The notes under the pieces: generated by a model
Told to the model about the DNA's origin: nothing
Seen by the model: only the letters and a program-made list of their open reading frames with translations
The model's database searches: none
Program-made: the position numbers and the translations under genes
In this document: piece after piece, positions 1 through 33,526 of the stretch
Position numbering within the stretch: position 1 is the stretch's first letter
Layout of the letters: every line of letters begins with the position of its first letter
Source of the DNA: a virus
Length of the DNA: 33,526 bases
IMG/VR virus record: IMGVR_UViG_3300035501_000483
Reading direction: 5' to 3' (one strand)

Positions 1-8941: not shown

Positions 8942-9388
8942 ATGATTCAAATTGTAGAAGGTAATTTAGTTAATGCAACTGAAGATTTTATTTGTCATCA
9001 AGTTAATTGTAAAGGAAAAATGAATTCTGGAGTTGCAAGAGCAGTTAGAAACAAATGGCCGCAAGTATATAATGCTTTTCTTACTAAGTGCAATGAGCCA
9101 AATGTACTTGGAGATATTCAAGTAATTCCACTATATGGTGATAAATATGTTGTAAATATGTTCTGTCAACTTGATTATGGATATGATGGGAAGCGATATA
9201 CTTCTTATGATGCTTTTTGGGAAGCTCTAAATTGGATTAAAAAAGTAATTCCTAAAACAAAGTCTATTGCTTTTCCTTGCGGGATTGGATGCGGACGTGG
9301 TGGTGCTAATTGGCATGTAATTTATTCAATGATTGAAGAAGTCCTTAAAGATTATTGGGTAACATTTTATAAATATGAAGAGTCTTAA
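8942..9388 (+). CDS. Macro domain protein (ADP-ribose binding/processing).
   Basis: ICHQVNCKGKMNSGVARAV and IAFPCGIGCGRGGANW resemble the macro-domain motifs (NAAN..GGGV..AI; AFP.ISTG). RBS AAGGGAG. Confidence 0.5.
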   Translation: MIQIVEGNLVNATEDFICHQVNCKGKMNSGVARAVRNKWPQVYNAFLTKCNEPNVLGDIQVIPLYGDKYVVNMFCQLDYGYDGKRYTSYDAFWEALNWIKKVIPKTKSIAFPCGIGCGRGGANWHVIYSMIEEVLKDYWVTFYKYEES

Positions 9389-9390
9389 AG

Positions 9391-9426
9391 AAATGGTTCT
9401 CTTTTATAAGAGAACCATTTTATTTA
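9391..9426 (+). terminator. Rho-independent terminator.
   Basis: AAATGGTTCTCTT-ttat-AAGAGAACCATTT hairpin plus T-rich tail. Confidence 0.65.
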
Positions 9427-9447
9427 TATAAAAAATTATGATATAAT
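9419..9447 (+). promoter_or_regulatory. Promoter with extended -10 (TGATATAAT) and a weak -35.
   Basis: Same tgatataatatttatataa motif as the other promoters. Confidence 0.5.
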
Positions 9448-9484
9448 ATTTATATAAAGATAAGAGAAAAGGAATTGATAAATA

Positions 9485-10183
9485 ATGAGTGTATTTTGTT
9501 GCTCAGACTTACATGGTAATTTTGAATTATATGAGCAAATTTTAAAATTTTTAAAGCCAGAAGATAAAGTGTATTGTTTGGGTGATTGCGGTGATCGAGG
9601 TACTGATTCTTGGAAACTAATCAAAGCAGTTTTATCTAATTCACAATTTATTTATATTAAAGGTAATCACGAAGAAATGCTTATTGATGCAGGAAGAGAA
9701 TTTCTTAAAAGTGAAATGAATGACCTTTCTTGGGTATTACTTACTCAAAATGGTGGTTATGATACTTTTGAAGACTGGCTAAAAGAAGATCATAATGCGC
9801 AATGGCTTAATGTATTAGATAAATTGCCTATTTTTGCTAAATATGAAAATAATGAGGGAACTGTCATTTATATGACTCATGCGGGTTTCACTCCTACGCT
9901 CGCTGAACCAACGCCGCAAACTTTTGACGCACTTTGGAGTAGAGACCATTTTTATGATGGATGGGATGAAGAGAATTTTTCTAATGTAATTTGTGTACAT
10001 GGCCATACTCCTATCCAATATATGTATAAACAATTTGAAGTTCCAGAAGAGAAGTGGGAATATGGAGCATTACATTATTGCGGGACGCATAAGATAAATA
10101 TTGACCAAGGAACATATGTTTCTAATGTTGCTTGCCTTTTGGATTTAGATACTTTTGAAGAACATCTATTTCAAGCAGAATGA
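9485..10183 (+). CDS. PPP-family (lambda-phosphatase/PrpE-like) Ser/Thr or polynucleotide phosphatase.
   Basis: Motifs GDLHG-like CSDLHGN, GDCGDRG and GNHE. TGA stop. Confidence 0.7.
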   Translation: MSVFCCSDLHGNFELYEQILKFLKPEDKVYCLGDCGDRGTDSWKLIKAVLSNSQFIYIKGNHEEMLIDAGREFLKSEMNDLSWVLLTQNGGYDTFEDWLKEDHNAQWLNVLDKLPIFAKYENNEGTVIYMTHAGFTPTLAEPTPQTFDALWSRDHFYDGWDEENFSNVICVHGHTPIQYMYKQFEVPEEKWEYGALHYCGTHKINIDQGTYVSNVACLLDLDTFEEHLFQAE

Positions 10184-10189
10184 CAATTT

Positions 10190-10218
10190 TTGACATTTTA
10201 TGAAAAATATGTTATAAT
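10190..10218 (+). promoter_or_regulatory. Consensus sigma-A promoter (TTGACA, 17 bp, TGTTATAAT).
   Basis: Perfect -35 at 10190-10195 and extended -10 at 10210-10218. Confidence 0.65.
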
Positions 10219-10309
10219 TTTTATATGAATAAGAAAGGGAAAAAATTATGGATAATAATGTTTTAATTCTTATTGGAAATATTAAAAGGGCTGCAAAGAA
10301 GAGTGTATA

Positions 10310-10579
10310 ATGGCACGTAATAATAATTATACAGAACACAGTTTTTATTGCATTTGTTGCGGTAATCGAGGAATCCCTCTTATGCGGAAACAAGGTTTTC
10401 AGCATGAGAGATTTCATCGAAAGAAACTCTACTGTCCATTCTGTAAACAAGAAGTTAATCATATAGAGTGTAAAACACTTGAAGATATAGAAGAGTTTCA
10501 GAAAAATTTTGTTAATGGGGTGTATAGAGATGAAGCAGAAGAGAGTTTGGCTTTTGTGCGGGATTCCAGCGTCAGGTAA
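10310..10579 (+). CDS. Small zinc-finger protein.
   Basis: CICCGNRG ... CPFCKQEVNH Cys pairs. A 20-codon mini-ORF (10248-10310) precedes it. Confidence 0.45.
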   Translation: MARNNNYTEHSFYCICCGNRGIPLMRKQGFQHERFHRKKLYCPFCKQEVNHIECKTLEDIEEFQKNFVNGVYRDEAEESLAFVRDSSVR

Positions 10580-10991
10580 AAGCAGTTGGGCTGCTAGACA
10601 AAATGGTAATTGCATTTCTCGTGATACTGTCCGTTTTAGTATGGTGAATGAAAATGAAGAGTATTTTTCTAAAGAAGATGCTGTTTTTAATGAATTTATT
10701 CACCAAATTAATGAGTCTATTAATACTAATGAAGATACTTATATTGATGCAACTCATATTAATCAGCGCAGTCGAAATAAAACTTTGAATAGATTGAATC
10801 TTAAAGGTGTTGATATTTATGTGGTAAATTTTCTTACTTCTCTTGAAACTTGTCTTAAGCGCAATTCCAAAAGAGAAGGCAGAGCGCAAGTTCCTGAGTC
10901 TGTTATTCAAAATATGAATAACTCTTTTGTTCCTGCTTCCCCAAATGAAAAATATGAATATAAAAAAATTATTTATATTAAGGAGGTTTGA
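10530..10991 (+). CDS. P-loop kinase (AAA_33/polynucleotide-kinase-like).
   Basis: Walker A LLCGIPASGKSSWA. Overlaps the upstream ORF end. Its stop overlaps the downstream start. Confidence 0.55.
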   Translation: MKQKRVWLLCGIPASGKSSWAARQNGNCISRDTVRFSMVNENEEYFSKEDAVFNEFIHQINESINTNEDTYIDATHINQRSRNKTLNRLNLKGVDIYVVNFLTSLETCLKRNSKREGRAQVPESVIQNMNNSFVPASPNEKYEYKKIIYIKEV

Positions 10992-11551
10992 TGCTTATGA
11001 TTTTCGTGTCATCCGATTGGCACTTCTGGCACGATAAAGAATTTATCTGGAAAGCCCGAGGATTTAACAGTGTCCAAGAGATGAATGAAGCAATTATTTA
11101 TAGACATAATTCAAGAGTAATTGATTCTGATGATGTTTATGTTCTTGGAGATTTATGTTTGGGCGATCTTGAAGCTGGGAGAGAATGTATCTCTCAGATG
11201 AGGGGAAAGTTACATATCGTTCTTGGTAATCACGATACCTCTCGCCGCATTGAAATGTATAAGTCACTTCCAAATGTAGTTGAAATCGCAGATGCGCTCC
11301 GCATTGATTTTGGAAAGTATCATTTCATTGCAACACATTATCCTATGCTAACTGGAAATTTGGAAAAAGAATCTTTAAAGCGAATGACTCTCAATTTGCA
11401 CGGCCACACTCATTCTTCTAGCAAGTTTTATTATGAACTTCCTTACTGTTATCATGTGGGAGTAGATGCTCATGATTGTAAACCTGTGCAAATGGAAATT
11501 ATTTTAGAGGATATGAAAAATAAAGTATATGATTTGAACCTTGTTAATTAA
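10991..11551 (+). CDS. Metallophosphoesterase, translationally coupled to the kinase.
   Basis: Motifs SDWHFWHD, VLGDLCLGD and VLGNHD, with downstream His residues. ATG overlaps the kinase TGA (ATGA). Confidence 0.65.
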   Translation: MLMIFVSSDWHFWHDKEFIWKARGFNSVQEMNEAIIYRHNSRVIDSDDVYVLGDLCLGDLEAGRECISQMRGKLHIVLGNHDTSRRIEMYKSLPNVVEIADALRIDFGKYHFIATHYPMLTGNLEKESLKRMTLNLHGHTHSSSKFYYELPYCYHVGVDAHDCKPVQMEIILEDMKNKVYDLNLVN

Positions 11552-11569
11552 ATAAAAAGGAGATTATTT

Positions 11570-13009
11570 ATGAGTAGTATTATTACGCCCCATTTCATCA
11601 TTCCCGCCATTATTGTAATTGCGGTGATTGTAATTCTTGCTTCTGGATATTTGAAGGCACCGCCTGACCAAGCATATATTATTTCTGGGCTTGGGAAGAA
11701 ACCTAGGATTCTGGTCGGTCAAGCGGGAATTAAGATTCCTTTCTTTGAGCGAGTAGATAAGCTAGCTCTTGGTGCTGTTCAGATTGACGTAAAGACTTCT
11801 AGTGCGGTTCCTACTGCTGAGTATATCAATGTGCGAGTGGATTCCAATGTAAACGTACGGATTGGGCAGTCTACTGAAATGATTGAGCTTGCTGCTCAGA
11901 ATTTTCTGAACGTATCTCGTGGAGTGATTAATGATAAGGTACGTGACCTTCTGGAAGGTAATGTTCGTGAGATTGTGGGTAGCATGGCGCTGACTGACAT
12001 GGTTTCTGACCGTAAGGCATTTGCTGAAAAGGTTCAGGAAAATGCTGTTCCTGATTTGGCTCGTTTTGGTTTGGAACTGATTTCTTTTAATGTCCAGAAC
12101 TTCATTGATGATAATGGCGTAATTGAAAATCTTGGTATTGATAATGTGGAGCAAATTCGTAAGAAGGCTGCTATCGCAAAGTCTGATGCTCAGCGTGAAA
12201 TTGCTATTGCTGAAGCTAATAATGCTAAGACTTCTAATGATGCTAAGGTGCAGGCTGCAGAGGAAATTGCAAGTCGTAATAACGACCTGGCAATTAAGCA
12301 GGCTCAGTTGAAGCAGGAGGCTGATACTAAGCAGGCTCAGGCAGATGCAGCTAAGGAAATTGAGGCTGAGAACCAGCGTAAACTGCGTGATGTCGCTGCA
12401 ACTAATGCCAATATTGCTAAGGCTGAGCGTGAAGCTGAACTGAAGCAAAAGCAAATTGAACTTAAGGAATATGAGCTGGATGCTTTGGTGCGCAAGCAGG
12501 CTGATGCAGAAAAGTATGCTGCTGAGAAGCAGGCTGAGGCTGATTTGATTTCTCGCCAAAAGAAGGCAGAAGCAGAACGTTTCGAGCGTGAGCAGAAAGC
12601 TGAAGCTGATAAGTTTGCGGCTCTGCAAGAAGCTGAAGCTATGAAGGCTAAGGCTGATGCTACTAAGTATGCGGCCTTGGCTGAAGCTGAAGGTATTGCA
12701 GCCAAGGGTTCTGCAGAAGCTGAGGCCATTGATAAGAAGGCAGAAGCCCAGAAAAAGATGGGTGAAGCATCTGTCCTGGAAATGTACTTTGACGCGCTCC
12801 CTGAAGTTGTTAAGCAAGCTGCCATCCCTCTTGCTAATGTGGATAGAATTACTATGTACGGGTCTGATAATTCCACTAAGATGGTTGGAGACGTGATGCA
12901 GTCGGCTGACCAGATTATGGCTGCAGTATCCAATGCTACGGGCATTGATATGAAGACTGTGATTGCTAGTTACCTTGGTAGTAAGGGTGCTCAGAATACT
13001 GAAGAGTAA
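11570..13009 (+). CDS. Flotillin-like SPFH/band-7 membrane protein with a long EA-repeat coiled coil.
   Basis: N-terminal TM helix (IIPAIIVIAVIVILA), SPFH-like body, then an approximately 200-aa A/E/K-rich coiled coil. RBS AAAGGAG. GC-richer than surrounding genes. Confidence 0.6.
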   Translation: MSSIITPHFIIPAIIVIAVIVILASGYLKAPPDQAYIISGLGKKPRILVGQAGIKIPFFERVDKLALGAVQIDVKTSSAVPTAEYINVRVDSNVNVRIGQSTEMIELAAQNFLNVSRGVINDKVRDLLEGNVREIVGSMALTDMVSDRKAFAEKVQENAVPDLARFGLELISFNVQNFIDDNGVIENLGIDNVEQIRKKAAIAKSDAQREIAIAEANNAKTSNDAKVQAAEEIASRNNDLAIKQAQLKQEADTKQAQADAAKEIEAENQRKLRDVAATNANIAKAEREAELKQKQIELKEYELDALVRKQADAEKYAAEKQAEADLISRQKKAEAERFEREQKAEADKFAALQEAEAMKAKADATKYAALAEAEGIAAKGSAEAEAIDKKAEAQKKMGEASVLEMYFDALPEVVKQAAIPLANVDRITMYGSDNSTKMVGDVMQSADQIMAAVSNATGIDMKTVIASYLGSKGAQNTEE

Positions 13010-13021
13010 GATATATTTAAT

Positions 13022-13053
13022 GCGGTATAGATTTTTCTATACCGCATTTTTTT
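13022..13053 (+). terminator. Rho-independent terminator.
   Basis: GCGGTATAG-a-ttttt-CTATACCGC perfect hairpin plus a T7 run. Confidence 0.75.
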
Positions 13054-13135
13054 ATACTTCTACCCAGGCGCCCGGCGCGGCCGAGGTTTGGAAATTTTGC
13101 GCCTATAGAAATTTTTTTAGCAAAAGCCTCCAAAT

Positions 13136-13164
13136 TTGCTTTCTATACATTTTTATGCTATAAT
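13136..13164 (+). promoter_or_regulatory. Sigma-A-type promoter (TTGCTT, 17 bp, TGCTATAAT).
   Basis: Extended -10 at 13156-13164. Confidence 0.5.
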
Positions 13165-13198
13165 ATATATAGAAATAATAGTAGAAAGGAGTAGTATA

Positions 13199-13630
13199 AT
13201 GAAATATGAACCTATTTTTGAATGGGATGAAACCACAAGAACAGCAGTATGTATTCTAAGCGATGGCGAAAAATTATTTTATGGAACTGCTAATTGCCAT
13301 TCGGACGATGCAGATATGTGTAGTGAAAAAACTGGTTGTGAAATCGCTTTTAGACGAGCAAAAATTAAATATTATAGATATTATAGAGATTGCTTAAAAG
13401 AACGTAAAGCTGCGCTTCATCAATTATATTATTCTATAAATAAAAGTAAGAAATTTAATGAAAAATCTTATGAAAATAGAATGTTACAAAGACAAATTCA
13501 TATGATTGATTTTGATTTAAATACAGCTTATGAATTGTTAGCTAATGAAGAACAAGATTTAATAGAATATATTAAAAATAAAGATGAATTTTATAAAAAT
13601 ATACGAAAGAATCGAAAAGGCCAAAAGTAA
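13199..13630 (+). CDS. Hypothetical protein (143 aa).
   Basis: RBS AAAGGAG lies 8 nt before ATG 13199. The ORF-track start at 13136 was rejected because it lies inside the promoter. Confidence 0.5.
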   Translation: MKYEPIFEWDETTRTAVCILSDGEKLFYGTANCHSDDADMCSEKTGCEIAFRRAKIKYYRYYRDCLKERKAALHQLYYSINKSKKFNEKSYENRMLQRQIHMIDFDLNTAYELLANEEQDLIEYIKNKDEFYKNIRKNRKGQK

Positions 13631-13685
13631 GTAATGCTTATTTTTTAATTTCCATTATCTATGAAGGGCATATCCTGAAGAAGGA

Positions 13686-13943
13686 GTGGTTATTATAGTC
13701 TGGAGTTTCATGTTCGGTATAATTTTTATTGCATTTATTTATCCCATGATTGAATCTGGAGTTAATGTAATAATAACTTATTTAGAAATGGTCAAAGGTA
13801 AATTCACTGTTGAAATAACTAAAATGAATTTACAAATTTCAAAACTTGCAAATCCAGAAGAAGAGCAAAGTGTAACTCATGCTATCGGATTTGCAATACC
13901 AACCGAAGAAGAAGAGGAAGAGGCATATGAAGAAGATATATAA
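13686..13943 (+). CDS. Small membrane protein with an acidic C-terminus. Start is uncertain.
   Basis: ORF with an N-terminal hydrophobic segment and an EEEEEEAYEEDI tail. Overlaps the start of the next gene. Confidence 0.3.
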   Translation: MVIIVWSFMFGIIFIAFIYPMIESGVNVIITYLEMVKGKFTVEITKMNLQISKLANPEEEQSVTHAIGFAIPTEEEEEEAYEEDI

Positions 13944-15186
13944 ATTTTATGATACTTGCAGTTTGTTAATAAAAGCAGATTCTTTATTTGAAGATGAAGA
14001 CCATGTAATTATTTCTTCTATTACTTTAGATGAATTAGAAAATATTAAGACTTCCGCAAATAAAGATGCTGATGTAAAATATGCGGCCCGCAGACTATTG
14101 CATCTTTTGGATGAGCATCCTGACGCCTATGAGGTATGGATTTTCAAAAAGAGTATGCTTGAGCCAATTATTGAAAAAGACTTATCAATAACAAATGACA
14201 CTTCAATTTTAGCAACAGCTATTGATTATGATAAAAATTGTCATCCTGATGAAACAATTTTTGTTACTAATGATTTAGCATTAAAAAATATTGCTAATTT
14301 ATTTTTTGGAAATGATTCAATTGAAAGTGTCGAAGAAGAAGCTATAGATGATTATACTGGGTATCTTGAAATTACTATGTCAGATGACCTTATGTCAGAA
14401 TTTTACTCTCAACCATTTACTAATATGTTTAACTTAAAGGTTAATCAATATTTAGTAGTGTCAAATATGGATAATGAAATTGTAGATACTCTTTGCTGGA
14501 CTGGTGAAGAATATCGGCATCTTAATTATAAAAACTTTAGTTCTCGTTACTTTGGCGACGTAAAACCTTTTAAAGGAGATATTTATTAGGCAATACTCGC
14601 TGATAGCTTAATTAGTAACAAAATTACATTAGTAAAAGGCCCGGCCGGTTCTGGAAAAACTTATTTATCTCTTGCCTACTTACTTAGTCAATTGGATAAA
14701 GGAAAAATTGATAAAATCATAGTATTTTGTAATACAGTGGCGACTAAAGGATCTGCTAAACTGGGGTATTACCCTGGAACGCGAGACGAGAAGCTCCTTG
14801 ACTCGCAAATCGGCAATCTTTTAGCTAGTAAATTAGGTGGGCGTTTATTGGTTGAACAAATGATCCAACAAGAAAAATTAGTTCTTTTACCATTGAGTGA
14901 TATACGAGGTTATGATACTTCTGGAATGAATGCTGGAATTTATATCTCAGAAGCGCAAAATATGGATGTTAGTTTGATGAAACTTACATTACAAAGAATT
15001 GGCGATGACAGTATTTGTATTATTGATGGCGATTGTAAAACGCAAGTTGATAGTATTGAATACTCTGGGTCTAATAATGGTATGCGTCGTGCCTCTAAAA
15101 TCTTTAGAGGTGAAGACATTTATGGAGAAGTTACTTTAAAAACAATCCATCGCTCAAGAATCGCAGAAATTGCAGAAAATATGTAA
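13927..15186 (+). CDS. PhoH2/YlaK-like PIN-domain plus PhoH ATPase. One in-frame TAG (14587-14589) is read as sense.
   Basis: PIN-like N-terminus (KIYKFYDTCSLL...). After the TAG, the same frame continues into the PhoH Walker A motif VKGPAGSGKT and an SEAQN box. RBS GAGGAAGAGG. Confidence 0.7.
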
Positions 15187-15192
15187 ATTATT

Positions 15193-15231
15193 AAAGACTT
15201 AGAATTTTTAATTCTAAGTCTTTAATTTTTG
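15193..15231 (+). terminator. Rho-independent terminator.
   Basis: AAAGACTTAGAATT-ttta-ATTCTAAGTCTTT hairpin plus T-run. Confidence 0.7.
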
Positions 15232-15249
15232 CTAAAAAGAAGGTAAAAA

Positions 15250-15879
15250 ATGGCAAATCCAAATTCACAATATACTTCAAATTTAAATTTAGAATTGATT
15301 TATGAAGGAACTAAAGTTGATAATGATTTATTCAATGATAATTTTACTAAAATTGATACCGCTCATGGAAATCATTTTACAGTGGCTTTGATTCCTTTTT
15401 CAACCACTCCTACTTTATTATATGATGGATCTAGTTCAAAGACATATACTGTTGATCTTCCTACTCCAATTATTATTCCTGATGAAACTTGGAGAATAAA
15501 AATTTATTATTTTGGAACTGCATGGAATAATTATCCTTCAACCACTACCTCATATACTCATTCAAATCTTGATTTGAATTATTATACTACAAAATCTCGC
15601 AGGGAAACAATTAGTTATCCAGAATCTGCGAGTAAAAAAACAGAGTCTGGTGGTTCTCCATATGACAATTATTAGGAAGAAATATTTCTAACAGAAGGTC
15701 GTAGAATAGTATTACCGCGTACAGGAACAATTAATGGGACTTGTGTAACTGGTAATACTTTCCAATGGGCAACTTCTACAATAGATTCAGCTACTTATAC
15801 ATCTATATCTATTGTTGGTAGTAATCCAACTTATTAGCCCATTATACATGGATTATATGCCGAATTCACTAAATTCTAA
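15250..15879 (+). CDS. Tail-fibre/receptor-binding-like protein, paralogue 1. Two in-frame TAGs are read as sense.
   Basis: RBS AAGAAGGT. The N-terminal motif NLNLELIYEGTKVDNDLFNDNFTKID is shared with the 17635 and 18200 genes. The frame runs through TAG at 15673 and about 15832 to TAA 15877-15879. Confidence 0.5.
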
Positions 15880-15897
15880 AGAAGGGAGAAGATTTAA

Positions 15898-16302
15898 TTG
15901 AAATATAGTTCAAGTAATAAACCATTACAATGTATGATGACAAATAGTACTTGTTATAAAGGTACTACAACAATGACGATTAAAGGTGTTTTATGGCATA
16001 GTACTGGAGCAAATAATCCCAATTTAAAAAGATATGTTTAGCCCAGTTCTAATGACCCCAATTATAAAACACTAATCAGCAAGATTGGTAAAAATACCAA
16101 TAATAGTGATTGGAATCATATTGAACGTGAAGCTGGTTTGAATTGCTGGATTGGTAAGCTGGCTGATGGAACTGTGGCCACTGTATAGACAATGCCTTGG
16201 AATTATAAACCGTGGGGTTGTGGTAAAGGTTCTAAAGGGTCTTGTAACAACGGGTGGATTCAATTTGAGATTGACTCTTCAAACAGTCTCCGTATAGAGT
16301 AA
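15898..16302 (+). CDS. N-acetylmuramoyl-L-alanine amidase (Amidase_2/T7-lysozyme fold) endolysin, exon 1. Two in-frame TAGs are read as sense.
   Basis: GVLWHSTGANNP compared with T7 lysozyme IFVHCSATKP; DGTV; NGWIQFEI compared with NSIGVCLV. RBS GAAGGGAG. As drawn, ends at TAA 16300; the true 5' splice site lies a few codons upstream. Confidence 0.55.
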
Positions 16303-16667
16303 TCTGTATGTTAAAATATGCATTGAATTGCTGGGAACTCCTAAAGCTATATCTACCACAACAGAAAGATGAAATAAGCTTAAATGTGAAGGTTACGAAA
16401 GTAGAAAAAAAGATATAGATGGCACAAGGTTAAATCCTAAATGTTTGAATAATGGACAATCAGCAGCGAAGTCTCGAATAGAGAAACGTTCAACGACTAT
16501 CCTGTAAAGGAGTAGATTATATTGTCAGATATAATCGAAGTGGTGCACTCCATTTATTAATGGATGAAGATATAGTCTGTACTTTATTGAAAAATAAAGA
16601 GATTAAGAATAATCAAGTATAAAGAAATTTGACAAATTTCATTTAAAAAAATACTTTAACAAAATAG
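16303..16667 (+). ncRNA. Putative group I self-splicing intron in the endolysin gene. Boundaries are approximate, plus or minus 20 nt.
   Basis: About 365 nt with stops in all frames, separating two same-frame halves of one Amidase_2 domain. Contains the group I J8/7-P7 signature AAGATATAGTC (16568-16578) with a complementary GACTATC at 16495-16501. A CTTTATT-GAAA-AATAAAG tetraloop hairpin (16582-16599) sits immediately 3', in a P9-like position. Confidence 0.5.
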
Positions 16668-17217
16668 ATGTGAAGATGATTTAAACGATGAGACCTATTT
16701 TAACAAAGTTTATAAAGAAGCTTGTGAAATTACAGCTTATTTATGTAAATTATACAACATTGACCCTAATGGAACTACAACTTTTAATGGTGTAAAAGTT
16801 CCAACAATTTTATGTCACCATGATAGTTATACATATGGCCTTGGCTCTAATCATGCGGATGTTACTCACTGGTTTCCAAAATTTGGAAAAAGCATGGCCA
16901 CAGCCAGAAATGATGTAGCTAATTTAATGAATGGAGTTACTTCCACTTCTACTTCAGTATCTACATCTACATCAAAAATTACACCAATTAATAAAGAGGA
17001 GGATGAAGACATGACTCAAGAAAAATTTAATGAAATGATGACTAGTTATATCAATACTCTTGCGGAAAAAGATGCTACATTTGAGAAAGACGCAATGGAA
17101 TGGGCTAATGCTAATGGTTTAATTAGTGGCGACGATAAAGGCCGATTAATGCCTAAAAAGTTTTTGACTCGTGGAGAAATGGCTGTTATCCTAAAGCGTT
17201 ACAACGAGAAAAAGTAA
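16668..17217 (+). CDS. Endolysin exon 2: Amidase_2 C-terminal catalytic segment, Ser/Thr linker and SLH-like cell-wall-binding module.
   Basis: ILCHHDSYTYGLGSNHADVTHW compared with T7 lysozyme LRAHHEVAPKACPSFD. The tail EWANANGLISGDDKGRLMPKKFLTRGEMAVIL fits the SLH consensus. Same reading frame as exon 1. No ATG/RBS of its own precedes the domain start. Confidence 0.5.
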
Positions 17218-17244
17218 ATTAATTTCCAGAAAGAAGGATAATTT

Positions 17245-17553
17245 ATGAAAAAAAATAAACATGAATTTTCCAAAGCGCTCTTAATCCAAGAGTCAATATT
17301 GATATGGATTATTTCTTTATCCTTCATTATTCTCGCATTTTACTGCATTAAACAAGGCTTTACTGGCTCTTTGCCATGGCTTGCCGCAATGGTTAGTTTC
17401 CCCTGGACAGCATATGGCGTGAGTCAAGCTTTCTATTATAATAAAGCTAAAGCCGAAAATACTACAGAACATGGTATTGCTTACCATGAAATGATGACAT
17501 CACGTTCTAGTGATGAAGAAGATTCCTCTATTGATACAGATTATGGAATCTAA
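17245..17553 (+). CDS. Holin.
   Basis: Small protein with two TM helices and a charged C-terminus, immediately downstream of the endolysin. RBS AGAAGGA. Confidence 0.55.
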   Translation: MKKNKHEFSKALLIQESILIWIISLSFIILAFYCIKQGFTGSLPWLAAMVSFPWTAYGVSQAFYYNKAKAENTTEHGIAYHEMMTSRSSDEEDSSIDTDYGI

Positions 17554-17557
17554 AAGT

Positions 17558-17622
<65 letters not shown>

Positions 17623-17634
17623 TGAGGAAATAAA

Positions 17635-18168
17635 ATGGCAACATCAAAAACTGAAAACCTTGGATTAAATGTTTTCTCAACTGGAGATAAAATTTTAGCA
17701 AGTGAAATAAATACAAATTTTTAGACTTTGGAGGATAATATAGATATGAGTGCTAAAATAGTGGGGACTGCGCATGATGGAGGTAGTGCAACATCATTTA
17801 CAATTACTTTACCTACTACAGATTATGATTATTTGACAGTGAAGATAGAATGTCCTATACCTTGGATATTTAGTAATTATGGGTTAACGTCACCATCAAC
17901 ATCTCCTTATCGTATTTATACTATTAAAAAACCTTCTTCTAGTTACACTTTTTATTTTAAAACTCTAAATGAGACATATTAGTTGAGAAATAGTTCCTCA
18001 AGTAGTTATGCTTATTATTACTATTCTGTTTTAGACGCTTTAAAAAATCAAACAGGCGTGTTAGACGGATCTACCCTTACTCTTTCAAATTTTTATAGTA
18101 AAATATATGGGATGTCAACTGAATACCCTTACTACGCTATCGAAGTAGTCCAATATAAATATAGCTAA
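17635..18168 (+). CDS. Tail-fibre/receptor-binding-like protein, paralogue 2. Two in-frame TAGs are read as sense.
   Basis: ATG 17635 with RBS GAGGAAA. ENLGLNVFSTGDKILASEINTNF-Q-TLEDN is the shared N-terminal motif. One frame continues across TAG at 17722 and 17980 to TAA. The C-terminus YAIEVVQYKYS is shared with the next gene. Confidence 0.55.
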
Positions 18169-18199
18169 TCAAATTCTCCAAAGGAGGTAATATTATAAT

Positions 18200-18723
18200 A
18201 TGTCCGAATTAAATGTTTTTTCTAGTGGACAAAAAATCACAGCGCAAGAAATAAATGAAAATTTTTCAATTTTACAAGGAGGAATTAGTGTGAATGCAAA
18301 GATCGTTGGAACGGTACACGGGGGGGGGCTCCTACTAGCAGTAACTCATCACTTTCTGTAACATTACCCACTACAGATTATGATTTTTTAACTATTAGAT
18401 TAAGATATCCTGATATAGCAAAATACACTGCCCCCCCCAATACTAATTATGGCTCCTATGCTATAGGTAGTTTTGTTTCAAATAGTGATATCTGTACTAT
18501 AATAAAACCTTCTTCTTCATATACTTTTTATTTAAAAATTCCTTCATACGATAGTGGATATACGTTAAAAATTTATAATAATATATTAATAGGAAACGGA
18601 GAAAATGCTACTGGGACACTCGATAATGATACTTTAACAATATCAAACCTTTATAGAATTGGAGTATATTATTAGGACCCTTTGACTTACACTATCGAAG
18701 TAATCCAATACAAATATTCTTAA
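18200..18723 (+). CDS. Tail-fibre/receptor-binding-like protein, paralogue 3. It requires a -1 shift at a G9 tract (18320-18328) and contains an in-frame TAG.
   Basis: RBS AAGGAGG. The N-terminus MSELNVFSSGQKITAQEINENF and C-terminus YTIEVIQYKYS are paralogous to the 17635 gene. A zero-frame stop occurs 10 codons after the G9 run. The -1 frame carries the conserved remainder, including a C8 tract at about 18431-18438. Confidence 0.45.
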
Positions 18724-18761
18724 GGAACAGATTTTACAAATCTGTTCCTTAATTTTTTTTA
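18722..18761 (+). terminator. Rho-independent terminator.
   Basis: AAGGAACAGATT-ttacaa-ATCTGTTCCTT hairpin plus a T8 run. Confidence 0.75.
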
Positions 18762-18784
18762 TCTAACTCTATAGAGTTAGATAT

Positions 18785-18812
18785 TGATTTTCCTAAAAAT
18801 CTTTGATATAAT
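18785..18812 (+). promoter_or_regulatory. Sigma-A-type promoter (TTGATT, 16 bp, TGATATAAT).
   Basis: Member of the repeated promoter family. Confidence 0.55.
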
Positions 18813-19078
18813 ATATATAGTAATAAAAGAAGAAGTAAATTTTAAAGGAGAGTAATTCTTATTTGTAATTATAATATTATCCATCTCGATGTAGGTGATA
18901 CTCTAATTGCTCATATAACTGATGAAGTTAATATAGAATAGGCTAAAGAAATATATGATTATTTAAGTAGAATATTTCCTAATAATAATATATGTATGCT
19001 ATAGGATTATTTAATTTCAGGATTAACTGTTGTAAAAAACAAAGACTTAAATGGAAATATATTTCTATAGGAGAATAT

Positions 19079-19567
19079 ATGATTATATACACAGATGGTT
19101 CTTGTCGAAAAAATGGCAAAGAATCTAATCAAGGTGGATTCGGAGTAGTTGTACTTGACAATAATGAAAATTTAATATACAATTATAGTAAGAGTTGTGA
19201 AAATACAACTAATAATAGAGAAGAAATCAAAGCTATATTATATAGCTTTTTTAAATATGGAGTAAACATTAATAAAGAAGAATTTACTAATGATATTCCT
19301 ATTGTATATAGTGATTCTAATTATTGTGTTCAAACATTTAATCAATGGATGTTCAATTGGGCACAAAATAATTGGATTAAATCTGATAAAAAGCAACCAG
19401 AAAATCTTGACTTAATTCAAGCATATTATGATTGGTATCAAAAAGGTTATAGAATTGATTTAAGAAAAGTAAAAGCTCACACAGGACAAAAGGATTTTAA
19501 CTATTATGCAGACATGTTAGCTACTGGAAAAATGAGTTCTGAAGAGGTGAATAAAATAAATGGATAA
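19079..19567 (+). CDS. rnhA: Ribonuclease H (RNase HI).
   Basis: MIIYTDGSC..., ...SDSNY, ...KAHTGQKDFNYYADMLA (DEDD/H motifs). RBS AGGAGAA. Confidence 0.75.
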   Translation: MIIYTDGSCRKNGKESNQGGFGVVVLDNNENLIYNYSKSCENTTNNREEIKAILYSFFKYGVNINKEEFTNDIPIVYSDSNYCVQTFNQWMFNWAQNNWIKSDKKQPENLDLIQAYYDWYQKGYRIDLRKVKAHTGQKDFNYYADMLATGKMSSEEVNKING

Positions 19568-21455
19568 TAAAAAATTATATGATGAAAATTCAATCGTAAG
19601 CCTTGATCCAAGAGAATTTACTAGACTTAGACCTGGCGTATATGTTGGCTCTACTGAATATTCAACTCAACTTTTAATTGAAATTGTATCTAATGCAATT
19701 GATGAGTATAAAGCTGGACATGGAGATACTATTCAAGTTGCTATTGGAGAAGATAACAGTATTCGAGTAGAAGATAATGGCCAAGGTTTTTTGATTAATT
19801 CCAAAAGAGAAGATGGAAAAACCATTCTCGAAGCAGCTTTTAGTGTTCTAAATACAAGTGGTAAGTATAGTGAAGATGGCGTTTATGAAGGTACAGCTTT
19901 AGGCTTGAATGGTATCGGTAGTAAATTGCCAACTTTTTTGTCTCATTGGCTTGAAGTAATTACTTATAGAGACGGACAATTTGAACAAATCACATTTGAA
20001 GAAGGTATTTTTAAGAATAGAAAAGTTGGAGAATGCTCTGATAAAAATTCTGGTACCATAGTTCATTGGTTGCCTAGTGAAGAGTTTTTTACTCATATAG
20101 AAGTCGATAATAATGTTATTAAAAATTTATTTTCAGTATTAGTTTGCTTATGTCCTGGATTAAAAATCGTTTATGAAGAAAAAGGTAATAAAACTGAATA
20201 TTATTCTAAAAACGGTTTGAATGATTTGGTTGACAAAGCTGTTCAAAATAAAGAAATTCTTAGAAATCGTTTTTCTATGAATTTTTCTGAAGGTAAAAAT
20301 AAATTAGATTTAGTTCTTACTTATACTGATTCTTATTCAGCTACTATTGTTCCTTATGTAAATACAGGCTTAACTGATAGCGGTCCTCATATTACACAAA
20401 TTAAAACTTTATTAACCAGAGAGATGAATAAGTTCTTTAGAGATAAAGGATGGCTTAAAGATAAAGATGAAAATTTTTCTGGTGAAGATATAAATGAAGG
20501 ACTTTATATGGTATTTAATATGACAGCTCCAGGAGTAGCATATGATGCTCAAACGAAATCCAGAGTAGTTAAGCTGGATACACATCCTTTTACTGCAGCC
20601 ATTGTTGAAGAATTGCAATATTGGCTTGCCAATAATGAAAAAGAAATTAAAAAGATAGCGGAAAAGGCATTAAATGCACGCAAGGCTCGTGAAGCTGCTC
20701 GTAAAGCTAGAGATTTGGCGCGAGGAGTTAAAACTAAAAAAGAATCAGGATTAAAAGCAAAAATGCAACTTAGCAATAAGTTCATTGATTGCTCTAATAA
20801 AAATCCCAATCAACGCAATTTACTTCTTGTAGAAGGATTGTCTGCAGGATCTGCCGCTGTTGAAGCTAGGAACCCTAAAACTGATTGTATTTATATGTTA
20901 AGAGGTAAAACAGTGTCTCCGCTAAAACAAAGTGTTGATAAAATTCTAGCTAATCAAGAAATGAGCGATATTATTCGTGTTATTGGCGCAGGATTTAACA
21001 ATGATTTTGAAATTGATAAAATGAATTTTGATAAAATTGTTATTACAAGTGACCAAGATGCTGATGGCATGAGTATTGAATTGCTTTTGACTACATTTTT
21101 TTACACCTATATGCGTCCTCTAGTTGAATCTGGTAAGTTATATAGAGCTGTTACACCATTATATATTATTCGTCAAAAAGGTAATGAATATTACTGTTAT
21201 ACTGATGATGAGCTTGAAGAGTGGAAAAAATCTCATAATGGCAGTTTTGATCTTCTTAGAGCAAAAGGTTTAGGAGAATTAAATGCGGCTGATTTGCAGA
21301 AAGTATGTTTTGAACAAGAAAGGTTTAAACGTATTACTGTTTCAGATGCTAAAAAAACTACTCAACTATTGGAAGTTCTCATGGGTAGTGCTGTTGAACC
21401 TCGCAAGAGATATATTTATGAAAATGCTACAGAACTTGGATTTAACTTTGATTAA
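19560..21455 (+). CDS. gyrB: Type II topoisomerase ATPase subunit (GyrB/ParE-like).
   Basis: N-terminus YDENSIVSLDPREFTRLRPGVYVGS, GHKL ATPase and TOPRIM (EGLSAGSA...) motifs. 631 aa, typical Gram-positive length. Confidence 0.85.
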   Translation: MDNKKLYDENSIVSLDPREFTRLRPGVYVGSTEYSTQLLIEIVSNAIDEYKAGHGDTIQVAIGEDNSIRVEDNGQGFLINSKREDGKTILEAAFSVLNTSGKYSEDGVYEGTALGLNGIGSKLPTFLSHWLEVITYRDGQFEQITFEEGIFKNRKVGECSDKNSGTIVHWLPSEEFFTHIEVDNNVIKNLFSVLVCLCPGLKIVYEEKGNKTEYYSKNGLNDLVDKAVQNKEILRNRFSMNFSEGKNKLDLVLTYTDSYSATIVPYVNTGLTDSGPHITQIKTLLTREMNKFFRDKGWLKDKDENFSGEDINEGLYMVFNMTAPGVAYDAQTKSRVVKLDTHPFTAAIVEELQYWLANNEKEIKKIAEKALNARKAREAARKARDLARGVKTKKESGLKAKMQLSNKFIDCSNKNPNQRNLLLVEGLSAGSAAVEARNPKTDCIYMLRGKTVSPLKQSVDKILANQEMSDIIRVIGAGFNNDFEIDKMNFDKIVITSDQDADGMSIELLLTTFFYTYMRPLVESGKLYRAVTPLYIIRQKGNEYYCYTDDELEEWKKSHNGSFDLLRAKGLGELNAADLQKVCFEQERFKRITVSDAKKTTQLLEVLMGSAVEPRKRYIYENATELGFNFD

Positions 21456-21466
21456 GGAGAAAATAT

Positions 21467-23848
21467 ATGAGTCTAATAACAGAAGTAGATATTCTTGATG
21501 AAGCTAAAGAAAATTTCTTGACATATGCAGAAGAAGTCTTAACTGATAGAGCCATTCCAGCGGCGGAAGATGGTCTTTTAAGTGCTCAAAGAAAAATTCT
21601 ATGGACAATGGAAGATTATCTTAATATGAGCAATAAGAGTAAAACAAAAAAGTGTAATGCGATAGTAGGATCGACTCTTTCAACATCATACTATCACGGG
21701 GATGCTTCTTGCTATGGCGTTCTTTGTAAAATGTCTCAAGAGTATCTTATGAGGTATCCTTTAATTCAGGGGCAAGGATCTCTTGGAACGCAAGAAAATA
21801 ATGAAATGGTCGCGTCCAGTCGTTACACAGAGGCCAGACCTTCTGCATATGCTGATATTATGATGAACGACTTTAAAAAGAATGTTGTTCCTCTGAAAGA
21901 AACGTACAATGGAGAGTTTATGGAACCTGTTGTTCTACCTGCGCTTTTCCCTAATGCGATCTGTAATGGCAGACAAGCGATCGGTATTTCCATGGCACAT
22001 AATAGTGCACCGCACAATTTAACAGAAGTATGTAATGCAGCAATTGCATTAATCCAAAAAGGAAATTTAACAGTTGATGAAATTCTTACTTATATTCCTG
22101 GCCCTGATTTTCCTCTTGGAGGCACTGTTTTAAATAAAAAAGATATTAAAGAAGCATTTGCTACTGGTAAATCCAATGTTTCTTTAAAAATTCAAGGCGA
22201 TTATGAAATTGATGGCCAAAAAATTATTTTTACAACAATTCCATATAGAACTTATAGAAATAAAATTAAAGAGCAAATTGAAAAAAATATTGATGTATTA
22301 AGCGAAATTATTGATGATTTTGATGATAATTCTAATATTGGGCAAAATAGATTAGTATTTTATGTAAAAGACGGCATTTCACCTGCTAAAGCTATTAATA
22401 AATTATTCGCTTTAACAGATTTACAAACCACTTTGTCATATAATATGAACTATATTGTTAATGGCACTCCTAAATTATGTTCTATGTTAAACCTATTACA
22501 AACTTATATAAATCATCAAGAAAATGTACTTATTAAAGCAACTGAATTTGATAAAGAAAAAGCTGAAGCAAGAGCACATATTTTAAAAGGTTTGATTGCC
22601 GCAGTCGATAAGATTGATGAAGTTATTAAATTAATTAAAGAATCTGCGGGAAGAGCTGAAGCTAAAGAAAAGCTAATTAGTTTTTTATCTATTGATGATA
22701 TTCAAGCAAGCGCAATCTTAGATATGAAGCTTGGTAAACTAACTCGAATTGATAAAGAAGAATTAGTTAATGAATTAACTGAAAAAGAAAAATTTATTGC
22801 TTATTGTATTGAAGTTCTAACTAATAAAGAAATTAGAAATCAAGAGTTGATTTCTCGTATTACTAAATTGCGTGATACATATGGTGATGAACGTAGAACG
22901 AAAATTATTCAAGCTGAGACTTCAAAAGATGAAGATGAAACTGCATATGTTGAACCTGAAAAGTGCGTTGTTGTAATGACAGAAAGCGGTTTAATTAAGC
23001 GTGTGCCGACCGCATCTTTCCGCACTCAGCGTCGCAATGGCAAGGGTGTCCGCACGCAAGATGATATTACATCTATGGTTATCCGCACTAATACAATTGA
23101 TTCACTAATGGTATTCACTGACCAAGGAAGAATGTATCGTTTACTTGTAAATGATATTCCTGTTGGAAATAATACGGCAAAAGGCCAATCTGTTAAGTCT
23201 CTAATTGCAATGGAAACAGATGAAAATCCTACTGTAATTTACTCTATCTATAGAGATACAGATGCTAAATATGTTTTATTTACAACAAAGAATGGTCTTG
23301 TCAAGAAAACATCTTTGGATGAATATGTCAAAACTAAGAAAAAGACAGGCATTGCAGCCATTAATATTAAAGATGGTGATGAACTTGTTTCTGTGAATTT
23401 GATTAAAGATGAGCCTGTTGTAATTATCACTAAGAACGGTTATGCTATTAAGTTTAATTCTAATGAGATAGGACAAACATCTCGTACCACTTCTGGAGTA
23501 AAAGGTATTAACTTAAATGATGATGATAGTGTTATCACTACTTTGGTAGTAAGACATAATAGTGATAATTTAGCAATTATTTCTGAGCAAGGTCTTGGTA
23601 AGCAATTTGCTTTAAATGAAATTACTCTCCAGAAGCGAGCAGGTAAGGGATTGATGTGTTATAAACCTTCTACTGCAAGTGGTAATGTAGCTGCGGCAGC
23701 TCTTATTTGTGATGAAGATAATATCTTAATTTGTGGGGATAAGAATTCTTTGTGCATTGCCGCTAAAGAGATTCCTACTCTTGGAAGAGCTTCTATTGGG
23801 AATCAATTAATCAAGAGTAATAAAGTTAAATCTATTAGCAAAGTATAA
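21467..23848 (+). CDS. gyrA: Type II topoisomerase DNA breakage-reunion subunit (GyrA/ParC-like).
   Basis: AIPAAEDGLLSAQRKILW with active-site SSRYTEAR. RBS AAGGAG. Confidence 0.85.
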   Translation: MSLITEVDILDEAKENFLTYAEEVLTDRAIPAAEDGLLSAQRKILWTMEDYLNMSNKSKTKKCNAIVGSTLSTSYYHGDASCYGVLCKMSQEYLMRYPLIQGQGSLGTQENNEMVASSRYTEARPSAYADIMMNDFKKNVVPLKETYNGEFMEPVVLPALFPNAICNGRQAIGISMAHNSAPHNLTEVCNAAIALIQKGNLTVDEILTYIPGPDFPLGGTVLNKKDIKEAFATGKSNVSLKIQGDYEIDGQKIIFTTIPYRTYRNKIKEQIEKNIDVLSEIIDDFDDNSNIGQNRLVFYVKDGISPAKAINKLFALTDLQTTLSYNMNYIVNGTPKLCSMLNLLQTYINHQENVLIKATEFDKEKAEARAHILKGLIAAVDKIDEVIKLIKESAGRAEAKEKLISFLSIDDIQASAILDMKLGKLTRIDKEELVNELTEKEKFIAYCIEVLTNKEIRNQELISRITKLRDTYGDERRTKIIQAETSKDEDETAYVEPEKCVVVMTESGLIKRVPTASFRTQRRNGKGVRTQDDITSMVIRTNTIDSLMVFTDQGRMYRLLVNDIPVGNNTAKGQSVKSLIAMETDENPTVIYSIYRDTDAKYVLFTTKNGLVKKTSLDEYVKTKKKTGIAAINIKDGDELVSVNLIKDEPVVIITKNGYAIKFNSNEIGQTSRTTSGVKGINLNDDDSVITTLVVRHNSDNLAIISEQGLGKQFALNEITLQKRAGKGLMCYKPSTASGNVAAAALICDEDNILICGDKNSLCIAAKEIPTLGRASIGNQLIKSNKVKSISKV

Positions 23849-23852
23849 TCGT

Positions 23853-23890
23853 AAGGGGAAGTGTTTGTGCTTCCCCTTATTGATTTTTCT
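23853..23890 (+). terminator. Rho-independent terminator.
   Basis: AAGGGGAAG-tgtttgtg-CTTCCCCTT hairpin plus T-run. Confidence 0.7.
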
Positions 23891-23908
23891 AAAAAAATAA
23901 AGTATAAT
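23879..23908 (+). promoter_or_regulatory. Sigma-A-type promoter (TTGATT, 18 bp, TATAAT).
   Basis: Promoter family motif ahead of the ligase gene. Confidence 0.5.
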
Positions 23909-23944
23909 ATATATATGATTAAAGAAGAAAAGGAAAAAAATCAT

Positions 23945-25891
23945 ATGGAAGTCTTAGATAAATTAGTATCTTTAATTGATTATTTGAATGCGCGGACTGC
24001 AGAATATGATGAAGGACATCCTACAATTTCTGATAAAGAATATGATGATAAATATTTTGAACTTGTCGCATTAGAGACTAAATTAGGATGTACTTTTAAC
24101 ACTTCTCCAACACAAAAGATTATATATAATACAGTAAATGCTCTTGAAAAGGTTGAACATAGTCATCCTATGCTTTCTCTTGACAAGACTAAAGATATTG
24201 AAGATGTAAAATCTTTTGTTGGTAAGAACACTGTCCTTGCCATGTGTAAGATGGATGGTCTTACTTGTTCTTTAACTTATCAAGGTGGAAAATTAGTAAA
24301 AGCAGAAACTCGTGGTAATGGAACTATTGGTGAAAATGTATTACATAATGCAAAAGTAATTCCTACGATTCCTAAGTATATTCCGTATAGAGATACATTA
24401 GTTATTGATGGAGAAATTATTTGCACTTGGGATGATTTTGCTGATTTTTCTAAAGACTATAAGAATCCTCGTAACTTTGCGGCAGGAAGTATTCGGCTTC
24501 TTGAAGCATCAGAGTGCGAAAAACGCAAATTGACTTTTGTCGCTTGGGATGTAATTGAAGGGTTTAATGAACATAATAGTTTATCTGAAAAGTTAAATTA
24601 TCTTCAGGCTCTCCGTTTTTTAGTGGCACCTTTTATTAAATTTGCAGAAGATGTTGTTAATGAAGTAGTAAATGCTCCTAATATGATTATGTCTTTGGCG
24701 CAGATTAAAAAGTATCCCATTGATGGTGTAGTTTTTAAGTTTGATGATATTGAGTATGGAAAATCTCTTGGTTCTACAGCCCATCATTTTAAAAATGCTA
24801 TTGCTTATAAGTTCTATGATGAAACTTATGAAACTAAGTTAATTGATATAGAATGGACTATGGGAAGAACTGGAATTTTAACTCCAGTAGCAATTTTTGA
24901 ACCTATTGAAATTGATGGTTCTACTATTGAAAGATCAAGTTTACATAATATTAGTATTATGAGAGAGACTTTAGGTAAATCATATAAAGGCCAAAAAGTA
25001 TGGGTCTCAAAAAGAAATATGATTATTCCTCAAATTGAATTTGCCGATAAAGAAGAGCCTAATATTTCAGTAGAATACTTTGAAATTCCTCAAATCTGTC
25101 CAATTTGCGGCGGTAGTGTTGAAATCCAAGAGTCAGATTCTAGTACAAAAAACCTTGTTTGCGTAAATCCGCAATGTCAAGGAAAACTTATTAATCAACT
25201 TGACCATTTTTGTGGAAAAAAAGGATTAGATATTAAAGGTCTTTCTCTTGCAACTTTAGATAAGTTAGTTGATTGGGGCTGGGTTAATAATATTTCTGAT
25301 ATTATGATTCTTTCTAATCATAGGAATGAATGGATTCAGAAGCCTGGCTTTGGAGAAAAATCTGTAGATAAAATTCTTGACGCTATTGAAAATGCAAAAA
25401 ATCCTACTTTAGATACTTTTATTGCAAGTTTAGGGATTCCTCTCATTGGGAGAACTGTGTCTAAAGAGTTGATTAAGCATATTGATAGTTATGAAGACTT
25501 TGTCCAAAAGGCGCAAGAAAAATTTGATTTTTCTGCATATGATGGATTTGCGGAAAGTAAAACAAATGCTATTTGGGAATTTGATTTTACAGAAGCTAAT
25601 AAAGTTTATCAATATCTTTCTATTGGAACAGTAGTTACCAACACAGAGCAATCAAATAATTGTAAGGATTTAAAGATTGTAATTACTGGGAAACTCCAAC
25701 AATTTAAAAACCGAGATGCTTTAAAAAAGTACATTGAAGAGCGTGGAGGCAAGGTAGTAGATTCTGTTAGCAAGAATACAACTTATTTAATTAATAATGA
25801 TGTAAATTCTACTTCGTCCAAGAATCAAACTGCTAAAAAACTGGGAATTCCGATTCTCACAGAACAAGAATTTGTTGAAAAATTTTCTTAA
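23945..25891 (+). CDS. ligA: NAD-dependent DNA ligase (LigA).
   Basis: KMDGL adenylation motif, CPICGGS...C zinc finger, HhH and C-terminal BRCT-like region. The N-terminus MEVLDKL...EYDEGHPTISDKEYD matches the LigA Ia domain. The ORF-track start at 23861 was rejected. Confidence 0.85.
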   Translation: MEVLDKLVSLIDYLNARTAEYDEGHPTISDKEYDDKYFELVALETKLGCTFNTSPTQKIIYNTVNALEKVEHSHPMLSLDKTKDIEDVKSFVGKNTVLAMCKMDGLTCSLTYQGGKLVKAETRGNGTIGENVLHNAKVIPTIPKYIPYRDTLVIDGEIICTWDDFADFSKDYKNPRNFAAGSIRLLEASECEKRKLTFVAWDVIEGFNEHNSLSEKLNYLQALRFLVAPFIKFAEDVVNEVVNAPNMIMSLAQIKKYPIDGVVFKFDDIEYGKSLGSTAHHFKNAIAYKFYDETYETKLIDIEWTMGRTGILTPVAIFEPIEIDGSTIERSSLHNISIMRETLGKSYKGQKVWVSKRNMIIPQIEFADKEEPNISVEYFEIPQICPICGGSVEIQESDSSTKNLVCVNPQCQGKLINQLDHFCGKKGLDIKGLSLATLDKLVDWGWVNNISDIMILSNHRNEWIQKPGFGEKSVDKILDAIENAKNPTLDTFIASLGIPLIGRTVSKELIKHIDSYEDFVQKAQEKFDFSAYDGFAESKTNAIWEFDFTEANKVYQYLSIGTVVTNTEQSNNCKDLKIVITGKLQQFKNRDALKKYIEERGGKVVDSVSKNTTYLINNDVNSTSSKNQTAKKLGIPILTEQEFVEKFS

Positions 25892-25896
25892 AATTC

Positions 25897-25926
25897 TTGA
25901 CTTATAAAAATTTTTTTGATATAATA
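25897..25926 (+). promoter_or_regulatory. Sigma-A-type promoter (TTGACT, 18 bp, TGATATAAT).
   Basis: aaattcttgacttataaaaa...tgatataat. Duplicated about 250 bp downstream. Confidence 0.55.
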
Positions 25927-25957
25927 TACTTGTAAATAAGGAAGAGAAAAAAATTCT

Positions 25958-26149
25958 ATGAAAAGAAAAGAGTTAAAGAATTTGGCCTAGCGTATTGCAA
26001 AGCTTGAAATGATTGTTCAAACTAGCAACGATACAAAGGCTATATCCAAGGCTCAAGAAGACATTATGGAATTGTCTGGCCATGTTCATGCAATTGAAGA
26101 TATGATTCTTGTTGATGAAATGGTTCAAGAAATTTTAGAAAAAAATTCT
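25958..26149 (+). CDS. Small hypothetical protein (62 aa) with one in-frame TAG read as sense.
   Basis: RBS AAGGAAGAG. The frame is intact across TAG (25988-25990) to TGA. Embedded in a duplicated promoter unit. Confidence 0.35.
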
Positions 26150-26177
26150 TGACTTAAAAAGAATTTTTTGATATAAT
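26149..26177 (+). promoter_or_regulatory. Sigma-A-type promoter (TTGACT, 17 bp, TGATATAAT).
   Basis: Near-identical copy of the 25897 promoter. Confidence 0.55.
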
Positions 26178-26238
26178 ATTTACATAAGCTAAAAAGCAAA
26201 TAAATAATTATTAAATATAAAAAAGGAGAAATTTTACA

Positions 26239-26508
26239 ATGGCTATGAAGCAAAACAGTAAGCTCGTACTTAATTATCTGAAGGAAGTTAATGGTTCTAA
26301 TGTGACTGCAGCAGATGTTGCTGAGGCTCTGGGTCTTGAGAAGCGTTCTGTTGATGGTATTTTCACCTCTGCTATTCAGCGTAAGGGTCTGGGTGTGCGT
26401 ACTCCCGCTGAGATTGAGCTGGAGGATGGTACACATAAGGCAGTGAAATTCTTGTCTCTGACTCCCGCAGGTCTGGCTTTTGATCCCGATGCGGCTGATG
26501 CTGAGTAA
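26239..26508 (+). CDS. Small GC-rich hypothetical protein (89 aa).
   Basis: RBS AAAGGAG. Codon usage is distinct from AT-rich neighbours. Confidence 0.5.
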   Translation: MAMKQNSKLVLNYLKEVNGSNVTAADVAEALGLEKRSVDGIFTSAIQRKGLGVRTPAEIELEDGTHKAVKFLSLTPAGLAFDPDAADAE

Positions 26509-26525
26509 TTTTTAACATAAATTTA

Positions 26526-26560
26526 AAAGGGAGTAGAATAATTTAATTCTACTCCCTTTT
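26526..26560 (+). terminator. Rho-independent terminator.
   Basis: AAGGGAGTAGAAT-aattt-AATTCTACTCCCTT hairpin plus T-run. Confidence 0.75.
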
Positions 26561-26579
26561 ACCTTCTAAGGAGAAAAAA

Positions 26580-27536
26580 TTGATTGGAATAATTTGTCTG
26601 TTGATTGGACTTATAATAGGCGCGATTGTTGTATATACAATTCAACAGCCAAAGGTGAAAACAACTTAGAAACTTGATACAGAGATAATAAAATAGAATC
26701 AAGCTTTATAGGTTGAATTAGCGTCTTTGAGTACTAAAAAAGAAGAAGTCCAATCAAGCATTTAGTCTTTAAAAGAACAAGCAAATACTGCTGCTGAAGA
26801 ATTTAATAAAAATGCAAAAGAACTTGCAGAAGAAAAATTTAAAAAACAAATTGCTTCTATGGATAAAGCTTGCGAAATTCATTAGAGAGAATGCAATTCT
26901 CAATATTTGGAAATTTTGGAAGATTTAGCCAGCAGCACCCAAAAGTAGATTCAATCTTATAAAGATTCAGTTATAAATTATGAAACTACTATAAAATAGC
27001 TTGAATCAAAAATTAAAGACCAAGAAGCTATTATGTCTGCGGCAGTCGCTGTAAATATACGAGCCGCAGAAATGGATAATAAACAAGATTTTTACCGTTT
27101 AAATCTTTCTTCTGAAGATATAAGTGAAATTAAACGATTAAGAGAAGTAACTCCTTATTTAAGAAATAGTGAACCTCTTAATAAAGTAATCTGGAAAACT
27201 TATTATGAAAAAGCTTATACTGATTTAATTGGACGAGTTGTTGGCTCTGGAGTCCATACTGGTATTTATAAGATAACCAATATTGAAAATAAGATGTGTT
27301 ATGTCGGATAGAGTGTGGATATCGCCGAACGGTGGAAGCAGCACATTAAGCGTGGTATTGGCGCAGAAGCCCCAACTCGCAATAAGTTGTATCCAGCTAT
27401 GCTTGCTGTTGGAGTTGAAAATTTTACTTTTGAAATTATTGAAGAATGTGATCGCTCTTTATTAAATGAAAGAGAGCAATACTGGACTAGCTTTTTAAAA
27501 GCCAAAGAGTTCGGATATAGTATGAGAAGTGGTTAA
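26580..27536 (+). CDS. GIY-YIG homing-endonuclease-like protein with an N-terminal TM helix and coiled coil. Eight in-frame TAGs are read as sense.
   Basis: TTG start 7 nt after AAGGAG. A single frame is maintained over 318 codons only if TAG is sense. C-terminal GIYKITNIENKMCYVG-Q-SVDIAERWKQH is a GIY-YIG motif. Confidence 0.55.
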
Positions 27537-27538
27537 AA

Positions 27539-28465
27539 ATGCCGAAATTAAAAGATTTAACAGGATAGAGTTTTGGAAGATTAGTAGTATTATATCAAGC
27601 TGATTCTAAAAATAAACGAGTTTATTGGCATTGCCGGTGTTCTTGTGGAAGAGAAATTGATATACGAGCTGATAGTTTAACTAGCGGTAATACTGTTAGT
27701 TGCGGTTGCTATCTTAAAGAGACAGCCTCAAGATTAGGGAAAAAATTAAAATTAGATTTAACAGGACAAAGGTTTAATAGATTAATAGTATTAGAAGAAG
27801 ATTTTTCAAAAAAACGAGTTGCTTGGAAGTGTTAGTGTGATTGTGGGAATACAACGATAGTTACATCTGATGCTTTAAGAGGCGGTACAACTTAGAGTTG
27901 TGGATGCCTTTAGAGAGAAAGAGCTATTGAGGCAAATAAAAAAGAAATTCATACTCCACGAATAAATATTATCAATAAACGTTTTGGTAAATTAACTGTT
28001 ATTGAAATCTATAAATATCAAGATAATGATATGTTTTATAAATGTAGGTGTGATTGTGGTAATATAGCAATAGTTAGTGGCACACATCTTAGAAGTGGTC
28101 ATACTTTATCATGTGGTTGTATAAAAAGTTCTTATTACGCTTCTTTAATAGGTAATATTTTAGAAGAATTAAACATCCCATATGAGAAAGAACGTACTTT
28201 TAAAACCTGCATAAATCCAAAAACTAATAATAAATTAAGATTTGATTTCTATATAGATAATAAAATTTTATTAGAATATGATGGTATTTAGCATTTCAAA
28301 GATTCACCAATATTAAAAGAATATTAGTATAGAGATAATATAAAAAATGAATGGTGTAAGCAAGAAGGAATTCCTTTAATAAGAATTTCTTATAAAGAAA
28401 ATAAAAATATCAATATAGATTATATAAAAAGTATTCTTAAAGAATACGGATATAGTATAAAATAA
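27539..28465 (+). CDS. Homing-endonuclease-like protein with a triple W-x-C-x-C-x-CG...SCGC zinc-ribbon repeat and a C-terminal Vsr/PD-(D/E)xK-like domain. Six in-frame TAGs are read as sense.
   Basis: ATG 2 nt after the upstream stop. Three repeats: WHCRCSCG...SCGC, WKC(TAG)CDCG...SCGC and YKCRCDCG...SCGC. One TAG occupies the position held by Arg in the two sister repeats. Confidence 0.5.
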
Positions 28466-28478
28466 AGGAGAATACTAT

Positions 28479-33526: not shown

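What the first reader, a model, noticed from the sequence alone, without database searches (positions are those of the whole stretch)
8942..11551. A dispersed Pnkp-like RNA or tRNA end-healing and sealing toolkit: Rnl5-like ligase, P-loop kinase fused by ATGA overlap to a metallophosphoesterase, a PPP phosphatase and a macro domain.
The kinase (10530-10991) and MPP (10991-11551) are translationally coupled (ATGA). Together they resemble a split bacterial Pnkp (kinase plus lambda-phosphatase-like 2',3'-phosphatase).
A second PPP-family phosphatase (9485-10183) and a third MPP (3196-3972) are nearby, along with a Pol-beta NTase and a DEDDh exonuclease.
The macro domain (8942-9388) could process ADP-ribose-1''-phosphate generated during 2'-phosphate removal. 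Alternatively it could reverse host ADP-ribosylation defences (DarT-like).
Together with the tRNA-binding ligase, this looks like a counter-measure to host anticodon nucleases. It is more elaborate than T4 Pnk plus Rnl.
Basis: inference. Interest (0 to 1): 0.55.

Follow-up and report, generated by a model that had tools for sequence, protein, structure and literature searches.

The report
Phage RNA-end repair genes plus anti-ADP-ribosylation macrodomain
A large gut-type phage carries a conserved trio of genes (a zinc-ribbon protein, a polynucleotide kinase and a phosphoesterase) that most likely mends RNA cut by host defence nucleases. It sits beside a separate enzyme that probably strips ADP-ribose off phage DNA, so this is a new arrangement of counter-defence tools that are already known.

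Summary
All five reading frames are real, conserved genes and the domain calls hold. These are a macrodomain (8942-9388), a lambda-phosphatase-like PPP (9485-10183), a Pnk-type P-loop kinase (10530-10991) and a metallophosphoesterase (10991-11551).

Corrections:
- The kinase/MPP junction is TGATG (1-nt overlap), not ATGA.
- The kinase-coupled MPP is not lambda-phosphatase-like. It belongs to the uncharacterised COG4186/AQ1665 group. The Pnkp-phosphatase-like protein is the separately transcribed PPP.
- The macrodomain is an orphan DarG/SCO6735-class enzyme. It more likely removes ADP-ribose from DNA than serves RNA repair.

The kinase family profile matches the bacterial Pnkp kinase domain (4.5e-22) and T4 Pnk (7e-18), with the catalytic residues conserved. 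Znf-kinase-MPP forms one operon, with a consensus promoter and a terminator after a flotillin gene. The kinase lies just upstream of the MPP in 57 of 80 related viral loci. RNA ligases of three families, Thg1, cRec and NAD-salvage genes recur nearby.

Best reading: a split, Pnkp-like RNA end-healing module that feeds an intein-containing RNA ligase, plus an independent anti-DarT-type macrodomain. This is a new variant of a known kind, of moderate interest. No biochemistry exists.

The parts
8942..9388 (+). Orphan macrodomain protein (148 aa) of the ALC1-like class, DarG/SCO6735/Bt_1257 type. It is the last gene of the ligase-containing transcription unit.
   Evidence: NCBIfam DarG 1e-16 over macro positions 1-143 of 338. 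PADLOC DarG 1.5e-19. PDB hits: TaqDarG 5m31 3.5e-8, Bt_1257 2.5e-7, SCO6735 5e3b 2e-4. In the Bt_1257 alignment a Gln in NMFCQ aligns with Bt_1257's own Gln (NMIGQ), in the segment where DarG has Lys80. The link to SCO6735 Gln85 comes from PMC9411070. There is no DarT-binding C-terminal domain and no DarT gene next to it.
9390..9421 (+). Intrinsic-terminator-like hairpin after the macrodomain gene
   Evidence: 14-bp stem followed by a T-rich tail
9485..10183 (+). PPP-family phosphatase (232 aa) of the lambda-phosphatase/NinI type. This is the gene that resembles the phosphatase domain of bacterial Pnkp.
   Evidence: The motifs DLHG, GDxxDRG and GNHE are invariant. Family profile against PDB: lambda phosphatase 1g5b 1.1e-15 over the full length. 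AF2 model pLDDT 96.9. Foldseek: 1g5b 1e-12; CthPnkp phosphatase 4j6o 1.3e-9, TMq 0.68; also ApaH-like and PP1. phrog_246 NinI-like 6e-31.
10190..10218 (+). Consensus sigma-70-type promoter (TTGACA, 17 nt, TG-n-TATAAT) upstream of the Zn-ribbon gene
   Evidence: 12 of 12 matches with an extended -10. It is the best site in 5900-13700.
10310..10579 (+). Zn-ribbon protein (89 aa, CxxC...CxxC, basic). Its 3' end overlaps the kinase start by 50 nt.
   Evidence: phrog_1257 2.7e-10. Conserved in L003 at 59% identity and present in 46 of 80 related viral loci. The same overlap with the kinase start appears in L004, L006 and L007.
10530..10991 (+). Stand-alone polynucleotide 5'-kinase-type P-loop kinase (153 aa)
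   Evidence: AAA_33 1e-19; TIGR04075 bacterial Pnkp kinase region 4e-10; phrog_505 PNK 5e-22. Family profile against PDB: CthPnkp kinase 4.5e-22, T4 Pnk 6.9e-18, PSTK 3.8e-17, Pnkp1 1.7e-14. Invariant residues are G11, G16, K17, S30, D32, R35, D73-A74-T75, N112 and R115. About 30% identical to T4-like pseT genes.
10991..11551 (+). Metallophosphoesterase (186 aa) of the COG4186/AQ1665 group, with a TGATG junction to the kinase
   Evidence: Metallophos_2 2e-7; phrog_547 4.5e-42. Invariant D9, H11, D54, N80, H81, H116, H139 and H141. AF2 pLDDT 94. Best PDB match is 1xm7 (unknown function), TM 0.70, followed by MJ0936 and Mre11. BFVD matches are phage 'phosphoesterase' proteins labelled COG4186. 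A kinase lies directly upstream in 45 of 80 viral loci and within 1.5 kb in a further 12.
11570..13009 (+). Flotillin/SPFH protein. It is co-transcribed downstream of the MPP and its role in the module is unknown.
   Evidence: Band_7 6e-20, Flot 3e-6. It follows the MPP in most relatives.
13019..13048 (+). Terminator-like hairpin that ends the Znf-kinase-MPP-flotillin unit
   Evidence: 13-bp stem and a T run
6160..8565 (+). ATP-dependent RNA ligase with an N-terminal OB domain (PHA02142/Rnl5-like). It is interrupted by a LAGLIDADG intein (aa 191-549, nt 6730-7806) directly after motif I, KMHG|TS.
   Evidence: phrog_968 RNA ligase 5.4e-63; PF21189 and PF09414 weak; LAGLIDADG_2 2e-12 and Hint/intein models. 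Intein boundaries are C...HN|T. The spliced product gives TIGR02306 1e-15 over the N-terminal half only, 57 bits against a cutoff of 151.
4795..5154 (+). cRec (cyclic-phosphate-processing receiver) domain protein, upstream of the exonuclease and the ligase
   Evidence: PF20274 5.2e-16, 59.5 bits against a cutoff of 27. PMC7824862 describes the family as linked to RNA ligases.
5170..5985 (+). DEDDh 3'-5' exonuclease
   Evidence: RNase_T 3.4e-12
2159..3972 (+). Nucleotidyltransferase (2159-3175) followed by a third metallophosphoesterase (3196-3972)
   Evidence: phrog_388 2.4e-16. There was no match to the RlaP family PF10127 and no PDB match. The MPP gives Metallophos 1e-10 and phrog_1649 5.5e-24.

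Best explanation
The stretch holds two separate counter-defence functions of a large TAG-recoded phage.

(A) RNA end-healing. A conserved operon runs from the promoter at 10190 through the Zn-ribbon gene, the Pnk-type 5' kinase, the COG4186 metallophosphoesterase and flotillin to the terminator at 13019. A separately transcribed lambda-phosphatase-like PPP lies just upstream.
- The kinase would phosphorylate the 5'-OH ends left when host anticodon nucleases or other metal-independent RNases cut tRNA or RNA.
- One or both phosphoesterases would open and remove the 2',3'-cyclic or 3' phosphate. The cRec protein next to the ligase may also take part.
- The ends would then be sealed by the intein-containing OB-fold RNA ligase 2.4 kb upstream.
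- In effect this is a Pnkp split into separate polypeptides.

(B) ADP-ribose removal. The macrodomain is an orphan DarG/SCO6735-class ADP-ribosyl hydrolase. It most likely removes ADP-ribose from phage DNA (anti-DarT2 type) and is not a step in RNA healing.

What is shown: gene reality, family assignments, catalytic-residue conservation, operon signals and synteny. What is inferred: every substrate and activity.
For: Kinase:
- The family profile hits the CthPnkp kinase domain at 4.5e-22, T4 Pnk at 7e-18, PSTK at 4e-17 and Pnkp1 at 2e-14. Generic kinases score about 1e-4.
- The P-loop, the S-x-D-x-x-R motif, DAT and the RN..R lid are invariant across 33 homologues.
- The nearest cultured-phage hits are annotated pseT or PNK.

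Pairing with the MPP:
- The junction is TGATG.
- The kinase lies immediately upstream of the MPP in 45 of 80 IMG/VR loci and within 1.5 kb in 12 more, down to about 37% MPP identity.
- The same order is seen in seven independently fetched contigs and in MAG-binned copies.
- The promoter and terminators define the unit.

PPP:
- Full-length lambda-phosphatase relative at 1.1e-15.
- Structurally as close to the CthPnkp phosphatase (TMq 0.68) as to lambda phosphatase.
- Both lambda phosphatase and CthPnkp hydrolyse nucleoside 2',3'-cyclic phosphates (PMC2190708).
- In L009 the PPP, kinase and MPP genes are contiguous, and the PPP overlaps the kinase start.
- PHROG profiles 246 and 8238 match the kinase and the PPP at successive positions of one profile, which suggests that fused kinase-PPP(-ligase) proteins exist elsewhere.

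RNA context:
- A window-type ligase lies within 6 kb in 16 of 80 loci. An Rnl1-type ligase replaces it in L004, L026 and L037. Thg1 occurs in 6 loci.
- cRec sits upstream of the ligase operon in the window.
- Bacillus phage KLEB27-3 has an RNA ligase, a PNK, two MPPs and an NTase in one 8-kb block.
- Listeria phage LMSP-25 has RtcB, NADAR and a COG4186 MPP within 4 kb.
- The general scheme is described for jumbo phages in PMC7824862.

Macrodomain:
- DarG models score 1e-16 and 1.5e-19.
- A conserved Gln lies in the catalytic-loop segment, aligned with Bt_1257's Gln. SCO6735, a homologue of Bt_1257, removes thymidine-linked ADP-ribose and needs its Gln85 (PMC9411070).
- Phage macro (AdfM) and NADAR (AdfN) orphan antitoxins are experimentally proven.
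- Relatives carry NADAR, or place the macrodomain inside the NAD-salvage cluster, at the equivalent position.
Against: - No member of this kinase, PPP or MPP clade has been assayed.
- The COG4186 MPP has no characterised relative. Its nearest structure is annotated 'unknown function'.
- More distant COG4186 homologues (40% identity or less, in bacteria and other phages) occur without any kinase. The family's ancestral role therefore need not be RNA healing.
- The operon also carries a flotillin gene with no obvious RNA role.
- The ligase is only an occasional neighbour (16 of 80 loci), and in the window it lies in a different transcription unit.
- There are no tRNA genes in the window, and no host anticodon nuclease is known for this phage.
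- Two or three phosphoesterases plus cRec would be redundant for a single step.
- The PPP's closest characterised relative is known chiefly as a protein phosphatase. It also scores against ApaH (5.8e-11).
- The macrodomain shares its operon with the ligase, which leaves an RNA-linked role open.
Confidence: 0.5

Rival explanations
1. The kinase and phosphoesterases process DNA ends, not RNA ends. They would supply 5' phosphorylation and 3'-phosphate removal at nicks or breaks made by host nucleases or by the phage's own homing endonucleases. The phage's NAD-dependent DNA ligase would then seal the DNA.
For: Pnk-clade kinases, including T4 Pnk and mammalian PNKP, act on DNA as well, and the profile hits PNKP at 1.9e-10. 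The window encodes an NAD-dependent DNA ligase, gyrase and several homing endonucleases, an intein and an intron. The MPP's distant structural neighbours include Mre11/SbcD.
Against: The recurrent neighbours are RNA enzymes: three RNA ligase families, Thg1, cRec and PIN-PhoH. The DNA ligase lies 12 kb away in a replication block. The best kinase matches are the RNA-repair enzymes CthPnkp, T4 Pnk and PSTK.
Confidence: 0.12
2. The phosphoesterases are signal or nucleotide scavengers. They would degrade cyclic (oligo)nucleotide immune signals, Ap4A or Np4 caps, or 2',3'-cNMPs. The kinase would have a separate nucleotide-related role, and the adjacency would reflect a shared 'early anti-defence' expression class, not one pathway.
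For: The PPP scores 5.8e-11 against ApaH and has ApaH-like structural neighbours. The MPP profile hits the GpdQ diesterase, and Foldseek finds the cAMP phosphodiesterase Rv0805 and the MJ0936 diesterase. The surrounding island in relatives is NAD- and ADP-ribose-centred: NAMPT, NAD synthase, NADAR. The COG4186 MPP occurs without a kinase in many phages and bacteria. PMC7824862 predicts such roles for calcineurin-like phage enzymes.
Against: The kinase-MPP order is very tight and persists over a wide divergence (57 of 80 loci). The kinase carries the polynucleotide-kinase catalytic set, not a nucleotide-kinase one.
Confidence: 0.15
3. The PPP is a NinI/lambda-type protein Ser/Thr/Tyr phosphatase. 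It would reset host or phage protein phosphorylation, for example by countering kinase-based defences, and would be unrelated to the kinase-MPP pair.
For: The best match by far is lambda Ser/Thr phosphatase (1.1e-15, full length). phrog_246 'NinI-like serine-threonine phosphatase' scores 6e-31. The PPP has its own transcription unit between a terminator and a promoter. It is present in only 25 of 80 loci.
Against: Where present, it lies immediately upstream of Znf-kinase, and it is contiguous with the kinase in L009. The CthPnkp phosphatase domain is an equally good structural match. PHROG profiles span kinase and PPP together.
Confidence: 0.15
4. The macrodomain belongs to the RNA pathway. 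One version is the reader's first idea, hydrolysis of ADP-ribose-1''-phosphate left by 2'-phosphotransferase. The other is removal of ADP-ribose from RNA, either 5'-phosphate-linked caps or base modification by RNA-targeting ADP-ribosyltransferase defences, before ligation.
For: It is the last gene of the operon that contains cRec, the exonuclease and the RNA ligase, and a terminator follows it. It gives a weak match to yeast-type ADP-ribose-1''-phosphatase (6lfu, 6.6e-4). PMC7824862 proposes that a subset of phage macrodomains act in NAD-dependent RNA repair.
Against: No Tpt1/KptA family was found on any ORF scanned in the window. DarG-class matches are far stronger (1e-16 and 1.5e-19). The SCO6735-type Gln is in place. 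In L003 the orthologue (55% identity) sits between NAPRTase and NAD synthase with no ligase. NADAR takes the equivalent place in other relatives.
Confidence: 0.15

Closest known systems
Bacterial Pnkp (Clostridium thermocellum Pnkp/Hen1 RNA repair system)
   Same: The kinase domain comes from the same clade (profile 4.5e-22 with matching catalytic motifs). A PPP/lambda-type binuclear phosphatase is present, and an ATP-dependent ligase is encoded nearby.
   Different: Here the activities sit on separate small proteins, not one 850-aa kinase-phosphatase-ligase chain (TIGR04075 38 bits against a cutoff of 750). The gene order is PPP, Znf, kinase. An extra COG4186 MPP is the gene actually coupled to the kinase. 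No Hen1 methyltransferase was seen in the window. The ligase is an OB-fold PHA02142/Rnl5-like enzyme, not the Pnkp ligase domain.
T4 Pnkp (PseT) plus Rnl1, the classic phage answer to the PrrC anticodon nuclease
   Same: The kinase is of the same family, about 30% identical to T4-like pseT genes, with T4 Pnk at 7e-18. The proposed logic is the same: heal both ends, then seal with a phage RNA ligase.
   Different: T4 Pnkp fuses the kinase to a HAD (DxDxT) 3' phosphatase. Here the kinase stands alone and the candidate phosphatases are metallophosphoesterases. The ligase family differs in the window, although relative L004 does have an Rnl1-type ligase.
Jumbo-phage RNA-repair gene sets described by comparative genomics (Iyer et al. 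2021, PMC7824862)
   Same: The inventory is the same: ATP-dependent RNA ligase, polynucleotide kinase, phosphoesterase, Pol-beta NTase, cRec, Thg1, PIN-PhoH, Macro or NADAR, and NAD salvage. That paper notes that calcineurin-like phosphatases replace HAD in a few phages.
   Different: The fixed Znf-kinase-COG4186 MPP operon, the additional lambda-like PPP and its spread through a TAG-recoded gut and rumen phage clade were not found in the sections of that paper that I read. The NTase here is not detectably RlaP (PF10127).
Orphan antitoxin-like anti-DarT factors: AdfM (PhiKZ gp104, macro) and AdfN (T4 30.3, NADAR); bacterial SCO6735
   Same: It is a stand-alone macrodomain of the DarG/ALC1-like class in a phage with no DarT partner. 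The Asn of the VN..G motif is conserved. It is 22% identical to AdfM with a pairwise E of 9e-8. It has the Gln variant of the catalytic position, as in SCO6735/Bt_1257.
   Different: AdfM and DarG keep the catalytic Lys (PTK motif), whereas the window protein has Gln. It has not been tested on any substrate. In the window it is co-transcribed with an RNA ligase.

Membership tests
Polynucleotide 5'-kinase clade (T4 Pnk / bacterial Pnkp kinase domain / PSTK) | P-loop GxxxxGK(S/T) near the N-terminus | tested here: met
   GIPASGKS at residues 11-18. G11, G16 and K17 are invariant in 33 homologues.
Polynucleotide 5'-kinase clade (T4 Pnk / bacterial Pnkp kinase domain / PSTK) | Catalytic Asp and Arg in an S-x-D-x-x-R motif, a DAT(N/H) motif and an Arg-containing lid | tested here: met
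   SRDTVR (S30, D32 and R35 invariant) aligns with CthPnkp SSDFCR. DATH aligns with DATN. RNSKREGR aligns with ERNKNRTDR.
Polynucleotide 5'-kinase clade (T4 Pnk / bacterial Pnkp kinase domain / PSTK) | Closer to Pnk-clade kinases than to other P-loop kinases | tested here: met
   4gp7 4.5e-22, 1ly1 6.9e-18, 3adb 3.8e-17 and 4xrp 1.7e-14, against adenylate kinases at about 4e-4.
Polynucleotide 5'-kinase clade (T4 Pnk / bacterial Pnkp kinase domain / PSTK) | ATP-dependent phosphorylation of 5'-OH polynucleotide ends | not testable with these tools
   Needs an enzyme assay.
Bacterial Pnkp (TIGR04075, trifunctional, Hen1-associated) | Kinase, phosphatase and ligase domains in one polypeptide that scores above the family cutoff | tested here: not met
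   153-aa stand-alone kinase, 38.5 bits against a cutoff of 750, matching only positions 12-137 of 851. All 83 close homologues are 124-182 aa.
Bacterial Pnkp (TIGR04075, trifunctional, Hen1-associated) | Adjacent Hen1 RNA 2'-O-methyltransferase | tested here: not met
   No methyltransferase family matched any ORF scanned in the window. The rest of the genome was not seen.
T4-type Pnkp | C-terminal HAD (DxDxT) 3'-phosphatase domain fused to the kinase | tested here: not met
   The protein ends 20 residues after the kinase lid, and no HAD match was found.
PPP / lambda-phosphatase family (for 9485-10183) | Signature motifs GDxHG, GDxxDRG and GNHE plus the downstream His ligands | tested here: met
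   SDLHG, GDCGDRG and GNHE, with H132, H172 and H174 invariant in 41 sequences.
PPP / lambda-phosphatase family (for 9485-10183) | Full-length similarity to lambda phosphatase in sequence and fold | tested here: met
   1g5b 1.1e-15 over residues 2-203. Foldseek 1.1e-12, TM 0.67-0.70.
Pnkp phosphatase domain (for 9485-10183) | Specific similarity to the CthPnkp phosphatase beyond general PPP similarity | tested here: inconclusive
   4j6o ranks fourth by fold (1.3e-9, TMq 0.68). It is absent from the 60 listed of 89 sequence-profile hits.
COG4186 / AQ1665-like metallophosphoesterases (for 10991-11551) | Metallophosphoesterase metal-ligand motifs (DxH, GD, GNH[D/E], H, GHxH) | tested here: met
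   SDWHF, LGDL, GNHD, THYP and GHTH. D9, H11, D54, N80, H81, H116, H139 and H141 are invariant.
COG4186 / AQ1665-like metallophosphoesterases (for 10991-11551) | Closest fold is AQ1665 (1xm7) and phage 'COG4186' proteins | tested here: met
   1xm7 1.5e-8, TM 0.70. Profile hit 6.4e-7. BFVD hits 4e-15 to 1e-11, TM 0.73-0.81.
DarG antitoxin (DarTG2 system) | Macrodomain homologous to the DarG N-terminal domain | tested here: met
   NCBIfam NF048014 1e-16. PADLOC DarG 1.5e-19. 5m31 3.5e-8.
DarG antitoxin (DarTG2 system) | C-terminal DarT-binding domain and an adjacent DarT toxin gene; score above the family cutoff | tested here: not met
   148 aa covering only profile positions 1-143 of 338, 61 bits against a cutoff of 250. 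The neighbours are 54-59-aa ORFs and a PPP.
DarG antitoxin (DarTG2 system) | Catalytic lysine (Lys80) | tested here: not met
   The PTKKHW segment of TaqDarG aligns with FCQLDY. No Lys is present, and a Gln lies in that segment.
SCO6735/Bt_1257 subclass of ALC1-like macrodomains | Gln at the position of the DarG/TARG1 catalytic Lys | tested here: met
   NMFCQ aligns with Bt_1257 NMIGQ. Gln85 is essential in SCO6735 (PMC9411070).
SCO6735/Bt_1257 subclass of ALC1-like macrodomains | Extended 'mobile loop' (about 5 residues longer than in DarG or TARG1) | tested here: inconclusive
   The pairwise HMMER alignments show no clear length difference in that region. No structure was modelled for the macrodomain.
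Rnl5 / DRB0094-type RNA ligase (for 6160-8565) | N-terminal OB domain followed by a nucleotidyltransferase domain with motif I KxHGTS | tested here: met
   PF21189 OB domain and TIGR02306 positions 8-176. KMHG|TS is restored after intein removal.
Rnl5 / DRB0094-type RNA ligase (for 6160-8565) | Full-length match above the family cutoff | tested here: not met
   57.5 bits against a cutoff of 151, N-terminal half only. The C-terminal half matches PF09414 and T4 Rnl2 only weakly. The best family is phage phrog_968.
cRec (PF20274) (for 4795-5154) | Match above the Pfam gathering score | tested here: met
   59.5 bits against 27, E 5.2e-16, covering profile positions 1-87 of 88.
RlaP (PF10127) RNA-ligase-associated NTase (for 2159-3175) | Match to PF10127 | tested here: not met
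   No PF10127 hit at E 0.01 or better. Only phrog_388 'nucleotidyltransferase' matched, and there was no PDB hit.

The most novel reading that the evidence does not exclude
The Zn-ribbon protein, the stand-alone Pnk kinase and the COG4186 metallophosphoesterase form a previously unrecognised three-part RNA end-healing enzyme. The COG4186 MPP would be the 2',3'-cyclic phosphodiesterase/3'-phosphatase and the Zn ribbon the RNA or tRNA targeting subunit. If so, this gives a first function to a 'phosphoesterase' family annotated without function in about 1,600 cultured phage genomes, including Listeria P100-like, PAK_P1-like, ICP1-like, rV5-like and AR9 phages. It would also define a third architectural solution for phage end-healing, beside T4 kinase-HAD and bacterial kinase-PPP-ligase.
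Probability: 0.3. Interest if true: 0.55.

Novelty: new variant of a known kind. Interest (0 to 1): 0.38.

Why it matters
Phage repair of nuclease-cut tRNA is known almost entirely from T4 Pnkp and Rnl1. This block suggests that a large clade of TAG-recoded Bacillota phages from animal guts solves the same problem with different parts: a split kinase, two metallophosphoesterases, a Zn-ribbon partner, and ligases that are swapped between families.

It offers a concrete, testable function for the very common but uncharacterised COG4186 phage phosphoesterase. It also points to a Gln-type (SCO6735-like) macrodomain as a second flavour of phage anti-DarT factor beside the Lys-type AdfM.

It is not a new principle. 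The gene inventory matches what comparative genomics has already predicted for jumbo phages.

Tried and rejected
- A nucleotide-level search of the region against cultured phages found nothing.
- There are no tRNA genes in the window or in L001-L003, so there is no tRNA-supply link.
- Rfam gave only a group I intron elsewhere in the window, and nothing in the 1.1-kb kinase/MPP spacer of L002 and L003. That spacer holds a truncated GIY-YIG ORF.
- I looked for true kinase-MPP or kinase-PPP fusions among close homologues and found none. All 83 kinase hits, the top 120 MPP hits and the top 120 PPP hits are single-domain proteins.
- The apparent fusion in L046 is two ORFs separated by a TAG. The similar single fragment in L097 was not checked.
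- The kinase, PPP, MPP, Znf, flotillin and cRec proteins match no PADLOC defence model, so a phage-borne defence system is unlikely.
- The NTase could not be placed in RlaP or in any solved structure.
- The spliced ligase has no convincing PDB relative by sequence.
- A literature search for COG4186 found no functional study.
- The genome scan with the kinase alignment failed for lack of a conserved stretch, and the AFDB50 fold library was unavailable.
- I considered extending the kinase upstream through in-frame TAGs (10404-10991) and rejected it, because the homologues start at the 10530 Met.

Full report
**The sequence and its setting.** The window is a low-GC (about 32%) stretch in which all genes lie on the + strand. 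It encodes gyrase B and A, an NAD-dependent DNA ligase, RNase H, PIN-PhoH, a flotillin, a major-vault-protein-like protein and an AAA_24 ATPase. This is the early/replication region of a large phage. It has no nucleotide-level match among cultured phages. Related contigs of 75-413 kb are present in IMG/VR and in gut and rumen metagenomes. Copies binned into MAGs fall mostly in Bacillota bins.

**Checking the observation.** All have protein-level homologues:
- macro, 55% identity in L003;
- PPP, 44% identity in L003;
- kinase, 46-85% identity in L002 and L003;
- MPP, 82-89% identity in L002 and L003.

Database searches found 83 kinase relatives, 999 or more MPP relatives and 6,530 PPP relatives. 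The domain calls are correct.

Three details are wrong or missing:
- The kinase stop (TGA, 10989-10991) and the MPP start (ATG, 10991-10993) share one base. The junction is TGATG, not ATGA. An AAGGAGG at 10980-10986 and a second in-frame ATG at 10997 leave the exact start open.
- An 89-aa CxxC...CxxC Zn-ribbon gene (10310-10579, phrog_1257 2.7e-10) overlaps the kinase start by 50 nt. The gene and the overlap are conserved in relatives.
- The 'lambda-phosphatase-like' partner is not the kinase-adjacent MPP (see below).

**Kinase.** A profile of 33 homologues hits the kinase domain of Clostridium thermocellum Pnkp at 4.5e-22 over its full length. It hits T4 Pnk at 6.9e-18, PSTK at 3.8e-17, Capnocytophaga Pnkp1 at 1.7e-14 and mammalian PNKP at 1.9e-10. 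Adenylate kinases score about 4e-4. The P-loop, S-x-D-x-x-R, DAT and lid residues are invariant and align with the CthPnkp catalytic residues. In cultured phages the nearest hits, at about 30% identity, are genes annotated pseT or polynucleotide kinase. The phosphatase half is left open: the PPP's nearest relative is a protein phosphatase that also acts on nucleotide cyclic phosphates. The protein is a stand-alone kinase. It is not a member of trifunctional bacterial Pnkp (38 bits against a cutoff of 750) and not of the T4 kinase-HAD type.

**The two phosphoesterases.**
- PPP (9485-10183). It has the PPP signature motifs. Its family profile matches lambda phosphatase at 1.1e-15 over the full length. 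A confident model (pLDDT 96.9) is closest to lambda phosphatase (1e-12). The CthPnkp phosphatase domain ranks fourth with the same TM-score (0.68), alongside PP1 and ApaH-like structures. Lambda phosphatase and CthPnkp both hydrolyse nucleoside 2',3'-cyclic phosphates (PMC2190708).
- MPP (10991-11551). It has all the metal-ligand motifs and a confident model (pLDDT 94). Its nearest solved structure is Aquifex AQ1665, of unknown function (TM 0.70). MJ0936 and Mre11 follow distantly. In viral structure predictions it matches 'COG4186 predicted phosphoesterase' proteins. Homologues occur in 1,608 cultured-phage records, all without a known function. I found no functional literature.

**Transcription units.** A terminator-like hairpin follows the macro gene (9390-9421). 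A 12-of-12 sigma-70 consensus promoter with an extended -10 lies at 10190-10218. A second hairpin follows the flotillin gene (13019-13048). The likely units are:
- [cRec, exonuclease, ligase, two small ORFs, macro];
- [PPP];
- [Znf, kinase, MPP, flotillin].

These are consensus matches, not measured transcripts.

**Conservation of the arrangement.** Seven contigs recovered through the kinase or MPP proteins share the order (PPP)-(Znf)-kinase-MPP-(Band_7)-...-PIN-PhoH. In L009 the PPP overlaps the kinase start and all three enzymes are contiguous.

I searched 80 IMG/VR loci found with the MPP alignment (31-82% identity) using my own HMMs. The results were:
- 62 loci have a Pnk-type kinase;
- in 45 the kinase lies directly upstream of the MPP (200 nt or less);
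- in 12 more it lies within 1.5 kb upstream;
- 46 have the Zn-ribbon gene;
- 25 have the PPP;
- 41 have PIN-PhoH;
- 20 have the flotillin.

In L002 and L003 the spacer is a 1.1-kb insert with a truncated GIY-YIG ORF, which is a mobile-element insertion. More distant COG4186 homologues in bacteria and other phages lack the kinase. The pairing therefore characterises this phage group and not the whole family. No true fusions were found.

**Link to RNA.**
- The window ligase (6160-8565) is an RNA ligase (phrog_968 5e-63) with an N-terminal OB domain of the PHA02142/DRB0094 kind. A 359-aa LAGLIDADG intein is inserted right after motif I (KMHG|...|TS). The spliced protein matches the Rnl5 model only in its N-terminal half and below the cutoff, so 'Rnl5-like' is a resemblance and not membership.
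- A ligase of this type lies within 6 kb of the kinase-MPP pair in 16 of 80 loci. An Rnl1-type ligase takes its place in L004, L026 and L037. Thg1 appears in 6 loci.
- The window also has a cRec protein at 4795-5154 (PF20274, 5e-16). This family has been proposed to open cyclic phosphates and has been reported in operons with RNA ligases (PMC7824862).
- Bacillus phage KLEB27-3 has an RNA ligase, a PNK (32% identical kinase domain), two MPPs (one 29% identical to the window MPP) and an NTase in one block.
- Listeria phage LMSP-25 has RtcB, a NADAR protein and the COG4186 MPP within 4 kb.

Together these support an RNA end-healing role by association. None of it is direct evidence.

**Macrodomain.** It matches DarG models far better than the generic Macro model (1e-16 and 1.5e-19, against 6e-6). 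It is only the macro half, with no DarT-binding domain and no DarT neighbour. In the alignment to TaqDarG the catalytic-lysine segment PTKKHW is replaced by FCQLDY. In the alignment to Bt_1257 its NMFCQ matches NMIGQ. Bt_1257 is 54% identical to SCO6735. SCO6735 removes thymidine-linked ADP-ribose from DNA, rescues DarT toxicity, and needs Gln85 at exactly this position (PMC9411070).

Phage orphan antitoxin-like hydrolases are established. AdfM is the macrodomain of PhiKZ (PMC13309987). The window protein is 22% identical to it. AdfN is the NADAR protein of T4 (PMC11825919).

In L003 the macro orthologue lies between NAPRTase and NAD synthase. In L010, L012 and six IMG/VR loci a NADAR occupies the corresponding island. 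No Tpt1/KptA was found in the window. I therefore favour DNA de-ADP-ribosylation over the ADP-ribose-1''-phosphate idea. Its co-transcription with the ligase keeps an RNA-linked role possible.

**Mechanism and confidence.**
- Most likely (about 0.5): Znf-kinase-MPP, assisted by the PPP and possibly cRec, converts 5'-OH and 2',3'-cyclic-phosphate RNA ends into 5'-phosphate and 3'-OH ends for the RNA ligase. This would counter host tRNA or RNA nucleases. The macrodomain would independently reverse DNA ADP-ribosylation.
- Rivals: DNA end processing (0.12); phosphoesterases as signal, Ap4A or cap hydrolases (0.15); the PPP as a protein phosphatase (0.15); an RNA-linked macrodomain (0.15).

**Novelty.** The kind is known from T4 Pnkp/Rnl1, from bacterial Pnkp/Hen1 and from the jumbo-phage RNA-repair inventories of PMC7824862. 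What is different is the architecture. There is a stand-alone Pnk kinase in a fixed operon with a Zn-ribbon protein and an uncharacterised COG4186 MPP. There is also a lambda-type PPP. The arrangement is spread through a TAG-recoded phage clade. The macrodomain is a Gln-type orphan. I rate this a new variant of a known kind with moderate interest.

**Other observations.**
- The phage appears to read TAG as Gln. The single in-frame TAG in PIN-PhoH (14587-14589) lies at a Gln conserved in relatives. Two ORFs (26580-27536 and 27539-28465) need 8 and 6 TAG read-throughs, and the first then shows a GIY-YIG domain.
- None of the five genes in the finding contains an in-frame TAG, so their boundaries are unaffected.
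- A group I intron lies at 16267-16599.

Noticed in passing
window 14587-14589; 26580-27536; 27539-28465; L011 5531-6232: TAG seems to be read as Gln (code-15-like recoding). The one in-frame TAG in PIN-PhoH (13879-15186) falls on a Gln conserved in L003, L006 and L011. Two otherwise 'non-coding' stretches become 318-aa and 308-aa ORFs with 8 and 6 in-frame TAGs, and the first has a GIY-YIG domain (1.3e-10). L011 has TAG where L012 has Gln in the PPP.
   Followed up: partly
window 6730-7806 (within ligase 6160-8565): A 359-aa intein with a LAGLIDADG homing endonuclease is inserted directly after ligase motif I (KMHG|C...HN|TS). Removing it restores KMHGTS.
   Followed up: yes
window 16267-16599: A group I intron (RF00028, 63 bits, E 6e-14) lies between ORF 15898-16302 and a downstream frame (16711-17217). 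That frame matches the SLH-domain C-terminal part of the relatives' lysins. This is probably an intron-split lysin gene.
   Followed up: partly
window 4795-5154: A cRec (cyclic-phosphate-processing receiver, PF20274, 5e-16) gene lies just upstream of the DEDDh exonuclease and the RNA ligase.
   Followed up: partly
window 43-2070 and 11570-13009: A 675-aa protein carries major-vault-protein shoulder (1.5e-22) and vault repeat (4e-8) domains, and there is a 479-aa flotillin/SPFH protein. These are two SPFH-related scaffold-type proteins in a phage. The flotillin is co-transcribed with the kinase-MPP pair and conserved in relatives.
   Followed up: no
L002 476-1562; L003 4915-5958: Close relatives carry a roughly 1.1-kb insert with a truncated GIY-YIG homing-endonuclease ORF exactly between the kinase and the MPP. 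In the window these two genes abut.
   Followed up: yes
L004, L006, L008, L010, L011, L012, L003 (upstream of the PPP/kinase): The island upstream of the conserved PPP-Znf-kinase-MPP block varies between relatives. It holds different mixes of Thg1, NAMPT/NAPRTase, NAD synthase, nicotinamidase, PRPP-type transferase, NADAR, macro, and an Rnl1- or PHA02142-type RNA ligase. It behaves like a counter-defence hot spot.
   Followed up: partly
window 4074-4304 and 4385-4648: Two tandem small membrane proteins have similar C-terminal halves (...VDDxVSxxDFxKxY...EGL...). They are apparent paralogues with no family match.
   Followed up: no
L096-L130 (genome contigs): Copies of the same phage block sit on 10-185-kb contigs binned into gut and rumen Bacillota MAGs (Clostridia, Lachnospiraceae, Oscillospiraceae, Acutalibacteraceae and 'Mollicutes'). 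Together with the SLH domain of the lysin, this suggests a Bacillota host. These contigs are probably phage genomes mis-binned as bacterial.
   Followed up: no

What the first reader, a model, noticed from the sequence alone, without database searches (positions are those of the whole stretch)
15898..17217. A group-I-like intron splits the endolysin (Amidase_2 plus SLH-like) gene.
Two ORFs in the same reading frame encode the N-terminal two thirds and the C-terminal third of one T7-lysozyme-type amidase domain.
They are separated by about 365 nt (16303-16667) that contain stops in every frame.
That spacer carries the group I intron J8/7-P7 consensus AAGATATAGTC (16568-16578), identical to the Tetrahymena element, with a complementary GACTATC upstream (16495-16501).
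A GAAA-tetraloop hairpin sits immediately 3', in a P9-like position.
The second half has no start codon or RBS of its own.
Introns in phage lysin genes are known but uncommon. Here the intron also sits in an amber-recoded late gene.
Basis: partly seen in the sequence, partly recalled or inferred. Interest (0 to 1): 0.7.

Follow-up and report, generated by a model that had tools for sequence, protein, structure and literature searches.

The report
Self-splicing intron splits phage endolysin gene
A 396-base group I (self-splicing) intron without an endonuclease gene interrupts the cell-wall amidase (endolysin) gene of an uncultured phage that reads TAG as glutamine; it is a well-supported but ordinary new example of a known kind of element.

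Summary
Rfam's group I intron model matches window 16267-16599 end to end (63.2 bits, cut-off 50, E 6e-14).

The intron is 16272-16667 (396 nt), not 16303-16667. The 5' splice site follows U16271, the U.G wobble of P1 (GAGAUUG/CAGUCUC), and the intron ends with G16667.

Joining 15898-16271 to 16668-17217 gives a 307-aa Amidase_2 + SLH protein. Its junction, GWIQFE-I-CEDD, is invariant in 23 aligned uninterrupted homologues (67-74% identical). Both in-frame TAG codons fall on invariant glutamines.

A syntenic relative (L004, 79% aa) lacks exactly these 396 nt. A second genome (L059) carries the intron at 98.5% identity, with a U-A to C-G compensatory change in P7.1 and 10 synonymous against 3 non-synonymous exon changes.

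Across five related introns, 96.5% of cells are paired and 38 of 80 pairs covary. P7.1 and P7.2 place it in subgroup IA, IA2-like. It has no endonuclease ORF and no IS.

Its nearest ribozyme relatives are Enterocloster, Bacillus and Staphylococcus phage introns and the Clostridium phage IStron. Lysin-gene introns and introns in recoded phages are both already described, so this is a new member of a known kind. Splicing itself is inferred, not shown.

The parts
15882..15888 (+). Shine-Dalgarno-like AAGGGAG, 9 nt upstream of the TTG start codon
   Evidence: Read directly from the sequence. Inference only.
15898..16271 (+). Exon 1 of the endolysin gene. It has a TTG start and encodes residues 1-124 plus the first two bases of the Ile125 codon. 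This is the N-terminal two thirds of the Amidase_2 domain.
   Evidence: Translation. The N-terminus MKYS... coincides with the start of homologues P0005, P0007 and P0030. Pfam Amidase_2 covers residues 26-177 of the joined protein.
16039..16041 (+). In-frame TAG (codon 48), read as Gln
   Evidence: It aligns with Q in VQPS, which is invariant in 23 homologues. The same TAG is present in L059 and in the intron-less L004.
16186..16188 (+). In-frame TAG (codon 97), read as Gln
   Evidence: It aligns with Q in VQTMPW, which is invariant in 23 homologues. L004 has a normal Gln codon at this position.
16272..16667 (+). Group I intron, 396 nt, of the IA type, with no ORF. It ends with the terminal G (omega-G) at 16667.
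   Evidence: Rfam RF00028 scores 63.2 bits against a cut-off of 50, matching model positions 1-253. The same stretch is a clean 396-nt indel relative to the syntenic L004. It is 98.5% identical to the copy in L059. The longest internal ORF is 36 aa.
16267..16290 (+). P1. Exon bases GAGAU plus intron bases UG (16267-16273) pair with the internal guide sequence CAGUCUC (16284-16290). [quoted passage not shown]
   Evidence: All 7 pairs are standard pairs. The in-frame UAA at 16300-16302 follows shortly after, in the P2 loop.
16294..16307 (+). P2, a 5-bp hairpin with a GUAA loop
   Evidence: helix 1.
16319..16325 (+). P3 5' strand. It pairs with 16541-16547.
   Evidence: 4 of 6 pairs show compensatory changes across five related introns, and 100% of cells are paired (helix 2).
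16329..16465 (+). The P4-P5 domain. P4 is 16329-16334 with 16460-16465. P5 is 16339-16341 with 16454-16456. The roughly 100-nt P5 extension comprises a stem 16347-16354/16411-16418, a three-way junction with 16355-16357/16391-16393 and 16361-16368/16379-16387, a GAAA hairpin at 16394-16403, and a hairpin at 16421-16445.
   Evidence: RNAalifold and pair counts (helices 3-9). The extension is the hallmark of a subfamily with at least 120 copies in viral contigs.
16466..16489 (+). P6 (16466-16468/16487-16489) and P6a (16472-16475/16481-16484)
   Evidence: helices 10-11. 4 of 7 pairs show compensatory changes.
16495..16500 (+). P7 5' strand (GACUAU, part of the R element GUUCAACGACUA). It pairs with 16572-16577.
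   Evidence: The five pairs counted, 16495-16499 with 16573-16577, are invariant in all five relatives (helix 12).
16500..16536 (+). P7.1 (16500-16503/16508-16511, GUAA loop) and P7.2 (16515-16523/16528-16536), inserted between P7 and the 3' strand of P3
   Evidence: All 4 pairs of P7.1 and 5 of 6 pairs of P7.2 covary (helices 13-14). The window and L059 differ by a U-A to C-G double change in P7.1. 25 of 36 distinct subfamily segments fold into three hairpins, read as P7.1/P7.2/P8.
16541..16547 (+). P3 3' strand
   Evidence: helix 2.
16549..16564 (+). P8, a 6-bp hairpin (UCCAUU/AAUGGA)
   Evidence: The stem sequence differs between relatives but the hairpin is kept.
16565..16577 (+). J8/7 and the P7 3' strand (UGAAGAUAUAGUC, the S element)
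16582..16656 (+). The P9 domain: P9 (16582-16599, GAAA loop), P9.1 (16601-16614) and P9.2 (16615-16656). A single-stranded stretch, UAACAAAAUAG, follows.
   Evidence: P9 is supported (helix 15, 5 of 7 pairs covary). P9.1 and P9.2 rest on thermodynamic folding only. The differences from L059 in this region fall in loops.
16668..17217 (+). Exon 2. It supplies the third base of the Ile125 codon and residues 126-307: the C-terminal third of Amidase_2 (including invariant H175, D177, H187 and D189), a Ser/Thr-rich linker and one SLH repeat. The stop codon is TAA at 17215-17217.
   Evidence: Pfam SLH covers residues 258-297 at 31.2 bits against a cut-off of 20.8. There is no in-frame start codon before 16894.

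Best explanation
The endolysin gene (15898-17217, + strand) is interrupted by a 396-nt group I intron (16272-16667). The intron is of the phage-typical IA, IA2-like, architecture and carries no endonuclease gene.

Proposed mechanism:
1. In the pre-mRNA the internal guide sequence (16284-16290) pairs with the end of exon 1 to form P1.
2. A free guanosine bound in P7 attacks the bond after U16271, the U of the U.G wobble.
3. The freed 3'-OH of U16271 then attacks the bond after the terminal G16667 and joins the exons as ...GAG AU|A UGU GAA....
4. The spliced mRNA encodes a 307-aa N-acetylmuramoyl-L-alanine amidase (Amidase_2) with one SLH cell-wall-binding repeat.
5. Full-length translation also needs both in-frame UAG codons (48 and 97) to be read as glutamine.

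Without splicing, translation would stop at the UAA at 16300-16302, in the P2 loop. That would give a 134-residue fragment lacking the exon-2 part of the catalytic domain.

The insertion site lies in the codon next to the invariant Glu124. This residue corresponds to E90 of the Bacillus anthracis prophage amidase PlyL.

What is shown here: the ribozyme architecture, the exact junction, the existence of alleles with and without the intron, and purifying selection on both exons. What is inferred: splicing chemistry and timing, enzymatic activity, and how the intron arrived (homing or reverse splicing).
For: - The Rfam Intron_gpI match is full length at 63.2 bits (cut-off 50), E 5.9e-14, and is the only family to reach its cut-off in 33.5 kb. 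Nothing else credible appears near it in a permissive scan.
- P1, with the U16271.G16286 wobble, and the terminal G16667 are in exactly the register that restores the reading frame.
- The joined protein aligns over 100% of its length with uninterrupted proteins. There are 7443 hits with E <= 0.001, the best 66-70% identical.
- The junction motif WIQFEICED is invariant.
- Pfam finds Amidase_2 (3.8e-11) and SLH (2.1e-7) in the joined protein.
- The syntenic relative L004 is 85.8% identical over 3.4 kb upstream and has the gene uninterrupted. BLAST breakpoints flank exactly 396 nt.
- An independent assembly, L059, carries the same intron at 98.5% identity. Its six differences are one compensatory U-A to C-G pair in P7.1 plus changes that I place in loops or unpaired stretches.
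- The exons of the window and L059 differ by 10 synonymous and 3 non-synonymous codons, spread over both exons.
- Across five related introns, 96.5% of cells are paired against 32-42% in shifted registers. 38 of 80 pairs show double changes, and 0 of 500 shuffles reach this. RNAalifold independently recovers P2-P6, P7.1, P7.2 and P9.
- Exon 2 has no start codon of its own before 16894.
- E124 aligns with the Glu of PlyL. That position is Ala in PDB 2AR3, against Glu in 1YB0.
Against: - No RNA data exist, so splicing is inferred.
- P10 is weak. Exon 2 positions +2 to +4 (UGU) can pair with ACA 16283-16285, but this is one base out of register.
- The minimum-free-energy fold of the whole intron is only modestly better than shuffles (z -1.83) and does not by itself give the pseudoknotted core.
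- P9.1, P9.2 and P9.0 have no covariation support.
- No suppressor tRNA is present in the window, so how UAG is read cannot be shown here.
- The intron is rare. It occurs in 1 of 160 related lysin loci examined, and two metagenome scans found no further copy. Long-term maintenance therefore cannot be judged.
Confidence: 0.9

Rival explanations
1. The ribozyme is real but no longer splices. On this view the endolysin gene is a pseudogene inactivated by the insertion, and lysis relies on another enzyme encoded elsewhere in the genome.
For: There is no experimental evidence of splicing. P10 is weak. The intron is confined to two very close genomes, so the insertion could be recent. The window is only part of the genome, so a second lysin cannot be excluded.
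Against: All core elements are intact (P, Q, R and S elements, P1 wobble, terminal G) and the model match is full length. The only paired-region difference between the two copies is compensatory. The exons show 10 synonymous against 3 non-synonymous changes and no frameshift or new stop on either side of the intron. The holin-like gene follows directly.
Confidence: 0.05
2. The splice sites lie one base further 3': the intron is 16273-16668 and the exons join as GAGAUU|UGUGAA. This gives the same protein but reproduces the ATT Ile codon seen in most uninterrupted alleles.
For: 10 of 11 intron-less alleles inspected have GA(R)ATT TG(Y) and one has ATC. UGU 16669-16671 could pair in register with ACA 16283-16285 as a P10.
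Against: It would put an A, not a G, at the intron's 3' end, and a U-A pair, not U.G, at the 5' splice site. From established knowledge of group I introns, both features are almost universal. Uninterrupted alleles with ATA at this codon do exist, in 16 viral stretches, so the canonical junction needs no special pleading.
Confidence: 0.04
3. No RNA splicing takes place. The two halves are made as separate polypeptides that assemble, or ribosomes bypass or frameshift across the spacer.
For: The two pieces are in the same frame. Split enzymes and translational bypassing (T4 gene 60) are known in phages, from general knowledge.
Against: Exon 2 has no in-frame start codon for 78 codons of conserved amidase sequence. 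The gap is 396 nt with 4-13 TAA/TGA stops in each frame. The gap is a full-length group I ribozyme whose boundaries restore an invariant motif to the base.
Confidence: 0.01
4. The insert is an IStron or another DNA transposon remnant rather than a conventional intron.
For: The P3-P7 region is 82.7% identical over 185 nt to an element in Clostridium phages c-st and D-1873. I take this element to be the ribozyme of IStron CbISt4, which PMC4227781 places in those two phages. The Bacillus relative L003 carries transposase ORFs and a RAGATH-18 RNA.
Against: There is no IS part, no ORF longer than 36 aa and no RAGATH-18 match in the window. The target (after GAGAU) and the 3' end (AUAG) do not fit the group A or group B IStron termini described in PMC4227781. 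The 3' tail shows no meaningful similarity to the relatives that carry an endonuclease gene or an IS.
Confidence: 0.01

Closest known systems
[quoted passage not shown]
   Same: A group I intron interrupts a phage lysin gene. According to the paper's title, shortened (deletion) derivatives of the intron also circulate in that lysin gene.
   Different: The host and phage lineage differ. The paper could not be read here, so the subgroup and insertion site were not compared. No stop-codon recoding is involved there, as far as I recall.
Kayvirus and Twort-like Staphylococcus phage group I introns (phage K, 812, phiIPLA-RODI). [quoted passage not shown]
   Same: The ribozyme is detectably homologous: 68-71% identity over intron nt 10-229 to the tail-tube gene introns. 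Non-coding (ORF-less) introns occur there too, and one Kayvirus intron sits in the endolysin gene.
   Different: The host genes and insertion sites differ. The Staphylococcus copies did not reach the Rfam cut-off in my scan. Those phages use the standard code.
Nearest ribozyme relatives: the Enterocloster phage CB457P2-type intron with an I-TevI-like endonuclease gene, the Bacillus phage vB_BceH_LY2 portal-gene intron, and the Clostridium phage c-st / D-1873 element that I take to be IStron CbISt4 (classed IA2 in PMC4227781)
   Same: 75-83% identity across P3-P7, including the distinctive ~100-nt P5 extension. The P7.1-GUA-P7.2-GAAGUGG-P8 layout is the same, and covariation is extensive.
   Different: Those elements carry a GIY-YIG endonuclease gene or IS607-type transposase genes downstream of the Rfam-matched core and sit in other genes. 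The window's intron has only a 68-nt tail and no ORF, and P1 is specific to the lysin exon.
Introns in stop-codon-recoded gut phages: crAss-like Delta and Zeta groups (PMC7886860) and Agate phages (bioRxiv 10.1101/2021.08.26.457843)
   Same: A self-splicing intron and in-frame recoded stop codons occur in the same gene or genome. An intein is also present in this window. Lysis genes are preferentially recoded.
   Different: Those cases were recognised through intron-encoded endonuclease domains, and sit in MCP, PolB, primase or an early gene. Here an ORF-less intron sits in the endolysin of a phage whose lysin relatives come from Oscillospiraceae and other Clostridia, not Bacteroidetes.

Membership tests
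Group I intron (Rfam RF00028) | Covariance-model score at or above the curated gathering score | tested here: met
   63.2 bits against 50, model positions 1-253 of 253, E 5.9e-14. The L059 copy gives the same score.
Group I intron (Rfam RF00028) | A conserved core of P3-P8 helices with the P3/P7 pseudoknot and the P, Q, R and S sequence elements | tested here: met
   AAUUGCUGGGAAC, AAUCAGCAGC, GUUCAACGACUA and AAGAUAUAGUC all align to the consensus. 80 pairs are 96.5% paired, 38 have double changes, and shifted registers give 32-42%. P7 itself never varies, so it is neither supported nor contradicted by covariation.
Group I intron (Rfam RF00028) | P1 formed by an internal guide sequence and the 5' exon, with a U.G wobble at the 5' splice site | tested here: met
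   7 standard pairs join 16267-16273 to 16284-16290, and U16271.G16286 lies at the frame-restoring position. This is sequence-level evidence only.
Group I intron (Rfam RF00028) | A terminal guanosine (omega-G) immediately before the 3' splice site | tested here: met
   G16667 precedes exon 2. It is the only G that, together with U16271, restores the frame and the invariant Cys126.
Group I intron (Rfam RF00028) | Guanosine-initiated self-splicing | not testable with these tools
   This needs an in vitro GTP-labelling assay or RT-PCR.
Subgroup IA2 (as characterised in PMC4227781) | Two hairpins, P7.1 and P7.2, in domain 7 | tested here: met
   P7.1 is 16500-16511 and P7.2 is 16515-16536. 9 of 10 pairs show compensatory changes, there is a double change between the window and L059, and 25 of 36 distinct subfamily segments fold into three hairpins, read as P7.1/P7.2/P8.
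Subgroup IA2 (as characterised in PMC4227781) | An extended domain 9 with P9.0, P9.1 and P9.2 | tested here: inconclusive
   Two hairpins after P9 (16601-16614 and 16615-16656) are predicted by energy alone (z -2.0). There is no covariation, and P9.0 was not identified with confidence.
Mobile (homing) group I intron | An intron-encoded homing endonuclease ORF | tested here: not met
   The longest ORF inside 16272-16667 is 36 aa. There are stops in all frames and no meaningful similarity between the 3' tail and relatives that carry an endonuclease gene.
IStron | An IS element with transposase ORF(s) fused to the 3' end of the ribozyme | tested here: not met
   No such ORF exists and there is no RAGATH-18 match in the window, although the ribozyme is 82.7% identical over 185 nt to the Clostridium phage element I take to be CbISt4.
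Amidase_2 (PF01510) endolysin with SLH anchor | The joined product scores above the Pfam cut-offs and is colinear with uninterrupted family members | tested here: met
   Amidase_2 scores 43.9 bits (cut-off 26) and SLH 31.2 bits (cut-off 20.8). Coverage is 100% at 66-70% identity with the best database hits and 79% with L004. 120 invariant columns include H34, E124, H175, D177, H187 and D189.
Amidase_2 (PF01510) endolysin with SLH anchor | Peptidoglycan amidase activity and a role in lysis | not testable with these tools
   This is inferred from homology (PlyL, PDB 1YB0) and from the adjacent 102-aa ORF (17245-17553). I read that ORF as a two-hydrophobic-segment, holin-like protein, but it matches no family.
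TAG-to-Gln recoded phage (genetic code 15) | In-frame TAG codons at positions where homologues have conserved Gln | tested here: met
   Codons 48 and 97 align with invariant Q. In the window, 10 of the 31 other + strand ORFs carry 1-8 in-frame TAGs while the long replication genes carry none. The PhoH match spans its TAG.
TAG-to-Gln recoded phage (genetic code 15) | A suppressor tRNA(CUA) or other code-change machinery | tested here: inconclusive
   ARAGORN finds no tRNA in the 33.5-kb window. The rest of the genome is not available.

The most novel reading that the evidence does not exclude
The intron and the two amber codons in exon 1 may act together as a two-key delay on lysis. Before the suppressor appears, ribosomes would stop at codon 48 and never reach the intron, leaving the ribozyme free to fold. 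Active endolysin would then need both splicing and the late code switch.

A related possibility concerns mobility. This ORF-less intron could be mobilised in trans by one of the genome's free-standing endonucleases, which are themselves heavily amber-recoded (GIY-YIG ORF at 26580-27536, 8 TAGs). That would be 'collaborative homing' timed by the code switch.
Probability: 0.1. Interest if true: 0.6.

Novelty: new member of a known kind. Interest (0 to 1): 0.3.

Why it matters
Practically, this is an annotation trap. Gene callers will split this endolysin into three or four fragments, because of two TAG codons and one intron, and so miss a complete Amidase_2-SLH lysin aimed at gut Clostridia. The exact exon coordinates given here allow the enzyme to be reconstructed.

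Biologically, it adds a clean pair of alleles, one with and one without the intron, in syntenic genomes. It places an ORF-less intron next to the catalytic Glu codon of a lysis gene in a TAG-recoded phage. It also shows that a ribozyme subfamily with a distinctive P5 extension is shared by endonuclease-bearing introns, an IS-bearing element (apparently the IStron CbISt4) and ORF-less introns across many Firmicutes phages.

None of this overturns current understanding.

Tried and rejected
- A megablast of window 10000-25000 against 50,697 phage records found no match, so the phage has no close cultured relative.
- Two metagenome scans with intron-specific 30-36-mers returned nothing.
- An exact-protein look-up of the window's DNA ligase found no contig on record, so the full genome and sample could not be recovered.
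- The minimum-free-energy fold of the whole intron does not reproduce the core, as expected for a pseudoknot, and is only z -1.83. I relied on the covariance model and covariation instead.
- MAFFT mis-registers P8 and P1 between distant relatives. I dropped P8 and P1 from the pair count and checked P8 per sequence by folding.
- The 3' tail (16600-16667) shows no real similarity to the 3' regions of relatives carrying an endonuclease gene or an IS, so I cannot say whether an ORF was lost.
I used the sequence alignment to PlyL instead.
- A permissive Rfam scan of 15100-17700 found no riboswitch or other RNA next to the intron, which rules out a c-di-GMP-gated ribozyme arrangement.
- The consensus promoter scan found no more sites than in shuffled sequence (11 against a mean of 15), so it is uninformative.
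- The Foley 2000 paper is not held.
Full report
**Observation.**
- An ORF opening with TTG at 15898, preceded by AAGGGAG, runs in one frame through two TAG codons (16039-16041 and 16186-16188) to a TAA at 16300-16302.
- The same frame is open again from 16660 to a TAA at 17215-17217. It has no ATG, GTG or TTG before 16894.
- The stretch in between has 4-13 TAA/TGA stops in each frame.
- GACTATC is at 16495-16501, and its first six bases pair with 16572-16577.
- A 7-bp hairpin with a GAAA loop follows at 16582-16599.

**Is it a group I intron?** Yes.
- A scan of the whole window, both strands, against all 4227 Rfam families gave one hit at gathering level. It is Intron_gpI at 16267-16599 on the + strand, at 63.2 bits against a cut-off of 50. 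E is 5.9e-14, model positions 1-253 of 253 are matched, and the match is not truncated.
- The alignment shows the four classical conserved elements: AAUUGCUGGGAAC, AAUCAGCAGC, GUUCAACGACUA and AAGAUAUAGUC.
- It also shows two large insertions relative to the consensus: about 100 nt in the P5 loop and about 40 nt between P7 and the 3' strand of P3.
- A permissive scan of 15100-17700 found nothing else credible, and in particular no riboswitch upstream.

**Splice sites.**
- GAGAUUG (16267-16273) pairs with CAGUCUC (16284-16290) in seven standard pairs. The only wobble is U16271.G16286. In group I introns this wobble marks the 5' splice site (established knowledge; also stated in PMC4227781).
- With exon 1 ending at U16271, the frame requires exon 2 to start at a position equal to 0 modulo 3. 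The G at 16667 is the terminal G that satisfies this.
- Joining 15898-16271 to 16668-17217 gives 924 nt and 307 codons, reading ...GWIQFE-I-CEDDLNDETYF....
- An alternative one base to the 3' side would give the same protein. It needs a terminal A and a U-A pair at the splice site, so I rank it low.
- Uninterrupted alleles with ATA at this Ile codon exist in 16 viral stretches. The canonical junction therefore needs no special explanation.

**The joined protein is a complete endolysin.**
- Pfam finds Amidase_2 at residues 26-177 (43.9 bits, cut-off 26) and one SLH repeat at 258-297 (31.2 bits, cut-off 20.8).
- A database search returned 7443 proteins with E <= 0.001. The best are 66-70% identical over 100% of the query, and all are uninterrupted.
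- In alignments of 10 and of 23 homologues (67-74% identical in the larger set) the junction block I121-D128 (IQFEICED) is invariant and W120 is nearly so.
- Both TAG positions fall on Q in VQPS and VQTMPW. These Q positions are conserved in the first alignment and invariant in the second, so TAG is read as Gln.
- Exon 1 carries about two thirds of the amidase domain. Exon 2 carries the rest, including invariant H175, D177, H187 and D189.
- E124, whose codon immediately precedes the split Ile codon, aligns with E90 of the B. anthracis prophage amidase PlyL. In PDB 2AR3 that position is Ala. The intron therefore sits at a conserved active-site motif, as group I introns commonly do.

**Alleles with and without the intron.**
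- I examined 80 viral loci encoding relatives. Only L059 (IMGVR_UViG_3300035498_000700; the same contig was fetched again as L084) contains the insert.
- None of 80 loci from bacterial genomes and MAGs contains it. These come mostly from Oscillospiraceae and other gut Clostridia, which points to the likely host range.
- L004, the closest allele without the intron (79% aa), is syntenic with the window at 85.8% identity over 3.4 kb upstream. BLAST aligns L004 4375|4376 to window 16272|16669, a clean 396-nt indel. L004 also has a TAG at codon 48, so it comes from a recoded relative.
- L059 is 95.7% identical to the window over 8.2 kb, and its intron is 98.5% identical.
- The six intron differences comprise one coordinated U-A to C-G change in P7.1 (UCCU/AGGA becomes UCCC/GGGA). 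I place the other four changes in the P7.1, P7.2 and P9.1 loops and in an A-run within P9.2.
- The exons differ at 13 codons, 10 of them synonymous, spread across both exons.
- This is the pattern expected if both the ribozyme structure and the full-length protein are under selection. It argues against a dead gene or an assembly artefact.

**Architecture and relatives.**
- blastn finds partial similarity to the intron in 289 phage records.
  - Best is 75.5% over intron nt 52-328 in Enterocloster phages. There the element is followed by an I-TevI-like endonuclease gene.
  - Next is about 82% over nt 44-243 in Bacillus phage LY2, in the portal gene with transposase ORFs, and in Clostridium phages c-st and D-1873.
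  - PMC4227781 lists an IA2-class IStron, CbISt4, in those two Clostridium phages. I take it to be this element.
  - Kayvirus and Silviavirus tail-tube gene introns are 68-71% identical.
- RNAalifold on five of these sequences recovers the following:
  - P2, P3, P4 and P5;
  - a P5 extension made of a long stem, a three-way junction with a GAAA hairpin, and a further hairpin;
  - P6/P6a, P7.1, P7.2 and P9.
- I then counted a curated structure of 80 pairs, with P7 written as a pseudoknot.
  - 96.5% of cells are paired, against 32-42% when the 3' partners are slid by 1-3 columns.
  - 38 pairs have changes on both sides.
  - 0 of 500 shuffles reach the observed values.
  - The shuffle control overstates significance for related sequences, but the slid-register control does not share that weakness.
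- P7.1 and P7.2 lie between P7 and the 3' strand of P3. Among 36 distinct subfamily segments, 25 fold on their own into three hairpins, read as P7.1-P7.2-P8, with differing stem sequences.
- These hairpins are the feature PMC4227781 gives for class IA2. The other feature, P9.0/P9.1/P9.2, is supported here only by energy-based folding of 16578-16667.
Only L084 lies in this lysin.
- The ribozyme subfamily is therefore common. Its presence in this gene is rare.

**What it is not.**
- It carries no homing endonuclease or transposase. The longest internal ORF is 36 aa.
- It has no IS part and none of the RAGATH-18 RNA seen next to the IS-bearing relatives.
- Its termini do not fit the IStron target rules.
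- It is thus an ORF-less conventional group I intron. How it reached this site is open: homing driven by an endonuclease acting in trans, reverse splicing, or later loss of an ORF. The 3' tail shows no meaningful similarity to relatives that carry an ORF.

**Context.**
- The gene sits between terminator-like hairpins at 15190-15226 and 17557-17598.
- Within that unit, an unknown 209-aa ORF (15250-15879, 2 TAGs) lies upstream. A 102-aa ORF with two hydrophobic segments (17245-17553) lies downstream. The latter is holin-like by inference only, since no family matched.
- Beyond these are PhoH, RNase H, gyrase B and A-like genes and an NAD-dependent ligase, none with in-frame TAG except PhoH, which has one.
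- In the window, 10 of the 31 other + strand ORFs carry 1-8 in-frame TAGs, and all 31 end in TAA or TGA, as the ORF definition requires. No tRNA gene is present.
- This partial recoding, concentrated in some genes including the lysin, matches what Borges et al. describe for recoded gut phages. 'Late gene' remains an inference.

**Mechanism (inferred).** The pre-mRNA folds, guanosine attacks after U16271, and exon 1 then attacks after G16667. The ligated mRNA is translated with UAG read as Gln into the amidase. An unspliced transcript would terminate at the UAA in the P2 loop, after 134 residues.

**Novelty.**
- Group I introns in phage lysin genes have been known since 2000 (the S. thermophilus reference; Kayvirus lysis genes).
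- Introns and inteins in stop-codon-recoded phages have also been described.
- This is therefore a new, cleanly documented member of a known kind.
- Its mildly unusual aspects are the combination of an ORF-less intron, two amber codons and an endolysin in a Clostridia-type phage, and its close kinship with what appears to be an IStron ribozyme.
- Interest is about 0.3.

Noticed in passing
window 6160-8565 (+): An 801-aa ORF is an RNA-ligase-like protein interrupted by an intein with a LAGLIDADG endonuclease. The N-terminus matches the PHA02142 OB fold and the C-terminus matches RNA_ligase, both below the Pfam cut-off. The Hint and intein splicing domains span roughly residues 185-549 and LAGLIDADG_2 spans 303-474. 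This is a second selfish element in the same window.
   Followed up: partly
window 26580-27536 and 27539-28465 (+): Two adjacent ORFs carry 8 and 6 in-frame TAG codons, the highest density in the window. The first has a C-terminal GIY-YIG homing-endonuclease domain (Pfam 1.3e-10; PHROG homing endonuclease). The second has repeated CxCxCG motifs and a weak DUF2726 match. A free-standing, heavily recoded endonuclease could act in trans on ORF-less introns.
   Followed up: partly
window 43-2070 (+): A 675-aa protein matches the eukaryotic-type Major Vault Protein shoulder domain (1.5e-22) and a vault repeat (3.7e-8). This is unusual for a phage.
   Followed up: no
window 11570-13009 (+): A 479-aa SPFH/Band 7 plus flotillin-like protein with an N-terminal hydrophobic stretch.
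   Followed up: no
window 17557-17625: A 17-bp inverted repeat, TATATATATAGGGAAAC...GTTTCCCTATATATATA, runs into a (TA)n tract of about 20 units directly after the holin-like ORF. It is terminator-like on the - strand by the scan. It attracts only chance miRNA-model hits.
   Followed up: no
window 15250-15879, 17635-18168 and 18200-18361 (+): Small ORFs flanking the lysis genes share an N-terminal motif (...NLxLN.FS.G.KI.A.EIN.NF...). The first two each contain two in-frame TAGs, and neither matches Pfam or PHROGs. The first has no DNA similarity to the syntenic L004, so it is a variable cassette, possibly tail-fibre-like.
   Followed up: no
L002 4309-4378 and L003 4083-4146: RAGATH-18 RNA motifs (61.7 and 70.9 bits) lie just downstream of the transposase ORFs in the Clostridium and Bacillus phage elements whose ribozymes are the window intron's relatives. 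The Bacillus LY2 portal-gene element therefore looks like an IStron, although it is annotated only as 'transposase'.
   Followed up: no
homologues P0001, P0004, P0008 and others: Most close homologues, many on contigs of about 145-149 kb, carry an extra N-terminal domain (PF18013 or PF21277) fused upstream of the MKYS... start. The window's gene, and P0005, P0007 and P0030, start exactly at that internal Met. This points to domain shuffling in this endolysin family.
   Followed up: no

What the first reader, a model, noticed from the sequence alone, without database searches (positions are those of the whole stretch)
26509..28478. Two tandem homing-endonuclease genes (one GIY-YIG, one Cys-repeat plus Vsr-like), heavily amber-recoded, inserted between a terminator and the ThyX-like cassette.
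The first HEG unusually fuses an N-terminal TM helix and coiled coil to a C-terminal GIY-YIG nuclease domain.
The second has three W-x-C-x-C-x-CG...SCGC zinc modules and a Vsr-like nuclease tail.
TAG density is 2-2.5 per 100 codons, the highest in the window. This implies the HEGs are only made when amber suppression is on.
The two genes are separated by 2 nt and share no promoter of their own, so they are probably freestanding homing cassettes riding a late transcript.
Basis: partly seen in the sequence, partly recalled or inferred. Interest (0 to 1): 0.6.

Follow-up and report, generated by a model that had tools for sequence, protein, structure and literature searches.

The report
Amber-locked membrane nuclease plus inserted homing gene
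Only the second of the two genes is a mobile homing-endonuclease insertion. The first is a fixed, conserved gene of a large family of gut phages that encodes a membrane-anchored DNA-cutting enzyme, and its message is studded with amber codons, so it can probably be made only after the phage has switched the cell's genetic code.

Summary
Two adjacent + strand ORFs (26580-27536 and 27539-28465) carry 8 and 6 in-frame TAGs, lie 2 nt apart and sit just after a strong hairpin. TAG reads as glutamine.

**Gene 2** (three Cys modules plus a PD-(D/E)XK-type nuclease) is a real mobile insertion.
- Relatives 84-99% identical in DNA (L006, L016, L012) lack exactly this block.
- The block is bounded by a 21-nt imperfect repeat made of the last codons of gene 1.
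- It carries a 38-nt foreign patch that rewrites the C-terminus of gene 1.
- It has lower GC than its surroundings (27% against 33%).

**Gene 1** is not a freestanding homing gene.
- It sits in the same slot in 80 of 80 related phage loci that were fetched through its neighbour gene.
- It is under purifying selection.
- It has no DNA-targeting domain. Its architecture is an N-terminal membrane helix, a helix of about 160 residues, a small conserved middle domain and an I-TevI-like GIY-YIG domain with intact catalytic residues.

Across the family, gene 1 uses TAG for 24.5% of its Gln-type codons, against 0-8.5% in each of its replication-module neighbours.

I read gene 1 as an amber-gated, membrane-tethered nuclease. 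It resembles bacterial SNIPE in layout but is not a member of that family. Its function is inferred, not shown.

The parts
26524..26561 (+). Strong hairpin (16-bp stem, A-tract and U-tract arms) that closes the highly conserved 89-aa gene (26239-26508). The ribosome-binding site of gene 1 begins 8 nt after it.
   Evidence: free energy -23.6 kcal/mol, z = -5.3. Conserved in L006.
26580..27536 (+). Gene 1: a conserved core gene of 318 aa with a TTG start and 8 in-frame TAGs (read as Gln). It encodes a predicted membrane-tethered GIY-YIG nuclease.
26583..26642 (+). Predicted N-terminal transmembrane helix of gene 1 (residues 2-21, IGIICLLIGLIIGAIVVYTI), followed by the basic stretch PKVK.
   Evidence: mean Kyte-Doolittle hydropathy over 19 residues is 2.9; the next best elsewhere is 0.95. 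The feature is conserved across the family.
26652..27080 (+). Long helix or coiled coil of gene 1 (about residues 25-167). Its sequence varies, its architecture is conserved, and it holds 7 of the 8 TAGs.
   Evidence: AlphaFold model of the 61%-identical ortholog P0004 shows one helix over residues 3-163, pLDDT up to 98. See also the alignment.
27081..27257 (+). Small, highly conserved middle domain of gene 1 (FYRL..EI..LR..P.LR..EPLNKVIWK.YYEK..TDLIGRV). It matches no known family.
   Evidence: one short strand and two helices, pLDDT about 97. No Pfam family, including DUF4041, matched in 79 members.
27258..27524 (+). GIY-YIG catalytic domain of gene 1, I-TevI-like. Y230, Y241, R251, H255 and E299 are invariant. 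The Asn90 position of I-TevI is an invariant Ser.
   Evidence: Foldseek against 1mk0/1ln0 gives E = 4e-6 and target TM-score 0.8.
27486..27523 (+). Foreign 'class B' patch. It holds 11 of the 28 substitutions against L006, packed into 38 nt, and it rewrites the end of gene 1 from ..QNCLKAKEYGYSIK* to ..TSFLKAKEFGYSMRSG*.
   Evidence: Fisher test p = 2.7e-11. The same C-terminal type is found in L010, which also carries the homing gene, and in L027 and L053.
27503..27523 (+). Left copy of the 21-nt imperfect direct repeat (17 of 21 matches to the empty-site sequence).
27524..28437 (+). Sequence present only in the filled allele (914 nt; 935 nt counting one repeat copy). GC is 27.7%, against 33.4% for the whole window.
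27539..28465 (+). Gene 2: a freestanding homing-endonuclease-type gene of 308 aa with 6 in-frame TAGs (read as Gln).
27551..27712 (+). Cys module 1 of gene 2 (residues 5-58). It is a presumed Zn-binding, DNA-recognition unit.
27752..27910 (+). Cys module 2 of gene 2 (residues 72-124).
   Evidence: It is 70% identical in DNA to module 1.
27965..28123 (+). Cys module 3 of gene 2 (residues 143-195).
28127..28423 (+). Nuclease domain of gene 2, with the motif D236-F..E246-x-D248-G-x-Q-H252..Q263-x-R-D266..K269. It is PD-(D/E)XK-like and resembles DUF2726.
   Evidence: The residues are invariant or nearly invariant in 22 homologs.
28438..28458 (+). Right copy of the 21-nt repeat (20 of 21 matches to the empty site). 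Together with 28459-28465 it is the original end of gene 1 (KEYGYSIK*), which now supplies the last codons and the stop codon of gene 2.

Best explanation
The block holds two different things.

**(1) Gene 1.** It is a vertically inherited core gene of a large family of roughly 115-200-kb phages found in gut and rumen metagenomes; the host is probably Firmicutes.
- Its product is anchored in the cytoplasmic membrane by an N-terminal helix.
- The product holds an I-TevI-type GIY-YIG nuclease domain, plus a small conserved middle domain, at the end of a helix or coiled coil of about 140-160 residues.
- The nuclease domain probably descends from a homing endonuclease, but it is now a domesticated phage function.
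- In amber-recoded members the gene is loaded with TAG (Gln) codons while the replication genes around it avoid TAG. The first TAG usually falls just after the membrane helix. Without the phage's suppressor tRNA, only a stub would be made.
- I infer that the nuclease is made only after the code switch, that is, late. I also infer that it acts on DNA at the inner face of the membrane, either on incoming competitor DNA (as bacterial SNIPE does) or on host DNA.

**(2) Gene 2.** It is a freestanding homing-endonuclease gene with tandem Cys modules for DNA recognition and a PD-(D/E)XK-type nuclease.
- It entered this phage lineage recently, landing inside the last codons of gene 1.
- It brought a diverged replacement end for gene 1 with it, and it reads out through the old end and stop codon of gene 1.
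- Its start lies 2 nt after the new stop of gene 1, so its translation is probably coupled to gene 1. It is gated by its own TAG codons as well.

**Shown:** coordinates, TAG = Gln, synteny, conservation, fold, insertion anatomy.

**Inferred:** membrane location, nuclease activity, late timing, the target of either enzyme.
For: **Gene 1 is fixed.**
- It lies in the same slot (89-aa gene, gene 1, 91-aa gene/thymidylate synthase, 117-aa gene, YorF) in L001, L003 and L008.
- It is in that slot in 80 IMG/VR loci found through gene 1.
- It is present in 80 of 80 loci found through the neighbouring 89-aa gene, with a median gap of 84 nt.
- The family has 795 clusters (at 50% identity) with E <= 1e-30.
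- dN/dS against L012 is 0.17 overall and 0.11 in the C-terminal half.

**Gene 1 architecture.**
- AlphaFold model with pLDDT 93: helix 3-163, a middle domain, then the GIY-YIG fold.
- Match to the I-TevI catalytic domain with E = 4e-6 and target TM-score 0.8.
- Catalytic Tyr, Tyr, Arg, His and Glu are invariant in 79 diverse members.

**TAG reads as Gln.** Three columns show it most clearly: 17 TAG against 50 Gln, 12 against 49 Gln, and 5 against 52 Gln. Overall, Gln makes up 24% of the residues opposite TAG, against a 4.9% background.

**TAG is concentrated in gene 1.**
- Gene 1: 325 TAG in 20,423 codons, which is 24.5% of Gln-type codons.
- gyrA: 2 in 40,124 codons. Ligase: 5 in 30,116. p117: 0 in 6,511. 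YorF: 10 in 18,695.
- Odds ratio 21.6.
- TAG occurs in 103 different alignment columns.
- 57 of 67 distinct orthologs carry TAG, with the median first TAG at codon 29.
- The distant phage Phass-1 has a homolog with 9 TAGs.
- In the window, the other TAG-bearing genes include the endolysin and tail-fibre-like ORFs.

**Gene 2 is an insertion.**
- L006, L016 (98-99% identical over 12.9 kb) and L012 (84-87%) lack it, all with the same junction.
- The junction has a 21-nt repeat and a clustered 38-nt patch.
- The class B end of gene 1 is shared with L010, which carries a 63%-identical gene 2 homolog at the same site.
- GC is 27% against 33%.
- Gene 2-like genes sit at varied sites in other loci, and at this site in 0 of 80 loci fetched through the neighbour gene.
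Against: - No experiment bears on activity, location or timing.
- Ten of 67 distinct orthologs have no TAG at all; these come from standard-code relatives. The gene therefore works without amber gating, and TAG richness may only mark membership of a late or low-expression class rather than a dedicated lock.
- The TAG counts are not phylogenetically independent, so the Fisher p-value is overstated.
- Gene 1 sits in the replication and nucleotide-metabolism module, not among late genes.
- The middle domain matches no known DNA-binding family.
- No suppressor tRNA lies in the window or near gene 1 in 59 related loci.
- For gene 2, the nuclease fold rests on sub-threshold Pfam hits and PHROG labels. 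No donor closer than 63-67% identity was found.
- Class B ends of gene 1 also occur without a downstream homing gene (L053, L027). The patch is therefore not proof of target-site immunity.
Confidence: 0.8

Rival explanations
1. One reading: both genes are freestanding homing endonuclease genes, forming one 1.9-kb mobile cassette.
For: The gene 1 nuclease domain scores above the trusted cutoff of TIGR01453 'group I intron endonuclease' and matches PHROG homing-endonuclease families. Extra GIY-YIG genes do occur sporadically elsewhere in related loci (second gene 1 hits). Borges et al. labelled a preferentially recoded gene in Agate phages as a group I intron endonuclease.
Against: Gene 1 is present in 80 of 80 neighbour-anchored loci. 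Its synteny is strict and dN/dS is 0.17. It has no DNA-targeting domain, and its membrane anchor and long helix are conserved. The empty-site relatives lack only gene 2.
Confidence: 0.04
2. Gene 2 lies in a group I intron that interrupts the 3' end of gene 1. Splicing would restore the ..KEYGYSIK* end.
For: Removing one repeat copy plus the insert would restore a consensus-length gene 1. The same window holds a true group I intron at 16267-16599. Thymidylate-synthase-type genes next door are interrupted in relatives.
Against: No intron model matches 26100-28900 even at E <= 1. Gene 1 has its own in-frame stop 2 nt before the ATG of gene 2. Gene 2 runs to the old stop of gene 1. This leaves no non-coding sequence for an intron core.
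Confidence: 0.03
3. Gene 2 is ancestral at this site and was lost by precise deletion in L006, L016 and L012.
For: L010, a 67%-identical phage, has a homolog at the same site, diverged about as much as its flanks. A 21-nt repeat could mediate deletion.
Against: The genomes without the homing gene carry the majority class A end of gene 1, as do about 45 other distinct orthologs. The window carries a 38-nt class B patch inside an otherwise 98%-identical gene. Deletion between the repeats would leave a chimeric end, not a clean class A end. The insert is low in GC.
Confidence: 0.08
4. The TAG richness of gene 1 is a passive by-product of weak expression or relaxed codon selection, not a timing lock.
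For: Standard-code relatives run the gene with no TAG. The TAG share is even across domains (26-28% outside the 25-codon membrane-helix bin, where counts are small), as expected from drift among Gln codons. TAG positions turn over quickly (103 columns).
Against: TAG occupies invariant catalytic-domain Gln positions. The contrast with neighbours under the same mutation pressure is about 20-fold or more. The property persists in the distant Phass-1 lineage.
Confidence: 0.25
5. Gene 1 degrades host DNA for nucleotide salvage, a role like T4 EndoII, rather than guarding the membrane against incoming DNA.
For: It lies next to thymidylate synthase and DHFR. T4 EndoII is also a GIY-YIG enzyme (weak structural hit 2wsh). 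From my own knowledge, T4 denA lies beside the nrd genes.
Against: A conserved membrane anchor and a helix about 20 nm long are not needed for bulk chromosome degradation. The gene is present whether the phage has ThyA+DHFR or the ThyX-like gene.
Confidence: 0.25

Closest known systems
I-TevI catalytic domain and the GIY-YIG homing endonucleases (TIGR01453, PF01541)
   Same: The gene 1 C-terminal domain has the same fold (PDB 1mk0/1ln0, E = 4e-6, rmsd 2.0-2.5 A over about 95 residues, 30% identity). The same catalytic Tyr, Tyr, Arg, His and Glu are present.
   Different: In gene 1 the domain is C-terminal rather than N-terminal. There is no linker, Zn finger or helix-turn-helix DNA-binding module. 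A membrane anchor, a long helix and a new middle domain are present. The gene is fixed and syntenic rather than sporadic. The Asn90 equivalent is an invariant Ser.
SNIPE (bacterial membrane-bound nuclease that cuts phage DNA during injection; bioRxiv 10.1101/2025.11.03.685801), probably the system named PD-Lambda-1
   Same: Both have a single N-terminal transmembrane helix, an elongated helical region, a small central domain and a C-terminal GIY-YIG nuclease facing the cytoplasm. In both, the nuclease is the most conserved part and the N-terminal region is the most variable. Both show weak FtsB/DivIC-like or ZapG-like N-terminal similarities.
   Different: Gene 1 is encoded by phages as a core gene, not by bacteria in defence contexts. 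No DUF4041 was detected in 79 members, and no PADLOC PD-Lambda-1 hit was found. Gene 1 is amber-gated. Its activity and target are untested.
Freestanding homing endonuclease genes of T-even phages (Seg, Mob; 'intronless homing')
   Same: Gene 2 is inserted at the edge of a conserved gene and is absent from near-identical relatives. It is flanked by a tract of diverged sequence, consistent with co-conversion or target immunity. It is translationally close-packed with the upstream gene.
   Different: The domain make-up differs: tandem Cys modules plus a PD-(D/E)XK-like nuclease instead of GIY-YIG or HNH. The gene reads out through the old end of the host gene. It carries amber codons, so it should work only in code-15 phages.
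Preferential stop-codon recoding of late and lysis genes, and of a 'group I intron endonuclease' in Agate phages (Borges et al., bioRxiv 10.1101/2021.08.26.457843)
   Different: That case is TGA recoded as Trp and was read as an intron-borne homing gene. This case is TAG recoded as Gln in a fixed membrane-anchored gene. I could not test whether the two gene families are the same.
EDxHD / Vsr-like homing endonuclease I-Bth0305I
   Same: Both are phage homing nucleases of the PD-(D/E)XK / Vsr-type superfamily.
   Different: A profile of 22 gene 2 homologs found no I-Bth0305I or Vsr chain in the PDB. The best match was T7 endonuclease I at E = 0.2. The motif here is D..E-x-D-G-x-Q-H..R-D..K.

Membership tests
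GIY-YIG homing endonuclease (gene 1) | GIY-YIG catalytic domain with conserved Tyr, Tyr, Arg, His and Glu | tested here: met
GIY-YIG homing endonuclease (gene 1) | Attached sequence-specific DNA-binding domain (Zn finger, NUMOD or helix-turn-helix) | tested here: not met
   GIY-YIG (all 79 members) and a weak related SegE_GIY-YIG match (23 members) are the only DNA-related Pfam families found; no DNA-binding family matched. The rest of the protein is a transmembrane helix, one long helix and a 60-residue domain with no match to any family.
GIY-YIG homing endonuclease (gene 1) | Sporadic presence or absence among related genomes | tested here: not met
   Present in 80 of 80 neighbour-anchored loci. 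Strict synteny.
SNIPE / PD-Lambda-1 (gene 1) | N-terminal membrane anchor with the nuclease in the cytoplasm | tested here: inconclusive
   There is a single hydrophobic helix at residues 2-21 followed by basic residues, and it is conserved. This is a prediction only; no topology tool or experiment was available.
SNIPE / PD-Lambda-1 (gene 1) | Central DUF4041 domain | tested here: not met
   No DUF4041 or T5orf172 hit at E <= 0.1 in 79 members or at E <= 1 for the window protein. No PD-Lambda model matched in PADLOC at E <= 1.
SNIPE / PD-Lambda-1 (gene 1) | C-terminal GIY-YIG nuclease | tested here: met
SNIPE / PD-Lambda-1 (gene 1) | Cleaves DNA as it enters through the membrane | not testable with these tools
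   This needs injection or cleavage assays.
Freestanding homing endonuclease gene (gene 2) | Present or absent between otherwise near-identical genomes at a precise site | tested here: met
   L006, L007, L016 and L012 are empty. The window and L009 are filled.
Freestanding homing endonuclease gene (gene 2) | Nuclease domain with conserved catalytic residues | tested here: met
   D236, E246, H252, D266 and K269 are invariant and D248 nearly invariant in 22 homologs. PHROG 9084 and 7140 homing/intron nuclease families match with E = 9e-20 and 1e-14.
Freestanding homing endonuclease gene (gene 2) | Flanking sequence changed next to the insertion (co-conversion or target immunity) | tested here: met
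   11 substitutions in 38 nt against 17 in 1321 nt. The patch is of the type seen in L010.
Freestanding homing endonuclease gene (gene 2) | The enzyme cuts the allele that lacks the gene | not testable with these tools
   This needs in vitro cleavage of the L006-type site.
Vsr / EDxHD nuclease fold (gene 2) | Detectable similarity to Vsr, DUF559 or I-Bth0305I | tested here: inconclusive
   DUF2726 gives E = 4e-4, below its cutoff, and PDDEXK_3 gives E = 0.03. No PDB hit was found.
Group I intron-encoded endonuclease (gene 2) | ORF embedded in a group I intron | tested here: not met
   No Rfam hit at the gathering threshold or at E <= 1. No non-coding room is left.
Genetic code 15 phage (TAG = Gln) | In-frame TAG aligned with Gln in sense-coded orthologs | tested here: met
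   For gene 2, all six TAGs fall on columns where Gln is the consensus or frequent.
Genetic code 15 phage (TAG = Gln) | Suppressor tRNA(CUA) in the genome | tested here: inconclusive
   None in this 33.5-kb window, and the rest of the genome was not available. Phass-1 has two.

The most novel reading that the evidence does not exclude
Gene 1 defines a phage-encoded counterpart of bacterial SNIPE. In this reading it is a nuclease held at the inner face of the membrane that destroys DNA entering the already infected cell (superinfection exclusion) or membrane-proximal host DNA. It would be kept silent by an amber-codon lock until the phage's own suppressor tRNA has switched the code. A homing gene has parasitised its 3' end and shares the same lock.
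Probability: 0.25. Interest if true: 0.8.

Novelty: new variant of a known kind. Interest (0 to 1): 0.6.

Why it matters
Three points follow if this reading is right.

1. A gene that annotation pipelines label 'group I intron endonuclease', or split into fragments, would be a conserved hallmark gene of a large and widespread family of gut and rumen phages. GenBank's Phass-1 record shows the splitting: only a 435-nt piece is annotated. The family comprises 795 clusters at 50% identity.
2. It gives a clean, family-wide test case for the idea that stop-codon recoding times translation. A single amber-rich gene sits among amber-free replication genes.
3. It suggests that the membrane-tethered nuclease design recently shown for bacterial defence (SNIPE) is also used by phages.

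The gene 2 insertion is ordinary biology, but it is a well-resolved example. Filled and empty alleles, the likely target region and a co-transferred flank are all available, so cleavage assays can be designed directly. The amber codons imply that this homing gene can spread only among code-15 phages.

Tried and rejected
- **First structure model.** The model of the gene 1 family from a shallow 27-sequence alignment was poor in the C-terminal half (pLDDT below 50). I replaced it with a 79-sequence alignment.
- The afdb50 fold library was not available.
- **Circular evidence for TAG = Gln.** I first took database proteins with Gln at TAG positions as independent evidence. Loci flagged 'translates_to_query: no' showed these had been called with TAG = Gln, which makes that evidence circular. 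I redid the test on DNA, counting only CAA/CAG as Gln.
- **Suppressor tRNAs next to gene 1.** This is seen only in Phass-1 and in none of 59 other loci.
- **Bacterial (defence-island) homologs.** The GTDB scan found only phage-sized contigs binned into metagenome-assembled genomes.
- **A close donor of gene 2.** None was found in IMG/VR above about 54% identity.
- **Names for the families.** The source databases gave none.
- **The 270-nt insert of L016.** Rfam gave no hit.
- **Nucleotide search of GenBank phages.** Only trivial hits were found.
- **Readings rejected.** The intron reading, the ancestral-with-loss reading and the two-homing-gene reading are rejected for the reasons given under the rival explanations.
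Full report
**What is there**

The + strand carries two tightly packed ORFs if TAG is read through.
- Gene 1 runs 26580-27536. It has a TTG start, 318 codons, 8 TAGs and a TAA stop.
- Gene 2 runs 27539-28465. It has an ATG start, 308 codons, 6 TAGs and a TAA stop.
- The two are 2 nt apart.

Just upstream, a 16-bp hairpin at 26524-26561 (free energy -23.6 kcal/mol, z = -5.3) closes an 89-aa gene. TAG densities of 2.5 and 1.9 per 100 codons are the highest among window ORFs of 100 codons or more. No tRNA gene lies in the window.

**Domains**

Gene 1 has a C-terminal GIY-YIG domain.
- Pfam matches with E = 1.3e-10. TIGR01453 scores 70.5 bits against a cutoff of 56. The I-TevI catalytic domain is the best solved relative.
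- In front of it lie a single hydrophobic helix (residues 2-21) and a long helical region.

Gene 2 has three Cys modules of the form W/Y-x-C-x-C-x-CG...SCGC and a C-terminal nuclease domain.
- PHROG 374 matches with E = 6.7e-60 in three stretches. The homing/intron nuclease PHROGs 9084 and 7140 match the tail.
- Pfam gives only sub-threshold PD-(D/E)XK-clan hits (DUF2726, PDDEXK_3).
- A profile of 22 homologs finds no solved structure. 'Vsr-like' therefore remains a weakly supported label. 'PD-(D/E)XK-type, DUF2726-like' is safer.

**TAG reads as glutamine**

I aligned 67 distinct gene 1 orthologs taken from DNA, scoring TAG separately from CAA/CAG.
- Three conserved columns hold 17 TAG with 50 Gln, 12 TAG with 49 Gln, and 5 TAG with 52 Gln.
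- Overall, Gln makes up 24% of the sense residues opposite TAG, against a 4.9% background.
- The TAG at codon 244 of the window gene sits in the invariant YVG-Q position.
- All six TAGs of gene 2 fall on columns where Gln is the consensus or frequent, including the nearly invariant D-G-x-Q-H and Q-x-R-D positions.

One caution applies. Many database proteins had themselves been called with TAG = Gln (flagged 'translates_to_query: no'). Only the DNA-level test is independent.

**Gene 1 is a fixed core gene, not a mobile one**

- Full-length homologs are abundant. The first search listed more than 100 at 52-61% identity. The representative search found 795 clusters at 50% identity with E <= 1e-30.
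- In large phage contigs the order is gyrB, RNase H, gyrA, NAD-ligase, a small ORF, the 89-aa gene, gene 1, an optional 91-aa gene, then thymidylate synthase (ThyA+DHFR or the ThyX-like gene), the 117-aa winged-helix gene, YorF, AAA_24, YorH and DnaB.
- All 80 IMG/VR loci found with gene 1 keep this slot.
- To remove the bias of searching with gene 1, I fetched 80 loci through the neighbouring 89-aa gene. All 80 have gene 1 directly downstream, with a median gap of 84 nt.
- dN/dS against L012 is 0.17 overall, 0.21 in the helix and 0.11 in the C-terminal half.
- In GTDB genomes the family occurs only on phage-sized contigs (120-185 kb) binned into gut Firmicutes metagenome-assembled genomes.
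- The only GenBank phage with the family is Phass-1, of the 'code 15 clade'. Its record annotates only a 435-nt fragment. Read through, the Phass-1 protein has the same architecture and 9 TAGs.

**Architecture of gene 1**

I built an AlphaFold model of the 61%-identical ortholog P0004 from a 79-sequence alignment. The mean pLDDT is 93.
- It shows one helix over residues 3-163.
- A small middle domain follows: a short strand and helices at 174-184 and 194-216.
- The GIY-YIG fold occupies residues 224-301.
- Foldseek finds the I-TevI catalytic domain (E = 4e-6, target TM-score 0.8) and, weakly, UvrC and T4 EndoII.
- Among predicted viral structures, two proteins align over most or all of their length (309 and 228 aligned columns). 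The rest match only the nuclease.
- The catalytic Tyr, Tyr, Arg, His and Glu are invariant in 79 diverse members.
- No member hits DUF4041 or T5orf172. Some N-termini weakly resemble ZapG or DivIC/FtsB.

**Amber codons are concentrated in gene 1 across the family**

The table counts distinct sequences from the related loci.

| Gene | TAG codons | Total codons | TAG share of Gln-type codons |
|---|---|---|---|
| Gene 1 | 325 | 20,423 | 24.5% |
| Gene 2-like genes | 33 | 2,513 | 31% |
| gyrA | 2 | 40,124 | 0.2% |
| Ligase | 5 | 30,116 | 0.7% |
| p117 | 0 | 6,511 | 0% |
| YorF | 10 | 18,695 | 2.6% |

- The odds ratio for gene 1 against its neighbours is 21.6. The p-value is inflated because the sequences share ancestry.
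- TAG occurs in 103 different alignment columns, so many independent changes are involved.
- 57 of 67 distinct orthologs carry TAG. The median is 5 and the maximum 12.
- The TAG share is even across the coiled-coil, middle and nuclease domains (26-28%; the 25-codon membrane-helix bin has too few Gln-type codons to judge), and the first TAG falls at a median of codon 29, just after the membrane helix.
- Ten orthologs from standard-code relatives have no TAG.
- In the window, the other TAG-bearing genes include the endolysin (interrupted by an intron), tail-fibre-like ORFs and small membrane proteins. This matches the published pattern that recoded codons mark late genes.

**Gene 2 is a recent insertion into the end of gene 1**

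- L016 is 98-99% identical to the window over 12.9 kb. L006/L007 are 97-98% identical and L012 is 84-87% identical. All lack gene 2, with the same junction: window ..27523 joins 28438...
- L009 is a 100% identical filled copy from another sample.
- The two alignment blocks overlap by 21 nt of the empty allele. The insert is therefore bounded by an imperfect direct repeat. The left copy (27503-27523) matches 17 of 21 and the right copy (28438-28458) matches 20 of 21.
- Of the 28 substitutions in the 1359-nt left block, 11 fall in the last 38 nt (p = 2.7e-11).
- That patch changes the end of gene 1 from the family's majority form ..YWQ-x-YF-x-AK-x-FGYSIK* to ..YWTSFLKAKEFGYSMRSG*.
- The same minority form ends gene 1 in L010, a 67%-identical phage with a 63%-identical gene 2 homolog at the same site. 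L010 also has a second, one-module relative upstream of gene 1. The minority form is also found in L027 and L053.
- Gene 2 itself ends ..SIL-KEYGYSIK*. It runs out through the old end and stop codon of gene 1, whereas its closest homologs end ..NLLNK*.
- The insert has 27.7% GC, against 33.4% for the window.
- Gene 2-like genes sit at other places in related phages: inside the ThyX-like gene, between gyrA and the ligase gene, and upstream of gene 1. They occur at this site in none of the 80 neighbour-anchored loci.
- No intron model matches the region.

**How it most likely works**

*Shown:* the points above.

*Inferred for gene 2:*
- A homing enzyme made by a donor phage cut a class A end of gene 1.
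- Repair copied the homing gene together with the donor's class B end. This gives the co-conversion tract on the left.
- The right end rejoined at or near the break, inside the old end of gene 1.
- The class B sequence may protect the filled allele from being cut again. However, class B ends also exist without the homing gene, so this is not proven.
- The 2-nt spacing suggests translational coupling to gene 1.

*Inferred for gene 1:*
- The product is a membrane-tethered endonuclease that becomes translatable only once amber suppression is active.
- I give roughly equal weight (about 0.25 each) to two roles. One is cutting incoming DNA at the membrane. The other is degrading host DNA beside the nucleotide-metabolism genes. 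The remainder is spread over other roles.

**Comparison with what is known**

Gene 1 shares its catalytic domain with I-TevI-type homing enzymes. It fails two defining features of that family: it has no DNA-targeting domain and its distribution is not sporadic.

Gene 1 has the layout of SNIPE: a transmembrane helix, an elongated helix, a central domain, a GIY-YIG nuclease and a variable N-terminus. It fails the DUF4041 test and gives no PADLOC PD-Lambda hit. It also differs in being encoded by phages.

Borges et al. reported a preferentially TGA-recoded 'group I intron endonuclease' in an early region of Agate phages. That is a precedent for the recoding pattern, and possibly for the same mislabelling, but I could not test the link.

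Gene 2 is a new member of the broad class of freestanding homing genes.

**Verdict**

The homing insertion is ordinary but cleanly resolved. The more interesting object is the fixed, amber-rich, membrane-anchored nuclease that it landed in.

Noticed in passing
window 16267-16599 (+), with ORF 15898-16302: A group I intron (Rfam RF00028, 63.2 bits, E = 6e-14) interrupts an endolysin gene. Exon 1 matches endolysin PHROG 15001 and carries 2 in-frame TAGs.
   Followed up: partly
window 6160-8565 (+): An RNA-ligase-like ORF contains an intein (Hint and intein-splicing domains, about residues 185-550) with a LAGLIDADG homing endonuclease. It has no TAG codons, unlike gene 2.
   Followed up: no
L016 7564-7833 and L006 from 2013, equivalent to window 29119/29120: Close relatives that lack gene 2 carry a 270-nt insertion inside the ThyX-like gene, which the window lacks. 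Rfam gives no match at E <= 0.1. It could be a small ORF-less intron of an undescribed type.
   Followed up: partly
window 26149-26508 (+): The 89-aa gene is far more conserved than its neighbours: 82-100% amino-acid identity in the 80 loci fetched through it, where gyrA and the ligase are about 50%.
- Its GC is 47%, against 33% for the window.
- It uses CAG almost exclusively for Gln.
- It has a near-consensus promoter (TTGACT-17-TATAAT with an upstream TG) and its own terminator.
- It gives weak winged-helix and Z-alpha-like hits only.

It is probably a very highly expressed small DNA-binding protein.
   Followed up: partly
window 28744-29574 (+): The 'ThyX-like' gene has no Pfam hit at E <= 0.01 and matches only PHROG 6721, of unknown function. 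In relatives the same slot holds ThyA plus DHFR. This fits a flavin-dependent thymidylate synthase-type role but does not prove it.
   Followed up: partly
window 43-2070 and 11570-13009 (+): The phage encodes a major-vault-protein-like protein (MVP shoulder domain, E = 1.5e-22; Vault_3) and a flotillin/SPFH protein (Band_7, E = 6e-20; Flot). Both are TAG-free. These are unusual genes for a phage.
   Followed up: no
L092 (Phass-1, OQ749652.1) 8443-10010: GenBank annotates only a 435-nt fragment of the gene 1 homolog. Read through, the ORF from the upstream stop spans 334 codons with 9 TAGs; the protein from its first Met is about 327 aa. Two tRNA(CUA) genes lie about 400 nt downstream. This arrangement was not seen in 59 other loci.
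   Followed up: yes
window 3951-4304 and 4304-4648 (+): Two adjacent paralogous small membrane proteins, each with in-frame TAGs. They are possibly holin-like.
   Followed up: no
window 17635-18168 and 18259-18723 (+): Two TAG-bearing paralogous ORFs with the same C-terminal ending (..IEV-V/I-QYKYS). They are tail-fibre-like and have no family match.
   Followed up: no
L010 4452-5009: A second, shorter relative of gene 2 (one Cys module plus the nuclease, 185 aa, no TAG) sits between the 91-aa-type gene and gene 1 in the same phage that has a gene 2 homolog downstream. L048 and L055 also have one upstream of gene 1. The flanks of gene 1 seem to be a preferred landing zone.
   Followed up: partly
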